Made by a program: the position numbers and the translations under genes. A DNA stretch of 59,239 nt from positions 1-59,239 of the IMG/VR virus record IMGVR_UViG_3300030104_003308, one strand, 5' to 3'. The notes beneath the pieces were generated by a model that saw nothing but the letters and a program-made list of their open reading frames with translations, did not search any database and was not told where the DNA came from. This stretch comes from a virus (taxonomy: Duplodnaviria > Caudoviricetes). Every line of letters begins with the position of its first letter. Positions within the stretch are counted from its first letter, which is position 1. Below are positions 1 to 59,239 of this stretch, piece after piece.

Positions 1-43
1 GAGAGAGAAACGATCAGGCCACAAGGCAACTGTTTCTTCTTCC
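1..43. repeat. Terminal overlap, left copy (matches 59197..59239)
   Basis: gagagagaaacgatcaggccacaaggcaactgtttcttcttcc matches the window end at 41 of 43 positions. Confidence 0.95.
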
Positions 44-873
44 TTGATGTAGCGTTGACTTGGGTTGTCTGGGAGTTGACCTGCTTTAACGTACATAGGG
101 TGATCTTCTGGCAGGTGTCGTCTGCCGATCTTCTTGCCAGTGTATTGTGTTTTAATTGCAGGGAAATTGACATGTGTCCAACGACCTTCTTTCCAATCCT
201 CACTTTCAATAAGGCGACCTGCAAGGTCGTCTGGATGCCAGCGTGTGAGGATAACGATTTGTTTGGGAGGGTTGTGGTTCTCTTCTGGCTGAAGACGAGT
301 GGCGAGGGCTGATGTGTAGTAGTTCCAGGTCTTGTTTCTCTGGGTCATGCTCTCTGCATCTTCTCTGGATTTGATGGGGTCGTCTACGAGAAGAAGGTTG
401 GCTGGACGACCAGACGTTGTACCTCCGATACCGACTGCAAAGTAAGCTCCTCCGTTTTCAGTACGCCAGACGTCTGCTGCTCGACTGTCTTGGGAGAGGT
501 TAAAGTCTGGGAAGGCTTGGTGAATAGGCTTGGCTTCCACAACTGAACGGACTTGTCTGCCAAAGTCTGTGGCAAGCTGGCTGTTATAGGAACAGGACAT
601 AATATATCTGTTGGGATTGCGAGCCATGAAGTAGGCAGGGAAAAGGACTGTACCAAAGGTAGACTTTGCGTGTCTGGGAGGCATGGTTATCAGGAGATTG
701 TTAGTACCGAGCGTACCTTTCTCCAGTTTATCTAGGGCATCAATGAGTTCGTGCTGGAAGTCTGCAATATCCCAGTCGGGATAATTAATCTTTACGAAGC
801 CGAGGAAGTTTTCTTGGGCATCTCTTAACTTTAATAGGTATCTTGCAGCTTCTCGTTGCGAGTTAGCTACCAT
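1..873 (-). CDS. terL: Terminase large subunit, N-terminal ATPase part (continues across the junction into 58444..59196)
   Basis: Hand translation from ATG at 873: MVANSQREAARYLL...LLITMPPRHAKST (Walker A)...LLLVDDPIK (Walker B)...ILTRWHPDDLAGRL; open to base 1; missing from the ORF track. Confidence 0.93.
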   Translation of the reverse strand, partial: MVANSQREAARYLLKLRDAQENFLGFVKINYPDWDIADFQHELIDALDKLEKGTLGTNNLLITMPPRHAKSTFGTVLFPAYFMARNPNRYIMSCSYNSQLATDFGRQVRSVVEAKPIHQAFPDFNLSQDSRAADVWRTENGGAYFAVGIGGTTSGRPANLLLVDDPIKSREDAESMTQRNKTWNYYTSALATRLQPEENHNPPKQIVILTRWHPDDLAGRLIESEDWKEGRWTHVNFPAIKTQYTGKKIGRRHLPEDHPMYVKAGQLPDNPSQRYIKEEETVALWPDRFSL

Positions 874-1093
874 TATTCATCTTTCTATACATTTGTCTTG
901 CCATAGCTATGTCAAAACGTGCAGTAGGGTTCAGGATTGTTTCAGACATGATACCCATAAGGTGATCTTTGATAGCATCAGAGCGTTTTTCTGCTGGAAT
1001 AGTAGATAAATCTAGTTTTTTCATGGCATCTCCAAACTCTTGGACGCCTATTTTTGATAGATGTGTTTCCATTTGGGGGTTATTCACCTTCAT
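863..1093 (-). CDS. Hypothetical protein between terS and terL
   Basis: ORF overlaps both neighbours; start at 1093 or 1072 is uncertain. Confidence 0.55.
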   Translation of the reverse strand: MKVNNPQMETHLSKIGVQEFGDAMKKLDLSTIPAEKRSDAIKDHLMGIMSETILNPTARFDIAMARQMYRKMNNGS

Positions 1094-1553
1094 TTGTCGT
1101 TTCCTTTGCTTCAATAGCGTCAATACCAGAGGCAATACGCTCTAGTTCTTCACGAGAGAGGTCTATAATGTTCTTATTGTTGTGTTCATGCTGGACATAA
1201 CTGGCATTTAGGTCTGGAACTACTTTATTAAGGAGCATACCGAAGACACGAGCTTGGGTTGGATTCCATTCTACTGCACCAACTACTACATTATTGGCTA
1301 TATCTATCTGGTTTCGTACAAAGCCAGCGATTTGCCCTCTGATATGGGAAGATTGCATGGGAGTTAGCTCATGTTTCGTAGCTAAGTCTGTTACCTTTTT
1401 CATTTCTTCTAACTCTTTTTGTTTCTTTTTCTTCTCTGGAGCTTTTCGTCTACATTCTAAGCTACAATTCTTGACCCAGTCGTCCTTGCTGGCTTTGACA
1501 TAGAACTCCTTTCCACAAGTCTCGCAATTTTTATAGACACCTCTACGTTTCAA
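1080..1553 (-). CDS. terS: Putative terminase small subunit with N-terminal Cys-rich (CxxC...CSxxC) segment
   Basis: Lies upstream of terL; PTQARVFGMLLNKVVPDL and DLSREELERIA segments resemble small-terminase-like phage proteins. Confidence 0.6.
   Translation of the reverse strand: MKRRGVYKNCETCGKEFYVKASKDDWVKNCSLECRRKAPEKKKKQKELEEMKKVTDLATKHELTPMQSSHIRGQIAGFVRNQIDIANNVVVGAVEWNPTQARVFGMLLNKVVPDLNASYVQHEHNNKNIIDLSREELERIASGIDAIEAKETTNEGE
1454..1485 (-). promoter_or_regulatory. Late-type promoter motif GGACGAC-N19-TAGAAT
   Basis: One of about 10 copies with conserved spacing. Confidence 0.5.
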
Positions 1554-1631
1554 AATTTGCTCCGATTACTTTTGGGGGTGGGGGAGGTGACAACTTAAAA
1601 AACGCAAACGGGGGATGGGGGTGTACGCCCC

Positions 1632-1670
1632 CCTGTAGGCGAAAAGGGAACTTCTTATGGTGGAAATTTC
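1632..1670 (+). promoter_or_regulatory. Putative early promoter, copy 1 of a 39-bp element
   Basis: CCTGTAGGCGA..AAG..AACTT..TA.G..AAATTTC, repeated at 2652..2690. Confidence 0.45.
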
Positions 1671-1707
1671 GGTTTCCATTTTTCAAAACGCATTTACGGA
1701 GGAAAAC

Positions 1708-2043
1708 ATGGCGTATAACACAAACGGAAAATCCATCAAGGAAATCACGGAAGCTCTCGCACAGGGTATCTGCACACACGAGGACGCAATCGCTTGCTTT
1801 AGCGAGCGAATGACTCGCGAGAACAAGGGCGAGGGCTGGAAAGCTCGCTACACAAGGGCTATCGAGGCTGTCACCGAAGGTGTTGCTGACCCAGTCAAGT
1901 ACGCTTTCACGAACCCTGACGCTACGCCTAAAGCGAAGCCGAAAGCGAAAGCGAAAGCGAAAGCACCTGCAAATCCGTTGAGTGGCTTGAGCCAAGCACA
2001 AGTCGCACAGGTTATGGCTTTCGTGAACATCATCAAAAGCTAA
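1708..2043 (+). CDS. First early protein with Lys/Ala/Pro-rich segment
   Basis: GGAGG SD before ATG 1708; PKAKPKAKAKAKAP tract; followed by a terminator. Confidence 0.75.
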   Translation: MAYNTNGKSIKEITEALAQGICTHEDAIACFSERMTRENKGEGWKARYTRAIEAVTEGVADPVKYAFTNPDATPKAKPKAKAKAKAPANPLSGLSQAQVAQVMAFVNIIKS

Positions 2044-2050
2044 TCCTAGC

Positions 2051-2083
2051 GAGGGAGGGCGAAAGCCTTCCCTCCTTTTTTTT
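2051..2083 (+). terminator. Rho-independent terminator
   Basis: GAGGGAGGGC-GAAA-GCCTTCCCTC then C and T8. Confidence 0.85.
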
Positions 2084-2277
2084 GTCCAAAACTCTTGTGG
2101 TACGAGGGTTTTTGACAGGAAAAACGACAACAACTCTGTCCCACAAGGACTAAGTCGTTGTTTTTTCTGTGTTTTCATATCCTTCTCAGGGATATGTTCT
2201 AGGTTTTCAGCCTCTCGGACGTTTTGAAAACCTCTTTTCGAGGTCAAGAACAATAGGCTGACGACAAACATTTCAAC

Positions 2278-2309
2278 AACTTAACGGAAACGACATATTT
2301 CTGTCGTCC
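2278..2309 (-). promoter_or_regulatory. Late-type promoter motif GGACGAC-N19-TAAGTT pointing toward terS
   Basis: Intergenic copy of the recurrent motif. Confidence 0.55.
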
Positions 2310-2441
2310 CATCTATACAAGGAGGCAAGCATGAAGAAAAAAGGCAAGATCAGAGCATGGATCGAAGACATCATTGGCATGATTTCCGTTGTTGGCTTCA
2401 TCTACATAATACTTCACGCAGAACTCATATTTGGAGGTTAA

Positions 2442-2645
2442 ATGAAAATCATACAAACACAAAGACATCACAGAGCATGGATCAAAGCAAAGGACAACGG
2501 CTTGTCGTTGTTTGAAATTCACAGCGAAGACGAACCAAGATTTCTGATGACATACTCTTGTATGCCAAAGGAAGTTGGTAGCGTCAAAGACAATGCAACT
2601 ATCGAGGAGATCGAACAAGTCCTCAACAAAATTGATCGGAGTTAA
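2442..2645 (+). CDS. Hypothetical early protein
   Basis: GGAGGT SD; 67-aa ORF. Confidence 0.7.
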   Translation: MKIIQTQRHHRAWIKAKDNGLSLFEIHSEDEPRFLMTYSCMPKEVGSVKDNATIEEIEQVLNKIDRS

Positions 2646-2651
2646 GTCACA

Positions 2652-2690
2652 CCTGTAGGCGATAAGTAACTTAGTAAGACGTCAAATTTC
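2652..2690 (+). promoter_or_regulatory. Putative early promoter, copy 2 of the 39-bp element
   Basis: Matches 1632..1670 at both ends, same length. Confidence 0.45.
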
Positions 2691-2702
2691 TAACAACAAC
2701 GA

Positions 2703-2733
2703 GCCACCAGTCAAGACGACTGGTGGTTTTTTT
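2703..2733 (+). terminator. Rho-independent terminator
   Basis: GCCACCAGTC-AAGAC-GACTGGTGGT followed by a T run. Confidence 0.8.
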
Positions 2734-2755
2734 ATGTCTAAAATTGGAGGTAACA

Positions 2756-2920
2756 ATGGATACACTAGACAAAACATTACAAGACGAGATCGAAATGATT
2801 GAACCAGATTGGGACGATCAAACAGACATCATGCCAGACCAGAAAGAACTACCTGACATGACAATGAGTTTTCTTGTCTTTCCTCATGGTCACAAGAAGA
2901 AAGCCGTGAGGGTTGAGTAA
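2756..2920 (+). CDS. Small acidic hypothetical protein
   Basis: GGAGGT SD before MDTLDK. Confidence 0.6.
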   Translation: MDTLDKTLQDEIEMIEPDWDDQTDIMPDQKELPDMTMSFLVFPHGHKKKAVRVE

Positions 2921-3240
2921 TGAACGTATATCAAATCTACTCACGCAAAGCGAAGAAAGTTCGCAAGCAAATAACCTATGACATTGAGACTTGGTGGGAC
3001 AAGTACAAGCCAATAGGGTGGCCGAAGTTTGATGAAGCAAGCGTTGATTGCTCAGTATGGGACACAGACCCAACGAAATGCTCCCTCTATGGTGAGCAGT
3101 TCATCTGGACAGCCGTAAGAAGTTTTGACTCAGACGATGTCACAATCATTAACGGAACTCGGTTCGTTGATCGAGAAGGCTTCATCATCACCGAGAACAA
3201 ATGGAAAGCAAACACAGACATATTCGTGGAGGGATTTTAA
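2920..3240 (+). CDS. Hypothetical protein
   Basis: 106-aa ORF coupled by TAATG overlap. Confidence 0.7.
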   Translation: MNVYQIYSRKAKKVRKQITYDIETWWDKYKPIGWPKFDEASVDCSVWDTDPTKCSLYGEQFIWTAVRSFDSDDVTIINGTRFVDREGFIITENKWKANTDIFVEGF

Positions 3241-4035
3241 ATGAAAAGCAGAGTAATTAGCACAAGCAAAGCAGAAGTTCTAGCTAACATCATCACACTA
3301 GTTGGAGCGAAGAAACAAATCGAAGCACTACCACAAAAGCTAAGAGATGCAGACGATCTCTTTCTGCCAATAAGGAAAGAGTTATACAAGCAAGTCAAGA
3401 AAGTACCAGCAATGTTGAATTGGTATTTTAATGAGCGAAAACTCGAAAACTTTGACCCTAAAGGCAAGGACGATAGGTATACAATCAAAGAAGTTCTGCT
3501 GAGAATGGGTATGATACGACACTACTATGAAGATGCTCAGAAAGAAGCATCACAACTCGTTTTTGACATGAAAGACGAAGACACTATTGACCAAATTAAT
3601 CACATGAAAATGGATATAGAAATTCTCAGGTCATTCATCAATCAAGAAGGTAACGATGGTGTAAGAGCACATAAATTCAGCATTGAATTATTTTTAGACA
3701 GTTGCATAGCAACTAATCCTGAAGCCTATCACAGCCATCAGATCACGCTAACTTATCAACCTTACATGGACGAGTTTTTGTCAGCCCAAGAGAAAATGTA
3801 CAAAGAGGTATATGATCTTGGACAAAAATGCCGTTGCCTTTCTGATGACATAGAGTCAAACATCAACAAGATGAGAACAACTGGCAAGGTCATAGAGAAC
3901 TGGCCTGAAGTCGAGCCTCTTGTACTTCAGATGTATGGCGAGGAAGATTCCAAGTCTGCTCCCGAAGTACCACTCGGCAACATCATTAACCGACACTTAC
4001 TACAAATCACAGACCAATCTGGAGCAACAGCATGA
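3241..4035 (+). CDS. Nmad5-like (nucleotide modification-associated domain 5) protein
   Basis: Helical protein; C-terminal RTTGKVIENWPEV resembles the Nmad5 TxKxLxExWPE motif (recalled, not searched). Confidence 0.5.
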   Translation: MKSRVISTSKAEVLANIITLVGAKKQIEALPQKLRDADDLFLPIRKELYKQVKKVPAMLNWYFNERKLENFDPKGKDDRYTIKEVLLRMGMIRHYYEDAQKEASQLVFDMKDEDTIDQINHMKMDIEILRSFINQEGNDGVRAHKFSIELFLDSCIATNPEAYHSHQITLTYQPYMDEFLSAQEKMYKEVYDLGQKCRCLSDDIESNINKMRTTGKVIENWPEVEPLVLQMYGEEDSKSAPEVPLGNIINRHLLQITDQSGATA

Positions 4036-4226
4036 AGAGTATGGCCTCTAAGAAATACGATACAGTATGCTACTTAGGTTTTACCATCAAACATGACACA
4101 GAAGAGCCTGATGTTTTAGAGAATGTTGGAGCAATTAGGCTCTCTATATTGGATAAGGTGGCGTCAATGACAGACAGCCAAATCTTAGGCGAAATTGAAT
4201 ATGGAGAAACAATAGATGACCTATAA
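4032..4226 (+). CDS. Hypothetical protein
   Basis: ATGA overlap with upstream gene, GGAG SD. Confidence 0.65.
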   Translation: MKSMASKKYDTVCYLGFTIKHDTEEPDVLENVGAIRLSILDKVASMTDSQILGEIEYGETIDDL

Positions 4227-4527
4227 CTACACTCGTGGATTTCATTACCAACCACTACCAATGTCAATAGCAGAGGCTAAAGAATGTTGGGAACAAATCC
4301 AAGGCTCTATGTCTGCTGAATGTATACACGAAGACGGAGAAGCAACACAAGCAGAGGCAAGACAAAACTATCTTGATGTCCTCAGAGATGCTTTGATTTT
4401 GCATAAGAAATTTCCTCACCCAAAGGACATACTCTTAGAGGAATTAGATGAGAAAGATGTAAAGAAATTTGGCTACAAAGATTTTGATGACTACTACAAA
4501 ACATGGGAGAAAGCGAAGGGGTACTGA
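4216..4527 (+). CDS. Hypothetical protein
   Basis: Overlapping chain of early ORFs, GGAG SD. Confidence 0.65.
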   Translation: MTYNYTRGFHYQPLPMSIAEAKECWEQIQGSMSAECIHEDGEATQAEARQNYLDVLRDALILHKKFPHPKDILLEELDEKDVKKFGYKDFDDYYKTWEKAKGY

Positions 4528-4778
4528 TGGCTAAAGAAAAAGTAACAATGGATTTAGAAGTACACATGACAGTGACAATGTCTAAAGAGTTTCTTGACCA
4601 GTTCAAGCTAGACACAAAGGGTCATGTCTTTAACCAAAAACCAGTTGTTGCTACTGATAACAACAACTATCTAGGAAGCATTATTGTAACCAGTTGTTTT
4701 AGAAACAACGCAAGAAGTATTTATCATGCCAAAGTTAAAAACATAAGGGGGGACAATGAAAGTCTTGATCGGCTGTGA
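4527..4778 (+). CDS. Hypothetical protein
   Basis: TGATG coupling; MAKEKVT start. Confidence 0.6.
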   Translation: MAKEKVTMDLEVHMTVTMSKEFLDQFKLDTKGHVFNQKPVVATDNNNYLGSIIVTSCFRNNARSIYHAKVKNIRGDNESLDRL

Positions 4779-5388
4779 AACAAGTGGTGTTGTGAGGGAA
4801 GCATTTCTTAAACAAGGACATGACACATGGTCTTGTGACATACTACCCTCAGACATACCAACAAACAGACACATTCAGGCAGACGTGAGGGACGTCTTAG
4901 CACTGGACGCATTTGATATGTTGATTGTCTGTCATCCACCTTGCACCAGGTTATGTAACTCTGGAGTGAGGTGGCTGCATAAAGCACCACCAAACAAAAC
5001 GCTTGGCGAAATGTGGAGGGAACTTGAAGAGGGTGCTGAACTGTTCAGTGATCTGCTCAATGCAGATGTTCCTTTGATTGCAGTTGAGAACCCAGTCATG
5101 CACAAGTATGCCAAGCAAAGGATCAAAAACTACCGAGAGTTTAGCCAGAGTATACAGCCTTGGCAATTCGGTACAGATGAGAATGGTACAGACAATGTAA
5201 AGAAACGTACTTGTCTGTGGCTCAAGAGGTTGCCCAACCTCAAGCCAACTGGGACGTTGGATGGAAGCACGGCTCGTGCTGATGTCCACAATGCTTCACC
5301 TTCCCCATTACGTTGGAAGATACGAAGCAAATTCTACGAAGGCATAGCCAATGCTATGGCTTTTCAATGGGGTTCTGTTACCCCCTAA
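4756..5388 (+). CDS. Short phage DNA cytosine-C5 methyltransferase-like protein
   Basis: N-terminal SAM-binding-like KVLIGCETSG, catalytic-like HPPC, ENP motif, C-terminal GIANAMAFQW. Confidence 0.8.
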   Translation: MKVLIGCETSGVVREAFLKQGHDTWSCDILPSDIPTNRHIQADVRDVLALDAFDMLIVCHPPCTRLCNSGVRWLHKAPPNKTLGEMWRELEEGAELFSDLLNADVPLIAVENPVMHKYAKQRIKNYREFSQSIQPWQFGTDENGTDNVKKRTCLWLKRLPNLKPTGTLDGSTARADVHNASPSPLRWKIRSKFYEGIANAMAFQWGSVTP

Positions 5389-5474
5389 CTACAACCCAAA
5401 TTATAAACTTGTATAAACTGATGTACATGTTAATATGTACACAGAGTATAATCCTATTAACCAAAGGAGGTATA

Positions 5475-7289
5475 ATGCCTAAACAACTAAAGGATATATT
5501 CAACTCACCAAGAGGTGAGCAACGTAAACTGCTACGAGACTATGTGTCTGTAGCTTGTGAACGAAGTGACTACATGATTAAAAGAGAAACCAAAACTCAT
5601 CACGCTACCCAAAAGACATGGTCACAATGGCGTGACTCATTAACAGTAGACAACTTGGTTCTATTAGCATGGGACGTGGATAACTGTGGCAAAAAAAGCA
5701 ATCATATTTGTATTCAAACTATGATTAAAGGCACACACAAGGGCGATGCCCAAGAGATAAGAGATGGCTATGCTTCTGGTAAGTACCCATTTACAAATCA
5801 GCCCTTGCTTGAGGGAGTGAGTGCCGAAGATTTACTCCACCTATTCCTCGACATAGCAGTGGAAACTGAGTGTCAAGACAAAGACCAGATTGTATTGGCA
5901 GTTAAGAACTCATGTCGCATACACTCTAGCTTCGAGCATATCTTCAACTCAGCCGTTGAAGTATGGGCAGACATAGATGTAGATGAAATAGACAATGAGT
6001 ATAGCAACGCAGAAGTCTTCGATAAGCTCCGTGATTGTTACAATTCAGCTTGTGCATATATCACTGGCGAGGAAAAGAAATCTGCCAAGCAGACACAAGC
6101 CAGTGGTGAGATACAAACACCCACCAAAGAGCAAGCATCTATCGTCAATACAATCATGGATAACTTAGGTTTGCCGAAGATAGAAACCATGATCCAGAAA
6201 GTGAACTCATCTACGCATGAAATGCAGATCAAGGATAGTAAGATCGCTGACCTTGAGAGCAGAATAAAGTTGAGTGCCATGTCACCTGCTACCCCTATGA
6301 CTACGCAAGCACAGACGTCTAATGGAGTGGACATTCCTAAAGGCAAGATGGTTCTCAAGAAAGCCTATCAAGTCTTTGGCATGAGCAAAGATAAGTTTGA
6401 CTTTGATGTGACATGTTGGGATTGGGATGCACCTAATCCTCATGTGCCAGAGGTAGACCCTCACTATATCTTCAGACCAGATGAACTGCTGAAGTTTCTA
6501 TATGCCCTGCTCAGTAATCAGCGAGCATACTTTCATGGTGACACTGGCACTGGTAAGACGACATTGATTGAGCAAGGTGCTGCACGTCTGTCTTATATGT
6601 TCAGCCGTATCAACTTCGATAGTGAGGTCAGCAGATATGATCTGATTGGTAGAGATGTTCTTACATCTGATGGCACACAGACCATATCCAAATTCGTAGA
6701 CGGCAAGTTGCCACAAATGATGCAGACACCTACGATTGGTTGCTTTGACGAGATTGATTTCGTTAGACCAGACGTAGCTTACGTTATGCAATCAGCCCTT
6801 GAGGGTAATGGGTTGGTCATTACGGAAGATGGTGGGAGAATTGTCAAACCTCACCCACAATTTAGAATGTTTGCCACTGGCAATACATGTGGTCAAGGTG
6901 ATGAGAAAGGTATGTATGCTGGTGCTAGACCACAGAGTATGGCATTGCTTGATCGCTTCACTGTCTGGGCAAAGATAGATTACCTTGATGCCAAGCAGAG
7001 AAAGAAACTGATCGAGAAGAAAGTACCTACCCTCGATAAGTCTCATGTCGATATTGTCTGCCAGTATGTGATCGAACATCTTCGAGCGTTCAAGGACGCC
7101 AAGGTTCTTCAGCCTATCTCCCCGAGAGGTATGCTTGCACTGGCAAATTCGATTGCCACATTCACAGCACTTGACCCCAAGGATACCAATGGTGCTATCA
7201 AGAGAGCCTTCGCCACTACCATCACAGACAGAGCAACAAGCCAAGACTATGCCGTGCTCAATGGCATCGTAGATAGGGTGGTGAAGTGA
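5475..7289 (+). CDS. cobS: CobS-like MoxR-family AAA+ ATPase
   Basis: P..DPHYIF, Walker A GDTGTGKT, Walker B CFDEID, FRMFATGNT, LLDRF, SPR; AAGGAGG SD before ATG 5475. Confidence 0.88.
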   Translation: MPKQLKDIFNSPRGEQRKLLRDYVSVACERSDYMIKRETKTHHATQKTWSQWRDSLTVDNLVLLAWDVDNCGKKSNHICIQTMIKGTHKGDAQEIRDGYASGKYPFTNQPLLEGVSAEDLLHLFLDIAVETECQDKDQIVLAVKNSCRIHSSFEHIFNSAVEVWADIDVDEIDNEYSNAEVFDKLRDCYNSACAYITGEEKKSAKQTQASGEIQTPTKEQASIVNTIMDNLGLPKIETMIQKVNSSTHEMQIKDSKIADLESRIKLSAMSPATPMTTQAQTSNGVDIPKGKMVLKKAYQVFGMSKDKFDFDVTCWDWDAPNPHVPEVDPHYIFRPDELLKFLYALLSNQRAYFHGDTGTGKTTLIEQGAARLSYMFSRINFDSEVSRYDLIGRDVLTSDGTQTISKFVDGKLPQMMQTPTIGCFDEIDFVRPDVAYVMQSALEGNGLVITEDGGRIVKPHPQFRMFATGNTCGQGDEKGMYAGARPQSMALLDRFTVWAKIDYLDAKQRKKLIEKKVPTLDKSHVDIVCQYVIEHLRAFKDAKVLQPISPRGMLALANSIATFTALDPKDTNGAIKRAFATTITDRATSQDYAVLNGIVDRVVK

Positions 7290-7489
7290 TGCCCAAGTTT
7301 AAAATCTTTCACTACAAAGATGTTTCCTATCGTGCTGAATCCATTGTCGAGGCTAAAGACAGAGATACAGCAGAGAGCATGGCACATGACATCCCTATGG
7401 ATGAATGGAATGAATTGGATTGGGAAGATATTGATTATGAAGAGCCTAATTGGGACGCACTACATGCCGAGGAGATAACTGATGGGTAG
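7286..7489 (+). CDS. Small acidic hypothetical protein
   Basis: Coupled ORF with VEAKDRDTAE motif. Confidence 0.65.
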   Translation: MMPKFKIFHYKDVSYRAESIVEAKDRDTAESMAHDIPMDEWNELDWEDIDYEEPNWDALHAEEITDG

Positions 7490-7673
7490 GGTCAGCGACA
7501 TGGTCATCGGTCTTCTCGAAAGCGTGACGGAAGATGAGGCAAAGGACATCAAGGACTATGCCGAAGATCACTACAAAAACTTTGGCTTCTGGCCTCACGA
7601 TGTTGAGGTCGGAGACAGAGTTCTTACCTACCATGACTACCAATTAATCTTACGACACATGGAGCAAGCATGA
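7482..7673 (+). CDS. Hypothetical protein
   Basis: GGAG SD; MGRVSDM start. Confidence 0.65.
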   Translation: MGRVSDMVIGLLESVTEDEAKDIKDYAEDHYKNFGFWPHDVEVGDRVLTYHDYQLILRHMEQA

Positions 7674-7852
7674 TTACAGAAGACGATATTGAGAAGGCAT
7701 TACTCTATGCCTTCAAGAAAGTTTTCCCAGAAAACTTTAGAGAAGAAGAGGATGTTCAAGAGAAAAATCAATGGACGCCTTGGACTACAAAATTTAACGG
7801 ACATTATAAGGAGGATGAGAATGTCACAACAGAAAGAAACAATAGCCAATAG
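7670..7852 (+). CDS. Hypothetical protein
   Basis: ATGA coupling, GGAG SD. Confidence 0.55.
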   Translation: MITEDDIEKALLYAFKKVFPENFREEEDVQEKNQWTPWTTKFNGHYKEDENVTTERNNSQ

Positions 7853-8345
7853 TATGCTTGAAGAACTTGGCATTGGAACGCCAGAAGAAAAGCAAGAAGA
7901 GTTTAGGCTAACGACTGAACGCTTCAAGACGGAGCGAAAAGATAGGGCTTGGAAACCACCAGTTCCTAAGAGCCAACGGCATAGCATCAACAAGAAGCCA
8001 GTGACTTCTGCTCACGAGTATGCAGAAAGACATCCAGAAATTAAGACACCTCACACTTCGAGCAAGGCATTGGTTGATGCCGTTCTCTTGGACTTGCAGA
8101 AGAAAGGGACAATGGAAACCAATGGTACTGGAGCTCAAGTGAGATACAGCACAGAGGATTGGAACACAATCATTCGTGTCTTATCTACCTACTTTGCTGA
8201 CGTCTTAGAGGGAGCAGGTTTTATCTATGGTGGTGCAGAGAATGTACTCGGATTACAGAGGGCAGTAGCTGACATCGTGAAGTATCGTTTCAAGGTAAGG
8301 GTTGGCGATGCGTATATGAAAATTGCAATAGGGGATAAGGAATGA
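7821..8345 (+). CDS. Hypothetical protein
   Basis: AAGGAGG SD before ATG 7821. Confidence 0.7.
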   Translation: MSQQKETIANSMLEELGIGTPEEKQEEFRLTTERFKTERKDRAWKPPVPKSQRHSINKKPVTSAHEYAERHPEIKTPHTSSKALVDAVLLDLQKKGTMETNGTGAQVRYSTEDWNTIIRVLSTYFADVLEGAGFIYGGAENVLGLQRAVADIVKYRFKVRVGDAYMKIAIGDKE

Positions 8346-10513
8346 AATCAGAATTATTTCAACATGAAATGACAGAAACGTCTGCGATCTTCGGACGTAA
8401 TGAGAATGTTCAAGTTGTCTTTAGAGGGGACGGAGCATTTACAGATGGCAATACCATTAACCTGCCATCTCTTATACATGGTGCTGAAGTTGACAAGGAC
8501 ACCATGTCTGTGATGCGTGGCTATACGGACCACGAAGCTGGTCACGTTAAGCACACAGACTTTGATGAGGTCAATAGGTTTGGAAATAAAGACTGCATAA
8601 ACCCAGATGGAACTCGTAATGATTTCTTGTTTGGTCTTGCCAATGCTATTGAGGATATATGGTTAGAGAAGAAAATCTTTAACGACTATCCAGGGGCTGA
8701 GAAGAATGTATCTTCTACTGCGTCTGCCGTGAACAAATCTTTTCTCGATAGGAAAGATGCCAAGAAGTTAGCGAAGGATTGGTTGTCGGTGCTTGGTGTT
8801 GCGATCACTTGGGAAGGTCGTAAGGATTATGATGGCATACAGCATACCCAAGAATGTCTTGACCTACTTGATGATGACTTCAAAGAAAGGCTTGAGGGTT
8901 GGGTCGAGAAGATCGAGAGCAGTAAGTGTACTCAAGACAATACGAAGTTAGCCAATGAAATATACAAAGAGGTGATGGCTGAAGATAAAAAGCGTCAACC
9001 AAAGCCAGAGAATAATGAGGGCGAAGGCGAAGGAGAGGGCAAGCCCAAAGAGAAACCACATGGGGAGGATGAAACTGATGGGAATAGAACACCAGAGCAT
9101 GAGCAAACTACAATGGGGGACGGAGAAGAACAAGAAGCACAGAAAGATACCACTGAGAACGATGGACAAGGTGCAAGTCAAGGAGATGAGAAATCTTCAG
9201 ACGCTGAAGCAAACTCTGATAAAGGAGATGAGGGCTCTCAAAAGGGAGCAGAAAAATCTGATGGTGAGGACGGAGATCAGCAGGGCAACGGAACTAAACA
9301 AAGCAATCCAGAACATGGGGATGATACTACAGAAGACCCGACAGAGGATAAAGATTTTGAAGGGGGTGGAGTAGGAGCGACCAATGTCTGGGGTCAGCAT
9401 GAACCATTCGATCATGGCTTCGATAAGGAGGTAGAGAAAGCCACTAAGGAAATGGAGAACAAGGCTCAAGGTGGTGTATTCTACAAACCATACACGACAA
9501 CGTATGACGCTGTGATAACTAAGGATACATTCTTCCATGAAGAAGTTGCAAATGTTTTATCCAATCCAAATGGTGACGCACGATACAAGAAGAAACTCAA
9601 GCAACAAACTGGCACTGCCAATGTGATACGCAGACGGATAGAGAGGGCGTTGTCTGCCAAGATGAACAGAGGTTGGGATCAAGGTCGAGAGTTTGGTCGG
9701 TTGGATAACAAGCGATTGGTTGGTGCTTTTAATGGACAGACCAATGTCTATAAGGAACGAGAGCCCATGCCAGAGATTGATACAGCAGTCACGATGTTAG
9801 TTGATTGCTCTGGCTCTATGGATGGTTACCCACTTGAACTGGCTCAAGAAGTAGCGATTGCTTTAACTGAGGCTATTGAGAGGACGATGGTGCAGTATGA
9901 GATACTTGGCTTTACCACTTGCATTACTGATTATGTTCAGAGCCCAGGTGAAAGGTTTAAACTAAAGCCAGAAAGCACTGACGATGATCGCTTTAACGAT
10001 TACGCAAGAACAGGGGTACTCACTGGCTATGTCTTCAAGAGTTTTGATGAGCAGTTGAGGTTAGCCAAGAGAGCGATTGGTAATATGACAAAGGTTTGGA
10101 CGGCTGCAAATACGGATGGCGAGAGTGTCTTGTGGGCATTGAATAGATTGCACAAGAGGAGAGAGGCAAGGAAGGTCTTGCTTGTCTTGTCAGACGGATA
10201 CCCTGCGTCTGGATGGTACAATGGTAAACCTGAAAGAATAAAAGCTGGTATGCCTGAACCACTTACCAGAGTTATGACAGATGAAGACCATCTTCGTTAT
10301 GCTGTTGATCGTGCCAAGAAAGAGGGGGTTGATTGTATTGGGATAGGGATAGATAGCAGTGCAGTTGAACAGTTCTATCCAGATTATGTGGTAGTTCATA
10401 AGCTTGAAGACTTGGAGAAGGAAGCGTTGGGTAAGTTAGCCAAGGCATTACTTGGTGAGAGGTATGAGGTAGATAACTCTAAGCTACTCAAGGTTCAAAA
10501 TGCAGTCGCTTAA
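8342..10513 (+). CDS. cobT: CobT-like protein: N-terminal HExxH domain, acidic linker, C-terminal VWA domain
   Basis: HEAGH and NAIED motifs, long D/E/G-rich linker, GRLD, MIDAS DCSGSM, NTDGE and VLSDG. Confidence 0.88.
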   Translation: MKSELFQHEMTETSAIFGRNENVQVVFRGDGAFTDGNTINLPSLIHGAEVDKDTMSVMRGYTDHEAGHVKHTDFDEVNRFGNKDCINPDGTRNDFLFGLANAIEDIWLEKKIFNDYPGAEKNVSSTASAVNKSFLDRKDAKKLAKDWLSVLGVAITWEGRKDYDGIQHTQECLDLLDDDFKERLEGWVEKIESSKCTQDNTKLANEIYKEVMAEDKKRQPKPENNEGEGEGEGKPKEKPHGEDETDGNRTPEHEQTTMGDGEEQEAQKDTTENDGQGASQGDEKSSDAEANSDKGDEGSQKGAEKSDGEDGDQQGNGTKQSNPEHGDDTTEDPTEDKDFEGGGVGATNVWGQHEPFDHGFDKEVEKATKEMENKAQGGVFYKPYTTTYDAVITKDTFFHEEVANVLSNPNGDARYKKKLKQQTGTANVIRRRIERALSAKMNRGWDQGREFGRLDNKRLVGAFNGQTNVYKEREPMPEIDTAVTMLVDCSGSMDGYPLELAQEVAIALTEAIERTMVQYEILGFTTCITDYVQSPGERFKLKPESTDDDRFNDYARTGVLTGYVFKSFDEQLRLAKRAIGNMTKVWTAANTDGESVLWALNRLHKRREARKVLLVLSDGYPASGWYNGKPERIKAGMPEPLTRVMTDEDHLRYAVDRAKKEGVDCIGIGIDSSAVEQFYPDYVVVHKLEDLEKEALGKLAKALLGERYEVDNSKLLKVQNAVA

Positions 10514-10950
10514 AAAGAAACCTAAAACAGTAGTGCGTTATGAGTGGATGCAATGGTATCCACAAAAGCGTTGGCACATGCAGTTCTGGCTCAAGGTCGG
10601 TAAGCAAGTGAGAAAGAAAAACATACGGCAGTTAGATCGTTCCAAGATCATGCCAATCATAAGGAGTATAGATACATGACTAGTGATTATTTAGATGAGG
10701 CTTGTACAGAAATGTATGGGCATACGAATTGGGAATATGGCGATGGGGATGCCAATAAAACTGTAGTTATTTTTCACAAAAAACCTTTGGATGAAGAGGA
10801 GGATTATGATGACTAAGCGTAATACTTGGGCTTGGATTTATGGAGATGAATGTGACTTTCTTTGGAAGCATTTTGGAATGGAAGTTAGAAATCCTGACGA
10901 CAGAATGAAAATTAAATTCGATGGGTTTGAAGAAGGTAAAGAAGAGGGAG

Positions 10951-11112
10951 ATGATGATGACTAGATGTCCGAGATGCCAGAGTGAAGTGAGTTTAGTTTT
11001 TGTACACGGACACTACCAGTGTCCAGTGTGCAAATCAAATGTCGATGATTGCTGTCAAGGTGAGGTTTGTCAGACAGTAGAACAGGAGGAGAAAGAAAAT
11101 GATGAGAACTGA
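10951..11112 (+). CDS. Cys-rich zinc-finger microprotein
   Basis: CPRC...VHGHYQCPVC...CCQG; GGGAG SD. Confidence 0.65.
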   Translation: MMMTRCPRCQSEVSLVFVHGHYQCPVCKSNVDDCCQGEVCQTVEQEEKENDEN

Positions 11113-11515
11113 TACACAATCAGAAGAGAAGGAACTAAACCATTTAGTTCGATGCTACAACTGCCAACGTGAAGCGAAGAAACAAGTGAAGACGTTCTAT
11201 GCTACACGACCTGGCGAAAAGTATAGGGGTAACCTTGAGGTTAAAAAGGAAACTCCCAGACAAAATAACTACGGACACATTTACTGGGTAACAGAGTGTT
11301 TCACTGGTAAGTACGTAATGAAGTTTGGAAACTTTTGTTCGGTCAAGTGTGGATTGATCTGGGCTAACAATGAGATTGAGCGAAGACGTATGAATAAAAA
11401 TACGAATGGTTCAGGCAATGCTATCAAGCAAGAAGATAAAGACCAGCTTATGAAATTGAGAAACCAGATCGCTATGAATGGGAGAGCAAGGTATGCCAAA
11501 CAAGAAAAAGTTTGA
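11099..11515 (+). CDS. Hypothetical Zn-binding protein
   Basis: CYNC...FCSVKC. Confidence 0.65.
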   Translation: MMRTDTQSEEKELNHLVRCYNCQREAKKQVKTFYATRPGEKYRGNLEVKKETPRQNNYGHIYWVTECFTGKYVMKFGNFCSVKCGLIWANNEIERRRMNKNTNGSGNAIKQEDKDQLMKLRNQIAMNGRARYAKQEKV

Positions 11516-11687
11516 TGTCAAAGGGTTCTTGGAAAGCACAGACCAGATTGCTACAGCACTGGTCGAAGAGCCTTGGGCAATAGACCTTTACGGAGATGAA
11601 CATGATCCAAGCACTTGTCCAGAGTGCTTGGAGGAACAGAAAATTTTAGACGAAATGCAAAAGAAAGAAAGAGATAAGAAGAAATGA
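11493..11687 (+). CDS. Hypothetical protein
   Basis: HDPSTCPEC; overlaps both neighbours. Confidence 0.55.
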   Translation: MPNKKKFDVKGFLESTDQIATALVEEPWAIDLYGDEHDPSTCPECLEEQKILDEMQKKERDKKK

Positions 11688-12130
11688 TAGATAAATTTTA
11701 CGAGAAGATTAACACCATCTTTGATGGTTTGGAAAACGACCAGAAGGTTACAGTATACAATCAACTGGGAGCGAAGTTAATGGCAGCCGACCTGCTGCCT
11801 AAGACGAAATCCAGATGGTCTGGCAAGTCTTGGAAAAAGACAGGGCATGTCAGCTTCAAGCATGTCACTGGTTACGATCCGAAGAAGCCAGCCATTGCAA
11901 GAATAGAGGGAACAATGGTGAAGGACTACGAAACTGTAGATGAGGGTGAGTTGATCCTCATAATGAAAGACAAGAAGTATCGTGTGTGTGTCAGAGATAA
12001 CACTGCTTGTGATATATTTGAAGGGGATACCCACAACGAACTAAAGTATAGATCACCTGCATTTAATAGCCCAGACCCTAGTACGAACTGGCGTGACCTT
12101 AATAGGTGGATAGAGAAACACTATACTTAG
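11684..12130 (+). CDS. Hypothetical protein
   Basis: 148-aa ORF with ATGA coupling. Confidence 0.7.
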   Translation: MIDKFYEKINTIFDGLENDQKVTVYNQLGAKLMAADLLPKTKSRWSGKSWKKTGHVSFKHVTGYDPKKPAIARIEGTMVKDYETVDEGELILIMKDKKYRVCVRDNTACDIFEGDTHNELKYRSPAFNSPDPSTNWRDLNRWIEKHYT

Positions 12131-12200
12131 GGATTGAAAAGTTTATTGACAGCATTATATTAAGTAGTGTATAGAATACTATACATAAATAGGAGAAAAT

Positions 12201-12449
12201 ATGACAACTAATTTTATAATTGATGACGTGATCGCTAAAGAAAATGTCAGCCTCTCTCCTTTCAAAAGATTAAATGGGAGAGTTGTTTTTCTCACAAGTC
12301 TTGGGAGTGTAGGGAGATTGAAAGGAAACTGGTGCAATTATCCTACTGGAAGTCCGAAAGAACAGAGATTAGGGACACTCCAAGGTGAGCTTAGTTTCTG
12401 GAAAGGACAGAAGCGAGAAACAAGGAGGGGTAACAATGAGATATCTTAA
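12201..12449 (+). CDS. Hypothetical protein
   Basis: AGGAG SD; TTGACA in the upstream AT-rich gap. Confidence 0.6.
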   Translation: MTTNFIIDDVIAKENVSLSPFKRLNGRVVFLTSLGSVGRLKGNWCNYPTGSPKEQRLGTLQGELSFWKGQKRETRRGNNEIS

Positions 12450-12663
12450 AGCAAAAGAAATTGTAAACATAAATTACAATAGAACTGAAATTGAGGGATG
12501 CACTAATTGGAATGGCCTATATGGGTTTGGTTTTCACAATAAACCTAAACATCAATGGTCTGTAGGTAGTGTTTCTCCTCCAACTTATCGAGGAAAGAAT
12601 GAAACAACTAGATCGGATCGAGTGGAAACTCGACCAGATTATCCAGAAACTTGGAACACTTGA
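12436..12663 (+). CDS. Hypothetical protein
   Basis: GGAGG SD before MRYLKAK. Confidence 0.55.
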   Translation: MRYLKAKEIVNINYNRTEIEGCTNWNGLYGFGFHNKPKHQWSVGSVSPPTYRGKNETTRSDRVETRPDYPETWNT

Positions 12664-13039
12664 GAATATCAGTGAACCAAATTTTAAACAGACACCAGAA
12701 GACAAAAGGCCAGAGTATGTATTACATGGATTTACACCAAAGCAACACGGAGTTATGCAGATGCTCTGTCGGAGTGCAAGTAATGCAGAAATTGCCAGAC
12801 GTTTTAATATCTCTGAGAACACTGCGAAGATACATGTTCGTACTGTGGCTAAGAGGTTGGGTGTCAATGCAAGGGCAGAAATTGTGTTGAAAGTTTTACC
12901 TGCTTTGAAAGAGATAGACGAGGAAAGCTATCAGCTTCTTACGAAAGGTTTGCCAAGAAATTGGGATGCTAATTGGGGGAACGAAGGGGGTAAAGCATTT
13001 GACCACTTATTAATTAGGGACGACAATGCTAAAACTTAG
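12599..13039 (+). CDS. LuxR/GerE-type helix-turn-helix regulator without receiver or ligand domain
   Basis: FTPKQHGVMQMLCRSASNAEIARRFNISENTAKIHVRTVAKRLGV. Confidence 0.85.
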   Translation: MKQLDRIEWKLDQIIQKLGTLENISEPNFKQTPEDKRPEYVLHGFTPKQHGVMQMLCRSASNAEIARRFNISENTAKIHVRTVAKRLGVNARAEIVLKVLPALKEIDEESYQLLTKGLPRNWDANWGNEGGKAFDHLLIRDDNAKT

Positions 13040-14300
13040 GTTACGTGGTGATACTTGGTACGCAATGGGTACAATCACTCGGCTTGATGGTAAGCGAGTG
13101 AGGGTCAAGCGTAGTACGAAGTTCACTTATAATCAAAAAAATTATGCCAAGTCTTTGTTGCCGACTATACAAGCTGAAGTTATTAAGCAGACTTGTGAGC
13201 CAAAGAAAGAAAAACGTAGCGACTACCTCGTTGCCGACATGAATAGTCGGTACTTAGGTAGGCCAGAAGGTTTCTTGTCATCAGCAAACGGATATATTCT
13301 GAATGATTTTGATAGGTTCTTTGGCAAGAGGGAGGTCTTGGACTTGGATATTAAGGAAGTGTATAGCCATTTCAATCGGAAGGGGACGAAGCCGTCTTCC
13401 ATTCGTAAAGAAATGGCGACACTCATAGCCAGTATTAACTATAGTAAGATGAGGGGATTTCCTTACATCATCTTTAGAGATGAGCAAGGTAAGGAAGTGA
13501 ACCTCGTCAAACCTCCCGAAGGTGAGGGTAGGTTAAGATGGTTAAGCATGAAGCAAAGGGATCACTTGATCTCTTGCTGTGATGAAGCAATCAAAGACCT
13601 TGTTGCTTTTCTATTCTACACTGGAGCGAGATTAGGCAATGCCTTTGAACTCACAGACCAGAATATAATAGGTGATGAGGTTATGCTTTACACAAGGAAG
13701 GGTAGGGCAAGGAAAGTTTCTTGGAGAAAAGTTCCAATTCTATCAGCCATCAAGCCAATGATGAGGGCTAGGTGTGGTGGTGGTCTTGTCTTTCCAAATC
13801 CATTGGGGACTTCATGGAGAAGGTCTGGTGTCAATAATGATGGAAGGAAAAGTGACAACACTAACTTCTATCACTTTTGGAATGATGCTTGTGAGAAAGC
13901 AGGGATCACAGACTTTAAACCCCATGATGCGAGGCATACTTTTGCTTCGCTTCTAAGACAGAATGGAGCAGGGCTAGATGAGTTGCAAGAGTTGTTAGGT
14001 CATGCCAGTTTGGAGATGGTCAGACGCTATGCACATCTTGCTCCTTCTAAATTGAAGAGTGTTATTGAACGCTTGGATGCTACCTCGGATGTGTCTGTCC
14101 CAAATCTGTCCCACGAAAATGTGGTGCTGACGGAAGGAATTGAACCTTCGACCTCTGCTTTACCAAAGCAGTGCTCTACCACTGAGCTACGCCAGCATAA
14201 GAGAGTAGATATTAACACATCAAAAGTTGCTGACAAGAGTACGTTAGATTTCATTACCAAGGACAAAAATACTAATCCTTTGGCTAAAAAACCCCCCTAA
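13026..14300 (+). CDS. int: Tyrosine integrase
   Basis: YTGAR, K, HDARH, LLGH, RRY catalytic set (R-K-H-R-H-Y). Confidence 0.93.
   Translation: MLKLRLRGDTWYAMGTITRLDGKRVRVKRSTKFTYNQKNYAKSLLPTIQAEVIKQTCEPKKEKRSDYLVADMNSRYLGRPEGFLSSANGYILNDFDRFFGKREVLDLDIKEVYSHFNRKGTKPSSIRKEMATLIASINYSKMRGFPYIIFRDEQGKEVNLVKPPEGEGRLRWLSMKQRDHLISCCDEAIKDLVAFLFYTGARLGNAFELTDQNIIGDEVMLYTRKGRARKVSWRKVPILSAIKPMMRARCGGGLVFPNPLGTSWRRSGVNNDGRKSDNTNFYHFWNDACEKAGITDFKPHDARHTFASLLRQNGAGLDELQELLGHASLEMVRRYAHLAPSKLKSVIERLDATSDVSVPNLSHENVVLTEGIEPSTSALPKQCSTTELRQHKRVDINTSKVADKSTLDFITKDKNTNPLAKKPP
14122..14196 (-). tRNA. tRNA-Thr(GGT), 75 nt with encoded CCA
   Basis: GCTGGCG TA GCTC AGTGGTA GAGC A CTGCT TTGGTAA AGCAG AGGTC GAAGG TTCAATT CCTTC CGTCAGC ACCA folds into a full cloverleaf. 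Confidence 0.95.
14209..14236 (-). promoter_or_regulatory. Sigma70 promoter of the tRNA
   Basis: TTGTCA-N16-TAATAT, 12 bp upstream of the tRNA 5' end. Confidence 0.65.
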
Positions 14301-14388
14301 AGTGACCTAACGTAACACTATTGGTTGTGTCTTGGTTGTGTGTTTTACACCAGATATGTCCCATGTCCCACTGATTATTATGGGACAG

Positions 14389-14418
14389 TTGACTTCTCAC
14401 ACATTCAAGGACTAAACT
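14389..14418 (+). promoter_or_regulatory. Putative sigma70 promoter
   Basis: TTGACT-N18-TAAACT next to the last arm repeat. Confidence 0.45.
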
Positions 14419-14589
14419 AACAACCTGCCTATGTACCATACAAAGCATCAATGAGGAGGAAACAATGCTAGTACGAACATTACTTAAAAATAAAAATGTG
14501 GAACTTAAACATCAACGAACAGGCAAAAGCATGCAGATGAAAGCCAAGAAGATCAGAGCCATACCACCTCCATGCTTGGAAGGAGCAGT

Positions 14590-14784
14590 ATGCGAAGAGT
14601 AAATTTTGCAGAGGAAATAGACAAGCTTTGTGACGATCTGATTAAGGTTGTCAAAAAGAGAATGAATCATCAGACAGAGACGACAAAAGTCTACATGGAT
14701 GATTTAATAGATGTGCTACAAGAGACTAGGGTTTCAGCCCACAAAGCTGAAAGACTAATGAACAAAAATGAGGTGGTACATTGA
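14590..14784 (+). CDS. Hypothetical protein
   Basis: AAGGAG SD before MRRVNF. Confidence 0.6.
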   Translation: MRRVNFAEEIDKLCDDLIKVVKKRMNHQTETTKVYMDDLIDVLQETRVSAHKAERLMNKNEVVH

Positions 14785-15086
14785 CCAACGATCAAAACAA
14801 AAAAGCAATCGACATCGGCAATCTCTTTGCCGTTGTCGATGACGACAACAAGTTACTTGGCGTTGAGGTTTCATTCAATGCCAACGTAAAGAGTAAGGAT
14901 GGAGCAGTAGACGTGATCTCAAGTCTGTCTGCTTGCATACATAATCCCCGATGGGTGATGAATAACGTAATGAGGACGAGCAATGCACAGACTGAAACCA
15001 CTGGAAATAAAGACAGCGATAACAGTAATGCACCTTCTGGCGACAAAGCCAAGGGAACTAAAGCTGACACTGGAGATAATAAGTAA
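14781..15086 (+). CDS. Hypothetical protein
   Basis: GAGGTG SD, TTG start. Confidence 0.55.
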   Translation: MTNDQNKKAIDIGNLFAVVDDDNKLLGVEVSFNANVKSKDGAVDVISSLSACIHNPRWVMNNVMRTSNAQTETTGNKDSDNSNAPSGDKAKGTKADTGDNK

Positions 15087-15294
15087 GGCTGTTGGCAAGA
15101 GTTCTGGGCAGATAAGTCAAGCTATTAAGTATCTAGCACACTGCCGTATCCTGAAGAAAGACAAGGATCACGGCTATCTGTCTGGGGAAAAAGCCGAGAA
15201 GTATCTAGTTTGGTGGGGAGTTACACCACAGGAAGATAAATTAATCATGCGACCAAGTGAAAGGAAAGAGAATGAAGAAGTTTTTAGAATTTGA
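14983..15294 (+). CDS. Putative winged-helix DNA-binding protein
   Basis: LTLEIISKAVGKSSGQISQAIKYLAHCRIL...GY pattern; GAGG SD. Confidence 0.55.
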   Translation: MHRLKPLEIKTAITVMHLLATKPRELKLTLEIISKAVGKSSGQISQAIKYLAHCRILKKDKDHGYLSGEKAEKYLVWWGVTPQEDKLIMRPSERKENEEVFRI

Positions 15295-15389
15295 AAAACG
15301 ATTTGGCGAGGGTACTCGCTTCGATTTAGATTGGGGTAAAGTAGTTATCCTCTGTCTTTGTATCTACATTGCTTTCTTTAAGGACTAAC

Positions 15390-15563
15390 ATGGAAGAATA
15401 TTTCGGTGAAGAAGTTCTTGAGAAAAAATTTGTATGCGTCTTATGCAATGAAGTGTCTGAAGGGCATGGACATAATCCAGACCCTCTCGCTAAAGAAGGG
15501 CGTTGTTGTGACAAGTGCAACAATGAAGTCATTGCCAGACGCTTTATGGATATGATGCGTTAA
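15390..15563 (+). CDS. Zinc-finger microprotein
   Basis: CVLC...GHNPDPL...GRCCDKCN. Confidence 0.65.
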   Translation: MEEYFGEEVLEKKFVCVLCNEVSEGHGHNPDPLAKEGRCCDKCNNEVIARRFMDMMR

Positions 15564-15570
15564 TTCAAAT

Positions 15571-15595
15571 ACTCTAGGGGTTTTACCCCTAGAGT
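15571..15595. terminator. Hairpin between convergent operons
   Basis: ACTCTAGGGG-TTTTA-CCCCTAGAGT. Confidence 0.6.
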
Positions 15596-16026
15596 TTCCC
15601 TTCTGAAAAGAGCCATGCTATATAGAGCATGCCCCCTAATCCCAAACAAAAAACTATAGCACCTATGAATACTGTAATGCACTCTCTTATGAAGGCTTTA
15701 CGTTTACGTATCTCGTAGGCTTCTCTCTCTACGACTTTCTTTTCTTCTTGTCTGAGAGCCATGAATTGTCGTAAGCCCGACTCACCACGAGTAGCACGAA
15801 TGATCTGCTTCAGATTGTGTTCAAGGTCTTCAGCTTGCTTGAGGGCGATGAACTTCTCCATCGCATTTCCCCCCTTTTTTTTCGCATCTCGTGCTTCAGA
15901 CTTGACATCATCAATGGCAGACCAGACTTTGCCGAGGTCACGCCCAATCGACTGTGCGTCCTTGCCAAGCTCAATAGTCTTTTTAGCAACTTTAAAAGCT
16001 GCAAGGGCTACAGTTAATGGGTCGAT
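15589..16026 (-). CDS. Membrane-anchored phage protein with (M)DPLT-type N-terminus, probable ATC start
   Basis: Frame open for 55 codons upstream of the tracked ATG; AGAGGT SD precedes ATC GAC CCA; C-terminal TM helix. Confidence 0.65.
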   Translation of the reverse strand: MDPLTVALAAFKVAKKTIELGKDAQSIGRDLGKVWSAIDDVKSEARDAKKKGGNAMEKFIALKQAEDLEHNLKQIIRATRGESGLRQFMALRQEEKKVVEREAYEIRKRKAFIRECITVFIGAIVFCLGLGGMLYIAWLFSEGKL

Positions 16027-16030
16027 GGGA

Positions 16031-16210
16031 CTACCTCTTTCTTAGTCTTCCAAGGATCGGCTTACGACCTCCCATATTTCTACCGAACATTGATGATGGC
16101 CTCGTACGAGGGTTGACTTGAGGATTCATACCCATCCTCATTTGATTTGGCATAATGTTACCAGACCTGGTAAACACGACACCACGATTTGGTCTTTTCA
16201 TTCCACGCAT
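16031..16210 (-). CDS. Small Arg/Met/Gly-rich basic protein, 59 aa
   Basis: MRGMKRPNRG...GRKPILGRLRKR; fills the gap between neighbours. Confidence 0.55.
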   Translation of the reverse strand: MRGMKRPNRGVVFTRSGNIMPNQMRMGMNPQVNPRTRPSSMFGRNMGGRKPILGRLRKR

Positions 16211-16211
16211 A

Positions 16212-16880
16212 TCAGTGCCTCACTTCTTCTTCGGTTTCGGTTTCGTCTTCGTGTAAGATACTTTCTTCCCTGAAGACTTCTTTACTTTTTTTCTCATTCC
16301 ACGCATTAACTGCCACCTTTCTGTCTACTAAATCTTTGAAGTCTTCGAGCCCACGATAGTAGGGTGTGTCCAAAAGAACTCCAAAAGCGTTGTCAAGATG
16401 GTACAATGATTGCACAAGAAGTATGCCCCAGTCGTCCATATTGAGTGCTTGCCAGACAGATAATTCAGCATCTTCACTATCAGGGTGCATACCTATCATC
16501 CAAGTACCGAAGTGGTTTTTGTTTTGTTCGTCAATAAAATCCATCATGGCGTCTGGGGTTAGCTTCTTTGAGATGTCTGTGATAATCAATACGTGTGTGA
16601 ACAAGTCTGGGTCGTTGCTGATAGCTTTAATTTCTACGGCTGCTTGAATGTCGTCTGTGGTGTGGAAGATTACTTGACCATGAAGCAAAGCGTGTCTGGC
16701 ATAAGGGCAGGGAGGCATGTCATTGTAGTCTGGAGAAGGTGCAGACAGATCGTGAACGATCCAGTTCCACACTTGCTGTACTAGTTTTGCATGTTTGCCA
16801 GTAGCCTTCCCAGCCGACAGGCTGGAAGAAGGCGAACTACTTTGAAGGTTTCTTAGAATTTTTGGAAGTTTCGGTTTCAT
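16212..16880 (-). CDS. DUF1415-like protein
   Basis: PPCPYAR motif, HP, LVQ and YY pattern (family recalled, not searched). Confidence 0.55.
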   Translation of the reverse strand: MKPKLPKILRNLQSSSPSSSLSAGKATGKHAKLVQQVWNWIVHDLSAPSPDYNDMPPCPYARHALLHGQVIFHTTDDIQAAVEIKAISNDPDLFTHVLIITDISKKLTPDAMMDFIDEQNKNHFGTWMIGMHPDSEDAELSVWQALNMDDWGILLVQSLYHLDNAFGVLLDTPYYRGLEDFKDLVDRKVAVNAWNEKKSKEVFREESILHEDETETEEEVRH

Positions 16881-17010
16881 CTTTTCGCAACTTGTTCATT
16901 TTTTCTTCCCAACATTTTGGGCAAGCTTCCAACATCTTCTTCCACTCTTGCTTTATGGTATAGACGTTGAGCTCTCGTTGCTCTCCTCCACAGACAGGAC
17001 ATCTTGGCAT
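16837..17010 (-). CDS. Zinc-ribbon microprotein, 57 aa
   Basis: MPRCPVCGG...ACPKCWEEK; GAGGA SD; below the ORF-track cutoff. Confidence 0.6.
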   Translation of the reverse strand: MPRCPVCGGEQRELNVYTIKQEWKKMLEACPKCWEEKMNKLRKDETETSKNSKKPSK

Positions 17011-17390
17011 TTTTCCTCATGTATAAAGCCCTCCTGTTTTAAGTATGCCTTATAAAAGGTGAGTAGGTCGTCCAGTCTGAGCAGACAAAGGCTTTCGCCA
17101 GTAGCCATTCTGTTCTTTCTGTTGATAACAACTGGTACATCGTCTGTCTGTCTGCTCTCACGATTGCGTTCAGCTTGACGCATTGCATCGTGGAAGTTCA
17201 GACGCTCAACTCTTTTTGCTTCGATGAAAAGATTGGGGACGCCTAGCAGGTCTGCACCACCAGACAGAATACCAATAGCACCACCACCTGATAGGGGAGC
17301 TCTTGATGAGTTCAAGCCAGTGGAGGAGTTGATGTAGGTTGCGAGTTCTCGCTCGTACTTGTCGCCTTTTTGTTTTTGTGGGTTGCTCAT
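16953..17390 (-). CDS. Holliday junction resolvase-like PD-(D/E)XK nuclease (Hjc type)
   Basis: KQKGDKYERELA...GADL...IEAKRVERL. Confidence 0.8.
   Translation of the reverse strand: MSNPQKQKGDKYERELATYINSSTGLNSSRAPLSGGGAIGILSGGADLLGVPNLFIEAKRVERLNFHDAMRQAERNRESRQTDDVPVVINRKNRMATGESLCLLRLDDLLTFYKAYLKQEGFIHEEKCQDVLSVEESNESSTSIP
17042..17073 (-). promoter_or_regulatory. Late-type promoter motif GGACGAC-N19-CATACT
   Basis: About 30 bp upstream of the ATG at 17010. Confidence 0.55.
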
Positions 17391-17885
17391 TCATCTACCA
17401 TAAAAAATAGTTGGAGTTGTTTTCTCTTGGAATAAATACCAGCAGTAGTTATCCAACCCTTTTACTTTGTTGGGTTGCCAGTAAAGTCTGCCGACAGACC
17501 ACACAGACTTACACCTCTTCATGTGGATAGCCATTCGTTTGTTGTGCATCATATCAGAAGGGAGCATGAGAAGAGTTGGAAGAATGTTAGGTAAATGAAA
17601 AAGGATAGGCTCAAGGATATGCCAAGTGTAGGGTGGGTTTGTTATGAAGATCGTTGCATTAGTAATATCTCTTCTGTCCAAACGACTAGCATCTTTCTCT
17701 GCATCAGACGAGCCTACACATTCAGCATACTCATCGAGTATATTGATAAGACTTCCATCTCCACAGCAAGGCTCATAGTATTTTTTTCCTTTGATAAAAT
17801 CAGCAATGCAAATTGCTGATTGAGGATCAATAGTAGGGTAGAAGTCTCTCTCTTTTCTCTTGAACAAGGAATTTTTTTTAGCCAT
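17391..17885 (-). CDS. DNA N6-adenine methyltransferase
   Basis: RDFYPT, EPCCGDG (motif I), ITNPPY (motif IV). Confidence 0.85.
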   Translation of the reverse strand: MAKKNSLFKRKERDFYPTIDPQSAICIADFIKGKKYYEPCCGDGSLINILDEYAECVGSSDAEKDASRLDRRDITNATIFITNPPYTWHILEPILFHLPNILPTLLMLPSDMMHNKRMAIHMKRCKSVWSVGRLYWQPNKVKGLDNYCWYLFQEKTTPTIFYGR

Positions 17886-18181
17886 TACTCTTCTTCATAC
17901 CCTCTCTTCTTTCTACACTCACGGCAGTAGAACCACATTTTAGGGCGAGGGGTTTCGTCAAGACAATCAAGGCATGGTCTGTTCCACATCTTTATGTCTG
18001 TGTCTCTCTTAAGCTGGTACTTAGCACCATCGAACTCCTGAAGTCCTTCACGAACCAACATTCTTTTTAGTGTATCAACGCAAACTCCGACTTTCTCTGC
18101 CATCGTTGCGTATGTTGTTTTCCTATGGTTCTCTCTTAGCCAGTGCAGTTCCCTCTCATCAATCTCTATTGGCTTCGGCAA
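17885..18181 (-). CDS. HTH plus C-terminal CxxC...CxxC protein, putative transcription factor
   Basis: TYATMAEKVGVCVDTLKRMLVREGL; CLDC...CREC; GGAG SD before TTG 18181. Confidence 0.6.
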   Translation of the reverse strand: MPKPIEIDERELHWLRENHRKTTYATMAEKVGVCVDTLKRMLVREGLQEFDGAKYQLKRDTDIKMWNRPCLDCLDETPRPKMWFYCRECRKKRGYEEE

Positions 18182-18272
18182 ATCTGCTCCATATCTACCT
18201 CCGTACAAACAGATATACACCTATCTATAATGCTTAGTCAATTAGGAATACAAACTTTTTTAAAAAAGGGGG

Positions 18273-18301
18273 TTGATTTTTTTGTCGCCAATGTGTATAA
18301 A
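18273..18301 (+). promoter_or_regulatory. Putative sigma70 promoter
   Basis: TTGATT-N17-TATAAA with upstream TG. Confidence 0.5.
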
Positions 18302-18379
18302 CGCTGAGAGCGACTTGAAGCGAGGCGTGATTCAGCCCCTTGTGGGGGCTGAAACTAAGCCGAGAAGAAACAAGCGAAC

Positions 18380-18550
18380 ATGAGTGACAAGCGAAGCGTT
18401 TATAAATTTAAAACGATTGGTCAGCAGAAAAAGATTGACGACAATCGCAAGAAATTCCCAGAGGTAGCTAGGATAATAGATGACATTCGAAAGTATTTTC
18501 CAGGGGCTAAAGTTGTTGGGATTTACAAGAAGGGATATTTCCGAAAATAA
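18380..18550 (+). CDS. Small basic hypothetical protein, 56 aa
   Basis: MSDKRSV...NRKKFPEVARIIDDIRKYFPGAKV; hand translated. Confidence 0.55.
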   Translation: MSDKRSVYKFKTIGQQKKIDDNRKKFPEVARIIDDIRKYFPGAKVVGIYKKGYFRK

Positions 18551-18602
18551 AGTTTATTATTTAAGTGGTAAGAGAAAAAAAAAGGAAGGAAGGAAAGTAA
18601 AT

Positions 18603-18683
18603 ATGTTAATCTGTCCAAGATGTTACAAAGAAATAATTGAAGGCAAGGGTCATATATGTCAAAGGAAGGAATTAAAAAAGTAA
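18603..18683 (+). CDS. Zinc-finger micropeptide
   Basis: MLICPRC...GHIC; purine-rich SD. Confidence 0.45.
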   Translation: MLICPRCYKEIIEGKGHICQRKELKK

Positions 18684-18826
18684 ACCCAGTAGCAAGGGTT
18701 ATGTTGCAGTTACGCAGACCCAAGCAAGTCGTACCCCCAAAGAGAGGGGGTAAGTCTTACAAGCGAAAGCCTAAACTTCCAACCAATCTTTTATTACGCG
18801 AAGAGGTTTTGCTAAAGCACGACTAA
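18656..18826 (+). CDS. ArfA-like basic microprotein, 56 aa
   Basis: MSKEGIKKVNPVARVMLQLRRPKQVVPPKRGGKSYKRKPKLPTNLLLREEVLLKHD. Confidence 0.55.
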   Translation: MSKEGIKKVNPVARVMLQLRRPKQVVPPKRGGKSYKRKPKLPTNLLLREEVLLKHD

Positions 18827-20684
18827 TCTCTTCAACATCTTTGCCATCAAGTGCCATGTCTTTAGCTTTCTGTTTGGTGCTTGCTGAAGAAACAATACAT
18901 CTCTCGTCTGTTTTATTGTTTGAAGCTAAACCAACCCACTGAACTCTGTCATGGCTATCTGTCCACTCCCTAACTTTTCCATACCTAATCTCCATCACCA
19001 TGTATAGTTGGAAGTCTGGCAGTAGTTTCGTAGATAGCATAGGCCAGACAGGTCTGTCGTATGATCCATCAAAGATTGCAGCATTTTGTTTTGCCGTTTC
19101 TTCGTCTTGATAAACTTGAGTCACACGTATCTGAGTTTCCAGAACTGTTAATTGATTTGTTGATCCAGCTTCTCTTCCAACCCCAGTCTCACTTGGCTTG
19201 TTGCTGTGGTGAACAAGGATAACAGCATAACCAGAGTTACGCAGACGTACTGCAAGCTGATTGACCTTCGCCCATTCGTCTGCTGAATTTTCCATTAGAC
19301 CTGGGTAAGCTGTTCTTATGGTATCAATCACAATAGCGTCTGGCTTAATGTGATCTACCCAACCTTGCAATTCTATGAGCCCTTCTTTAGTACGAAGGTT
19401 CATCTCATGGTTATCGACAAAGGGTGTCCAGATTTGCAAGCGATCTTGTGTATCGCCATGTACTTGTTTCATTTCAAGCAATCGTCTGGCAATGGTAGAC
19501 ATACCCATCTCGAAGTCGAGATACAAAACCTTTGAAGGTTTTGTTATCTCAAAACAACCAAAGTATTTCCTTCCACTAGCCAATGAAGCCATAGCGTTTT
19601 GAACGAATAAAGATTTACCATGTCCACTATACCCATACACTTGCACGATTGAAGCAGGGGTAAGCCAAGGTTCTATAAGATATTGACGAGCTTCTGACTT
19701 ATCAGCCAATGCTTGAGCATCTTCCATAAGAATAAGTCTTCTCTGTCTGCCATTCCCATTCGCCTCGTCTTTTGCTTCCTCGATCTTCTTTCTGTGAATA
19801 TACTCACCCTTCTCATCAAATCGGTCTGGGTGATTACGTCTTTCACTTTCCTCCATGCTCCTAACTGTAGCTTCAAACTCAGCTTCTTGCAGTTGTTCTT
19901 CAAAAAACTCAGTCATAAAAGCATATCCCCTTACCCTTAACTCAGCCCCAAAGTTTCCTTCAAGAATTTGTTCAGAGATATACTTCATTACTCTTTCATT
20001 CCTACCATTACCAACACCAGTTGGTATCTTCATTGTGCTAGGGTAGGTTTCTCGGACGTACTTAGCAGTGCGATCCCATTCCGAAATAAATTCTTGGGGG
20101 TTCATGGCAACAACATCAGACAAGTCCAACTCATTAAAGCTGAAATCACCCTCAGTCTTTTCTTTAAGTGTCGGTTTCCAGTCTTTCCAAATTGGCATCT
20201 CGTCTGGGTCTAAGTCAAAGCCTCTTGGAATATCCCACTTATAATTAGTAGAAGGAGGGACTAAAGCATAAGACCCATCCCCCCTAAAATCTAACCCATT
20301 GATACGAGGCCAGTCTGCTCCTCTGCTGTTGACACCAGCTTTCGGTCCACGTCTGATGCCGTCTTGTGGATGTTTGAAATAAAGGTGATGACCTCTCTTC
20401 GTCTTAGCACGGAAAGGTGACTTCATCCCTGCGTCAAAAGCAGAGTGAAGTGCTTCTTCATTGTCACAATCTACGACAACCACTCCAGATATTGCACCAG
20501 TTATGAGAGCGATAGGGTCTTCTGGATGTTTTGTCCACCATTCAGTGACCTGTTCCTCCGTTGGTAGTGTGTCTTGGAACTCCTTCCACTTTATTCTGGG
20601 ACGTTTTGTTTCTGGACGGCATGGGATAACAGACCACCCCATCTCTAAATATTCAAGTGCTGCTCCCAAGTTTACGTTGTTCAT
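18771..20684 (-). CDS. Bifunctional primase-polymerase fused to RecA-like (AAA_25) helicase
   Basis: GWSVIPC, VVVDCD, GHHLYF, DFRGDGSY..PPS; Walker A GYSGHGKS, YLDFEM, IVIDT, LVHHSNK; GAGGAG SD. Confidence 0.88.
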   Translation of the reverse strand: MNNVNLGAALEYLEMGWSVIPCRPETKRPRIKWKEFQDTLPTEEQVTEWWTKHPEDPIALITGAISGVVVVDCDNEEALHSAFDAGMKSPFRAKTKRGHHLYFKHPQDGIRRGPKAGVNSRGADWPRINGLDFRGDGSYALVPPSTNYKWDIPRGFDLDPDEMPIWKDWKPTLKEKTEGDFSFNELDLSDVVAMNPQEFISEWDRTAKYVRETYPSTMKIPTGVGNGRNERVMKYISEQILEGNFGAELRVRGYAFMTEFFEEQLQEAEFEATVRSMEESERRNHPDRFDEKGEYIHRKKIEEAKDEANGNGRQRRLILMEDAQALADKSEARQYLIEPWLTPASIVQVYGYSGHGKSLFVQNAMASLASGRKYFGCFEITKPSKVLYLDFEMGMSTIARRLLEMKQVHGDTQDRLQIWTPFVDNHEMNLRTKEGLIELQGWVDHIKPDAIVIDTIRTAYPGLMENSADEWAKVNQLAVRLRNSGYAVILVHHSNKPSETGVGREAGSTNQLTVLETQIRVTQVYQDEETAKQNAAIFDGSYDRPVWPMLSTKLLPDFQLYMVMEIRYGKVREWTDSHDRVQWVGLASNNKTDERCIVSSASTKQKAKDMALDGKDVEEISRALAKPLRVIKDWLEV

Positions 20685-20877
20685 GTGCTTTCTCCTCAAA
20701 GTATATATTAAAATTGAGATCAGGGTCAGCACTCTTCAGCTTTTCAAGGAAGGTTGAACGAATATGCCTTTGTCTAATCCAACCATAAGGTGCAGTTCTT
20801 TGCACTCCACAAATTTCTGCCACTTTTCTAGCACCACCCATATCTCTTATAAGTTTTCTTATGTTTAGTTGTTTCAT
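20653..20877 (-). CDS. Cro-like HTH protein
   Basis: LIRDMGGARKVAEICGVQRTAPYGW. Confidence 0.75.
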   Translation of the reverse strand: MKQLNIRKLIRDMGGARKVAEICGVQRTAPYGWIRQRHIRSTFLEKLKSADPDLNFNIYFEEKAHEQRKLGSST

Positions 20878-20997
20878 TTAATTTCCTTTTTTTACTAAAC
20901 CAACAATAAACCTATTGACGTACTGTCCGTACTACTATACAACCAAAGGGTTAGCAAGAGTTTATTTTAGGAACTCGCAAATAGAAAGGTATTGTTA
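20878..20997. promoter_or_regulatory. Divergent promoter region
   Basis: TTGACG-N17-TACAAC on +, TTGCTA-N17-TAGTAC on -; CGTACT repeated. Confidence 0.4.
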
Positions 20998-21780
20998 ATG
21001 AAATTTAGACCAAGTAAAACATCTGCCTTACAAGCAGATGGCCCAACCAAGGTGTTGCTATATGCTCATCATGGTTGGGGAAAAACCTATCAATGCAGAT
21101 TTTATCAAAAGAGATATGGGAAAGGCTTAATCATAAGTGGTGAAGCTGGACTTAAATCTATTGAAGATACTGACATTGATTACATTCCCTTCCTATCATG
21201 GGATGGAGAAAGCAATGAAGAAAAGGGTACATACTCTTTTTCCCAGATTTTTAAATGGCTGAAACATCCAGACTTTTTAAAAACCCAAGGGTACAAATGG
21301 ATAGCTGTCGATAGTTTAACTGAAATGTCAGATAGACTTCTTGAAAGTTTGGAAGAGAAGTTTGATGGAGACAAGAATGGTTATAAGCTTTGGGGAGAAT
21401 ATGATGCTCAAATGACTGGTCATTTAAAGATGATTAGGGATTTGCCTGTTCATGTCTTTGTGACTTGCCTTGCGAAAGAAGAGGCAGATGCTAATGGCGT
21501 TACACAATACTGGCCTCATATTAAAGGCAAGGGTGTTGCGAAAAGAATACCTGCAATCTTTGACCATGTTTTTTGTGGCGTAAGGACGACAGAGAAAACA
21601 GATGGTGGTCATCCGAAAGTCAGACGAATGTTTTGTACTGATGAGATTAATGGATGGCATGGCAAGAGCCGTGATCCACAAAGACGTCTTAAAGCAATCG
21701 AAGAATGTGATGACGTCACAGAACTTCTGGCAAAAATGTCAGAGACAAAAGAGCAATTTGCAAAAAGGAGAGTAGCATGA
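20998..21780 (+). CDS. Sak4-like (AAA_24) ATPase/recombinase
   Basis: KVLLYAHHGWGKT, IISGEAG, AVDSLTE, FDHV, GKSRD. Confidence 0.8.
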   Translation: MKFRPSKTSALQADGPTKVLLYAHHGWGKTYQCRFYQKRYGKGLIISGEAGLKSIEDTDIDYIPFLSWDGESNEEKGTYSFSQIFKWLKHPDFLKTQGYKWIAVDSLTEMSDRLLESLEEKFDGDKNGYKLWGEYDAQMTGHLKMIRDLPVHVFVTCLAKEEADANGVTQYWPHIKGKGVAKRIPAIFDHVFCGVRTTEKTDGGHPKVRRMFCTDEINGWHGKSRDPQRRLKAIEECDDVTELLAKMSETKEQFAKRRVA

Positions 21781-22220
21781 GTTTCGATTTTGAAGCATTA
21801 GATTTATCAGCAGTAGAAGCCGACAAGGGAGCACCTAAAAAGTATCTCGATGTGGGCGATCACGATGTTGTGGTTAAGGAAGCCAGAATGAAAGACACCA
21901 TGAATGGTGGGGGTAAGTACCTCGAATGTACCTTCGCTGACAAAGATGGTCTTACTATTTTGGAGAGGTACAACTTAGTCAACAAGAACGAGAAGGCAGT
22001 AGCTATTGGGAAAGCCCAATTAAAAGCTATGCTTGAAGCGTCTGACCACAAAGACCCCAACAAACCAGGTGGTGTGGATAAGATTGCTGGTCTGCAAGTT
22101 AAGATCAAGGTTGGTCTTGGAAAGAAAAAGGACGATGGATCACAGTGGCCTGAAGTAAAGTTGTATGAGAAGTCTTCTGCAAACGTAGTGGCTATGGATG
22201 ATGATGAGATACCCTTTTAA
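21777..22220 (+). CDS. Single-stranded DNA-binding protein (DUF669-like)
   Basis: GGKYL, AVAIGKAQL, acidic tail DDDEIPF; follows Sak4. Confidence 0.75.
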   Translation: MSFDFEALDLSAVEADKGAPKKYLDVGDHDVVVKEARMKDTMNGGGKYLECTFADKDGLTILERYNLVNKNEKAVAIGKAQLKAMLEASDHKDPNKPGGVDKIAGLQVKIKVGLGKKKDDGSQWPEVKLYEKSSANVVAMDDDEIPF

Positions 22221-22257
22221 CACTGGTACTAACTGTACAATCTAACCAGTGTAACTT

Positions 22258-22298
22258 TACCCCAAGGGGTTTTTTCTCCCTCCTTGGGGTATTTTTTT
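22258..22298 (+). terminator. Rho-independent terminator
   Basis: TACCCCAAGG...CCTTGGGGTA followed by T7. Confidence 0.7.
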
Positions 22299-22308
22299 GA
22301 GGACGAGT

Positions 22309-23133
22309 ATGAAGAAAATAATCACAGCAGATGATATTGTCGAGGCTATTGACGTAGGATATAAAAACAAAAAACCACAAATCGCTCGGCAATACATAGG
22401 GGCGAGTAATGTGGGGACACCATGCGATGCAACCCTTGCCTTTTCCCTTCGAGGGTTTCCCGAACCACAGATTGCTCCCAAGACCCAACGCATATTCGCG
22501 TTGGGTCACCTACTTGAAGACATTGTTGTCAAGGATTTGAAAGAGAACGCAGACGTAAGAGTGTGGGAAGTTGATGGCATGAGTGGTCAGCAATATGCCT
22601 ACGATTTATATGGGGGTCATGTGTCTTGTCACATGGATGGGCATGTTGAGACAGACGATGGTATTGTCCGTGTCCTTGAAATCAAAAGCATGAATGATGC
22701 AAGTCATAAAAAGTTTTTAAAGAATGGTGTGAAAGACGCACACCCTAAATACTACAGTCAGTTACAAATGATGATGGGTATGTCTGGATTTAAAGAAAGT
22801 CTCTTCATAGCCATCAATAAAAATACTTCAGAATATGGTGCTGAGATCATTGAGTATGACGACATCCACTACAATTTTCTGATAAGTAAAGTAGAAAGAG
22901 TTATGAGTGGTGAAGCTACAAAGATCAGTGATAGCCCAGATAATTTTAACTGTCGTTTTTGTTTTAAGAAAGCTGTCTGTTGGGAAGGAATGAAAGTTCC
23001 AGTTCGTTGCTCAACTTGCAAATTTGCTTTCCCAAGAGAAGACGGAGGTTGGCATTGTGACAAGCATGACAGAGAAGCTTTTCACCCATGCCAAGACTAC
23101 AATATATATAAGCCAAAGGAAAAAGGTACATGA
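22309..23133 (+). CDS. PD-(D/E)XK (Cas4-like) exonuclease
   Basis: YIGAS..G.PC, GH..E, HMDG, LEIKSMN, YYSQLQ, CRFC....VC. Confidence 0.85.
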   Translation: MKKIITADDIVEAIDVGYKNKKPQIARQYIGASNVGTPCDATLAFSLRGFPEPQIAPKTQRIFALGHLLEDIVVKDLKENADVRVWEVDGMSGQQYAYDLYGGHVSCHMDGHVETDDGIVRVLEIKSMNDASHKKFLKNGVKDAHPKYYSQLQMMMGMSGFKESLFIAINKNTSEYGAEIIEYDDIHYNFLISKVERVMSGEATKISDSPDNFNCRFCFKKAVCWEGMKVPVRCSTCKFAFPREDGGWHCDKHDREAFHPCQDYNIYKPKEKGT

Positions 23134-23438
23134 AACAAAGAGATAAAATATTACAAGAGGCTCAGAAGTTAATTAATGGAGACAGGCATAAGGATTATGG
23201 TGATGCTTATGATAACCACTTACGTATTGCTCGTATGTGGTCTGTTATTTTGGATAAAGAAATCACAGTAAAAGATGTTGTTCTTTGTATGATTGCCATG
23301 AAGACGGCACGTTTAATCCACGCAAATAAATTGGATTCTTTTGTGGATGTCTGTGGATATGGTGCTATTGGGGGAGAATTTTCTCTTCGTTCAGTTGAAG
23401 GGGAAGGGGAAGTATCTCTCTTTGATAAAGCTGAATAG
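23130..23438 (+). CDS. DUF6378-like protein
   Basis: GDRHKDYG, IARMWS, MIAMKTAR, DSFVDVCGY. Confidence 0.75.
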   Translation: MKQRDKILQEAQKLINGDRHKDYGDAYDNHLRIARMWSVILDKEITVKDVVLCMIAMKTARLIHANKLDSFVDVCGYGAIGGEFSLRSVEGEGEVSLFDKAE

Positions 23439-23543
23439 TAAAGGAGAATTTGTGACCACAAATCTATATCCCTCTGGCTCTGATATGTAGGCTATAAAGA
23501 TTATTAAGATTAAAAGAGCATCTCTTGGTGATATATCCAAACA

Positions 23544-23756
23544 TTAAGTCTCTTCACTTGGTGGTTTTAGAGTTCCAGGTATGACTTGACAGAAAGGCTT
23601 TGCCCTGTACACATTTGGAAATTCAACAGCTTGCTTTGCTTTTTCTCTTGCAGACTGAAAACACATTTCCATGCTAGGGAAAAGTTCACGAGTGGTAATT
23701 ATTGTGCAACTCTCAGCATGCAAACTTCCACAAAGTATCATAATCCCTATCCACAT
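23544..23756 (-). CDS. Small Cys-containing hypothetical protein
   Basis: MWIGIMILC...F.SMEMC; follows endolysin. Confidence 0.6.
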   Translation of the reverse strand: MWIGIMILCGSLHAESCTIITTRELFPSMEMCFQSAREKAKQAVEFPNVYRAKPFCQVIPGTLKPPSEET

Positions 23757-23757
23757 G

Positions 23758-24246
23758 TTATGAACCTTTTTCTACATGTGGGGCATCTGTAAATATAGAA
23801 CGTCCTTGTGAACGCCTTAAATCACAATACTGTCCATAAAGAGCCTCACAAGCTATGTTGCCATGCAAACTGTCTGTCATGTCTGCTACATGCCATGCAC
23901 AACCCCACCTTAATTTTAACTTATTCCTTAATGCTGCTTTCCTTATATGCTCCATTGCTTTGAAGTATAGAGGAAGCTCCCACGACAAACGCCCACTGTC
24001 TGTGTAACAGAAGAAGTCTATCGCATGACTGTATCCGTCTGACGCTTGGGGCAAATGTTTGCTCGCCATAGTCTGCGAAGCCCCAGATTGGACGAGCTCG
24101 ATTTGCTCCTCCTTCGTTCTGAGCCCACATGAAATTCCCATGTCCACGTCTGACATAGCCAGAGCATCGTGGAATGTCTGCACAAGTGTTGGGTGAACAC
24201 CTGCCATATTTGCTAATGATTTCTTTCCAAATTTGTACGGCATCAT
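23758..24246 (-). CDS. Endolysin, M15-family L-Ala-D-Glu peptidase
   Basis: GLRTKEEQ, SKHL, HAID, WG..W, DAPH. Confidence 0.85.
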   Translation of the reverse strand: MMPYKFGKKSLANMAGVHPTLVQTFHDALAMSDVDMGISCGLRTKEEQIELVQSGASQTMASKHLPQASDGYSHAIDFFCYTDSGRLSWELPLYFKAMEHIRKAALRNKLKLRWGCAWHVADMTDSLHGNIACEALYGQYCDLRRSQGRSIFTDAPHVEKGS

Positions 24247-24322
24247 ACCTCCTATGTACAGTTACAGTTGTCTGAGCATTTCAAATTAAAAATTGCACAG
24301 AAAATTCTTTTAAAATATCTTC

Positions 24323-24712
24323 TCATTTCATTCCTTTCGTGTCTGTTTTATTGAATTTGTCTACGCTCCTGAGTGTTGCTATGCCCAACATGCCAGTCAA
24401 AATCGGCATCATCACGGACATATCAGCCTGTGGAACGTCTATTCCAAACCCTTGGCAAATCGGAGAAATTAGATAATTGACCAGTAACGAAATCGCCCCG
24501 ATCCACCCAATCATGGGTCGCCAAGACGACTGAAACCAGTTACCTTGTGCGTCAGCCTTGAGGACTTCTAACTGAGCCATAATAACTTCGTGACTCTGTT
24601 TCTCGGCCATCGTTGCTATCTCGTGGGACAGCTTCCTCTTGAGGTCTTGGTCTGGAATTACTTTGTCTAATATATTTCCTACTGGTTCAATCAACCCTTT
24701 TAGTAAACTCAT
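24323..24712 (-). CDS. Holin of 3 TMs (GTA type)
   Basis: LDKVIPD, SSWRPMIGW, GMLG...RS.DK. Confidence 0.85.
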   Translation of the reverse strand: MSLLKGLIEPVGNILDKVIPDQDLKRKLSHEIATMAEKQSHEVIMAQLEVLKADAQGNWFQSSWRPMIGWIGAISLLVNYLISPICQGFGIDVPQADMSVMMPILTGMLGIATLRSVDKFNKTDTKGMK

Positions 24713-25065
24713 GGCGTTTCCTTATTTGCTTTAACTTTTTCAATCGTAGTTCCTAAGATGAACCCACTGATGCAACCAAACTGAGAAAGAATGAAGGTCG
24801 TACTGACAGGTATCAAGTGGTCAAGTCTCGACTCTGGAACAAACTCTGGAAAGATTAGGATGCCGACAACAACAGTTGTGCATATCGTTTGAAACCAGAT
24901 TAAAGCACGGATCATATCTCGTTTGGCATTGTCGTCTTGGATACGTAACCTTTTTTCTTCTCTTGCCAGTTGAGCATCAATCTCTTCATCGGTTAGAATG
25001 TGATCTCCATTAGCATCAGCCTTATGAAAGCGAGAGTTTTTATCTAGCTTCTTTATCACTTCCAT
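24709..25065 (-). CDS. EF-hand-like motif plus two TM helices, lysis cassette
   Basis: DANGDHILTDEE followed by two hydrophobic segments. Confidence 0.6.
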   Translation of the reverse strand: MEVIKKLDKNSRFHKADANGDHILTDEEIDAQLAREEKRLRIQDDNAKRDMIRALIWFQTICTTVVVGILIFPEFVPESRLDHLIPVSTTFILSQFGCISGFILGTTIEKVKANKETP

Positions 25066-28000
25066 TCACCTCCCCAGTTACCCCAACCAGAAGAAGTATT
25101 TGTTTTCTCTCCAGCTAAAGTATCAACGATGCCTTCTCTAGCTCTTCTAATCCCACCGACAACTGGTATCCTAGTCGCTAGTTCTCTGACGGCTGTTCTT
25201 TCTTTCGAGTTACTGTCTGTTGTTCCAAAGATAAAATCTTTAGCTCCACCAGCCACACTCAATCCACCTGTTACAAGACCGACACTTGGACCACCTAACG
25301 TCTGTAAGAACCTTGTCTGTCCATAAGAACCATTGTCTGCCTGTGTGACGGCTGAGTGTAAGATGTCACCGAGCAGACCAACACCACCCATTTGCAACAT
25401 TCCTTCAAGATACCAACCCCAGAAATCAACTTCATTCCCATGAACTTTCTCATCATATCCTAAAGTTTTCATAGCGTTTCTAATTCTAACGGCTGGTGAT
25501 TTCTCGTCTTCACCACCTCTCATTTGAACTACGTCTTTGACGGCTAATGCTCCCATACCAAAAGCTGGACCGAGTGAAGCAAAGTAAAGAAGGGGTTTGA
25601 TGTTGGCTTCGCCTATAGTAGAGAAGTCTCCCTTCAATATTTTATGTAGCTGGGCTTCCCTCATTACATGACCTGCCAGACGTGTCATCATTAGTGGGAA
25701 AGACTTTAACTGGAAAGCCAATGCACCAAGAGGTGTCTGTGCAAACATGGGTGTGTCGTTAGCATTTGGTTGAAAGATACTTTCGTCTGCAAATCTAATG
25801 ATAGCTTTTCTTAAAGCTGGTTCTTTAGGGTTGCCTTGTTTATCTAAACCAATAAGTGACTTATCACTTAAACTAACATTGCTTTTACTTCCACCAGCTA
25901 GATACTCTTCAAGACCAAACTGCTTCATGTATCTATAGGCTATCTTATAATCTCTTGGCTGTTGGCTTGTCGGCTTGCCATGTTGATAAGACTTTAATGC
26001 CTTTCTTTGGTGAGTGATAAATGTCTGGTGTCCTAATGCACCTGCCACCTGCCTGTTCATGTCTGTCCAAGGTGTCAGCATTGTTGCGTTAAAGAAAGCA
26101 TTTGATAGTTTGCTATCTACTGCACCATACATGTTTAACATTCTTTCGTGAGTAATATTCTCCATTGCGATACCAACCTCAGACAAGGCTCTCTTATAAT
26201 CTGGGTCAGTAGCCAGTGCCTTTACGCCTTTAACCCAGTCAGTCATAGAGCCAGACCTTATGATTGGTAAGACGAGGTCACCTAATGATGTCAGCGTAGT
26301 GAAGCCAAGCAGGGTAACATTGTTAAATGTTCTTAAAGCTCTTGAAGTTCTTAAACCTGCCTTACCACCAAAGTCATTGAGGCTATCTTTTCGAGCCACT
26401 CGCATAGAGTTTTCAACAAATCGTGCATCATCATTCTCCATTAAAGTTTTAACACCTTTGAAGTCTTCTAATGCTCCAACGATAGCATCAACTCTTGCCA
26501 AGTAAGTAGGGTCTTTAGCCCCATTAGCACTATTGACTGCAATACTCTCTAGTCTTTCTCTCACGGCTGGTGAGCCATGTGTGTTAGCTATCTCCACAAG
26601 CTCTTCTGCAAATTGAATTGCTTGCTGATCGTTGCCACTGAAAGGCATTAATGTTTCTGATCTAAGAACACCTTCTTGAACACCTTCAGTGGTGACACTT
26701 CTGAAATCTTTCTGGAATATTTTATTAGTAGATAAAAGTTTAGCTATTCCCCTAGCTCCATTCTCAGCAACATAGAGATAGTCGTCTACACCATGAGAAT
26801 TTAATCCAAACTTCTTGGTGTGAAGAGTTCTTCTTGTTGAACCTTCAAAATATTTGACCAACATAAACTCTAAGTCATCTTCAAGAAAATTCTCTAGCTC
26901 ACCCATAGCTCTTGGATATTTCTCAAGCTCTATTATTCTATTGAAGTCTATGCTTTCAGCCTGTGCATTTTTGGTACTACCCCTTACAGGTGACTTAGGA
27001 CTTTCTGGAACTTGAACACCATCTATGTTTTCTCTCGTCAGACTTTGATAAACCTTTTCTGCAAATGCGTCAGCGTCTGCCATTTGATATGTGTTACCTA
27101 AAGCTGTCTGCTCTTGACCATAATAGCTTCTCATACCTGCTAGAAAAGCATCTCTATTCTTTTGTATCTTGTCTCTATTCCATATCTGTGGAATGTAGTC
27201 CTTTCTCCAACCAACAAACATTCCAGCATCTTTCATTCGAGCATGTTCTTTAGCAAACTCATCTTTAATTTTATTAAATGCTGCTCTCTGTTGTGGAGTT
27301 AATGCTTTCTCTTGTCTGCTTCCTACTCCGTGTCTGAGGGCAGACACAATTTTCCTGTACGCTTCGGGTTGTTTTTGACCTACGCCACCAGACGCAGCCC
27401 TTGCCCAAGCCCTGACTTTTCCGTCTGCACCTGGCAAGTCACGCAATACATTGTGGATTGGCATATACTTTGATGCAAAAGTCTGATGCTGGTCTGGGAA
27501 GTGTTGCTTGTACCAGCCACCTAGCCAGTTCATACCCATTCTTTCCATTCTGTCTGACTGACTTCTTAGCCAAGCTATTGGTCCAGCCTTTCTGATAGCC
27601 TGTTCTTGAACAGGCGTAAAATCTCTACTCCTTATGATACTTGATAATGCGTCAACCATTGGAGGGGATACCCCTTCATCTTCAATAGTCTCAAGCATTT
27701 GAATAGTGTTATTGGTATCTAACTTATCAAGATTTCCGTCTGCCATTTCCATAGCAACAGAGCCGTTAAATCCCTGTGGTGTGGTTGAGAAGTCTCTATA
27801 GTATAGACGAGCGTCTTCAGCATCAAAGAACTCAGCATTGACATGCTTGACGCCTTCAGGATTGAAGACCACAAAGGCATCGTATTCAATAAATTCCCCA
27901 CGAACAGCATCTTCAGGAGTAGTGTCTGTCGGTGTCATTCTATTTTGATGAGGGAGTTTCATGCTATCAAAGCCAGCATCTTCAATAGCTTGGTTTAGAA

Positions 28001-31000
28001 TTGCTTGGGCGTTGTCTAACCCTGCTGTACCTATATCAGCATCCATCCCATTTCTTACGTAGCTCATAAGGGTGTCATAAACTTCCTGTCCTCTAAGACC
28101 AGTCTTAGGCCACCATTCTTGGAGCATCTCATCAGCAAATGCTCTGTCACCCCCTTCAAAATTATTTGTGACTGCATAGATTGATCTAAGTATAGATTTG
28201 ATTTGTGGGTCAATTAGCCTGTGAGTTACTCCTTTCCCCATATCAAAAGTATTTAGCATACGAGTGACAAGGGGTAAGACAGTTGGCTCAAAGTTAATTC
28301 CGTTTGCACTAAACTCAGCCGTTACTGCCTCTTCCTTTTCAAGCATTGAAGTCAGCTTGTCTTTTAATTTTGCCTCATGCTCTTGTTTCGTTTTAAGTTC
28401 TCGGTTGAGGTATGAGACACTATCTTCATCAATCTCTCCACCCATAACCTGTTCAAAGTGCATAACCTCATCATTGTGCATTTCAACATCATCTGCTGCT
28501 TCTGAAAGCTGGCGTCTGGTCTGTGCAATTTCTACCCTAAGATCGTGCAAATCTAAGGCTTCATAAACAAGAGCGTCTGTCTTTTCCTCACCAAGTTCTG
28601 GAGATTTATTTCTAATCATTTTTTCAATCGCTTTTGGTGTTGGGCGATTTCCATAAATCATTTCTACAGCACGAGAGTTTGGTGATATGTAAATTCCAGG
28701 TCCAGCAAGACCCCCACCTTGTTCCATCACAACTTGACTATTCTTAAATGCTCCACCATTTGGAGTGGCGTGATAGTAGACAATAGGTGTTCCGTCTTCT
28801 CGTACAGAATATTTACCACCTCCGTTGTATTTAGAGATGGCAGCTTTTTTTGATTGTTTGCTCTGTCTTAGAACATCACCAGCATACGCAGTAACGTATT
28901 CTGGTGAGACAGCAGGTTCTTTTATATTAGTTTTAACAAGTGGAGATTTGCCAGTAGCTTCAAGCATATCCCCATAAATGGTCAGACGTCTGAACTGTTG
29001 CTTGATGTCTTTACGTCCAATCAATCCATTAACCACATACGCTACATATTCGACAACTCTATCGAAAGCTCTCTCGAAAGAATTTTTAAGACGTATGTTA
29101 TCTAGGTTTCCACCAGACATAGCCTTTAATACATCCCCACGCATGGTTCTTTCACCTAGATATTTAGCTAAGTTTTCAGCAAACCATTCCTCGGCAAGCA
29201 AATCTTCTTGCTGTGCTTCTGGGGCATCGTATTTCCCACCATAAGCTTTCTTTACTCTGTCTTTAATTGCATCATCAGACGCTCTATAAAGCTCGATGAC
29301 AGCATCCATCTCTTCTTTTGGAAGCATACCAGCCCTTACGATTGTGTGACCAATCTCGTGGATAGCATCAAAGGGATTACTATTTCCTTTAGTTAAGCCA
29401 ATGGATATTTTTCTAAAATCTTTTCGTAGCTTGTTAAAAGTGCTACCACGAAAATCTACAGATACATTCTTCTGACCAGCAGGGTCTACACCAGCCAGAC
29501 GTGCTATGTCTGATGCGTCCATTACATTCGTTTCACCCATTGTGTTCTCTACATTTTTACCCATAAGGTTCATCATTCTGTAGAGCATTGTTCTTTGAGT
29601 AAACTGTACTTCTGGATCACGATGCGACATGTAAGACAGAATAGTCTTAGCACCGATTGGTGCTGATGGAGGAATACCATCTTCAGTTGCCACACCAATG
29701 CCATGATTGAGTTCTGTTTTAATTCTCTGTCTTAAATATTTAGGTATTGGTTTGTTAGCTGTCTTATATTTGTCAACTAGGCCACGTCTTTGAACTTCCC
29801 ACTCTATTGCAGAGAAGTTATATTCTCTTCCACCATGTTCAAATCTGCCTGTCCTTATTCCATCCCTCCAAAGTTTTAAAATTTCATCTTTGGTCAGAGT
29901 AAAAAGTTTGTGGCTTTCAGCAGACTTTCTTTGTAAGCGAGCAATAGCTTCTTCTGGTGTGGTATTTTTATCAAACCTAATTTTGTTTTCAGTAAGTATT
30001 CTTTTTACATTATTATTAATAGAAGGGAGAATCCCTCCTTGAAGTTTCTCTAATAAATCTAAAGCCTCTTGGGTAACAGGTGTCCTGTCTTTAGCTTGGT
30101 TAATTCTATTCATGTCTTGGGCAGAAGAGATGATAGGCTCTGGTTCTGCTTTTTTCTTCGACATCATCAGCCAAGCAATCTGATCGCCTAATGCTGTATC
30201 TTCTGTCTTCTTAAATAGCTCTAAGAGTTCCTTATAAGACTTATCTCCATAAGAAACTTGGGTGGCTTCAGTGATATAGTCCATTCTCTTGGAAGGATCG
30301 TATGTAGAATTTCTTTTTCTTTGTGGTTTCTTAACAACTTTAAACGCTCTATTCTCAGCGTCTAAATTATCATCTCTCTTTTTATTTAATCTTCTCTTAA
30401 TTGCTGGGTCAGGTTTTGTAACAGTAGTTTCCCCAGTTTTTAGGTTGACTATGGTATCTGGTAATTGCTTGCCCTCAAAATCCATATAGGCTGTATCTGT
30501 GTATTCTTCCATCAAACGCATAAGTTCTGTCACTGTAGTAAAATTTACTTCTTTCTTCAGGTGGGGAACATATACCTTGAAGGCTGTTCCTCCGTAGGGT
30601 CTTGCGTTTGCTCCTCCTTTTAGGTTTACAGAATGTCCATGCTCAAATAGTTCCATTAACAAATTTGCTTTAGCCTCTACTGTCTCAGGGCTTGGCATTG
30701 CATTAAGACCTTCTTGTCTTATCTTAGACGCTTCCGATTCAGGTATTTTTAAATCGTCTGGCAGACCAGCTTCAGACAAAATGTAGTTTATATCTGCTAA
30801 ACGGCCTCGCCCCATCTTTGCTATTTTTCGTAGCCAGCTTAATTCTTTCCTGACGTTTGTAGCTTTACCCCCTACGTCATAGCCTGGAAACGCCTTATAA
30901 AGTACATCACTTCTAAACGCTGTGATAACATTGATAAGTCTTTCTGGGTTTCCATACTCACTTTTGTTTTCTCTAATGGCAGCAGCAATATCATCTTTGT

Positions 31001-34000
31001 ACATTCTTAGTGTACTCTTAAAGCCCCACGCAAGTTTTCCCCCTGGCGTCTGTGGCTTGTCAGATATATTGCCCAGCTTTTTCATCTGTCTGATTTCTTC
31101 AGGAAGTATTTTAGAGAAGAGAGGTTCTAGGTTTGGATTAATCTCTTTTTTGGAAAAGTATCTGTCGATTGAACCTTTCAAGATTTCAGAAACTTTTGCA
31201 CCCATCCTCTTTCCATTAGGAAGAGGCTTTGCAAAGATGCCAGCAGTTCTATTATCCATAATCCAACTAGTGAACTGATCTCCAAAGACTTGACGAGGAA
31301 GAATACTGCCTTCCCCTCCATACTCTTCACTCAGCTTCTTCCCTCTTTTTTGTCCAGCCCCACGTTTTTGGCTAATGTCTTGAATAATACTGTTCCAGAA
31401 AACCATTCTATCTTCTGGCGTTAAGATGTTGTCATAAGCCCATTGAGATATGGCATGAAAGAAATCCCTGTCTGGCTTTGCACCTGAAGTCGCCAGAATT
31501 TTTCCCTTGTCGTAAGACCAAGAAGCTCCATCTTTTGCAGTAGTGCTTTCAGTACGGAAAATATTAGGTGCTTTATTAGGATCACCCCCCATATAAGAAA
31601 GTGTATTCTTAACAGCCACCACGAGATCGGGGTCTGTGCCAGACATAATTTGATTGATGCGATTAGTGGCTTCAGCCCTTTCAGCACTGCTCCTAACAAT
31701 ACCACCAGGCATTTTATCTCGCTGGATGGAATAAAGCTGTTCAAGATCGTTTATTAAAATGGCGTATTCTGTTTCTGTCTGTGCCAGAGAGAAGCCTTTA
31801 TTTTCTATAGTATCTATTCTCGCTTGGACATCTGCCAGTGTAGAATTTTCATTCATACCACCACGCTTAAAAGCCAATGCTTGTTGAGGATTGAGTTCGC
31901 CTGATGTGACAGGAGATTCAGCTAGGTTCTCAACAGGGGTAGCCATTCCATTTCCTGTTTCATCACCAACAAAACGTAAGACGCCTTTTCCGTCTGTTGC
32001 ATCGTGGGGAGGGGTTGATTTTTCCCATAACTCAGGAAGGACACTTTGCTTTCTGCTGGTAACTAACTCTTCATCAATGTATCTGACTTCCCAATCTTCT
32101 GGTTTTTGATTGCCCAACATTTCCTTCAAGCCTTCGCCATTAGCTTCTTGCTTGGAGTTCATAATTCTTATAGGGCGAGCTCCAGTTCCATCCTTTCTTT
32201 TTATTATAAGTATTCTGTTACCTTTTCGGAGGGGCTGATCTTCAAGGACTTTAGATTTACCAGTTCTTCTTATGTCTTTCTGGTAGTAAAGAAGATCGGC
32301 AGTATATTCGCTGTCAAATATTTTTCCGTTTCTTCCATCAACATATAAGACTGTACCCTTTTCAAATATGGTACTGTCATTAATTCGCCCTTCTGGGGAA
32401 ACAGAATAAACTTTGTATTCTTTCTGTTCAGTGACATAAGGAACAACAACGCTTTCACGCTCTATTGCTTCTATTTCAGCTTCGACTGCTTTGATCTTAT
32501 CTGGACTTCTAAGTCTATCTATTCTTTTTCTAAGTTTTTCTACATTCTCTCCCTTTCTAAGCAATCTCCTCTTAGCTTCAGCGAGGGCAGAGCCGTAATC
32601 CATCATACGATTGTCTACAAAAGTTTGCTCAGATTTATCTAAACCAACCCTATTAGACTGCCACTTTAGGAATGACTGTATTCTTCCGTTTTCTGTTCTG
32701 CCAGCTTGTTTAAGAATAGATGCACGATCAATCGCTGCCTGTGCATTTCTCATGTGAGTTTTAATTCCTCGGCCTCTTCTTTTTTCTAAGACCATCTTCT
32801 TGGCATTTAAAGCTATCTCTTCTGGGTCTGGATCAACATAATCTGCAAGCTCGTCCTTAGATAGGTTGGCTTTGTATTTTTTTTCGTTTCTTATTAGATC
32901 ATTAATAAGGTCTTGCATCTCAGACTGTTCTTCGGGCTTCAGCTTTAGCTTTCTAATAAGATCATTGTCTGCTATCATCTGAGCTTCTCCACCAGAGATC
33001 ATCTCATCGTAGGCTTTCTCTATGTCTGCTGGATTTTTAGATGGCTGTTTTCTTTTCATCTGGTCGATAACAACCTTACGCATCTCATCAGGGTCAGTTA
33101 TCATTTTGTTGGCAGACGCTAGGTTGCCAGCTACTTTTCCAAATGGCATATCTGGTTCGGGTGTTTTGCCAGTACCAGTTTCCTCAAGAATACTCTTAAC
33201 TGTATTAGGAGCACCTCGCATAATGACGCCAGCAGAGTTTGTTGGGATTTTGCCAGAAGCAATGTTTTCTTTAAGAAAAGTATTGGCTTCTTCTGGAGTA
33301 AGACCAGCTTCTGCAAGTACTCTATCAACCCCTTTTTTTCCACCACCACCTGCTTTCTTCCCCCAATTCGGTTCTGGAAGTTCTGATAGTTCTTGCTCTG
33401 GAGCTTTTGTTTCTACTTCTGGTGCTGGTGCGTCTGTATCTACTGTGGCAGCAGAAGGTTCAGCCACTTGGGAGGATTCATCGGCTTGGCCTTCTGCCAC
33501 CTGTCCAGCCTCTCTGGGTGGAGGAGAAGCTGTACCTTTTTCTGTTGTTGTCTTAGTTTTTACTTCTTCAGCTTTTAATTCTTTAGCTCTCGTTTCTATT
33601 TCTTTTGCTCGTGCTTCAGCATTGGCTATAATGCTACGGACAGTAACTGTATCGCCTCTCTTTAGTGCAGCCCTTGCTTTTGCAACGTCTGCGTCCAGAG
33701 CTTCTTGCATTTTTTTAGCAGTGGTTCTGTCTGAAACTTTGTTTGATGCCTGAAGTATTGTGATCTGGTCTTGTTCATTACTAAGACGATTAATAATCCT
33801 TGCATTGATTTGTGCTTGAGCAAGCTCTGCTTCCACATCTGATCTCGCTGCACCTGAAACTCCTTGCTCTTCCATTTCAAGGAGAGCGTCTTCGTGTTCT
33901 TTAATCTGTCTTTGAAAGGTTGCTTCCTGACCTTTTAATTCTTCAATTATTTCCTCAGTTGCTGTCTTTGGGGCAGGTGCTACTTCACCTTCTGCTAATT

Positions 34001-34874
34001 CGTCTGCCTGTTTTTCAGGAGGTACAAAACCTGGGGGGACAGTTGGTCCAGTTATTTGTGCGTCTTTGACAGCTTCGGTTGCTTGTTTGTTTGTAAGTAA
34101 GGCAATGTCTTCTGGAGTATTATTGAGTCTAGGGTTTAAAAGCTCTTCAGCTTGTCTTTGTCCTTGTCTTGTTCCAGCTATTGAAGCAGGGATACCGATA
34201 GTACCACCAACAGCACCACCTAAAACAGTTCCAAAGGCAGTTGCTTTTGTGAATTGACCCCAGTCAAACTCTTCTTGAAGACCTATGTCCTGTCTGTAAG
34301 ACTGTTCGGATACGTTGATTAATGCTTCCTGTCCACCTGAGATTACACCTTCTGTACCAGCAGCAGCACCCATACCTTTGAGAGTGGACTTAATAGGTGT
34401 TCCTTTACCTAATGCAGTCGCTGTTCTCATAGAGGCTTGGGCTACAGATTTACCTGCAACACCACCAAGTATGTTGATTGGATCAAGCAATACAGACGTT
34501 GCTATGTCTGGAACAGCACCCCAACCACGACCACCTTCTTGATAGAAATTTGGAAGATTATCCCAAACAGTAGAAAGTCTTGCGTTTCTTAACTTCTCTT
34601 CGTCTGTGTCTCCACCACCTTGCGACAACCTTCCTACAGCACCAATAGTATTTAACTGAGCCCAGTTTTCGTCTGAGTAAAATTTGTTGATAAGGTCTTC
34701 ATCAGTATAAATTCCATCAGGATCATATCTGTCTTGAAGGTCTTTTAAAAACTGAGGGTTTCTAAGAATAGTTCTTCTATCTACTTGCGAAGCATATCCG
34801 AGGTCGATGTTTGAAGATGAGGTTTGATCTATGGGATCAGTTATATCCCATGTCGTATCTTTAAATGATGACAT
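25056..34874 (-). CDS. Giant internal virion/ejection polyvalent protein, 3272 aa
   Basis: DPIN..GG and Gly/Ala-rich N-terminus; HEIGH zincin motif; ART-like YHAT...GPGIYISP...VVFNPEGVK; last gene of the ejection block. Confidence 0.8.
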   Translation of the reverse strand: MSSFKDTTWDITDPIDQTSSSNIDLGYASQVDRRTILRNPQFLKDLQDRYDPDGIYTDEDLINKFYSDENWAQLNTIGAVGRLSQGGGDTDEEKLRNARLSTVWDNLPNFYQEGGRGWGAVPDIATSVLLDPINILGGVAGKSVAQASMRTATALGKGTPIKSTLKGMGAAAGTEGVISGGQEALINVSEQSYRQDIGLQEEFDWGQFTKATAFGTVLGGAVGGTIGIPASIAGTRQGQRQAEELLNPRLNNTPEDIALLTNKQATEAVKDAQITGPTVPPGFVPPEKQADELAEGEVAPAPKTATEEIIEELKGQEATFQRQIKEHEDALLEMEEQGVSGAARSDVEAELAQAQINARIINRLSNEQDQITILQASNKVSDRTTAKKMQEALDADVAKARAALKRGDTVTVRSIIANAEARAKEIETRAKELKAEEVKTKTTTEKGTASPPPREAGQVAEGQADESSQVAEPSAATVDTDAPAPEVETKAPEQELSELPEPNWGKKAGGGGKKGVDRVLAEAGLTPEEANTFLKENIASGKIPTNSAGVIMRGAPNTVKSILEETGTGKTPEPDMPFGKVAGNLASANKMITDPDEMRKVVIDQMKRKQPSKNPADIEKAYDEMISGGEAQMIADNDLIRKLKLKPEEQSEMQDLINDLIRNEKKYKANLSKDELADYVDPDPEEIALNAKKMVLEKRRGRGIKTHMRNAQAAIDRASILKQAGRTENGRIQSFLKWQSNRVGLDKSEQTFVDNRMMDYGSALAEAKRRLLRKGENVEKLRKRIDRLRSPDKIKAVEAEIEAIERESVVVPYVTEQKEYKVYSVSPEGRINDSTIFEKGTVLYVDGRNGKIFDSEYTADLLYYQKDIRRTGKSKVLEDQPLRKGNRILIIKRKDGTGARPIRIMNSKQEANGEGLKEMLGNQKPEDWEVRYIDEELVTSRKQSVLPELWEKSTPPHDATDGKGVLRFVGDETGNGMATPVENLAESPVTSGELNPQQALAFKRGGMNENSTLADVQARIDTIENKGFSLAQTETEYAILINDLEQLYSIQRDKMPGGIVRSSAERAEATNRINQIMSGTDPDLVVAVKNTLSYMGGDPNKAPNIFRTESTTAKDGASWSYDKGKILATSGAKPDRDFFHAISQWAYDNILTPEDRMVFWNSIIQDISQKRGAGQKRGKKLSEEYGGEGSILPRQVFGDQFTSWIMDNRTAGIFAKPLPNGKRMGAKVSEILKGSIDRYFSKKEINPNLEPLFSKILPEEIRQMKKLGNISDKPQTPGGKLAWGFKSTLRMYKDDIAAAIRENKSEYGNPERLINVITAFRSDVLYKAFPGYDVGGKATNVRKELSWLRKIAKMGRGRLADINYILSEAGLPDDLKIPESEASKIRQEGLNAMPSPETVEAKANLLMELFEHGHSVNLKGGANARPYGGTAFKVYVPHLKKEVNFTTVTELMRLMEEYTDTAYMDFEGKQLPDTIVNLKTGETTVTKPDPAIKRRLNKKRDDNLDAENRAFKVVKKPQRKRNSTYDPSKRMDYITEATQVSYGDKSYKELLELFKKTEDTALGDQIAWLMMSKKKAEPEPIISSAQDMNRINQAKDRTPVTQEALDLLEKLQGGILPSINNNVKRILTENKIRFDKNTTPEEAIARLQRKSAESHKLFTLTKDEILKLWRDGIRTGRFEHGGREYNFSAIEWEVQRRGLVDKYKTANKPIPKYLRQRIKTELNHGIGVATEDGIPPSAPIGAKTILSYMSHRDPEVQFTQRTMLYRMMNLMGKNVENTMGETNVMDASDIARLAGVDPAGQKNVSVDFRGSTFNKLRKDFRKISIGLTKGNSNPFDAIHEIGHTIVRAGMLPKEEMDAVIELYRASDDAIKDRVKKAYGGKYDAPEAQQEDLLAEEWFAENLAKYLGERTMRGDVLKAMSGGNLDNIRLKNSFERAFDRVVEYVAYVVNGLIGRKDIKQQFRRLTIYGDMLEATGKSPLVKTNIKEPAVSPEYVTAYAGDVLRQSKQSKKAAISKYNGGGKYSVREDGTPIVYYHATPNGGAFKNSQVVMEQGGGLAGPGIYISPNSRAVEMIYGNRPTPKAIEKMIRNKSPELGEEKTDALVYEALDLHDLRVEIAQTRRQLSEAADDVEMHNDEVMHFEQVMGGEIDEDSVSYLNRELKTKQEHEAKLKDKLTSMLEKEEAVTAEFSANGINFEPTVLPLVTRMLNTFDMGKGVTHRLIDPQIKSILRSIYAVTNNFEGGDRAFADEMLQEWWPKTGLRGQEVYDTLMSYVRNGMDADIGTAGLDNAQAILNQAIEDAGFDSMKLPHQNRMTPTDTTPEDAVRGEFIEYDAFVVFNPEGVKHVNAEFFDAEDARLYYRDFSTTPQGFNGSVAMEMADGNLDKLDTNNTIQMLETIEDEGVSPPMVDALSSIIRSRDFTPVQEQAIRKAGPIAWLRSQSDRMERMGMNWLGGWYKQHFPDQHQTFASKYMPIHNVLRDLPGADGKVRAWARAASGGVGQKQPEAYRKIVSALRHGVGSRQEKALTPQQRAAFNKIKDEFAKEHARMKDAGMFVGWRKDYIPQIWNRDKIQKNRDAFLAGMRSYYGQEQTALGNTYQMADADAFAEKVYQSLTRENIDGVQVPESPKSPVRGSTKNAQAESIDFNRIIELEKYPRAMGELENFLEDDLEFMLVKYFEGSTRRTLHTKKFGLNSHGVDDYLYVAENGARGIAKLLSTNKIFQKDFRSVTTEGVQEGVLRSETLMPFSGNDQQAIQFAEELVEIANTHGSPAVRERLESIAVNSANGAKDPTYLARVDAIVGALEDFKGVKTLMENDDARFVENSMRVARKDSLNDFGGKAGLRTSRALRTFNNVTLLGFTTLTSLGDLVLPIIRSGSMTDWVKGVKALATDPDYKRALSEVGIAMENITHERMLNMYGAVDSKLSNAFFNATMLTPWTDMNRQVAGALGHQTFITHQRKALKSYQHGKPTSQQPRDYKIAYRYMKQFGLEEYLAGGSKSNVSLSDKSLIGLDKQGNPKEPALRKAIIRFADESIFQPNANDTPMFAQTPLGALAFQLKSFPLMMTRLAGHVMREAQLHKILKGDFSTIGEANIKPLLYFASLGPAFGMGALAVKDVVQMRGGEDEKSPAVRIRNAMKTLGYDEKVHGNEVDFWGWYLEGMLQMGGVGLLGDILHSAVTQADNGSYGQTRFLQTLGGPSVGLVTGGLSVAGGAKDFIFGTTDSNSKERTAVRELATRIPVVGGIRRAREGIVDTLAGEKTNTSSGWGNWGGEWK

Positions 34875-34905
34875 ATAGGTACTCCAGTTTCCTAATTATG
34901 AAACT

Positions 34906-34936
34906 AGAATACTTTAACAATCCAAATGGGTCGTCC
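34906..34936 (-). promoter_or_regulatory. Late promoter motif GGACGAC-N18-TATTCT
   Basis: Intergenic, upstream of the giant gene. Confidence 0.65.
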
Positions 34937-37195
34937 TTACTGATCGGCTAGAACTGCTTCTTCAATTCTTTTGTATCTGTCTTCACCCCAAATTTGTTTG
35001 GCTATTTCTTTAGCCTTTTCATTTGTTAAAATCCACTCGATAGGCGTGTCTACAAAATCCTGATAATTAAATTCTACACCATCAATCTTTGCATTTAAGC
35101 CAAGCTCTTGCCAGATTTCTCTAGGTCTGTCGCTTACAAAGAACTCTTCTATTCCTTTTTGTATAATGACTTGTCTATCGGTTAGGTCTTTCCAAGGACT
35201 TCCACCAAAGATATTCCAGTCCATAGCATCTACTGGGATACCCTCAAATTCTGGCCTATTCCGATTAAATGTTAGTTTTGCTTCTAATGCGTCTTGTTCT
35301 TTTTCTTTCTGAGTTCTATTGTCAGTAAGAGCCCTGTCATTGGCTGAGTTATTAGCTGGCTGTAAGGTTTCGGCTGTATTGGTTAGCTCTTCAATTTTTG
35401 CGTCAATGTCTGATAAATCAAAATCTTCAACACCAGAGAATAGATTGTTTATAACATTCTGGTCATATTGTTTTCCGTCTATATCTCTCCAAGCTCTTCG
35501 GTCATCATAGTTTCTTTCTATGGTTTTGCCTAAACCTTCAGTCCATGATTTGTATTGAGTCTTTAAATTATTCAAGACACGAATAGCTGATTGAACTTCC
35601 TCTTTGGTTGTTGCATTAGCCACACCATCTACTACTGTTTGAGCTTGTTCTATTAAACTGTCCTGACTGCTTTGAATATGAGTTTCAAGGTCTTTTTTGT
35701 AGTCACCAAAAGTAGTTCTTGACAGTGGTCTAAGACCTGACATTTCTTCGATTTGACTTTGCATTTGAGATAATGGAGTACCTCCATTATCTTGAAGAAA
35801 AGCCTCAAGAGCGTTTTTCATTTGACCAACATTATTAAGAACGTCTTCTCCAAGTCCTTCTGCTCCTTGAGCAAATTCAAGAATTAAACTAGTTGTTCTC
35901 TCGTCCATAAACCATCTGCTTGATATATGATTAACAATAGTTGGAAGAGTTGCTATATTTCCAGCTAGAACTTTACCCTCACCACCAGAAAATATCTTGC
36001 TGGCCTTGTCTGCATTTTGTGTTTTTAGCTCCGTTATAGAAACTTTTCTTTGTTCATTTACGTCTTTCTTACGTTGCCATTCCAGACCATCTAAAGTGTC
36101 TTGGTTTATACCTACCATAGTAGCAATTCGATTATCAAGAAACTTATCTAATTTTGCTTTACCAGTAGCATTGTTCCAGCCTTCACCAGAAATCATGTAA
36201 CCAAAATCTTTCAGAATTTTTTCCTTTGCTACATCTTTACCTTGAGAGCGTATTACATTTGTAATAATCTCCATTATAGTTTCCCGATCTATTAATTCGC
36301 CCAATTTAGTGAGATCATTAGCCATATCTTCGTCAACCCTTTGGTCATATCGCTCTTTACCTGCATTATAAATTTTATCTAACCAATCGCCTTCTTTTAA
36401 TTTATCTACGTAAGGGCTATTTTTTATCTGGCTTTCGATAATCGCTTGAGCTTCTGCTGGAGTGTTGTACTGATTAGACGAATTTTTTTCATTGATTAGC
36501 TTGTTAAATTTTTCAGAATATTTTTCTATTTCCTCATTAACTTTTTGAGTTACCTCTTGTTCTTTGGCTGTTTTAAGATTGTTATATACTTGTTCGGCAA
36601 CAGCTTTAGGTAAATTGGTCACTTGCTGAAAAGCCTCAAGAGTTCCATACGTTCCGATAGGAAGAGTTTCAAAATAATTTTTACCCAGACCTAAGTTTTC
36701 ATTAACTCGATTAGCTATCGCCTGATCCCTAGCTTCTCCTGTCATAATAGCATTGAAATTAATTCCTAAGTCTTTTAACTCTGGACGCATATTTAAAAAG
36801 TCATCTACTGCTTTAGTATAATCATATCCAGGTATGCCTTGTTGGTTGTTCGTCTTTTTAAGATCAATTAAATAGTTTTCTATTTCAGGAGCTAAGTCTT
36901 TTTCTATCTTTCTTCTTTCTTGATAACGCTTAAAAGCTAAAGTCTTTTGACGCTCTGCTTCTCTTGCTGCATTACTGGCTGCAATTCTTTGAAGAACTTC
37001 TTTTCCAGGTGCTCCACCTGCAATGTAATTATTGCCACCAGAATGTTGGTCAATAAAATTTTGAAAGTCTGCGACAGTTGCTAAAGGATTACTTTTCTTA
37101 AACGCCTCAAAGGCTTCAGCCATTTGCTGTCTTTGACCACGTCTGTAATCAAATCTGTCGGCTGTCTGACCAACTATGTTAGCTAAGTTTACCAT
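34937..37195 (-). CDS. Putative internal virion protein
   Basis: Long helical ORF in the ejection-protein position. Confidence 0.6.
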   Translation of the reverse strand: MVNLANIVGQTADRFDYRRGQRQQMAEAFEAFKKSNPLATVADFQNFIDQHSGGNNYIAGGAPGKEVLQRIAASNAAREAERQKTLAFKRYQERRKIEKDLAPEIENYLIDLKKTNNQQGIPGYDYTKAVDDFLNMRPELKDLGINFNAIMTGEARDQAIANRVNENLGLGKNYFETLPIGTYGTLEAFQQVTNLPKAVAEQVYNNLKTAKEQEVTQKVNEEIEKYSEKFNKLINEKNSSNQYNTPAEAQAIIESQIKNSPYVDKLKEGDWLDKIYNAGKERYDQRVDEDMANDLTKLGELIDRETIMEIITNVIRSQGKDVAKEKILKDFGYMISGEGWNNATGKAKLDKFLDNRIATMVGINQDTLDGLEWQRKKDVNEQRKVSITELKTQNADKASKIFSGGEGKVLAGNIATLPTIVNHISSRWFMDERTTSLILEFAQGAEGLGEDVLNNVGQMKNALEAFLQDNGGTPLSQMQSQIEEMSGLRPLSRTTFGDYKKDLETHIQSSQDSLIEQAQTVVDGVANATTKEEVQSAIRVLNNLKTQYKSWTEGLGKTIERNYDDRRAWRDIDGKQYDQNVINNLFSGVEDFDLSDIDAKIEELTNTAETLQPANNSANDRALTDNRTQKEKEQDALEAKLTFNRNRPEFEGIPVDAMDWNIFGGSPWKDLTDRQVIIQKGIEEFFVSDRPREIWQELGLNAKIDGVEFNYQDFVDTPIEWILTNEKAKEIAKQIWGEDRYKRIEEAVLADQ

Positions 37196-38553
37196 TTGTT
37201 TGCACCTATCATCCAATCTCCAAATACTTTAGAGAAGTTTTCACTTACTGTATCTCCTCTCTTGAGGGTATTTTCTAAATAGTTAGTTGCTCCTGTGAGC
37301 ATATTACCTGCTACTGAACTTGGGTTGCCCCAGTTTTGTGTGTTGTATCCATAAACAGCAGACGGCATACTCATGCCCTGATTTGTACCCATGCGTCCTA
37401 ACCCTTGACCAGTTAATCCTGACATCCCTGTTCCTAAGTTAGTGTATCCGTCCATCATACCACTTCTTAATCCATACTTGTCTTGGAAATTATTAGCTGA
37501 ACTTCCGATTGATCGGTCATAGATGCCAGACATTGGCTGATAGTTCATATAACCAAGAGCAGAAGGTGCGTTAGGAAGGTTTGTCATTTCATTGATTCCA
37601 GCACCAAATACATTTCCGTATTGCCCTAACTGTTGATCTCTCGAAGCCAGAATTGTATTGAGGTCTGTGTTTCTAAGGTTCTGTTGCCCACCAATGTAAG
37701 TCATAGCATCATCATAGGCTTTAAACCTTGCCTTCTGATACTCGTCAGCCAATCGACTTGCAACATCTGATCGTACCGAATTAGCCTGAGTGGAGTTGTC
37801 CATTCCTCCTCTTATGAGATCAGCTTCTGAAACAGACGCAACTCTATCGGCTGCTCGATCTACGTCTGAGATATACTGATCTGTACGTCTTGAAATTTCA
37901 CTATCTATTTCCTCTTGTGTTATCGGCTGAACATCTGGGACATCTTGAAGACCAGCATAAGTATCTTGCAATCCAGTCTGCAATCCTCTGATGTCGTCCA
38001 TTATCCTTTCTCGCTGGCTCATAACAGCATTACGTTCTTGCATTGCCTGTATTCTGGCATTGTTAAATTCTGACAACTGAAATTGTCTTTCAATTTCTTT
38101 TTGAGCTTTTGCTGTTTCAAAGCGTCTTTGATCTTCGTCACGCTCACCTGCTGCAATCGCTTTAGCTTCTTCGAGTTGTGCTAACGCAAACTTTCTTTCT
38201 TGCTGTGAGATTTGTTGGTTCTGTAAATACTGCTCCATCTTAAAAGCAAATTGTCTTGCAGCTTCTTTATCCATTGCAAGCATACGATCAATTTCAAATT
38301 GACGTTCTTTCAAAAGATTAGCTTTGTACTCTTCTAATTCACTTTCAGCAAACGTCCTTTCGTCTGCCTGTATCCCTCTGTTAAGGGCATCTATTTCACG
38401 AGTGTAATCTTTTTCATCTTGCCTCCAATCCATCATAGTATCGAAAGCGTAACGATTAAATTCACTTGCTTGATCGTAAGACTTTTGAGCCTTATTAGAA
38501 GCACTCATCTGCTGTAATAAACCAAGTCCACCTAGTACGAGTGACCATGCCAT
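37189..38553 (-). CDS. Putative internal virion protein
   Basis: Hydrophobic/Gly N-terminus, Q/E/R coiled coil, G/M/N-rich tail. Confidence 0.6.
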   Translation of the reverse strand: MAWSLVLGGLGLLQQMSASNKAQKSYDQASEFNRYAFDTMMDWRQDEKDYTREIDALNRGIQADERTFAESELEEYKANLLKERQFEIDRMLAMDKEAARQFAFKMEQYLQNQQISQQERKFALAQLEEAKAIAAGERDEDQRRFETAKAQKEIERQFQLSEFNNARIQAMQERNAVMSQRERIMDDIRGLQTGLQDTYAGLQDVPDVQPITQEEIDSEISRRTDQYISDVDRAADRVASVSEADLIRGGMDNSTQANSVRSDVASRLADEYQKARFKAYDDAMTYIGGQQNLRNTDLNTILASRDQQLGQYGNVFGAGINEMTNLPNAPSALGYMNYQPMSGIYDRSIGSSANNFQDKYGLRSGMMDGYTNLGTGMSGLTGQGLGRMGTNQGMSMPSAVYGYNTQNWGNPSSVAGNMLTGATNYLENTLKRGDTVSENFSKVFGDWMIGANKW

Positions 38554-38556
38554 ATT

Positions 38557-40932
38557 TTAAAACCTTAATATGTTTTGAGAGAACGCACTGCCAATATTAT
38601 TACCAGCCATAAGTTCTTCCTCATCCTCATTATATAATCCATATCCTGTGTTTATTGTTGATAGTGGATCGACTAACCTGTAATCAGCAAACTGGTAATC
38701 GTTTAGGTCTGAACTAGCCCTTGTCATTCTGTCTGCCACATTTTGTTCATCTTGCTCGATAGTCTTTAATCTATTTGACAATTCAGCAACAATATCACCT
38801 CGCTCATCATAAGCTTGTTGAGCTCTATATTGGCTAATCTCGTCTGCTATTGGATTCCATTCATCGGAATACTGATCGTATAATTCTCTGTTTGTGTTTG
38901 CACCTTCCAGACGACTCAAGAAATCAACAGCACTATCTTCCAATCCTCCACGATACTGACCTAATTCAAAAAGTTTATCGTCAACATTTTTTGTGTATGT
39001 ATCTAAGTCACCATAAATATCATCCACAGTTCCACCTGAATACATTCCCAAGTCATCACCAGCAAAACCCAAATCTCTTTTTATTCTATTGAAAGCGTCT
39101 TCCTCCCAAAGATTAAGTCCACTAAACCCTGAATATGCGTCTGAAATATCTCCCTTAATATTCTTTAAGTTTCTAGTTCTTTCGGCTAATATTTCATTCA
39201 AATAGTTTTGAGCGTTAGTATATTCAGAAGTAGCTCCTGAGAAATCGAAAGGCATACTGGATTGAAACCCAGAGATGTCTCCAAGACCACCAGTTATTTG
39301 TGACTGTAAAGAATCAAGGGCTGCCTTAGAATAAGGGTTTGCCCCAAGTACCTGACCAGAGATTGATTGAGCGTCTGCGAGTTCTTGAGCTACAGCAGAT
39401 TGTATTCTTTGTTGCTCGGCTGCTCTTGCAGCTTCGGCAGCCTGAATACCTGCGTTTGCTTTTGCCATAGCATTTGATACACCTGACTGCTCATAAAGCG
39501 TTTGTATTTGAGCGTCTGTCAGACCAGAATTATTTCCTATTGTTTCAATTTGCTGGACTATCTGGTTAAGCTGGGCTTTTGCCCCAGCAGGGTCGTTTAG
39601 GTTTAAGTTGCTTATTGTTTCATTAAGACCTGCTGTATCAAGGTTGCTCCAAGCGTCTGTAACGCCAGTAGTGGCAGTATTATAGTTGCCAATGATATTA
39701 TCTAATGCTGCTATGTTTGACTGGTATGTAGTATTATAGGGATTAGCATTGCCTGTAAGACCCAAAAGTGTATGGTCTAATCCAGTGTCATATTTAAAAT
39801 CAATATTATCTTTTTGCAGTTGAGTTTTTAGAGCTTGTGCTCCAGTAGCGTCCATATTTCCTAAACCAGCAATATCTATTGCAGCTAAATCACCTTCTTT
39901 GTTGTAGTCTAAAAGTGCGTTTTGATTCCCTGCTATTGCTGAATGTAAATTAGTTTCTAAGCCTGAACGTATATTGTCTAGCCCTTGATATTGGTTAAGA
40001 AGGGACTGTATATCTGATGTGTTTGTGTAGCTACCACTATCTAAAGCACCTTGCAAATCATCTATTGCACTACTTATATAAGTTGCTGTTGGTGTAAACC
40101 CAGTGCCATACATATCATACATGTCTGCACCTGCTAACGTATCAGATAAATTACCATATTCGTTTGACAAAGTAGACATATTATAAGGGTTTGATGGTGG
40201 TGGTGGTGGGCTTGTGTTATTATTGTTATTGCTACTATTGTTATTGTTATCGTTCCAATGACCAGAGCTATGTCCGTGAGGATTTTGATGGAAAGCAAGC
40301 TGATCGTCTGTAATATGATCTGGATGGTCACTAGGTAAATTGTTAGCTGCTTCAGGAGTTCTTAGAGTAAAACCTCCTTCGCCTTTATCGTCTGCACCAT
40401 AAGTCCATGTGTCTGCACCAAACCAGTTACCATCATTATTGCTTGCATTTGCTGGATTGCTTCCACCAAAAAAATCACTGATACCACTAAATATATCCCA
40501 ATATTCTTTAACCCCATCATCGTCTGAATCTACACCAGCACCACCAAAGGCTTTCAGTATCTCTCCCTCTTCTGGCGTGATGTAAGACAATTCATGCTCT
40601 TCTCCCATGATTGTTTTTTGTTGAGGAGTTTGCATATCTTGAGGTTGTTGCCTACTTAATCCAAGGATAGGGTGGTTGGTAAGATATTGCTGTATTGTTC
40701 CATTAGGGTCGGTTGCATAACTTTGCCAGTCATCTATGTTATCAAATAAATTTTTCATTACATCTGTTGTAAAATTAGACACTTTATTCGCTCCTTGAAT
40801 TGGGTAATCCCAGTAAAGTTTTTTTAATCTTTGACCTGCCCAAGTAAAATCCTCTGACATATCTTGTTTAGCTAACTCCCAAGCCTCCATAGTTCTTTGC
40901 CAGTCTTTCTCTCTTTTTGTAAGCTCAGTCAT
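38557..40932 (-). CDS. Putative internal virion protein
   Basis: HELSYITPEEGEILKAFGGAG motif, N/P low-complexity tract. Confidence 0.6.
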   Translation of the reverse strand: MTELTKREKDWQRTMEAWELAKQDMSEDFTWAGQRLKKLYWDYPIQGANKVSNFTTDVMKNLFDNIDDWQSYATDPNGTIQQYLTNHPILGLSRQQPQDMQTPQQKTIMGEEHELSYITPEEGEILKAFGGAGVDSDDDGVKEYWDIFSGISDFFGGSNPANASNNDGNWFGADTWTYGADDKGEGGFTLRTPEAANNLPSDHPDHITDDQLAFHQNPHGHSSGHWNDNNNNSSNNNNNTSPPPPPSNPYNMSTLSNEYGNLSDTLAGADMYDMYGTGFTPTATYISSAIDDLQGALDSGSYTNTSDIQSLLNQYQGLDNIRSGLETNLHSAIAGNQNALLDYNKEGDLAAIDIAGLGNMDATGAQALKTQLQKDNIDFKYDTGLDHTLLGLTGNANPYNTTYQSNIAALDNIIGNYNTATTGVTDAWSNLDTAGLNETISNLNLNDPAGAKAQLNQIVQQIETIGNNSGLTDAQIQTLYEQSGVSNAMAKANAGIQAAEAARAAEQQRIQSAVAQELADAQSISGQVLGANPYSKAALDSLQSQITGGLGDISGFQSSMPFDFSGATSEYTNAQNYLNEILAERTRNLKNIKGDISDAYSGFSGLNLWEEDAFNRIKRDLGFAGDDLGMYSGGTVDDIYGDLDTYTKNVDDKLFELGQYRGGLEDSAVDFLSRLEGANTNRELYDQYSDEWNPIADEISQYRAQQAYDERGDIVAELSNRLKTIEQDEQNVADRMTRASSDLNDYQFADYRLVDPLSTINTGYGLYNEDEEELMAGNNIGSAFSQNILRF

Positions 40933-40940
40933 TTTTACTC

Positions 40941-42515
40941 CTAACTTGCAATCACACTATACTGGAAAGTTACCTCAAGGTCTTGAGCAGATGAATCATT
41001 TGATGTAATAAACCCAAAATCTTTAGCTGTGCTTGTGCAATCTATTTCAAGATTTGGGGTGACTGTTGTATCCAGTCCAGCCGTTGTTGCATTGAACGTC
41101 TGCGAACCTGCTGCTGCACCAAGAACCATTGGTTCTACTGTGATTGTACCATTACTTGTTGCAACTGAAATTCCTGTTATCCTCACTTTAATTCCCCAAA
41201 ATTTCATCATTGTAAAGCTGGCATTTCCAGGTGCTGAAAGTTTTAAGTACAAGTTATTTGTTGATAATACTGATGAGAGTTGTGCAGACGGAAGTTTTCC
41301 ATTTGAATCCAGAGAAGCGACACCATTGGCTGCACCTCTTTGAGAAGTTGCAATGACAGACGATAGATCAACAGTTCCATATTCTAAAGCTGTTCCTGTC
41401 CCATTAACCCTTACATACTTTGAGGCATCTGTTGTCGTAAAGGTTGGGAGCGTACTGTCTGGTGATGTCTGTAACCATTGTGTACCAGTATAAAACTTCA
41501 AGATGTTTGGTGTCTGGCTTGTGTCGAGCCAAAGATCAGAAGTCGCAGGTGTTGCTGGCGTAGAGGCTGATGTTGTTATTTTTGCTTTTGCCCCAAGATC
41601 AGTTGCTAAATTACTCACTTTTGTCTGTGGTATTTCGTTATTATCAACTTCAACCTTGGCGTAATCTATTAAACCTGAAGCTGTATTTACAAAAGCTTCC
41701 TCCATCATCAAGCCAGTCACGGCTGTTGTACTGGTGTTTTCTACAGTTATGATTGAAACAAGGTTTCCATTTGTCACTGTGCTAGTAAAGGTAACAACAT
41801 TATTTACAGGGCTTGTTGTATAATCGAAACTTCCACCTTCTCTTTGAAGAATACCATTTTTATAAACCTGAAGTTTAGTACCTTCATCGTGAACAAATGG
41901 AAATTGTATCTGCGTACCACTAACAACGAAGTTTTGACGATTATAACCTGTGATAGAGGTCGCTCTTATTTTGAAAATGGTAACAAGAGTATTGGCATTG
42001 ACATAAGGAGATGGATCAAAAGTTACAGCACCTGTTGATAATGAACCTCCTGTCGCTGACTTTGTGTAGTCACCTACGCCAACTGCACCTTCTCTTTGTA
42101 AAACACCATCAACATAAACGAGTAAATCATCTGTAACGTCATGGGCATAATCAAATACTGTCTGACCACTAGTCGGATTAACGTCATGTCTGCTGTGAAG
42201 AATAGGTGCTCCGATTGTTCCAGCATTTGAGCCAGAAGCTCCTCTTAGGTCTGCCATAGTAGCAATCGTTGTCCAGCCAGCAGTGTCGTCTGTGTATGAT
42301 CCAACTCGGTATTGTATACCAGAGGCTACGTCTTTTCGCATTTCTATTGGACCTTGCCAGACGCCATTAGCGTCAAATAATATGGCTAAAAGCTCGCCAA
42401 TAGTTTTCTCACCAAGTTCAGCAGCATTGACGTATCTTACAAGATTTTCAAACTCTGTGTTGATATTGCTAGAAGAACCATAATTTTGTGAATATTGCTG
42501 TCTTAGTCTTGCCAT
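40941..42515 (-). CDS. Tail fibre-like structural protein
   Basis: Repeated VYVDGVLQ / VYKNGILQ, DLWLDTS, ANGVASLDSNGKLP. Confidence 0.7.
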   Translation of the reverse strand: MARLRQQYSQNYGSSSNINTEFENLVRYVNAAELGEKTIGELLAILFDANGVWQGPIEMRKDVASGIQYRVGSYTDDTAGWTTIATMADLRGASGSNAGTIGAPILHSRHDVNPTSGQTVFDYAHDVTDDLLVYVDGVLQREGAVGVGDYTKSATGGSLSTGAVTFDPSPYVNANTLVTIFKIRATSITGYNRQNFVVSGTQIQFPFVHDEGTKLQVYKNGILQREGGSFDYTTSPVNNVVTFTSTVTNGNLVSIITVENTSTTAVTGLMMEEAFVNTASGLIDYAKVEVDNNEIPQTKVSNLATDLGAKAKITTSASTPATPATSDLWLDTSQTPNILKFYTGTQWLQTSPDSTLPTFTTTDASKYVRVNGTGTALEYGTVDLSSVIATSQRGAANGVASLDSNGKLPSAQLSSVLSTNNLYLKLSAPGNASFTMMKFWGIKVRITGISVATSNGTITVEPMVLGAAAGSQTFNATTAGLDTTVTPNLEIDCTSTAKDFGFITSNDSSAQDLEVTFQYSVIAS

Positions 42516-42523
42516 TTTTTATC

Positions 42524-44023
42524 TCACTTTTTTACGTTTACTGCAAAGCCAATAAGCCGAAGGACACCTCCACCTCCTTCAGCTTTAAAGCTGTATTGGG
42601 CTGCTTTGTACCTATAGCTCCACTTTCTTTCATATTGTTTGGATAATGGCACACCAACGAAGTAGTTGTCGTCCGTTGTGTCGTCCACTTCAAATAGAAG
42701 AGAGCCTATTTGATTTCCGTCCAAGTCTTGGGCTTCCATCGTAATTGTGCCTTTACCTGCTGCTTGGACAATAACGCTGTGTGTATCCTTTGTGTCTGTC
42801 AGTGAACCATGCCAGAGCAGGGGTGTCATTATGTTTAAGGTAGGAACAGTTCCAGTTTCGTCTTCTATCTGGTTTACATTGTAAACCCCACCCGAAGTTC
42901 CCAAGACTAACAACCCACCTAAGAAAGAACCACATCTTGAATTTAAAAAATCACCTGTATTAAATTTTGGCTGTGGTTCTCCTCCCTCTGGGTTGAGTGC
43001 AAGCGTAAGACGCTTACATAAAATGTCCCCTGATTGTGGAAAGAATATATGGTATTGTGCATTGTCTTGATCGAAGACAGCAGATATTTTTTGTGGGTCA
43101 TCTACAGAAGCGAAAAGTTCACGATAAAGAATATCAATTTTGTCTGATAGAGAGTAAGAATAAACAAGTATCCCATTTTCTTCTGATCGTTTAATTGAGT
43201 GTATGCCAGATCGTGAACAGAACATCATGTCTGTTCCAGCATTACAAATTGTATTATGGCTTGCACAGCCAATGTTTATGAAAGTATCGTCATCTATTAT
43301 CCAGTTATCAATAGATGGGTCGATCTTGTAAATAATAGCCCTGTCAGCAGTAAATACTGCAAGTCTGTTTTGCTCGAATGAGCCTAATCCAGTTATCTGG
43401 TCTGCCGTTCCTAGTAGATTGGCAACATCTATAAAGCCAGCACGTAATACACTATTGCTATTCTTTGCTTCATCATCAGGGAATATTGAATCGTTGTCTA
43501 CTCTACTTAGATGAACTTGAGTTTCTCGACCAGGTATCCCAGCAACAACCATTCGTCTTTGAGTTGATGTTACAAAAGCAGGGGTAAGCGTATTAAGGTC
43601 GTTTGAAGGATTTCTTGCAAAAGAAGAACCATCATATATGTAAGGGGCTCTTCCTCGGCAAACTATTTGAACACTCTGATTAAAAACAACTGATGAAAGG
43701 ATAGACCCTATTGGATGAACTGCATCTAGGTAGTGTCCATCATCAGACTTAAAGTTAATTCCAGCACCATCTTCCTCTGCATAAACAACCTTGTTTTTTC
43801 CATAGAAGTTTACATGGACAACTTTTTGTGAACCTATCCTGTGAGCAACTGTAGGGTCACGAACAACCTGCCCACGCCAATCACAATAGCCGTTTTCCAG
43901 CTTAACAAGATGCTGTTCTTCCCCTGTGTCTAAAGAAGTAATATCTCTTGAAGTATCTAAACCTTGAAAGTTTTCATAGCTAAATGTTGTTAAAGATACC
44001 CCAGAAGCAGATTGTGTGCTCAT
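42524..44023 (-). CDS. Tail tubular/nozzle protein
   Basis: Beta-rich; F.GLD start; IGCAS..TI; position after the adaptor. Confidence 0.65.
   Translation of the reverse strand: MSTQSASGVSLTTFSYENFQGLDTSRDITSLDTGEEQHLVKLENGYCDWRGQVVRDPTVAHRIGSQKVVHVNFYGKNKVVYAEEDGAGINFKSDDGHYLDAVHPIGSILSSVVFNQSVQIVCRGRAPYIYDGSSFARNPSNDLNTLTPAFVTSTQRRMVVAGIPGRETQVHLSRVDNDSIFPDDEAKNSNSVLRAGFIDVANLLGTADQITGLGSFEQNRLAVFTADRAIIYKIDPSIDNWIIDDDTFINIGCASHNTICNAGTDMMFCSRSGIHSIKRSEENGILVYSYSLSDKIDILYRELFASVDDPQKISAVFDQDNAQYHIFFPQSGDILCKRLTLALNPEGGEPQPKFNTGDFLNSRCGSFLGGLLVLGTSGGVYNVNQIEDETGTVPTLNIMTPLLWHGSLTDTKDTHSVIVQAAGKGTITMEAQDLDGNQIGSLLFEVDDTTDDNYFVGVPLSKQYERKWSYRYKAAQYSFKAEGGGGVLRLIGFAVNVKK
42643..42674 (-). promoter_or_regulatory. 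Late promoter motif GGACGAC-N19-CATTAT
   Basis: About 130 bp upstream of the 42515 start. Confidence 0.45.
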
Positions 44024-44535
44024 GTTGACAGAGTTCCATTATACGTATTGGTCTTTAATTCGTTAATATTTCTTTTGTTTGTCCCATCATCAACAACCCG
44101 AAGTTTAATTTGAGTGTTACCATTGAGCTCGTTCCAAAGCTGTTGGTTCAAGGTTTTGTAATAATTAGGCATATAGATTTGTGTTTTCTCAGACCCTTGC
44201 TGAACAGCATAATGAGCTAAAATACCAGCAACAATAATCTGGTCATCTATTTCTCTTATCTCGTCTGGGGAAGTGTAATAATTAATATCACTGGCACTTG
44301 TTGTTGTAACCTTTTGACCATTCACTGTAGTAGTTGTTGTTGATCTGGCTGCATAAGGGTGTTGTCTAATATCATCTATAACCATGTTGGCAAATTCCAA
44401 GAACATAAGAATAACATCCCCATCAACAGTGCTTGGGTTAAAGTCGCCAAAGCGTCTGAGAGCTTGCATAGCCAAAGTTCTTAAAGGCGAATACTTGGCA
44501 CGGATATGGGGATTGGTATTACTTGTTTCTGCCAT
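44020..44535 (-). CDS. Head-tail adaptor (tail tubular A-like)
   Basis: ALRRFG...FANMVI...IIVAGILAHY; position. Confidence 0.55.
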   Translation of the reverse strand: MAETSNTNPHIRAKYSPLRTLAMQALRRFGDFNPSTVDGDVILMFLEFANMVIDDIRQHPYAARSTTTTTVNGQKVTTTSASDINYYTSPDEIREIDDQIIVAGILAHYAVQQGSEKTQIYMPNYYKTLNQQLWNELNGNTQIKLRVVDDGTNKRNINELKTNTYNGTLST

Positions 44536-44843
44536 TAGGTAGCTTTCCTAACTATTCTTCCATTCATAAAAAAATGATGCTTCTCAAATCTTTCGGTATC
44601 GTCTGCCTGAACTTCGTATTCAAGGCGTCCATTCGTAAAGTTTCTGATAGGGTTAATATCTGCACAAGGAAACATACTAGGTTCTTTTTCCCTACTCTCG
44701 TACCATACTGTCTGAGGTTTAATAGGTTTAACAGGTTTCACAACCTCCTCTTGAACGTATGCTTCATTAATGTCTGGGGTAGATGGGTCATCCTTTTTAT
44801 AATGACCTTTTTCAGTTCTTGCTCTTTTTCTTTTCAAAACCAT
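44535..44843 (-). CDS. Small phage protein with RAR..KG....DDPSTPD.NEAY motif
   Basis: AGGAGG SD; motif typical of marine phage structural regions. Confidence 0.7.
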   Translation of the reverse strand: MVLKRKRARTEKGHYKKDDPSTPDINEAYVQEEVVKPVKPIKPQTVWYESREKEPSMFPCADINPIRNFTNGRLEYEVQADDTERFEKHHFFMNGRIVRKAT

Positions 44844-44861
44844 TTAGTCCTCCTAATGTAA

Positions 44862-44888
44862 TAAAGGGGAGCATAAAGCTCCCCTTTA
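44862..44888 (-). terminator. Terminator after the major capsid gene
   Basis: TAAAGGGGAGC-ATAAA-GCTCCCCTTTA inverted repeat. Confidence 0.75.
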
Positions 44889-44918
44889 ATATGTAGCATT
44901 TTGAAGAGTTGGTCGTCC
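44888..44918 (-). promoter_or_regulatory. Late promoter motif GGACGAC-N18-CATATT
   Basis: Intergenic, directly after the capsid stop. Confidence 0.6.
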
Positions 44919-46112
44919 CTATGATCTAGAGTCCCAACCTTTGATGTAAGCATGAACTTTGTCTTGCAAGAGTTCCAAACCACATTCGGTTAGGTACTCG
45001 TGCTTGACGCTGTCTGCGTCTGGTGCTTGTCTATTTTCCAATAGCTGAGTATCTCTACCTTCGAGGTAGCGATAAGATAGATATGGGAAGTCGATTATCA
45101 CCATAGCATTTTTCATGTGATCCAACTGACGGAACTGTGGGTGTAAGTGAACCATCAAGTCACCTGCAAATGTTGTGTATCTTATAAGATTAACCCCATA
45201 AGAACCCTCAACAACTGTAGGCTTCCATCTGTCTTTACCCATTTGCTGTAGCTGGTTAGCTACTGTTTCACCTACGAAAGCGATCTTTTGATTGCTTCCA
45301 TACTTGAACACAGTTGACATAAGTAGGCTGTCAAATCCTTCTTCTGACATCTTACCAGCACTTGCTCCACCATAGCTGGCAAAGGAAGTGGCGATATCGA
45401 CAACATTTGTTAAGGAGTTAATCAGACCACCAGTGTAACGTGTTGGTGATGCAGTTGAGCCATTGGCTTCATGCTTGTTTCCAAAGAACATAGCTCTTTC
45501 GATGTCAGACATGTGTAGTTTAAGAGCCTTCGTCATGCTCTCATCCATCTTATCCCCAGTTCTTAGATAAGTTGAGCTCAAAGTATTTGATACTTGGAAC
45601 GCAGTTCTAAAAATTTGGGTGTAGTTGGAGACTACAGATGCGTCAAAAGAAATAGCAGTTGGAGATGTCCCACCTTCAGTCGCTGCATAGCCACTTATAA
45701 ATAGCTTGTCATTGTCTGTAATTGAGTGTGACGTTCCTCCAATGTTTCTGGAGACTGTTAGAGTTGTGCCTGTTGTATCAGCAGAAGCTTGCATAACTTC
45801 TCCAGTTGCTTGGGAAATTATAATAGCACCACTAATGGCGAACTTATTATCGTCTGCTGCATCAATCGTAATGGCAGTTGCTGAGTCATTATAACCAGCA
45901 CCATTATCAACTGTTACAACTCGGTCTGGGAGTTCATCTCTAAAATTTTTGTACTCTGGATCGTCTGTACTCTCAGACGAACCCATAGATAACAACGCAT
46001 TTAGAGGTGCGTTCCCATTAGGTTCAAGAAGCGTAAAAAGCTCCCTATAGTTTTTTGGACGGAAGTCTGTGCCGAACTCGCCAGTACCTCTCATCCCTTG
46101 AATTGCTGCCAT
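44919..46112 (-). CDS. Major capsid protein (DUF5309/SU10-like)
   Basis: NYTQIFRTAFQVS, DIERAMFFG, TGGLI, YLTECGLE; AAGGAG SD. Confidence 0.85.
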   Translation of the reverse strand: MAAIQGMRGTGEFGTDFRPKNYRELFTLLEPNGNAPLNALLSMGSSESTDDPEYKNFRDELPDRVVTVDNGAGYNDSATAITIDAADDNKFAISGAIIISQATGEVMQASADTTGTTLTVSRNIGGTSHSITDNDKLFISGYAATEGGTSPTAISFDASVVSNYTQIFRTAFQVSNTLSSTYLRTGDKMDESMTKALKLHMSDIERAMFFGNKHEANGSTASPTRYTGGLINSLTNVVDIATSFASYGGASAGKMSEEGFDSLLMSTVFKYGSNQKIAFVGETVANQLQQMGKDRWKPTVVEGSYGVNLIRYTTFAGDLMVHLHPQFRQLDHMKNAMVIIDFPYLSYRYLEGRDTQLLENRQAPDADSVKHEYLTECGLELLQDKVHAYIKGWDSRS

Positions 46113-46186
46113 AGATAAATCTCCTTTGGCTTAAGGTTAAGGTTTAATATGTGACGAGTATTGTGGAATTACCTTCACTAACTCAT

Positions 46187-46217
46187 AAGTCTGTAGGCCG
46201 TAGCGTACTTGTGACTT
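46187..46217 (-). promoter_or_regulatory. Leader hairpin with cUACGg loop (capsid)
   Basis: AAGUC-ACAA-GUA-C-GC-UACG-GC-C-UAC-A-GACUU. Confidence 0.6.
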
Positions 46218-46223
46218 AATTGC

Positions 46224-46254
46224 AACGTACACTAATTTTTACATTAGTTCGTCC
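46224..46254 (-). promoter_or_regulatory. Late promoter variant GGACGAA-N18-TACGTT for capsid
   Basis: Predicted start coincides with the 5' end of the leader hairpin. Confidence 0.55.
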
Positions 46255-46675
46255 CTATTAAAGATTTTGTCCAACTTTCTTTTTCACAGTCCTCAGAAAA
46301 CTTACTAGGATGTATCCTTTTAGTCAGACCTTTCCCAAAAAAACCTACATTAAAAAATAGAACTTTCTCTATATCTATGGCAACCAGTGCAACAATGTCA
46401 CAGTCTTTTTTTGTTAAGGGGATTTTTGGCAGACGCCCAGAGCATACAGAAAAGTGATACGTCCAGTATCCTCTGCTTTTTCTTTCATAAGCTCTTCTGT
46501 ACCGACTAGACTTTACTTGCACTCTTACAGGTTTGTTGTTGTTTAATGCCAGTATGTCTGTCTTTTGCAGATACACAAAATTACAGGGGACACCCATCTT
46601 CAATAGCTTTGTCAAGCATATTGCTTCTCCAAGAAGACCCATGTTTAAATGGGCGTATCTATCCTTTTCTTCCAT
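46244..46675 (-). CDS. PD-(D/E)XK endonuclease
   Basis: GLLGE, TDIL, RVQVKS, CDIVALV. Confidence 0.75.
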   Translation of the reverse strand: MEEKDRYAHLNMGLLGEAICLTKLLKMGVPCNFVYLQKTDILALNNNKPVRVQVKSSRYRRAYERKSRGYWTYHFSVCSGRLPKIPLTKKDCDIVALVAIDIEKVLFFNVGFFGKGLTKRIHPSKFSEDCEKESWTKSLIGTN

Positions 46676-47063
46676 AGAATATATGTCTGCCGATCTTTTT
46701 GATTTTCGATACGTCTGAGAGCCAGTAAGGTTTTACATAGGAAGCGTGGTAGAATAGGGCTTGATCTCCAACAACTGTTACTCTTGCGTCTTCCATGTAC
46801 GCATCAAACATTGTTTCTGCTATTCTAACAGACTTTCTCCACGCTTCTTTCTCATAGGGCTTGTCTGACTTCCCATCACAAGTCCAGCTAAATGCACAAG
46901 ATTTCTTACCAGACTGGAGAACAACCTTCTTTACAGTATCAGGATAATAGGGGCTATCAACTCTATTAAGAGTAACTTCAGCCACTGCAATCTGACCAGA
47001 GATAGGCTCATTCCTTGCTTCGTGGTAAATATTAAGTGCTAAATATAATACAGCTTCTAACAT
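46659..47063 (-). CDS. SleB-like cell wall hydrolase (Hydrolase_2)
   Basis: LALNIYHEARNE..GQIAVA.VTLNRV, FSW, FYHA.YV.P.W, IGRHIFY. Confidence 0.9.
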   Translation of the reverse strand: MLEAVLYLALNIYHEARNEPISGQIAVAEVTLNRVDSPYYPDTVKKVVLQSGKKSCAFSWTCDGKSDKPYEKEAWRKSVRIAETMFDAYMEDARVTVVGDQALFYHASYVKPYWLSDVSKIKKIGRHIFYGRKG

Positions 47064-47076
47064 AATAATCCCCCAT

Positions 47077-47103
47077 AAAAAAACGCCCTCCTTTTGGGAG
47101 GGC
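47077..47103 (-). terminator. Terminator after the scaffold gene
   Basis: GCCCTCC-CAAAA-GGAGGGC-G-T7 on the - strand. Confidence 0.8.
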
Positions 47104-47132
47104 AGTTTGGTGAGGCAACATGAAACTCGTTA

Positions 47133-48143
47133 CTAAGCTATGCCCTTTTGAGCCATTTTTGATGCAGCGAACTTATCAAATCGGCTTTCTGTAGGGGCTG
47201 TTTCATTTGATCCACTAGCTGGTGTATTACCTAGAGAGCCAGTAAATGCTGATCTTTTCTTAGCAATCTCAACTAGTCTTTCCATTTCTGGAGAGTTGAG
47301 GTTATTTTTGTAGTCTTGCATTAACTTGATAGTAAGACCTGGGTCGATAAGGTCTTCCATTGTGTATCCTCTCTCTGCCATGAAGACAGGAAAGTTTTGA
47401 GCAGCTTCGTCTGGAAGACCAAGTTGTTGCTGAACTCTATCAATGTTATTTGCAATAGTCTTTTGCATAGCTTGAATTTGCATATTGTTCGCACTGTCCA
47501 TTGTGCTTTTAGCTGCATCAACATTACCTTGCGATCTTGCTAAGACCTGACTAAGCATCTGCTCCAATTTAGCCATTCTACCATTCATGGTGCTCATGCC
47601 AGTTTGATTGCCTGTCATCATTGCTTCGTATCCAGGTGGTAAGCTGATAGCATTTTCTTCAGCCCATTTAGTCATTTGGTCTTGCATAGAAGACTCACCA
47701 GCTTTTGCAGGGGTGTTGCCCTCTGTATTGCCCATAGAAGGGTTTTTCTTGCTTGCCTTTAAAATATTCTCAAGAGTACCTGCAACGTCTTTCGGTTGCA
47801 TATTTGGATTGGCTCTAAGTATTTTAGCCACTAAGTCGTTGACTGGTTTGAGGTTTGCGTTTTGGTAGTTTAAAGCTGCATATCTCTGCATGGTCGAAGA
47901 GATTTGCTTTGGGGTCATGTTTCTCGTCTTGCCATCACCCATGTCTATTTCATAAACAACAGCTTCAGCGTTCATCTTGTCGTTTTCAGTCGTTGGACTG
48001 GCTTTACTAGATGCCTTGTCTTCGTTGCTGTCTTTAGCTTTTGCCTCTTTTGGTGGGACTGGTTCTTCAACAGGTTTATTGTTGGGCGTACCGAGCTTTG
48101 CCTGTGAAATTGAGTCTATTATTTCTTTATCGTTTATAGCCAT
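47133..48143 (-). CDS. Putative scaffolding protein
   Basis: Charged disordered N-terminus, helical, upstream of capsid, AAGGAG SD. Confidence 0.65.
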   Translation of the reverse strand: MAINDKEIIDSISQAKLGTPNNKPVEEPVPPKEAKAKDSNEDKASSKASPTTENDKMNAEAVVYEIDMGDGKTRNMTPKQISSTMQRYAALNYQNANLKPVNDLVAKILRANPNMQPKDVAGTLENILKASKKNPSMGNTEGNTPAKAGESSMQDQMTKWAEENAISLPPGYEAMMTGNQTGMSTMNGRMAKLEQMLSQVLARSQGNVDAAKSTMDSANNMQIQAMQKTIANNIDRVQQQLGLPDEAAQNFPVFMAERGYTMEDLIDPGLTIKLMQDYKNNLNSPEMERLVEIAKKRSAFTGSLGNTPASGSNETAPTESRFDKFAASKMAQKGIA

Positions 48144-48154
48144 TATATCTCCTT

Positions 48155-48172
48155 GGGAGGCCGTAGCGTCCC
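48155..48172 (-). promoter_or_regulatory. Leader hairpin with cUACGg loop abutting the scaffold SD
   Basis: GGGA-C-GC-UACG-GC-C-UCCC then AAGGAG. Confidence 0.6.
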
Positions 48173-48192
48173 CTTAAATTGAAAGTAATGGC

Positions 48193-48224
48193 ATTATGTA
48201 CTCTAGGGATTGCTTTTGTCGTCC
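48193..48224 (-). promoter_or_regulatory. Late promoter motif GGACGAC-N19-CATAAT
   Basis: Upstream of the scaffold gene. Confidence 0.65.
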
Positions 48225-48466
48225 TTCTCTCCTAACGCAATTTCAGCACTAAATTTCGATGTAAGTTTAGAGGGTAGGTCTAGCAATGCTTTTGCAGCAA
48301 AGATTGATCCTCTTCTAAAGTTAATCTCATCCAAAGTCATTTGTGAATTTTCTGCGATTGCCATAGCAGAAGAAACGATTTCCTCCTCCATTACCTGACG
48401 CATGACTGTCCACCCTTTACTTTTTACAAGGGCATCTATCGCATTAAGCGATGCCTTTGGATTCAT
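48203..48466 (-). CDS. Small head-module protein
   Basis: SKGW...FRRG motif, upstream of scaffold. Confidence 0.6.
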   Translation of the reverse strand: MNPKASLNAIDALVKSKGWTVMRQVMEEEIVSSAMAIAENSQMTLDEINFRRGSIFAAKALLDLPSKLTSKFSAEIALGEKDDKSNP

Positions 48467-48593
48467 TTTTTCTTAGAAGGTTTCTTTTTATTAATTGGCT
48501 TACCAGCCATCACAGCACCATGCCCCTTTTTCCCAGACGAGGTTTTGTGAGGTATTGACCCCATATAGGGTTTTAAGTTGGGTTGTTTTCCCA

Positions 48594-48782
48594 TCACATA
48601 CTCCATAAAATTGTTGCAAGTAAAATAATTATAGCAGACGCTGCTCCTATAAGTAGTCCCTCTATCCGTTTAAGACGGATAAAAAGTTCTTTGAATTGAA
48701 TAGATGTCTCGTGTTCTAAGACGAGGACACGCTTTTCAATTTCGTCTATTTTTTCGATTGCAGTTGTAAGGTCGTGGATCAT
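48594..48782 (-). CDS. Small coiled-coil protein with C-terminal TM helix
   Basis: RLKRIEGLLIGAASAIIILL. Confidence 0.65.
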   Translation of the reverse strand: MIHDLTTAIEKIDEIEKRVLVLEHETSIQFKELFIRLKRIEGLLIGAASAIIILLATILWSM

Positions 48783-48970
48783 AACTCAGGCTCTTCTTGG
48801 TATTTAATTGTTCCGTCAAAGTCAGACTCATCACTTTGGTATTTACCTACCCACTTCCCATCTTCTTTAACATAATCTACCAGTCCCTTTTTCCTTTCTT
48901 CCTCAGTAAAAGGGGGCTTGTCCTCTTGCAAGGCAGCTTCTGTGTGATACACGCTATATTTATCTGACAT
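48779..48970 (-). CDS. Hypothetical protein
   Basis: GGAG SD, coupled ORF. Confidence 0.55.
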   Translation of the reverse strand: MSDKYSVYHTEAALQEDKPPFTEEERKKGLVDYVKEDGKWVGKYQSDESDFDGTIKYQEEPEL

Positions 48971-48992
48971 AAGTTTCTCCAGTCATTTGACA

Positions 48993-50102
48993 TTAATGTG
49001 TTTTAGGCTGACATATAAATGAAATCCAGCAAAGATCAGGATTTATTGAACTCACAGTATTTGTGTTATAGCTATCATTTGTATTACCTGTGTAGCGATT
49101 CATCACAGCAGAGGCCGTATACTCGCTTGTACCAGTATCTTGACCAAAAACATTATCGGATAGTGACCAATTACTGGTATAACTAGGAGGTCTTATAGTC
49201 GTATTCGTGTTAGATGTTGCACTAACAAATAAGCCAAATCCAGCTTTAGCAAAATCCCCATTACCATTTCTCCAGTATTCTGTATATAAATTACTAGATG
49301 TATTGTGGTATACGTTAGGGCTCATGTCTGTGCTATTTTGAGCGTAAGCCAGTTCACTATAAAAATTAGTTAGGTTTTCACATCTCCATAAAACAACATG
49401 GCCTCCTCCTACCATTTCACCCTTGAAGTATATTTGAATAGTTATGTTGCCATGTGCTGGTGTTTTTAAATAATACATTGCTGATTGGTTGTAAGCAGAG
49501 TCCACTGTCCTTATCCAACTCATAGATGAGTTAGATATACTTGTCCCATTTATATAAACGCTATTAACCCAGTTGTCTGTCGTGTTTCCACCATCGTAAT
49601 TCCAGCCCCTGAAAGCAAATGTAACAAAATAATATCTATGGGGGCTACGCTCTTCTGCTGTCCTTGCATTAAAAGTAGCCGTATAGGTTGTGGAGTTCAT
49701 ATTAGTATTTGTTGTGGAAGAAGCTCCCATAAATATTGGAAGGCTCGCAATAGAAGTTTGATGCTCCCAAGTATTCTTTAAGCGTTGCATACCAGTTGGA
49801 TGTGGCATTACTGACTCAATGGTAGATATGGATGAACCTGTGTTCTTATAAGTTTTATAGTAGCTGGTATTAAACCGATAAGGTTCTTCATACCTGCTTA
49901 TGACTTGCCCTTTTCTCTTTACTGGAGTTTTAAACATTACATTAGGGTCAAATTTACCATAAATATCATGGGCATTTGCTCTTTCACTTGTAGCACTATT
50001 CCCAGTAGTATTGCTTGTAGAAAGACCAGCATTTTGGTTAGCCCTAAATATAGGGTTCGTGCTGTCCCTTAATGATAGTGTTCCAAAGGCTTGTACTGAC
50101 AT
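48993..50102 (-). CDS. Putative fibre/receptor-binding protein
   Basis: N/T/S/Y-rich beta composition in the fibre cluster. Confidence 0.55.
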   Translation of the reverse strand: MSVQAFGTLSLRDSTNPIFRANQNAGLSTSNTTGNSATSERANAHDIYGKFDPNVMFKTPVKRKGQVISRYEEPYRFNTSYYKTYKNTGSSISTIESVMPHPTGMQRLKNTWEHQTSIASLPIFMGASSTTNTNMNSTTYTATFNARTAEERSPHRYYFVTFAFRGWNYDGGNTTDNWVNSVYINGTSISNSSMSWIRTVDSAYNQSAMYYLKTPAHGNITIQIYFKGEMVGGGHVVLWRCENLTNFYSELAYAQNSTDMSPNVYHNTSSNLYTEYWRNGNGDFAKAGFGLFVSATSNTNTTIRPPSYTSNWSLSDNVFGQDTGTSEYTASAVMNRYTGNTNDSYNTNTVSSINPDLCWISFICQPKTH

Positions 50103-50458
50103 TACGAAATAATCTCATAAGAAATAATCATTGTAAGAGCACTATTCCCACCAGCATCAATGCTATCGTTTTCCTCAAGATAGATAGGGCTATCTTTCCC
50201 AATCAAAACCATTGAGGAGTCTGCTGGCACAAATACAGTGGATGCAAATTCAAACCTAGTGTTAGCATTTTTGCGAAGACTTGCTGTACAGTTTAAACCA
50301 CTCGTTCCATTTGTGTTACAAACAATGACTGTGTTAATTTTATAAACAGAGTTTGTGTCTGTGTTTTTAAGTATTTCAGTAGTTGTGGTTGATGTTAGAA
50401 CCTCTCCATAAGATTTACCTATGATGGAGGTTACGTCTACAATGTTGGGGGCTGTCAT
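50102..50458 (-). CDS. Small structural protein
   Basis: APNIV.V..I.G...KIN...IYLEE.D...ISYE motif. Confidence 0.65.
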   Translation of the reverse strand: MTAPNIVDVTSIIGKSYGEVLTSTTTTEILKNTDTNSVYKINTVIVCNTNGTSGLNCTASLRKNANTRFEFASTVFVPADSSMVLIGKDSPIYLEENDSIDAGGNSALTMIISYEIIS

Positions 50459-50470
50459 TTTTTTACTCCT

Positions 50471-50872
50471 TTATCCAAATACGATTGCCATTGCGATTGC
50501 TTTTCCAGTAGATACACCTCCACCTCCAGAACTAGGTGCTGTCGTCAAAGACGTGCCATCACTGAACTCTACACCTTGGGTGTCAAGGGTTACTTTGCCT
50601 TGAAACACAGGTGTTAATATGGGGGCTTTTAGAGCTAGAGTTGCATTGGGGGCAAACGAAGTAAGGTGATCTATTATAGCTGCACTTGTGGGGATTGTGG
50701 TATCATTGTCATTACTAGCTATACCTTCAGACTCTGTGACCTTTACTCCGTCTGTCATGTGGTTGATGCCAATGACATTTGTAGTTGTAGCCGTTACAAT
50801 CCCTTCTGCTTTTTTAGTTTTTAAATCCGAGGCTGAATCGCCAAGGGTTGCCATATCTTTTGCTCTTGTCAT
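50471..50872 (-). CDS. Fibre-associated protein
   Basis: MTRAKD start, DTTIPTSAAI, C-terminal GKAIAMAIVFG. Confidence 0.65.
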   Translation of the reverse strand: MTRAKDMATLGDSASDLKTKKAEGIVTATTTNVIGINHMTDGVKVTESEGIASNDNDTTIPTSAAIIDHLTSFAPNATLALKAPILTPVFQGKVTLDTQGVEFSDGTSLTTAPSSGGGGVSTGKAIAMAIVFG

Positions 50873-50881
50873 TTTATTCTC

Positions 50882-51412
50882 CTAGCTTGGTTTTGTCGGC
50901 CATGTTATTGATGAAATGGATTGTTTGGTTATATCACGAAGTTTCTGTCGATAGGTACGCCAAGCAGATGCGTCTGAGCCAGCATCTAAAAGTATATTGA
51001 TTTGCCAGTCTGCTTCTTCGAGAAGAGGTTTTCTTTTTTCTCTCCATTCTTGAATAGTGCTTTTGTCTTGTTGGTCTTGGTACTCTTTATCTTGCTCTGC
51101 TTTTGTTTTTGTTACCTTTCCGTCTTTGTCTTTAATATCAGAAAACCGATCTACTTCTTTCCATTTCTCAACCCAGACTTCTTCTTTTGAGCCGTCTGCC
51201 ATGTCCATTGTGCTTTTCCCAATTCCGTCAGTGACAACAACCTTAGTTGAGGATGATGTTTCTGGTTGAGGGATTGAATGAACATATTCTAGCTTAAGAT
51301 ACTCAAGGATAGATTCGTTCCATGCTGAAGGTAAAGAAACATTGGGAGCGTGTATCCTTGTCCACTCACCTTTTGCTTTAATCTCACCTGTCTCTTTATG
51401 TCTGTAAATCAT
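50882..51412 (-). CDS. Tail fibre assembly chaperone-like protein
   Basis: R..LL.EADW...WRTYRQKLRDIT...WPTKP; AAGGAG SD. Confidence 0.75.
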   Translation of the reverse strand: MIYRHKETGEIKAKGEWTRIHAPNVSLPSAWNESILEYLKLEYVHSIPQPETSSSTKVVVTDGIGKSTMDMADGSKEEVWVEKWKEVDRFSDIKDKDGKVTKTKAEQDKEYQDQQDKSTIQEWREKRKPLLEEADWQINILLDAGSDASAWRTYRQKLRDITKQSISSITWPTKPS

Positions 51413-51422
51413 ATTGTCTCCT

Positions 51423-53648
51423 TTAAGCGATAGCCATATAGATATAACTTGATGTCGCACTCGCATTGTTTAGAGGGTACGATGAATTTAATCCTCTAAA
51501 TTCGTATGTAGCACCATTAGATGTTTGAATTATATTTAAATTATTTTGTTCAGCACCATTGCTACTGAGGGGAAGCCAATAATCATTACCAGTTCCACCA
51601 AATCCTAATGCTTGGGTCAACAACCACCATTCTGGCGTTGGTTCTCCAGTCGACAAACCCCCATCCTTTTTTTTGAAAAGCATGAATCGAGGGGAAAAAG
51701 GTAGCCCTACTATCCTAGAAGGGAAGCTACCAGAATAAGCCCCATGCACTATATGAGTGTCGTCTGTTTTTGCAAAAAGCAATGCCATGTAAGTTTCACC
51801 AGATTTGTTGGTTGTTTCGTATGCAGCATTACCAACACTGTCATCCCCTACATAAAAATAATTAGCGTCTGCCCATTGATTTCCCCACATCTTCCCACCA
51901 TTAGCCATGAGGGCAGAATCATTCGCTTTTAAATAATTATCTCTCGGCATGTAATACTGATGGGCATACGAATCACTATTGAAAGAAAGTGGAAAGACCA
52001 TGCGAAGCCAAGGCTCTGTTTGCAGTTGATGAGGGATTGATTGCGAAGCAGTTCCATCGCCTTTGTAAACAACAATATCAAAGAACCCTTTTCGCCTTTT
52101 AAAACCAAAATTTATATAGTTTGTGCCATTCTGATTAAAGGCAGTGTCACTGTTGTAGACATTATAATATCTGCTATCTGCCGTTTCATAAGCATAAGGG
52201 GTTGTGCTATAATTGTTACCAAGGACTAATGAGTGAAAACTACGTGCAGCTGTTATACCAAAAGAAGAGGGTTGCCACTCTGTACTTGTTCCATCTAAAT
52301 GCTTTCCCCTTTGCTCCCTAAGACGAGTGAAAAGGACATTGTAATCACCAGATTGTCTTTTTAAATGAATGATAGCGTCTACCCCAGTCATTAGTGAAGC
52401 ACTGCCAAAACTTTTATTCCATGTATAACTATTTCCTGTGTAGGCTGAATGTCCAAAGACTTCTTCACTTGCATTTGTTTTTGGTCTGTGCATCCCACCT
52501 TTTCTAATAGCCATGTACCAAAAAGCACCACCTGCACTCTGGTTATAGTTAAAGTCGGTATTATTGGTATCAATATCAAACCCATAGTATCTCGGGTAAA
52601 TACCATCAAGTTGCTCTGTTACTTTAGTATTAGCATTTCCCATAACACCTATAGAAGCCTTGTCTGTATTATCATGTGTTGAACCTTTAACTACATGAGG
52701 CCATCTTCTCATGGTATCAAAGTTGTACCAATATCTGGACAAACCTGCATGACGCATCATTAGAAACTGAGGCTCAAATCCTACATCTATATTTAGTGCA
52801 GAGCTCCCCCCATTCCCAACGAAATAATGCTGTTTTATAACACCAGCAGGGTGTGGGTCGTGGGCAAAGAGATAGATTGTGTAATCATACCCACTTTTGT
52901 TAGTGGCATTTGCGTAAGAGCCTGTTGCTGCATTAATTTTAGCAACGTCTATTTGTGTATTAGATGCAAGACCATTAGTACCAACATTGCCTAATTCCCA
53001 TTGTTGATTTGCTGCTGAGTTGTTGTTGTCTAAGCAAAAAGATGAGTTTGTTGAACTTACTTGATACTCAAGATCATTTGTATTCCATTTCCTAGTTGCT
53101 ACAAAAGCATTGAGATGGACATAGGGAGAACCCAGTCCACTATTGCTTTTCATACTCACAAAACCGAAATGTGGAACAAGTTCTAGTTCATGGTCGATAA
53201 TTTGAGAAGATTGTCCATTTCCAGTGTATTGGATCATGTCAAAAAAGCGAGGGGCTTTTTTAAATAATTGCATGTGGTAGCCATAGTTACTGCCATTCAC
53301 ATCACTATCGCTCCCTATTCTAATGTGATGAGGGGAAGTTACGAGGTTGCCAGTATTCACTCTTAGGTTTGTAAAATGGTTACTAGGGGCATTGACGTGT
53401 ACACCTGATGCTCCATTCCATTTGGCACTTGCTCCATCCAGTGTATTACACATACTAAAAGGTACAGCAGTAAGCTCCCTAGACCATACCCATACCAAAA
53501 ATTCTCCAGTTGTCACATCAAAAGGAGGAGGGATAGGAACGTCACGATTTTGCGATGCGTTCCCTATGTAGGAAACACTTGAGAAAACATCCTCAACAAA
53601 AGGGGGAGGTGATCCTTTAGCAGCATAAAGTAGTCTTTTCCCACCCAT
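51423..53648 (-). CDS. Tail fibre / virion protein with repeated YxGNG modules
   Basis: YIGN, FFDMIQYTGNG, YTGN, FFDIVVYKGDG, terminal YIYMAIA. Confidence 0.75.
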   Translation of the reverse strand: MGGKRLLYAAKGSPPPFVEDVFSSVSYIGNASQNRDVPIPPPFDVTTGEFLVWVWSRELTAVPFSMCNTLDGASAKWNGASGVHVNAPSNHFTNLRVNTGNLVTSPHHIRIGSDSDVNGSNYGYHMQLFKKAPRFFDMIQYTGNGQSSQIIDHELELVPHFGFVSMKSNSGLGSPYVHLNAFVATRKWNTNDLEYQVSSTNSSFCLDNNNSAANQQWELGNVGTNGLASNTQIDVAKINAATGSYANATNKSGYDYTIYLFAHDPHPAGVIKQHYFVGNGGSSALNIDVGFEPQFLMMRHAGLSRYWYNFDTMRRWPHVVKGSTHDNTDKASIGVMGNANTKVTEQLDGIYPRYYGFDIDTNNTDFNYNQSAGGAFWYMAIRKGGMHRPKTNASEEVFGHSAYTGNSYTWNKSFGSASLMTGVDAIIHLKRQSGDYNVLFTRLREQRGKHLDGTSTEWQPSSFGITAARSFHSLVLGNNYSTTPYAYETADSRYYNVYNSDTAFNQNGTNYINFGFKRRKGFFDIVVYKGDGTASQSIPHQLQTEPWLRMVFPLSFNSDSYAHQYYMPRDNYLKANDSALMANGGKMWGNQWADANYFYVGDDSVGNAAYETTNKSGETYMALLFAKTDDTHIVHGAYSGSFPSRIVGLPFSPRFMLFKKKDGGLSTGEPTPEWWLLTQALGFGGTGNDYWLPLSSNGAEQNNLNIIQTSNGATYEFRGLNSSYPLNNASATSSYIYMAIA

Positions 53649-56197
53649 TATCCTATATCCTGTGCAATGATAAAACCATAGACAGTTCTGTCTGCGACAG
53701 TAGCTCCACCACCAGTACCTGGACACCAAAAACCATACAGGTCTGTCGTGTTTGCTGCTTGCACTGGTGCTGCTCCACCAGCCCAATTAACTGTAACTTC
53801 GTCTGCGTTACCCGATGTTCCAGTCCACTGAATGGCGTACACAGTAGCTCCCATTTTAACTCTTAAAGTAAACCAGTGAGCATTATCTCCAATCATCGTA
53901 TCAATTTGATTAAGTCGAAAAGAGGTAACATTTGTTGCTGAACCACCAGTAAAATCTGCTGTAATAGTATTTCTAGTGGATGGGGCAAAAGTAGATGAAG
54001 TAATAGTATAATTCGAGTTACTTTCTACATAGCCAGTATGAAAATCAATAACACTCCCAATACTAAAATGATAAGCACCAGCAGAATTTTCACCTATGCT
54101 AGGTTCAAATCTAAACTTTTGATCTTCATAACACATAAGACCAGTTGAAGTTGACGTGCTTTGTGCATTTCTCCAGCGAATATAAGTAGCGTTGGTTGTT
54201 GATTGTAAGCCTAAAAGTGTAGCATCCCCCACTATATCCAATTCATATCTTGGACCAGTTACATTGGCATCTACATCCATACCAAGACCCAGTCTACCTT
54301 CTGAGTCTAAGACCATCTTAGGATCAGTTGTATTGGTAAGAGCACTAGTTCCTGTAGTAAATTCTAACTTACCAGATGTACCAGTCGCATCGTCTGTCTT
54401 TGCTTTTATGATTGCATAAGCGTTGTTATCTACGCTTGTTTGAAACCAAATACCACCTAAGTCTGCGTTATCATTAGCTCCAGCATTTGCCTCGTAGTAA
54501 AGAACAGGAGGGTTGGTTGTACCAGCGTCTGTTCTTTTTAAATAAATCGAAGTGTCTGCTGCACTAGCACCTGAAGTATGTATTGCGTAGGTAGGGTCTA
54601 TTCCGACACCTATCTTTGTGTCTGCCCTGAACCCACCAGTGTAAGAAGTATCTATTGAAGCTACGTTAGAAGCAACTGTTCCTTGCAAGAATGGCATTTC
54701 AGTAACTGACAGACCCTCAACTTTTGTTCCGTTAATTCTAAGAAAGTCATCGTCTGCGATATTTGCGTCAAACTGGGCAACATTGTCTGAAGCGATACCA
54801 ACATTTAAAGTCGAAGCTGTACCAAGACCACCAACTTGAAAAGTTTCCCAAGCAATGTATTCAATGATGTCGCCAGTATTTAGGCCACTAACAGTTACCA
54901 TTATTCCACCAGATACCGAGGTTTCAGTAAAATCTGCTGGAGCAAGTTTTACCCCATTTAAATAGACGTCAATAAAGCCAGCCGTCCCAGCAACAGTTTC
55001 TGCATGACTGCTTCCTGAAGTGTGGTTATGGACAGTTCTGTTAGAAGAATACTGTGGGCTTGTCTTTACCCACGCACTATCTGTCTTAACATAAAGAGCA
55101 TTTCCGATAGAAGCGTTTGGATTGGTGCTAAAAAATAAATCACCTGTGTTTACGTTTGTTGATGGAGGATTTTGACTAGCTCCGTGATAGGTGGAGTTAA
55201 AGTTATCATACAGCGTCTGTGCTACAGTAGCATAGTGCAGGGCAGACTTTCCTTGTGTTCCGTTATTTAAAGTGAATGTTGAGTTTAATGGTTCTAAGGC
55301 AAGCTTTACTGCATCATCTCTTGCATTGGTAGCAGTATCTTTTGATGCCGTTGCAGAGATAGAACTATTATTAGCAGCAGTAGCAGAGTTTCCAGCAGAC
55401 ACGTTATGTGCCGATGCTTCAGTGTTGTAGTGTAAAGCAGAATAGCCAGTAGTCACTCCGTCAGCTAACGTAAATTGAGAGTTGTGAGCAGTAGTTGCCA
55501 GCTTTTGTGCATCGGATTTGTGTTCACCTGCTGTAGTTTGGGCTTGTAAAGCAGTCGCTCTATGTTGATCGGCAGCATCTGCATTATACTTTGCAGAAAA
55601 ATCAGTTCCCACAACAGCAGTTCCTAACTTAGTAGCCCAGTCTTTGGCAGAACCAGTGGTTACTGTTGTGCCGACAGCATGTTCTTTTGCTGAGAAATCA
55701 GTGCCAGATACAGCACTTCCAGTCTTGGTTGCCCATTCCTGTGCTCCAGATACGTCTACAAGCTTAGTAGTATTGGCACTAGCTATTAAAGAAGCTTCGT
55801 CAGCAAAAGCCTGACCATTAGCTTGAGCAGAGCCAGTAAATCCATGAATTAAGTAAATATCATTGTTAGACAGTGTAGCAAGGTCAAAGTTTTTGTAAGC
55901 TGTTGAGTTGGTGAAAACCCCACGAGGGTTGAAAAAAGTTGTGAGATCAGTCCAGCCTGAATTTGGGTTTGCGTACTGACCAACTCGAACTTGGATTTTT
56001 TTAGTAGTCGCATCAAATTGAAATTGGAAGTTGTCAGCCTTAAACACCCCAGTTGACGAGTCAAACATATCATCGAGAAGATCATGCAGTTGTCGGTTTC
56101 CGATCTCTGCTGCTTCAAGATATGTGTCGAGATTATGTGTGCCTGTCTTCGATGAGACAAACTGTATCTGTTCGCCTTTAGGAGTTGTCTGTGCCAT
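53648..56197 (-). CDS. Tail fibre protein
   Basis: Repeats WATK.G.AV.GTDFSAK and SALHY; VYLNGVKL; GRLGLG. Confidence 0.75.
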   Translation of the reverse strand: MAQTTPKGEQIQFVSSKTGTHNLDTYLEAAEIGNRQLHDLLDDMFDSSTGVFKADNFQFQFDATTKKIQVRVGQYANPNSGWTDLTTFFNPRGVFTNSTAYKNFDLATLSNNDIYLIHGFTGSAQANGQAFADEASLIASANTTKLVDVSGAQEWATKTGSAVSGTDFSAKEHAVGTTVTTGSAKDWATKLGTAVVGTDFSAKYNADAADQHRATALQAQTTAGEHKSDAQKLATTAHNSQFTLADGVTTGYSALHYNTEASAHNVSAGNSATAANNSSISATASKDTATNARDDAVKLALEPLNSTFTLNNGTQGKSALHYATVAQTLYDNFNSTYHGASQNPPSTNVNTGDLFFSTNPNASIGNALYVKTDSAWVKTSPQYSSNRTVHNHTSGSSHAETVAGTAGFIDVYLNGVKLAPADFTETSVSGGIMVTVSGLNTGDIIEYIAWETFQVGGLGTASTLNVGIASDNVAQFDANIADDDFLRINGTKVEGLSVTEMPFLQGTVASNVASIDTSYTGGFRADTKIGVGIDPTYAIHTSGASAADTSIYLKRTDAGTTNPPVLYYEANAGANDNADLGGIWFQTSVDNNAYAIIKAKTDDATGTSGKLEFTTGTSALTNTTDPKMVLDSEGRLGLGMDVDANVTGPRYELDIVGDATLLGLQSTTNATYIRWRNAQSTSTSTGLMCYEDQKFRFEPSIGENSAGAYHFSIGSVIDFHTGYVESNSNYTITSSTFAPSTRNTITADFTGGSATNVTSFRLNQIDTMIGDNAHWFTLRVKMGATVYAIQWTGTSGNADEVTVNWAGGAAPVQAANTTDLYGFWCPGTGGGATVADRTVYGFIIAQDIG

Positions 56198-56472
56198 TAT
56201 TCGTAATACCCCAAATCTTTCATTAATCGGATTAACTTTGCCTTAGTCAGAGCGTATTTGTCGTCCTGTGTACTGTTCGATATCTTCATCTCCATGTCCG
56301 TTATCGCTCCTGTAAGTGTGGTTACTTTTTTGTTTAGAACGTCTATTTGTTCTTGTAATCTTTGCTCTCTTAGTTTGGCTTCTGCTTTCTCAAGACTGTT
56401 AGAAACCTCGATAAGTTGAGATGTTTTCACATCCACTTCTTTTTCGAGAGCCTGTCTCTGGGCTTCACTCAT
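56197..56472 (-). CDS. Small coiled-coil protein
   Basis: TAATG coupling with portal and fibre genes. Confidence 0.65.
   Translation of the reverse strand: MSEAQRQALEKEVDVKTSQLIEVSNSLEKAEAKLREQRLQEQIDVLNKKVTTLTGAITDMEMKISNSTQDDKYALTKAKLIRLMKDLGYYE
56235..56266 (-). promoter_or_regulatory. Late promoter motif GGACGAC-N19-CAAAGT
   Basis: About 40 bp upstream of the fibre gene start. Confidence 0.5.
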
Positions 56473-58406
56473 TATCTCCTCGCTTGCTGTAGTGGAACTA
56501 AATTTCCTTTTTGTACTTGGTTTTGAACGTCTTGGTTGGATTGCACATTCGCACCTCTCATCTTTTCCATCATGGAAACTTGCTGAGATGGGGAAGCTCC
56601 TTTTGCTTGGAGTTCCTGTTCGCTAATTCTAAACCTGTCCATGTCTGTTATACCCATAGCTCGTATGGCTTCTTCTGCAATTTGACCTGCGTCATATTCC
56701 ATATTCAGACCAGTCTGTTGCATGATCTGTAGCATGTTCATCCAAGTCTCTGCGTTACGAGTAGGTTCGAGTGGAAGTGTTCCGTCTATAACTAAATAGT
56801 CAATGTCGCCTTGCAGGTCTTTGGATACTTCATAATCGAGGTAGCCGTCCTCCACGACTGATGATAATTGTGTTGGCATATTGGATGGATCAATCTTAAT
56901 TGATCCTTCCATCGTTAGTGCATCTTGAATATTTCCAACCATCATTCTGACCATTGGTCGGATTGTGGTGGCAGACATCACACGAGAGATCACACCAAGA
57001 CGCTGTGATCCAAGTTGAGTAAGACGCTGGATTTCTGTGGCTGTTCGTATGCCGTCTGAGGTAGGCATACCTTGTTGTGCGTCTGAGGCAGCAGAAACTC
57101 TCTGCTTAAATTCAGACATGGCAGCGATGTCATTAAAGTGTCCACGAGTTACGTCTGGGACTTGAGCGATAAAGACGCCATCACCTGGCTTCGTTCCAGG
57201 TAATGTGCGAACAACTCCCCAAGGGTTTCTGTCGATAAGGTCTGTGACAGACACTTGGGTCGGATCAACAAAGATCAAATTATTGAGTGCAGCCGATACG
57301 TTGTCGATGCGAGAACGTAGAAGATACGTTGCGATGTCGTGCATTGGGAGCAAGAGGTCATACAAAGACTGCCCATAGGTCTTATGAGTATCTTGGTAAA
57401 GACCACCAATAGCGATTGGAAATTGCTGTCCGTATGGGTTGAGTTGCATACGAATGACTACGTTCTCGTCTAGGATTGTAATAACTAAATAAATTTGTTC
57501 GATTGAAGGTATGCCAATCTCATAACCAGATAAGCGTACCCATGTTTCATCAACGACACGAGCATCCCCTAAAGTAAAATAAGCATGGTCAGAACGCTCT
57601 CTCTGATGAGGTTGAGCAGGGTCGATTGAAAGACCACGACCTTCTTCCTTATGGAAGTGGTGGGCGTTCCATGCGTTCTTAGGTGGCGTCATCTTGTGGC
57701 GAAGGGCAGGGAACTTTTTAAGTTTGGGATATAAGCCAGAATAAAGAAGGGAGTTGAAGCTCACATAGTCAGAGAAACAGATATACTGCATATTATCCCA
57801 GTCGCCCCAAGACACACGAGGGTCAGGGAAAACTCTTCTAGGATCGAAGTTGACAATTTTATTCTGATTTGTTTTTGCGTCCCATACAACTTTCGTTGGG
57901 GCGAAGCCATAACGGATTGAATCAAGGAGCATTTGAGCTAGTCTGGCTTCCCCTGCTGTCCTTCTCATTTGCTGATGAAGCACCCTTTCTAGGATCATAG
58001 AGGACTGTCGAGACTTCCTGTTCATACCCTCTAGCTGAAACATAGGATTTCTGCCCGATAGAGCAGCCATCATGTACGTTAAGACTGTATCGGCTATTGC
58101 CCTAGTGTCTGCGATAACGGCCTTCTCTCGGTATTCTGTGGCCTCTGGTGGCACATACACATCATGGGCTCGGTCAGCTTCTTTCCAATGGTCATATCGT
58201 TTGGAAATTTTATAGTAGGACATATCGACCATAGACTTCACATAGTCCACGATCTTACGCTCCTGTTCCTCTGTTAAGAGGGAAGAGATGTCTTCATAAG
58301 CAACAAGCTTTTCTGCATACTCTGATAAGTCGCAGACCACACCTTCGTTTGGTCCAGCTTGATAATTTGCCGATCTATAGTTTTGAGTTACGCCTGACTG
58401 TGCCAT
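56472..58406 (-). CDS. Portal protein
   Basis: 644 aa directly after terL; YG..K..W, FPDP, YG.S, RTATEI. Confidence 0.85.
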   Translation of the reverse strand: MAQSGVTQNYRSANYQAGPNEGVVCDLSEYAEKLVAYEDISSLLTEEQERKIVDYVKSMVDMSYYKISKRYDHWKEADRAHDVYVPPEATEYREKAVIADTRAIADTVLTYMMAALSGRNPMFQLEGMNRKSRQSSMILERVLHQQMRRTAGEARLAQMLLDSIRYGFAPTKVVWDAKTNQNKIVNFDPRRVFPDPRVSWGDWDNMQYICFSDYVSFNSLLYSGLYPKLKKFPALRHKMTPPKNAWNAHHFHKEEGRGLSIDPAQPHQRERSDHAYFTLGDARVVDETWVRLSGYEIGIPSIEQIYLVITILDENVVIRMQLNPYGQQFPIAIGGLYQDTHKTYGQSLYDLLLPMHDIATYLLRSRIDNVSAALNNLIFVDPTQVSVTDLIDRNPWGVVRTLPGTKPGDGVFIAQVPDVTRGHFNDIAAMSEFKQRVSAASDAQQGMPTSDGIRTATEIQRLTQLGSQRLGVISRVMSATTIRPMVRMMVGNIQDALTMEGSIKIDPSNMPTQLSSVVEDGYLDYEVSKDLQGDIDYLVIDGTLPLEPTRNAETWMNMLQIMQQTGLNMEYDAGQIAEEAIRAMGITDMDRFRISEQELQAKGASPSQQVSMMEKMRGANVQSNQDVQNQVQKGNLVPLQQARR

Positions 58407-58412
58407 ACTGTT

Positions 58413-58444
58413 GTTTTACCCTCTTTAGTTAATTGTTGTCGTCC
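58413..58444 (-). promoter_or_regulatory. Late promoter motif variant GGACGAC-N19-TAAAAC
   Basis: Intergenic, 6 bp upstream of the portal ATG. Confidence 0.55.
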
Positions 58445-59239
58445 TACAGTGTTCCCCAACCTGCCCATTTAGGGAGTGCCTTACTAACGTGGAGTTTTAG
58501 AGACTTTCCGAAAGTTTCTATGTTGTTTGAGTTGTTGAGAGATTGGGAAGCATCTCCTTGAAGCTCCCATGCGTCTACAGAGATAGATGTTCTTGAAAGA
58601 ACATCTAAAGTAATAGACAGGGCATCTACTTGGTCATCATGGTTTCCGTTGGGAAAGGTGACGGCTTCATCTACGAAACTGTCTAGCCAGTCGGATGATT
58701 GTGGAAGGAAGACACGTCCACCTTCTATGAGAGGAAGGACTGAGTTTACTCTGGCTACTTTATCATTGACGACTTTGTAGGGGATCACAGACATGCCAGA
58801 CTCTCGCTTGAGTTCTTGGAGGATAGACTGACCAGATGCTTTGTCTTCAATGTACATGGCACGAAGACCTTTGCCTCTCCACTTATTGTTCAAGCGTATC
58901 AGTCGTTGCTTCAGTTCTGGGAAGTCGTACTTCCCTCGCATAATGTCTACGATATAAATGTCTCCGTTTCTGTCGATCCCTGCCGTAATTGCTACGGAGT
59001 AGTCGGCTGTTTCGGTTTTCTTGAAAGCTGTGTCCACGCCAATGACGAGGGTTTGAAAATTCTCTGGGGATAAGTCGTCTGGATATGATTGCCACCAATC
59101 TGATTTGATAATGTTACCACCCTCGATATAGGGCGACTGTTGATAGAGAGATGCAAACTCTCTGGGGTTAAGGCGTTCTCGTCTGCGAAGTTCTTCGAGA
59201 GAGAAACGATCAGGCCATAAGGCAACTGTTTCTTCTTCT
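58444..59239 (-). CDS. terL: Terminase large subunit, C-terminal nuclease part
   Basis: LWPDRF...LYQQSP...GVDTAFK...ADYS...IEDKASG...FPNGNHDDQVDA; in frame with 1..873 across the junction. Confidence 0.93.
   Translation of the reverse strand, partial: EEETVALWPDRFSLEELRRRERLNPREFASLYQQSPYIEGGNIIKSDWWQSYPDDLSPENFQTLVIGVDTAFKKTETADYSVAITAGIDRNGDIYIVDIMRGKYDFPELKQRLIRLNNKWRGKGLRAMYIEDKASGQSILQELKRESGMSVIPYKVVNDKVARVNSVLPLIEGGRVFLPQSSDWLDSFVDEAVTFPNGNHDDQVDALSITLDVLSRTSISVDAWELQGDASQSLNNSNNIETFGKSLKLHVSKALPKWAGWGTL
59197..59239. repeat. Terminal overlap, right copy
   Basis: Matches 1..43 with two mismatches. Confidence 0.95.

Follow-up and report, generated by a model that had tools for sequence, protein, structure and literature searches.

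Genes and features at the locus

The DNA that was analyzed, called the window in the following, is a stretch of 59,239 nt in its full length. A gene encoding an ArfA-like microprotein is located on its plus strand at positions 18656..18826. It starts with an ATG, comprises 56 codons, and ends with a TAA stop codon; reading frame and 56 aa peptide agreed exactly with those proposed in a first-pass annotation of this DNA. The gene was delimited using the list of ORFs, and it is conserved in L003/L083, L004, L005, and L006. Direct reading of the sequence revealed a Shine-Dalgarno-like AAGGG (18645..18649, plus strand), which ends 6 nt before the ATG and presumably functions in translation initiation. 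An identical copy of the protein was present in the gene-call collection (P0001), where it was nameless.

On the opposite strand a primase/helicase gene (18771..20732, minus strand) converges on the small gene. It was assigned by Pfam matches to Prim-Pol (E 2.6e-30) and AAA_25 (E 5e-28), and a search of viral contigs yielded 101 relatives. The two ORFs overlap by 56 nt.

Upstream, on the same strand as the ArfA-like gene, lies another small gene of 56 aa (18380..18550, plus strand), which was found in the list of ORFs and is conserved in CRP-810 and in L003/L005/L006. The two genes are probably co-transcribed. Acb2_Tad1_hairpin was considered for the upstream product and was dismissed, as this sole Pfam match had an E value of 0.26 and a score of 12 bits, compared to a cut-off of 27 bits. 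Between the two genes a putative CxxC mini-ORF of 26 aa with a strong Shine-Dalgarno sequence was noted from the sequence and the list of ORFs (18603..18683, plus strand). It shares 28 nt with the beginning of the ArfA-like ORF and is part of a region of about 107 nt that is absent from L003/L005/L006.

Conservation of the small gene

Profiles were used to search for relatives of the window protein. The first profile, A1, which combined the window protein with its closest relatives, retrieved 99 relatives from a library of 5.8 billion proteins. The window protein itself matched this profile with an E value of 3.6e-25. A second alignment, A2, contained 98 family sequences and was used to search a library of 1.84 billion proteins that had been clustered at 50% identity. 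It retrieved 120 cluster representatives at E <= 0.001, 23 of which had E values <= 1e-10; 121 representatives were used in the family counts given below.

In addition, dN/dS values were determined for the 32 codons of the ORF that do not overlap the primase gene. They were 0.29, 0.10, and 0.10. For the other two frames of the same part the values were 0.59 and 1.16, and both frames contain stop codons. Because purifying selection is thus specific for this frame, and because relatives are encoded at unrelated phage loci, the ORF is a real, conserved phage gene. A chance open frame that adjoins, and lies antisense to, the 3'-end of the primase gene might be suspected from the length of only 56 codons, from the overlap of one third of the ORF with another gene, and from the missing direct family match. 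That idea is already contradicted by the selection on this very frame, by the 99 proteins and 120 clusters retrieved with A1 and A2, and by the unrelated phage loci of the members, and we regard it as extremely improbable.

A family of phage microproteins with an N-P-x-A motif

The family was defined by the invariant residues N10, P11, A13, R20, and P27 (numbering of the window protein), a Q-V-V-P segment, a basic tail, and a protein length of about 42-90 aa. The window protein carries every one of these residues together with the Q-V-V-P segment and the basic tail. N10, P11, A13, and R20 were invariant in the 98 sequences and at least 90% conserved in the 121 representatives, and in A2 the residues Q24, V25, and V26 were at least 90% conserved and P27 was invariant. 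The consensus of the core is N-P-V-A-K/R-A-M-L-x-x-R-x-x-x-Q-V-V-P-P-K-K-G, and it is followed by the basic tail.

In the window the conserved N-terminal motif, which was delimited from the family alignments and an AlphaFold2 model, is encoded by codons N10-R20 (18683..18715, plus strand; N-P-V-A-R-V-M-L-Q-L-R). AlphaFold2 predicted a helix at residues 11-19, and the mean pLDDT was 96 for residues 11-20. A Foldseek comparison of the model with the PDB yielded no match, which was expected because the 56-residue model is mostly extended. The next segment, codons R21-P28 (18716..18739, plus strand; R-P-K-Q-V-V-P-P), was placed by family conservation and by a gapless alignment, in which it has the same register as ArfA 25-29. 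It is followed by the basic motif, codons K29-K40 (18740..18775, plus strand; K-R-G-G-K-S-Y-K-R-K-P-K), which was termed ArfA-like based on its register and on an HMM of the C-terminal half of ArfA.

Comparison with existing models showed that 25 of the 121 representatives belong to phrog_20887 and 15 to phrog_37108 of PHROGs. The Pfam family DUF7230 (PF23876) was matched by 27 of the 98 and 28 of the 121 family members, with a best E value of 2.3e-7; a few relatives that were scored singly reached 15.5-16.1 bits, which is below the cut-off of 27 bits. The window protein did not match DUF7230 at E <= 10 in either a protein or a six-frame search, and it reached neither of the two phrogs at the thresholds used. 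These three models, none of which has an assigned function, probably describe the same phage family. The literature search yielded no paper that mentions DUF7230.

Ribosomal protein bS21, which is encoded by pelagiphages, was considered as another possible identity. No Pfam match of that kind was obtained for the window protein or for the 98 and 121 family members. A search of a one-genome-per-species set with a single family pattern matched two stretches, neither of which was confirmed, and no cellular copy was found in this set. The family genes occupy varied phage contexts, and the cultured carriers infect Alphaproteobacteria, i.e., Roseobacter, Pelagibacter, and Caulobacter; the Citromicrobium phage with an annotated ArfA gene also has a host of this class. 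The phage that carries the window is a marine phage, and its host is probably an alphaproteobacterium. In several cultured phages the family gene was either unannotated or hidden beneath a larger, mis-called gene.

Comparison of the window protein with ArfA

The first-pass annotation had aligned the peptide without gaps to a core sequence of E. coli ArfA. This core was indeed identical to residues 11-44 of ArfA as given in RefSeq (b4550), and the gapless alignment with window residues 7-40 could be reproduced, with 10 identities and 16 positives in 34 positions. BLASTP recovered this register in an alignment of 18 residues with 8 identities (E 0.03 in a single comparison). The best gapless score was also reached by 20 of 1000 composition-preserving shuffles, and thus the pairwise match is marginal.

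The annotation had also proposed an HMM search with the ArfA family, and at the level of the single protein this search gave no support. The window protein did not match Pfam ArfA (PF03889; gathering score 25.5 bits) at E <= 10, neither as a protein nor in six frames. In NCBIfam no ArfA match was obtained for it, but only a spurious His-rich family, and sequence-profile searches of the PDB with A1 and A2 did not recover ArfA; they yielded zero matches and one kinase (E 0.83), respectively. Because a homology search that started from E. coli ArfA listed nothing beyond close enterobacterial sequences, a diverse ArfA set was built from a sample of 401 genomes, 37 of which contained ArfA. An HMM of 25 diverse cellular sequences gave the window protein 7.8 bits, a score that was reached by 7 of 5000 shuffles. 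The 14 residues K29-P42 scored 7.2 bits against the HMM of the C-terminal half (reached by 0.26% of the shuffles), whereas the N-terminal half gave no signal (-1.2 bits, reached by 34% of the shuffles). The ArfA-like signal of the window protein is therefore confined to its basic C-terminal motif.

The register of this motif agrees with that of ArfA. In the gapless alignment N10 is placed on ArfA N14 and S34-Y35 on S38-Y39, i.e., at N+24/N+25 in both proteins. An offset of 20 residues between the Asn and the Lys that opens KGKGSY (Asn14 to Lys34 in ArfA) was found in 21 of 26 phage members of the KGKGSY type and in 22 of the 25 cellular ArfA proteins. In the latter K34-G35-K36-G37-S38...R41 is invariant. 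The window sequence R30-G31-G32-K33-S34-Y35-K36-R37 retains three of these six residues (G35, S38, and R41); at the remaining positions there is one conservative exchange of K to R, and K36/G37 is swapped to G-K.

The release factor contacts of ArfA were compared as well. According to PMC5378476, a patch of Leu19, Leu24, and Phe25 of ArfA binds Trp319, Val198, and Phe217 of RF2, with Leu24 and Phe25 contacting Trp319, and ArfA 25-29 pairs with an RF2 beta-sheet via the backbone. At the positions of the patch the window protein has V15, which is hydrophobic, R20, and R21, and the patch is thus not retained. The equivalent of Phe25 is F or Y in all 25 cellular ArfA proteins; among 116 family members only 4 have an aromatic residue there, and the equivalent of Leu24 is Arg in 105 of the 116. 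The same source describes that the positively charged residues 31-48 of ArfA fill the mRNA tunnel, and that ArfA cut at residue 47 is active, while ArfA cut at residue 40 is inactive (PMC5378476). In the window protein 7 of the 18 equivalent positions are basic and none is acidic. After the Asn it has 46 residues, compared to the 33 that are needed by equivalence with ArfA, and at least 33 are present in 110 of the 116 family members.

The two proteins are thus alike in being small, with an active part of about 45-55 residues, in the N-terminal placement of a conserved Asn near residue 10-14 with a basic K-K/R-G...S-Y-x-R-K motif 20 residues further on, and in a basic tail that is long enough for the mRNA tunnel. 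They differ in the N-terminal minidomain, which is unrelated (N-P-V-A-R-V-M-L in the window protein versus D-N-A-I-E-A-L-L in ArfA), and the window protein has no equivalent of ArfA residues 1-10. Its gene ends in an ordinary stop codon, and there is no sign of non-stop synthesis, in contrast to ArfA.

Phage proteins that link the family to ArfA

At the level of the family the situation was different. Pfam ArfA was matched by 5 of the 98 family members and, at E <= 1, by 29 of the 121 representatives. Of the proteins tested singly, five exceeded the Pfam cut-off of 25.5 bits, namely P0061 (28.6), P0259 (27.8), P0281 (26.7), P0302 (28.7), and an ORF of Cr30 (27.2). A motif of about 10 residues, which is embedded in basic sequence of low complexity, accounts for much of the Pfam ArfA score, and 86 of the 116 family members have basic tails without KGKGSY.

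Three phage proteins scored against both the cellular ArfA HMM and the phage family HMM, i.e., an ORF of CRP-212 (41.9 and 15.0 bits), the Cr30 ORF (28.5 and 17.4 bits), and HTVC027P gp30 (22.6 and 12.5 bits). Each of them surpassed all 300 shuffles against both HMMs. In the reverse direction, 1 of the 25 cellular ArfA sequences surpassed all of its own shuffles against the family HMM, and a search of the E. coli genome with the family profile gave nothing at E <= 10. The best of four profile-profile comparisons with hhalign was that of the family alignment A3 with the diverse ArfA alignment A5 (P 5e-4, probability 31.6%). The other comparisons were weak: A3 and A1 versus enterobacterial ArfA had P values of 0.046 and 0.048, and A2 versus diverse ArfA had a P value of 0.028. 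Of the two named neighbor clusters in the ESM Atlas, one had PF03889 on 19% and the other on 11% of its members, which was taken as a lead only.

Taken together, the members above the Pfam cut-off, the bridging proteins, and the identical register from Asn to KGKGSY argue that the phage family grades into ArfA and that the two are distantly related. The ArfA-like identity that had been proposed for the peptide can thus be upheld via the family, but it did not hold for the window protein viewed alone, for its N-terminal half, and for the RF2-binding patch.

Some phage genes already bear the name ArfA. It has been annotated in Pelagibacter phage HTVC027P (gp30), which according to PMC12753301 is expressed during infection, and in Citromicrobium phage vB_CbaS-RXM (g10), for which PMC8953757 and the GenBank product name can be cited. 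In Pseudoalteromonas phage J2-1 ArfA is a GenBank product name. HTVC027P gp30 scored 20.2 bits with the Pfam ArfA HMM, and RXM g10 scored 33.9 bits with the cellular ArfA HMM. Like the window protein, the annotated proteins are microproteins of phages. They begin with N-P-x-A and carry a K-G-K/R-G-S-Y/F tail. In contrast to the window protein, they have kept the G-K/R-G-S motif, F-R-Q-R is found in RXM, and they are detected by the ArfA HMM, which the further diverged window protein escapes. The position of Phe25 is occupied by Tyr in CRP-212, CRP-9, and HTVC027P gp30, and by Phe in RXM g10. Because RXM g10 and HTVC027P gp30 have already been annotated as ArfA, the window gene is, judged from these sequence comparisons, a divergent form of a phage gene type that was already known. 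In the literature phage ArfA-like proteins were encountered as annotations only, and no functional test or ribosome-binding experiment was found.

The leucine-rich tail and RNA structure

The Leu-rich tail of the protein is encoded by codons L41-D56 (18776..18823, plus strand), which were delimited using the list of ORFs and substitution counts. As the first-pass annotation had noted, the tail lies wholly in the antisense overlap of 56 nt; together with the stop codon it is contained in the primase ORF. In codons P39-D56, the 18 that lie at least partly in the overlap, no synonymous substitution was present, compared to 4 non-synonymous substitutions in L003 and 7 in L005, and the C-terminal residues of the primase that are encoded opposite are conserved. 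Family members at other loci do not have the tail, and in their genes the basic stretch is soon followed by an ordinary stop codon. The tail is thus a passenger of the primase ORF and is probably dispensable.

RNA folding of the region was unremarkable (z -1.29). The only hairpin that was present in the MFE and centroid folds has a stem of 7 bp (UACCCCC/GGGGGUA) and is located in the middle of the ORF, in the Val-Pro-Pro and Gly-Gly-Lys codons (18732..18752, plus strand). In L003 and L005 its stem is unchanged and the loop alone varies; the hairpin may simply result from the Pro and Gly codons. Downstream of the ORF the search gave no terminator-like site for the plus strand; on the minus strand there is a weak one (18700-18683), so that the two transcripts could overlap.

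These observations bear on a further proposal of the first-pass annotation, namely possible dsRNA processing just after the core. In this reading, convergent transcription with the primase gene would yield the dsRNA, and RNase III cleavage at this site would generate a truncated non-stop mRNA and mimic the autoregulation of arfA. The antisense overlap is real, the pattern of terminators lets the transcripts overlap, and E. coli arfA likewise converges on and overlaps a neighbor, mscL. However, the tail follows the primase frame in its evolution, the homologs elsewhere do without such an overlap and have ordinary stop codons, and the folding is as unremarkable as described above, with a sole hairpin that is short for an RNase III site. 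The proposal is thus not supported for this gene, and we consider it very unlikely.

Discussion

The small gene is a real accessory gene. The reading that we favor, and to which we give about even chances, is that its family is phage-specific and a divergent offshoot of ArfA, and that the protein binds ribosomes with an empty mRNA tunnel and promotes release. The N-terminal helix (residues 11-19) would be followed by an extended basic segment from P27 to about T43. When a ribosome has stalled at the broken 3'-end of an mRNA, this segment would thread into its vacant mRNA entry tunnel, similar to ArfA 31-48, and the conserved N-terminal part would be placed in the A site, where release would be promoted. 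The released ribosomes would then be free for phage translation during infection. Any release factor partner is putative, because the two ArfA residues that contact Trp319 of RF2, Leu24 and Phe25, are replaced by Arg20 and Arg21.

Other release-factor-dependent rescue factors, i.e., ArfT of Francisella and BrfA of Bacillus, have little sequence likeness to ArfA, and with the window protein they share a functional analogy only. According to PMC6299226 and PMC6881298, both are small, have a basic C-terminal tail, and do the job of ArfA via a different N-terminal interface; ArfT works with RF1 or RF2. A survey of Alphaproteobacteria detected arfA in 0 and arfB in 2,022 of 2,376 (Table 1 of PMC11633108). 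The window family thus differs from ArfA in that it occurs in phages whose cultured relatives infect a class that lacks arfA according to this table.

The same difference in hosts would fit with a repurposed descendant of ArfA: it would plug the empty tunnel and either recruit another factor, e.g., RF1, as ArfT can, or block access of the tmRNA-SmpB or ArfB of the host, and it would then be an inhibitor of translation or rescue and not a rescuer. The Arg/Arg pair at the positions of Leu24 and Phe25, for which most of the 116 members have basic residues, and an N-terminal motif that is conserved more strongly within the phage family than anything it has in common with ArfA point in this direction. 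However, the bridging members have kept an aromatic residue at the position of Phe25 (including RXM g10 with its F-R-Q-R), which suggests gradual drift and not a functional switch, and the contact of ArfA with the RF2 beta-sheet, being made via the backbone (PMC5378476), could survive changes of side chains. We therefore regard such a switch as unlikely. We hold it equally unlikely that the protein has no role at the ribosome and is a small basic phage protein of another kind, e.g., a nucleic-acid-binding or packaging peptide, in which a short Lys/Gly-rich motif has become similar to ArfA by convergence. The signal is indeed limited to about 10-18 residues, the HMM and profile-profile scores of the window protein are weak, 86 of the 116 members have other basic tails, and the gene occurs in varied phage contexts. 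Against convergence speak the identical register from Asn to motif in the phage family and in ArfA, the same length and N-terminal placement, and the CRP-212 ORF, which reached 41.9 bits with the cellular ArfA HMM and also matches the phage family HMM.

The N-P-V-A...R-R/K...Q-V-V-P-P family might be a phage-only, ArfA-derived lineage in phages of Alphaproteobacteria, in which a conserved Arg-Arg/Lys pair has replaced the hydrophobic patch for the RF2 Trp and which uses a mechanism that has not been described, either recruitment of a release factor by charge or an occupancy of the tunnel that excludes tmRNA or ArfB of the host. This idea is speculative, and we would sooner doubt it than accept it. 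If it is true, the phage would take control of ribosome rescue by either mechanism.

The annotated phage ArfA genes are the detectable edge of a far larger family of microproteins. At 50% identity this family comprises 120 clusters, and the ArfA model misses most of it, including the copy in the window. A practical gain is a better annotation of phage genomes, and a peptide of 40-56 residues is easy to synthesize and to test. Should the proteins indeed act on stalled ribosomes, then abundant marine phages would supply the infected cells with something they lack, either a rescue activity or a block of rescue.

Conservation of the ArfA-like ORF

The ORF at 18656..18826 (plus strand; ATG start, 56 codons, AAGGG 6 nt ahead of the ATG) is a real phage gene. 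The peptide quoted in the first-pass annotation is its exact product. The same ORF was found at the same place in the four closest primase relatives, which have 88-97% primase identity (L003, which is on one contig with L083; L004; L005; and L006), and it was absent from the other 77 related loci scanned (present in 4 of 81, CRP-810 being among the 81). Over the 32 codons outside the overlap with the primase gene, the dN/dS of the ORF frame was 0.29 for the window versus L003, 0.10 for the window versus L005, and 0.10 for L003 versus L005, while the remaining two frames had values of 0.59 and 1.16 and contained stops. More distant copies were detected at unrelated phage loci: those at L084 and L085 adjoin thyX and an integrase, and that at L086 lies upstream of a large ORF, which we tentatively take, from its N-terminal sequence, to be a T7-like RNA polymerase.

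The record is complete (59,239 bp, CheckV completeness 100) and has a G+C content of about 41%. Among named relatives, Roseobacter phage CRP-810 is closest, the two primase genes being 68.7% identical in nucleotides. The ArfA-like ORF is the last of three small plus-strand ORFs (18380-18550, 18603-18683, and 18656-18826), which are convergent with the primase/helicase gene on the minus strand (18771..20732; Pfam matches Prim-Pol, 2.6e-30, and AAA_25, 5e-28). As had been described, its tail overlaps the primase gene antisense, and the 56 nt in common comprise the last 16 codons plus the stop.

The first small gene (18380-18550) encodes 56 aa and is conserved in CRP-810 and close relatives; its sole Pfam match is weak and below threshold (Acb2/Tad1 hairpin, E 0.26). 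In the closest relative (L083:639-956) this gene reads past the stop position of the window for about 35 further codons and crosses the start of the ArfA-like ORF in another frame, which is unconstrained (dN/dS 1.16) and interrupted by a stop in the window. The second is a mini-ORF of 26 aa with a CxxC...HxC pattern and a strong Shine-Dalgarno run ahead of it (18584-18599), for which a Pfam search gave no match. It shares 28 nt with the start of the ArfA-like ORF and lies within about 107 nt that are absent from L003, L005, and L006. The leader of the cassette contains a 10-bp G+C-rich hairpin (18331-18353, plus strand; z -3.2, 1 of 200 shuffles folds equally well), which L005 and L006 retain although each arm of the stem has changed. 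It is unlike an intrinsic terminator, because no T-run follows it on either strand. Searches of the phage genome for tRNAs and Rfam families matched a single tRNA-Thr (GGU) gene at 14122-14196 (minus strand) and nothing else.

In the 18 codons touching the overlap (P39-D56), the ORF frame had no synonymous differences, versus four (L003) or seven (L005) non-synonymous ones, and the primase C-terminus on the opposite strand showed almost no change among relatives. The Leu-rich tail is a passenger of the primase frame. In family members at other loci, the tails are short and different and end in ordinary stop codons. The folding of the 201-nt region was unremarkable (z -1.29), its sole stable element being a 7-bp hairpin formed by the Pro-Pro and Gly-Gly codons. 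A search of sequencing runs found the sequence in no RNA run. Taken together, nothing supports the earlier proposal that the ORF is controlled, like arfA, by truncation of its own mRNA.

Similarity to ArfA

The E. coli ArfA core given in the first-pass annotation is accurate and corresponds to residues 11-44 of the arfA protein in RefSeq. Because the gapless alignment to this core also holds, with 10 of 34 identities, the original observation is confirmed. The pairwise likeness is only marginal: BLASTP gave an E value of 0.03 over 18 residues, and the best gapless score was equalled or beaten by 20 of 1000 shuffles. Pfam ArfA (PF03889) did not match the window protein at E <= 10, neither as protein nor in six frames, and DUF7230 (PF23876) and NCBIfam did not match the protein. 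An HMM was built from 25 diverse cellular ArfA sequences, which came from a sample of 401 Pseudomonadota genomes with ArfA in 37 of them. The window protein scored 7.8 bits, which was reached by 7 of 5000 shuffles. The C-terminal motif alone scored 7.2 bits (attained by 0.26% of shuffles), and the N-terminal half alone -1.2 bits (34%). Support from the Pfam ArfA HMM was not obtained for the protein itself, but it was obtained for some members of its family, which exceed the Pfam cut-off of 25.5 bits.

This family was collected with a six-sequence profile, which retrieved 99 proteins of 42-93 aa. A 98-sequence profile then yielded 120 cluster representatives at E <= 0.001 from a library of 1.84 billion proteins (23 at E <= 1e-10). 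All 98 sequences share N10, P11, A13, R20, and P27 without exception. DUF7230 matched 27 of 98 and 28 of 121 members, and two PHROGs of unknown function took in 25 and 15 of the 121. When 185,579 species genomes were scanned once with the most conserved pattern of the family, no cellular copy was confirmed; the family looks phage-specific as far as this one pattern can tell.

The sequence comparisons indicate that the family grades into ArfA. Pfam ArfA matched 5 of 98 and 29 of 121 members. Scored singly, P0061 (28.6 bits), P0259 (27.8), P0281 (26.7), P0302 (28.7), and an ORF of phage Cr30 (27.2) were above the cut-off, and further members were just under it. The matches were mostly confined to HMM positions 24-43, the K-K-G-K-G-S-Y-x-R-K part, with longer ones in P0061 (16-44) and P0308 (5-43). 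Three bridging proteins from cultured phages each beat all 300 of their own shuffles against both the cellular-ArfA and the phage-family HMMs, i.e., the CRP-212 ORF (41.9 and 15.0 bits, respectively), the Cr30 ORF (28.5 and 17.4), and HTVC027P gp30 (22.6 and 12.5). The invariant Asn is followed 20 residues later by the K of K-G-K-G-S-Y in 21 of the 26 phage members of this type, an offset shared by 22 of the 25 cellular ArfA sequences, and Ser34-Tyr35 of the window protein fit this common register. Comparison of the 121-sequence family with the diverse ArfA set by hhalign gave P 5e-4 (probability 31.6%). Several results speak against a close relationship: the other three profile-profile comparisons gave P 0.028-0.048, the family profile had no match at E <= 10 in the E. 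coli genome, profile searches of the PDB with the family did not recover ArfA, and only 1 of 25 cellular ArfA sequences topped all of its own shuffles against the phage-family HMM. Overall, distant homology to ArfA, bridged by intermediates, is probable, which is not proof.

The Cr30 ORF (KF301602; L090:1444-1596), from a Caulobacter phage, is unannotated, encodes 50 aa, and has as its neighbours a hypothetical gene and the one that lies upstream of the RNA ligase. Three ArfA-like ORFs lie out of frame within larger annotated genes: those of Roseobacter phage CRP-212 (L204:289-414) and CRP-9 (L091:2480-2623) fall in acidic stretches of gp38 and gp53, and that of CRP-1 (L089:2033-2215) overlaps gp04. 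Either these ORFs are overprinted genes, or the larger genes were annotated too long. Among cellular ArfA frames, 7 of 24 sampled end in ...A-A, e.g., L-M-A-A or L-L-A-A (L191, L192, L197-L200, and L202), which recalls ssrA-type degradation tags.

Fit to the ArfA mechanism

ArfA residues 31-48, nearly half of them basic, lie in the mRNA tunnel, and ArfA is active when cut at residue 47 and inactive when cut at 40 (PMC5378476). In the shared register, the window protein has seven basic and no acidic residues over the 18 tunnel positions. ArfA needs 33 residues after the Asn; the window protein has 46, and 110 of 116 family members have at least 33. Because of these basic positions and the sufficient length, the part of ArfA that senses the empty tunnel is plausibly kept.

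ArfA's N-terminal minidomain, whose core contains Ala18, activates RF2; Leu19, Leu24, and Phe25 bind RF2 Trp319, and residues 25-29 pair by their backbone with the RF2 beta-sheet (PMC5378476). In contrast to ArfA, the window protein has Arg20/Arg21 in place of Leu24/Phe25. The Phe25 position is aromatic in all 25 cellular ArfA sequences versus only 4 of 116 family members, and 105 of 116 have Arg at the Leu24 position. The part that grips RF2 is thus not recognisably kept. An AlphaFold2 model built with the family alignment (mean pLDDT 78) has a confident helix at 11-19, an extended basic stretch, and a tail helix at 43-54.

The ArfA interpretation is supported in part: the ORF is a real phage gene and diverged from ArfA, but the ArfA HMM does not detect the protein itself, Arg-Arg stands in for the RF2-binding patch, and the proposed regulation is unsupported. 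The joint prediction that the ORF is a gene, is related to ArfA, and would bind ribosomes whose mRNA tunnel is empty has about an even chance.

Phage genes annotated as ArfA and the hosts of carriers

Phage genes called ArfA are already in print and in GenBank. For gp30 of Pelagibacter phage HTVC027P, a PF03889 domain and high expression both early and late in infection are reported (PMC12753301); in our hands it scored 20.2 bits against Pfam ArfA, under the cut-off. For g10 of Citromicrobium phage RXM, the ArfA annotation is in print (PMC8953757) and also in the GenBank product name, which is likewise used in Pseudoalteromonas phage J2-1. A tblastn search with E. coli ArfA gave 12 records at E <= 1, three of them bacterial or host-derived, and revealed ArfA-like stretches in, among others, Salmonella phage Arash and Pseudomonas phages pf16 and Y3. 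Literature searches for functional studies of phage ArfA genes returned annotation-level mentions only, and no paper that mentions DUF7230 was found.

The hosts of cultured carriers of the N-P-x-A type are Roseobacter, Pelagibacter, Caulobacter, and Citromicrobium. Table 1 of an arfA survey lists the gene in 0 of 2,376 Alphaproteobacteria, 37 of 1,000 Betaproteobacteria, and 699 of 2,704 Gammaproteobacteria (PMC11633108). The gene in the window is a divergent case of phage-borne ArfA-like genes and part of a large, mostly unrecognised family.

Follow-up and report, generated by a model that had tools for sequence, protein, structure and literature searches.

Why does the same short hairpin stand in the leaders of two phage genes, that of the major capsid protein and that of a scaffold-like protein encoded upstream of it? 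The whole stretch of DNA analysed here (the window, 59,239 nucleotides) is a complete temperate marine phage of the CRP-810 type, in which an integrase is present and the capsid protein shares 82% identity with the protein annotated as major capsid protein in Roseobacter phage CRP-810. Phages of this type are reported (PMC11288001) to be distributed worldwide and to infect or lysogenize bacteria that abound in the sea, Roseobacter CHUG and SAR11 among them. Judged from sequence comparison, the hairpin (hairpin 1) is a real, conserved and covarying cis-acting RNA common to exactly these two leaders, and it is probably a site of joint control over production of the phage head.

Two copies of hairpin 1 in the window

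An earlier, sequence-only reading of this DNA had noticed that ACGCTACGGCCT recurs in both - strand leaders and folds as a GC-UACG-GC tetraloop hairpin over a C-C mismatch, on lower stems that differ. Both observations hold. The element occurs exactly twice in the 59-kb window, at 46195-46206 and 48158-48169, each time on the - strand; no variant with one mismatch is found elsewhere in the window, and two matches were reached in 0 of 100 shuffles. RNAfold returns the same folds, namely GGGA/C/GC-UACG-GC/C/UCCC for the scaffold copy (48155-48172, - strand) and GUA/C/GC-UACG-GC/C/UAC for the core (46208-46193) of the capsid copy, which in its extended form spans 46186-46218 (- strand). Both copies contain the strict core described below and are matched by our covariance model R1, with 27.3 bits (E 4e-05) for the scaffold copy and 23.0 bits (E 0.00065) for the capsid copy. 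The fold energies, -9.8 kcal/mol for the scaffold copy (24-mer) and -4.4 kcal/mol for the capsid core, are ordinary when compared with shuffles (z of -1.9 and -1.3, respectively; overall span -0.3 to -1.9), so the case for hairpin 1 stands on its conservation and not on its stability.

Searches with Rfam 15 gave no match over either hairpin in 45800-48500 at E values up to 10, and one tRNA only in the whole window at the gathering threshold. No T-run follows either hairpin and the terminator scan lists neither, which argues against intrinsic terminators. The loop falls within the extra-stable C(UNCG)G/YNMG tetraloop class. Pairing of the loop with a downstream CGUA was considered and dropped, since changes in the loop are not followed there; for the loops CUCG and UUCG the complement is absent downstream in the leader alignment. 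An N4-like phage with hairpin promoters, first suspected from a 3272-aa ORF, was also dropped, because this ORF has no PHROG match, the phage is of the CRP-810 type and the hairpins lie downstream of sigma-70-like boxes. A term search of the text of PMC11288001 did not return 'RNA polymerase'.

Conservation and covariation in relatives

From the alignments of relatives, the common module consists of a variable stem, a C.C or C.U mismatch, a G-C and a C-G pair, and a YNMG tetraloop. The strict core of this module, CGCYNNGGCY, was recognized in 73 of 81 capsid leaders and, among scaffold leaders, in 69 of 72; it persists while the capsid protein falls to 66% identity and the scaffold-like protein to about 35%. 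These two rates and the any-letter mismatch scan given below are the unbiased ones; the cores of alignment A1 were picked by a regular expression, so the core columns are invariant by construction in the 78-sequence covariation set. Besides the two window copies, alignments A1 and A3 contain 48 hairpins from capsid leaders and 35 from scaffold leaders, all distinct, after regular-expression failures (8 of 81 capsid leaders and 3 of 72 scaffold leaders) and duplicates had been removed. One lineage, made up of L014 and L025, is without the canonical hairpin 1; in L014, where both leaders can be seen, it is absent from both.

Among the 78 distinct sequences, every one of the three pairs beneath the mismatch occurs in all four Watson-Crick types, with only 2, 0 and 13 unpaired cells of 78, respectively. 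The covariation score of this lower stem is 0.56, which 0 of 500 shuffles reach, versus 0.16 in shuffles and 0.20 at most when the partners are slid against each other. Lack of conservation in relatives had been named in the sequence-only reading as grounds for giving up the idea of an operator; the hairpin is instead both conserved and covarying.

The mismatch itself is also kept. When any letter was allowed at its two positions, 71 distinct hairpins were recovered, with CC in 40, CU in 28, and UC, CA and GG in one each, and a Watson-Crick pair in 0 of the 71. An exception is the Poseidonocella prophage L086, whose scaffold copy has C-G in place of the mismatch. On these counts the pyrimidine-pyrimidine mismatch is under selection. 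Above it, a YNMG loop, with the closing C-G demanded by the selection expression, was found in 75 of the 78 distinct sequences, the others being TATG (2) and TGTG (1). The loops can differ between the two copies of one genome, as in L008 (UACG/UUCG) and L010 (UACG/CGAG), which means that the loop is conserved as a fold class. Conservation of this kind is also expected from selection for pure stability.

That the element acts as RNA of the sense strand is indicated by the YNMG loops, by its position downstream of -10-like boxes and by an excess of G.U over A.C (7 versus 1) in the two innermost lower pairs.

A covariance-model scan of related phages, as proposed in the sequence-only reading, places the matches at the two leaders. 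In the 59-kb window, R1 finds only the two copies, the next best hit being at 10.3 bits (E 2.1). The 81 loci yield 150 matches, every one of them on the sense strand; save for a few adjacent tandem copies (lineages L063, L069, L074, L076 and L077) and one stray (E 0.78), they lie at the two leaders. In all five complete relatives searched, which were chosen by length, every match falls inside the scaffold-capsid interval, and both copies are present in 4 of 4 bacterial or MAG loci that had not been used for building R1, an independent test. Other late genes with the same promoter box lack hairpin 1. In four distant isolates with 27-32% capsid identity (Vibrio VS-ABTNL-3, Caulobacter Kuura, Microcystis Mel-JY34 and Pseudomonas PaP2) R1 finds nothing above 9.5 bits, and the gaps before their capsid genes are only 6-50 nt. 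As far as these genomes go, the motif is therefore specific to the CRP-810-type family.

The leaders of the scaffold-like and capsid genes

The scaffold-like gene (336 aa, 47133-48143, - strand) is preceded by a promoter-like pair at 48193-48222 (- strand; 9 of 12 matches in the promoter scan), made of ACGACA (48222-48217), an 18-nt spacer and CATAAT (48198-48193), from which the transcript would start near 48186. A GGACGA box upstream of the gene is kept in relatives, and the promoter geometry, searched as a regular expression, recurs upstream of the scaffold gene in 18 of 35 distinct regions. The hairpin begins about 13 nt from this predicted start and so would occupy roughly nucleotides 13-30 of the transcript, a position that does not suit a 5′-terminal protector. 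Its end at 48155 directly adjoins the Shine-Dalgarno sequence AAGGAG (48154-48149), followed by the ATG at 48143-48141 (together 48141-48154, - strand), and the gap between hairpin and Shine-Dalgarno is 0-4 nt in nearly all relatives. After the gene comes an intrinsic-terminator-like hairpin with a T-run (47075-47104, - strand, from the terminator scan), whose stem of 8 pairs (47104-47084) is followed by TTTTTTTATG.

The gene is called scaffold-like since no family or fold match was found for its product. The protein has no Pfam and no PHROG match; a profile of 31 sequences (alignment A5, 31 of 60 scaffold-like proteins, with L001 left out) gave nothing significant among PDB sequences, the best hit being a designed helical protein at E 0.0087; and its AlphaFold model, mostly helical with a mean pLDDT of 64, gave nothing in Foldseek with an E value of 0.001 or better. 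Among named atlas clusters the closest is PF09306 (Phage-scaffold) at 0.88, which is below the reliable range and serves as a lead only. The putative scaffold assignment thus comes from position, size, predicted helicity and this weak lead. In most relatives the gene lies directly upstream of the capsid gene; in the window and its nearest clade two genes lie between them.

The major capsid gene (397 aa, 44919-46112, - strand) is identified by Pfam SU10_MCP (E 1.6e-40) in addition to its identity with CRP-810. Its promoter-like pair at 46224-46255 (- strand), read from the letters and from relatives, has a GGGACGAAC box with ACGAAC at 46252-46247, a 17-nt spacer and TACGTT at 46229-46224. An exact copy of the TAGGGACGA box is found at this site, and 42 of the 46 distinct regions upstream of capsid genes have the box together with a 17-18 nt spacer and (T/C)AnnnT. 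Transcription would then start near 46217, at about the first base of an outer helix, P1a, in which 46218-46213 pair with 46191-46186. Above P1a follow an internal loop (ACAA/A), P1b (GUA/UAC), the C.C mismatch, GC/GC and the UACG loop. P1a of at least 4 bp can form in 39 of 49 capsid leaders, compared with 0.405 of shuffled flanks; alignment A2 covers 42 of these 49 distinct leaders, the near-duplicates L011, L026, L038, L044, L051, L053 and L080 being omitted.

Behind the capsid copy lies a second hairpin, element 2 (46156-46184, - strand), which reads GAGU / UA / GUG / bulge AA / GG / UAAU / UC / CAC / AAU / ACUC. Of 56 distinct capsid leaders, 43 show this architecture, as opposed to 1 of 56 reverse complements, 7 of 280 coding windows and 24 of 1120 shuffles, and its inner stem is recovered by RNAalifold (alignment A4 covers 18 of 31 distinct copies). 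The sequence-only reading had one hairpin touching the scaffold Shine-Dalgarno and the other beginning at the predicted capsid transcript start with a second imperfect hairpin after it. The first and last of these points are borne out, and the promoter geometry agrees with the predicted start. The Shine-Dalgarno AAAGGAG (46127-46121) and the ATG (46112-46110) of the capsid gene, together 46110-46127 on the - strand, are about 70 nt downstream of the capsid copy. Thus a structured site abuts the ribosome-binding site in the scaffold leader but not in the capsid leader, and simple occlusion cannot act in the latter.

Possible function of hairpin 1

The reading that fits best is that a protein bound to hairpin 1 would balance scaffold and capsid synthesis. 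From the fixed pyrimidine-pyrimidine mismatch and the restriction to two leaders, we infer that specific recognition is favoured. It is quite possible, with a likelihood just short of even, that the hairpin is a cis-acting module in both 5′ UTRs, read by a common factor that couples the two genes post-transcriptionally. The fixed top of hairpin 1 would be read by one trans-acting factor, most plausibly a phage protein. On the scaffold mRNA, translation would be repressed through competition between the bound factor and the 30S subunit, because the hairpin ends directly at the Shine-Dalgarno. On the capsid mRNA, where the module tops an extended stem at the predicted 5′ end and element 2 comes after it, binding would more likely act on mRNA stability or leader folding. 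Sharing one factor, the two separately transcribed genes would be coupled after transcription. A more specific version, which we regard as decidedly unlikely as it stands, has one head protein (free scaffold-like or unassembled capsid protein) reading both mRNAs, repressing scaffold translation at the Shine-Dalgarno and stabilizing or remodelling the capsid leader, so that the scaffold:capsid ratio tracks assembly.

Candidates for the binder were sought among neighbouring small ORFs in 62 loci, and this co-occurrence screen linked none to hairpin 1. A basic 47-aa ORF upstream of the scaffold gene (48463-48606) was detected in 35 of 62 loci with tblastn and in 27 with a motif search. Its occurrence does not match that of the hairpin: it is present in L056, which has no scaffold hairpin, and undetected in many hairpin-bearing lineages. 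An 87-aa ORF was found in 62 of 62 loci and is therefore uninformative on binding. Three marine metatranscriptome runs contained 5-11% of the sampled words; over 44800-48300 they gave nine contig pieces of 35-316 nt inside the capsid and scaffold-like coding regions, with the leaders uncovered and the ends unreadable.

Hairpin 1 could instead be a constitutive structural element that has no dedicated regulator and only the ribosome or the decay machinery as partner; we consider this somewhat unlikely, yet a passive stabilizer or translation element is a serious rival. In the capsid leader a 5′-terminal stem-loop would guard against 5′-end-dependent decay, much as ompA-type 5′-terminal stem-loops stabilize their mRNAs, and the promoter geometry sets the capsid start at the first base of the outer helix, so the copy lies at about the predicted +1. 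In the scaffold leader, the cap beside the Shine-Dalgarno would keep the ribosome-binding site unpaired or stack on the SD/anti-SD helix; this copy, unlike ompA-type stabilizers, is not 5′-terminal by its predicted start. The C(UNCG)G-type cap is also shared with the cUUCGg hairpins of T4 intercistronic regions, cUNCGg caps being generic extra-stable nucleators, and a loop that varies inside the YNMG class, even in one genome, fits such a role. However, ompA-type stabilizers need neither a fixed sequence nor a mismatch, and stability does not explain why all 71 distinct hairpins retain a destabilizing mismatch (69 pyrimidine-pyrimidine, one CA and one GG), nor why the two G-C pairs keep a fixed orientation over a free lower stem; the capsid core of the window is also weak for a stabilizer (-4.4 kcal/mol). 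The promoter-like and terminator-like sites that flank both genes fit highly expressed single-gene units, but other late genes with the same promoter box do without the hairpin. Relatives occur in genomes of Alpha-, Beta- and Gammaproteobacteria, so that a universal host partner would suffice, and the small-ORF screen found no phage binder.

We give little credence to an RNA processing or RNA polymerase-modifying signal, that is, an endoribonuclease site or a nut/put-like site for terminator read-through. Two identical hairpins that each follow a promoter, with terminator-like hairpins downstream, resemble the paired nut sites of lambdoid phages, and a temperate phage with an integrase and two successive hairpins in its capsid leader would suit this view. 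The lambdoid nut site, however, has a boxB hairpin with a GNRA-like pentaloop and boxA ahead of it, as against the four-base YNMG loop here; a hairpin lying against the Shine-Dalgarno, as in the scaffold leader, is typical of translational and not of transcriptional signals; with a promoter-like site to itself, each gene can be expressed in the absence of processing or read-through; and RNase III substrates have a helix far longer than that of hairpin 1. Action at the DNA level, as a cruciform or a double-stranded protein-binding site of late promoters, is very improbable. Stem covariation alone cannot separate an RNA from a DNA hairpin, and the capsid copy is within about 20 nt of the -10-like box; yet both hairpins are downstream of these boxes, with the scaffold copy some 13-30 nt into the transcript and abutting the Shine-Dalgarno, the hairpin is missing at other sites that have the same promoter box, all 150 R1 matches are oriented alike with respect to their gene, and both the 7 to 1 preference for G.U and the loops, which fit an RNA tetraloop class, speak for RNA.

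A protein-read operator has well-known counterparts. Translational operators with protein binders include the MS2/R17 coat-protein, T4 gene 43, T4 gene 32 and E. coli thrS operators, and the scaffold copy is like them in being a short hairpin whose top is fixed and whose lower stem is free, at or just 5′ of the ribosome-binding site. In contrast to these, hairpin 1 is a putative operator common to two genes, its capsid copy lies about 70 nt from the Shine-Dalgarno at the predicted 5′ end, and its signature is a pyrimidine-pyrimidine mismatch with a cYNMGg cap instead of a bulged A or an anticodon-like loop. Closest in subject is the autoregulation of the phage P22 scaffolding protein gene, reportedly described by Wyckoff and Casjens in 1985 and by Casjens and Adams in 1985; this post-transcriptional control of a scaffolding gene tied to head assembly had prompted the idea in the sequence-only reading. 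P22 is unrelated to the CRP-810-type family, and we know of no RNA operator defined for it.

To our knowledge, very little is known about post-transcriptional control of procapsid assembly in tailed phages, and such coordination is suggested by a family-wide module that is confined to the leaders of the scaffold-like and capsid genes. Hairpin 1 is apparently an undescribed cis-acting RNA: no description of the motif was found in the literature searched, with the proviso that a bulk catalogue of thousands of covarying motifs predicted from IMG/VR upstream of phage genes, including some capsid genes, could contain it (PMC10690425). The main text of that catalogue names no CRP-810-type or shared scaffold/capsid motif; its supplementary motif tables may list one. 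If the head-protein version were true, no earlier RNA operator pair would have been defined for head-assembly stoichiometry in a tailed phage; this one, kept throughout an abundant marine family, would also give the scaffold autoregulation of P22 a concrete model. With a short, sharply defined motif and a cultured member in CRP-810, the proposal is directly testable. Should a binder exist, the 18-nt hairpin could also be used as a compact RNA tag/protein pair.

Two copies of one hairpin in the scaffold and capsid leaders

The 12-mer ACGCTACGGCCT, which the sequence-only reading had placed in the minus-strand leaders of both the scaffold-like and the major capsid genes, is indeed present there in exactly two copies (46195-46206 and 48158-48169, both on the minus strand). 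No one-mismatch variant of it occurs elsewhere in the window, and two matches were found in 0 of 100 dinucleotide-preserving shuffles. RNAfold reproduced the folds claimed for both copies of this shared hairpin (hairpin 1), as well as that of the second hairpin at 46184-46156. The scaffold copy (GGGA/C/GC-UACG-GC/C/UCCC; 48172-48155, minus strand) folds at -9.8 kcal/mol, and the SD sequence AAGGAG begins right at its end, while the capsid copy (GUA/C/GC-UACG-GC/C/UAC; 46208-46193, minus strand) folds at -4.4 kcal/mol. Since the fold energies of the window hairpins are ordinary when compared with shuffles (z -0.3 to -1.9), the window sequence by itself would not make the case for the hairpin.

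The window comprises the entire virus record of 59,239 bases, and among isolates only Roseobacter phage CRP-810 is close to it, the two capsid genes being 72% identical in nucleotides and 82% in protein. The CRP-810 family is presented, in the available part of its description (PMC11288001), as new, temperate phages of 52-68 kb associated with Roseobacter, SAR11 and Sphingomonadaceae. A tyrosine integrase gene is present (13026-14300, plus strand; Pfam Phage_integrase, E 6.7e-23), and its open frame spans a tRNA-Thr(GGT) gene that lies on the other strand (14122-14196, minus), an arrangement typical of an attachment site within a tRNA-like sequence. On the minus strand, the gene order runs from an 87-aa ORF (48203-48466) through the 336-aa scaffold-like gene (47133-48143), which has no family match, a Hydrolase_2 cell-wall hydrolase gene (46659-47063) and a 143-aa ORF of unknown function (46244-46675; phrog_5018) to the major capsid gene (44919-46112; Pfam SU10_MCP, E 1.6e-40). 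The 336-aa gene is called 'scaffold-like' only on account of where it lies, its length, its predicted helicity and a weak atlas lead. Searching IMG/VR with the capsid protein gave 80 loci (66-92% identity), which together with the CRP-810 locus make 81. In most of the 80, the scaffold-like gene lies directly 5' of the capsid gene, and about 1 kb separates the two genes in the window and only its nearest clade (L002-L005, L007). The two inserted genes of the window (46244-47063, minus) are flanked by the scaffold terminator on one side and the capsid promoter box on the other, and both leaders are intact.

Conservation, pairing and specificity

Conservation in relatives, the lack of which the sequence-only reading had named as part of a refutation, is extensive: the strict core CGCYNNGGCY is found 50-150 nt 5' of the capsid ATG in 73/81 leaders, and at most 45 nt from the scaffold ATG in 69/72. 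Variant capsid copies carry a UCGC loop in L056 and L058 (folded) and in L057 (by sequence, unfolded), or a U.C mismatch in L069-L071. In the L014/L025 lineage hairpin 1 is absent before both capsid genes, and two tandem copies of the second hairpin (element 2) stand in its place; the scaffold leader of L014 bears just a small hairpin of another kind, against the SD, and that of L025 is off the contig. In four isolates whose capsid proteins are just 27-32% identical, the capsid leader is almost absent and R1, our covariance model of hairpin 1, has no match.

A gap-free alignment that holds 78 distinct sequences among 85 hairpins (the two window copies plus 48 distinct capsid and 35 distinct scaffold copies), showed all four Watson-Crick types and wobble at each of the three lower-stem pairs, which were unpaired in 2/78 (columns 12-23), 0/78 (columns 11-24) and 13/78 (columns 10-25) sequences. 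The covariation score was 0.56 versus a shuffle mean of 0.16, with the observed value reached in 0/500, and it fell to 0.20 or less when the 3' partners were slid by 1-3 columns. Because the core columns of this alignment are invariant by selection, the mismatch was measured in a separate scan of both leader regions that left the letters of the 1x1 position free and asked for at least two pairs beneath it. A Watson-Crick pair occupied this position in 0/71 distinct hairpins of the two leader regions; capsid copies had CC 28, CU 12, UC 1, CA 1 and GG 1, and scaffold copies CU 16 and CC 12. The loop is YNMG in 75/78 distinct hairpins (UACG 39, UUCG 11, CAAG 8, CACG 5, CGAG 5, UAAG 4, CUCG 3; exceptions UAUG twice and UGUG once), and within a genome the two copies often have different loop letters, so that the fold class is kept and not the loop sequence. 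Together with this loop class, the excess of G.U (7 times) over A.C (once) at the two innermost lower pairs points to sense-strand RNA. Most scaffold copies have CCC/GGG as their lower stem (GGGA/UCCC in the clade of the window), and that of capsid copies is made of mixed pairs. Since the C-rich arm of the scaffold copy is anti-SD-like, an alternative pairing with the adjoining SD is conceivable.

The covariance model scan of related phages that had been proposed as a check recovered hairpin 1 at the two leaders, on the sense strand. With filters off, the 24-position R1 scored the two window copies at 27.3 and 23.0 bits, and the third-best match at 10.3 bits (E 2.1). Across the 81 loci (676 kb, both strands) it gave 150 matches at E <=1, all on the gene-sense strand and confined to the two leaders bar three kinds of exception, namely adjacent tandem copies (L063, L069/L071, L074, L076, L077-L079), a weak match in the L035 capsid upstream region (E 0.74) and a stray one at L038:7671 (E 0.78). 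In 5/5 complete relatives (57-60 kb), every match at E <=1 fell within the scaffold-capsid interval. To test the model independently, bacterial and MAG genomes were scanned and four loci obtained (Poseidonocella, an Aquaspirillum-labelled MAG, Kistimonas and a Flavobacteriales-labelled MAG contig), and all four had one R1 match about 100 nt 5' of the capsid gene and another 1.1-2.1 kb upstream of that one, the distance being 1.1-1.2 kb in three of them and about 2.0 kb in L089, which has the extra genes of the window clade. The scaffold copy of the Poseidonocella prophage (L086:1893-1916) has C-G in place of the mismatch, giving a perfect 9-bp stem with a UGCG loop, the sole such exception found.

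Transcription context and further structure of the capsid leader

Upstream of the capsid hairpin, 42/46 distinct relatives have a conserved box, (G)GGACGA(A/C)A, with (T/C)AnnnT at a distance of 17-18 nt downstream; this -10-like box ends 10-23 nt ahead of the mismatch C, a spacing that would place the capsid transcript start at about the first base of P1a, the outer helix around the capsid copy. The promoter-like pair of the window capsid gene was read from the sequence as ACGAAC (46252-46247) and TACGTT (46229-46224), both minus; a motif scan found that of the scaffold-like gene (ACGACA, 18-nt spacer, CATAAT; 48222-48193, minus), from which a start would fall about 13 nt 5' of the scaffold hairpin. 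A scan also found a terminator after the scaffold-like gene (47104-47084 plus T-run, minus), and a terminator-like hairpin was seen by eye after the capsid gene (about 44884-44866, minus). With a promoter-like pair and a terminator or terminator-like site at each, the two genes look like separate, strongly expressed units.

In the window the box starts at 48224, 46254, 44918, 34936 and 58444 (minus) and 13015 (plus), with a -10-like hexamer 17-20 nt on, and TAGGGACGA is exact at 46249-46257, 44913-44921 and 13015-13023. The box recurs ahead of several late genes, namely the scaffold-like gene, the capsid gene, the gene after capsid and a 3272-aa ORF of the virion module (25056-34874, minus; no PHROG match), and looks like a family-specific late promoter element. 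Hairpin 1 is absent at other minus-strand sites with the same box, such as 44918 and 34936. In distant relatives, the terminator preceding the capsid promoter has its 5' arm and loop made up of the same letters as the box. The available part of PMC11288001 lists an 'internal virion protein D' among the structural genes.

P1a pairs 46218-46213 with 46191-46186 (minus) and encloses an internal loop whose 5' side is rich in A and C (ACAA in the window) and lies opposite 0-1 nt on the 3' side. At least 4 bp of it form in 39/49 capsid copies versus 0.405 of shuffled flanks, with no enrichment in scaffold copies (11/36 versus 0.289). The second imperfect hairpin, element 2 (46184-46156, minus), proved to have a conserved architecture, in which an outer stem of 4 bp leads through an internal loop to a 3-bp stem, and a two-base bulge A-(U/A/C) separates this from a 2-bp stem capped by a loop of 3-9 nt; it was found in 43/56 distinct leaders, versus 1/56 reverse complements, 7/280 windows inside capsid genes and 24/1120 shuffles. 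Its stems vary in a compensatory manner (GUG/CAC, GCG/CGC, ACG/CGU, GAG/CUC; GAGU/ACUC, GGGC/GCUC, GAAU/AUUC), these pairs coming from a pairing search, so that the controls weigh more than pair counts. RNAalifold, run on an alignment made with MAFFT, independently found the inner stem of element 2 as well as hairpin 1. In most relatives a short conserved Y-U/G-A-A-C box lies about 20 nt 5' of the capsid SD (columns 115-125 of the capsid-leader alignment; CUUAACC in the window, within 46128-46150, minus), reminiscent of translational enhancer boxes.

Candidate roles of the hairpin

Among the candidate roles, the best reading, which we put forward tentatively, is that hairpin 1 may be a shared, protein-bound element of post-transcriptional control, because several of its features suit recognition by a common partner and are not easily put down to stability alone. 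These are the fixed top with a selected Y.Y mismatch, the free lower stem, the strict confinement to two leaders across whole genomes, the occasional tandem copies and the scaffold copy pressed on the SD. Its main rival, a constitutive stabiliser or translation element with the ribosome or decay machinery as sole partner, is a serious one that appears somewhat less likely to us: cUNCGg caps are generic, the loop varies within a genome and the hosts cover three classes of Proteobacteria, all in its favour, but stability alone hardly accounts for the selected mismatch, the free stem or the two-leader restriction. A processing or antitermination signal, or an element acting at the DNA level, is less likely still.

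Under shared control, the scaffold copy has the placement of a classical translational operator, unlike the capsid copy, which sits at the inferred 5' end, far from the SD, and would for this reason have to act differently, via mRNA stability or leader folding. We would class hairpin 1 with the cis-regulatory leader hairpins, as a module of unusual signature that two genes share. It has no Rfam family and is not mentioned in the available part of the family's description paper (PMC11288001), in whose text, as available, the terms 'promoter', 'hairpin', 'scaffold' and 'RNA polymerase' occur zero times; literature searches found no description of it, and a bulk IMG/VR structured-RNA catalogue, available in part (PMC10690425), might list it.

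No binder of hairpin 1 was identified, and the distribution of a very lysine-rich 47-aa ORF (48463-48606, minus) across 62 relatives does not track the hairpin. This ORF, which has a conserved KKGHG(A/S)VMAGK motif and no family match, is detectable in 27-35/62 relatives and corresponds to gp48 in CRP-810.
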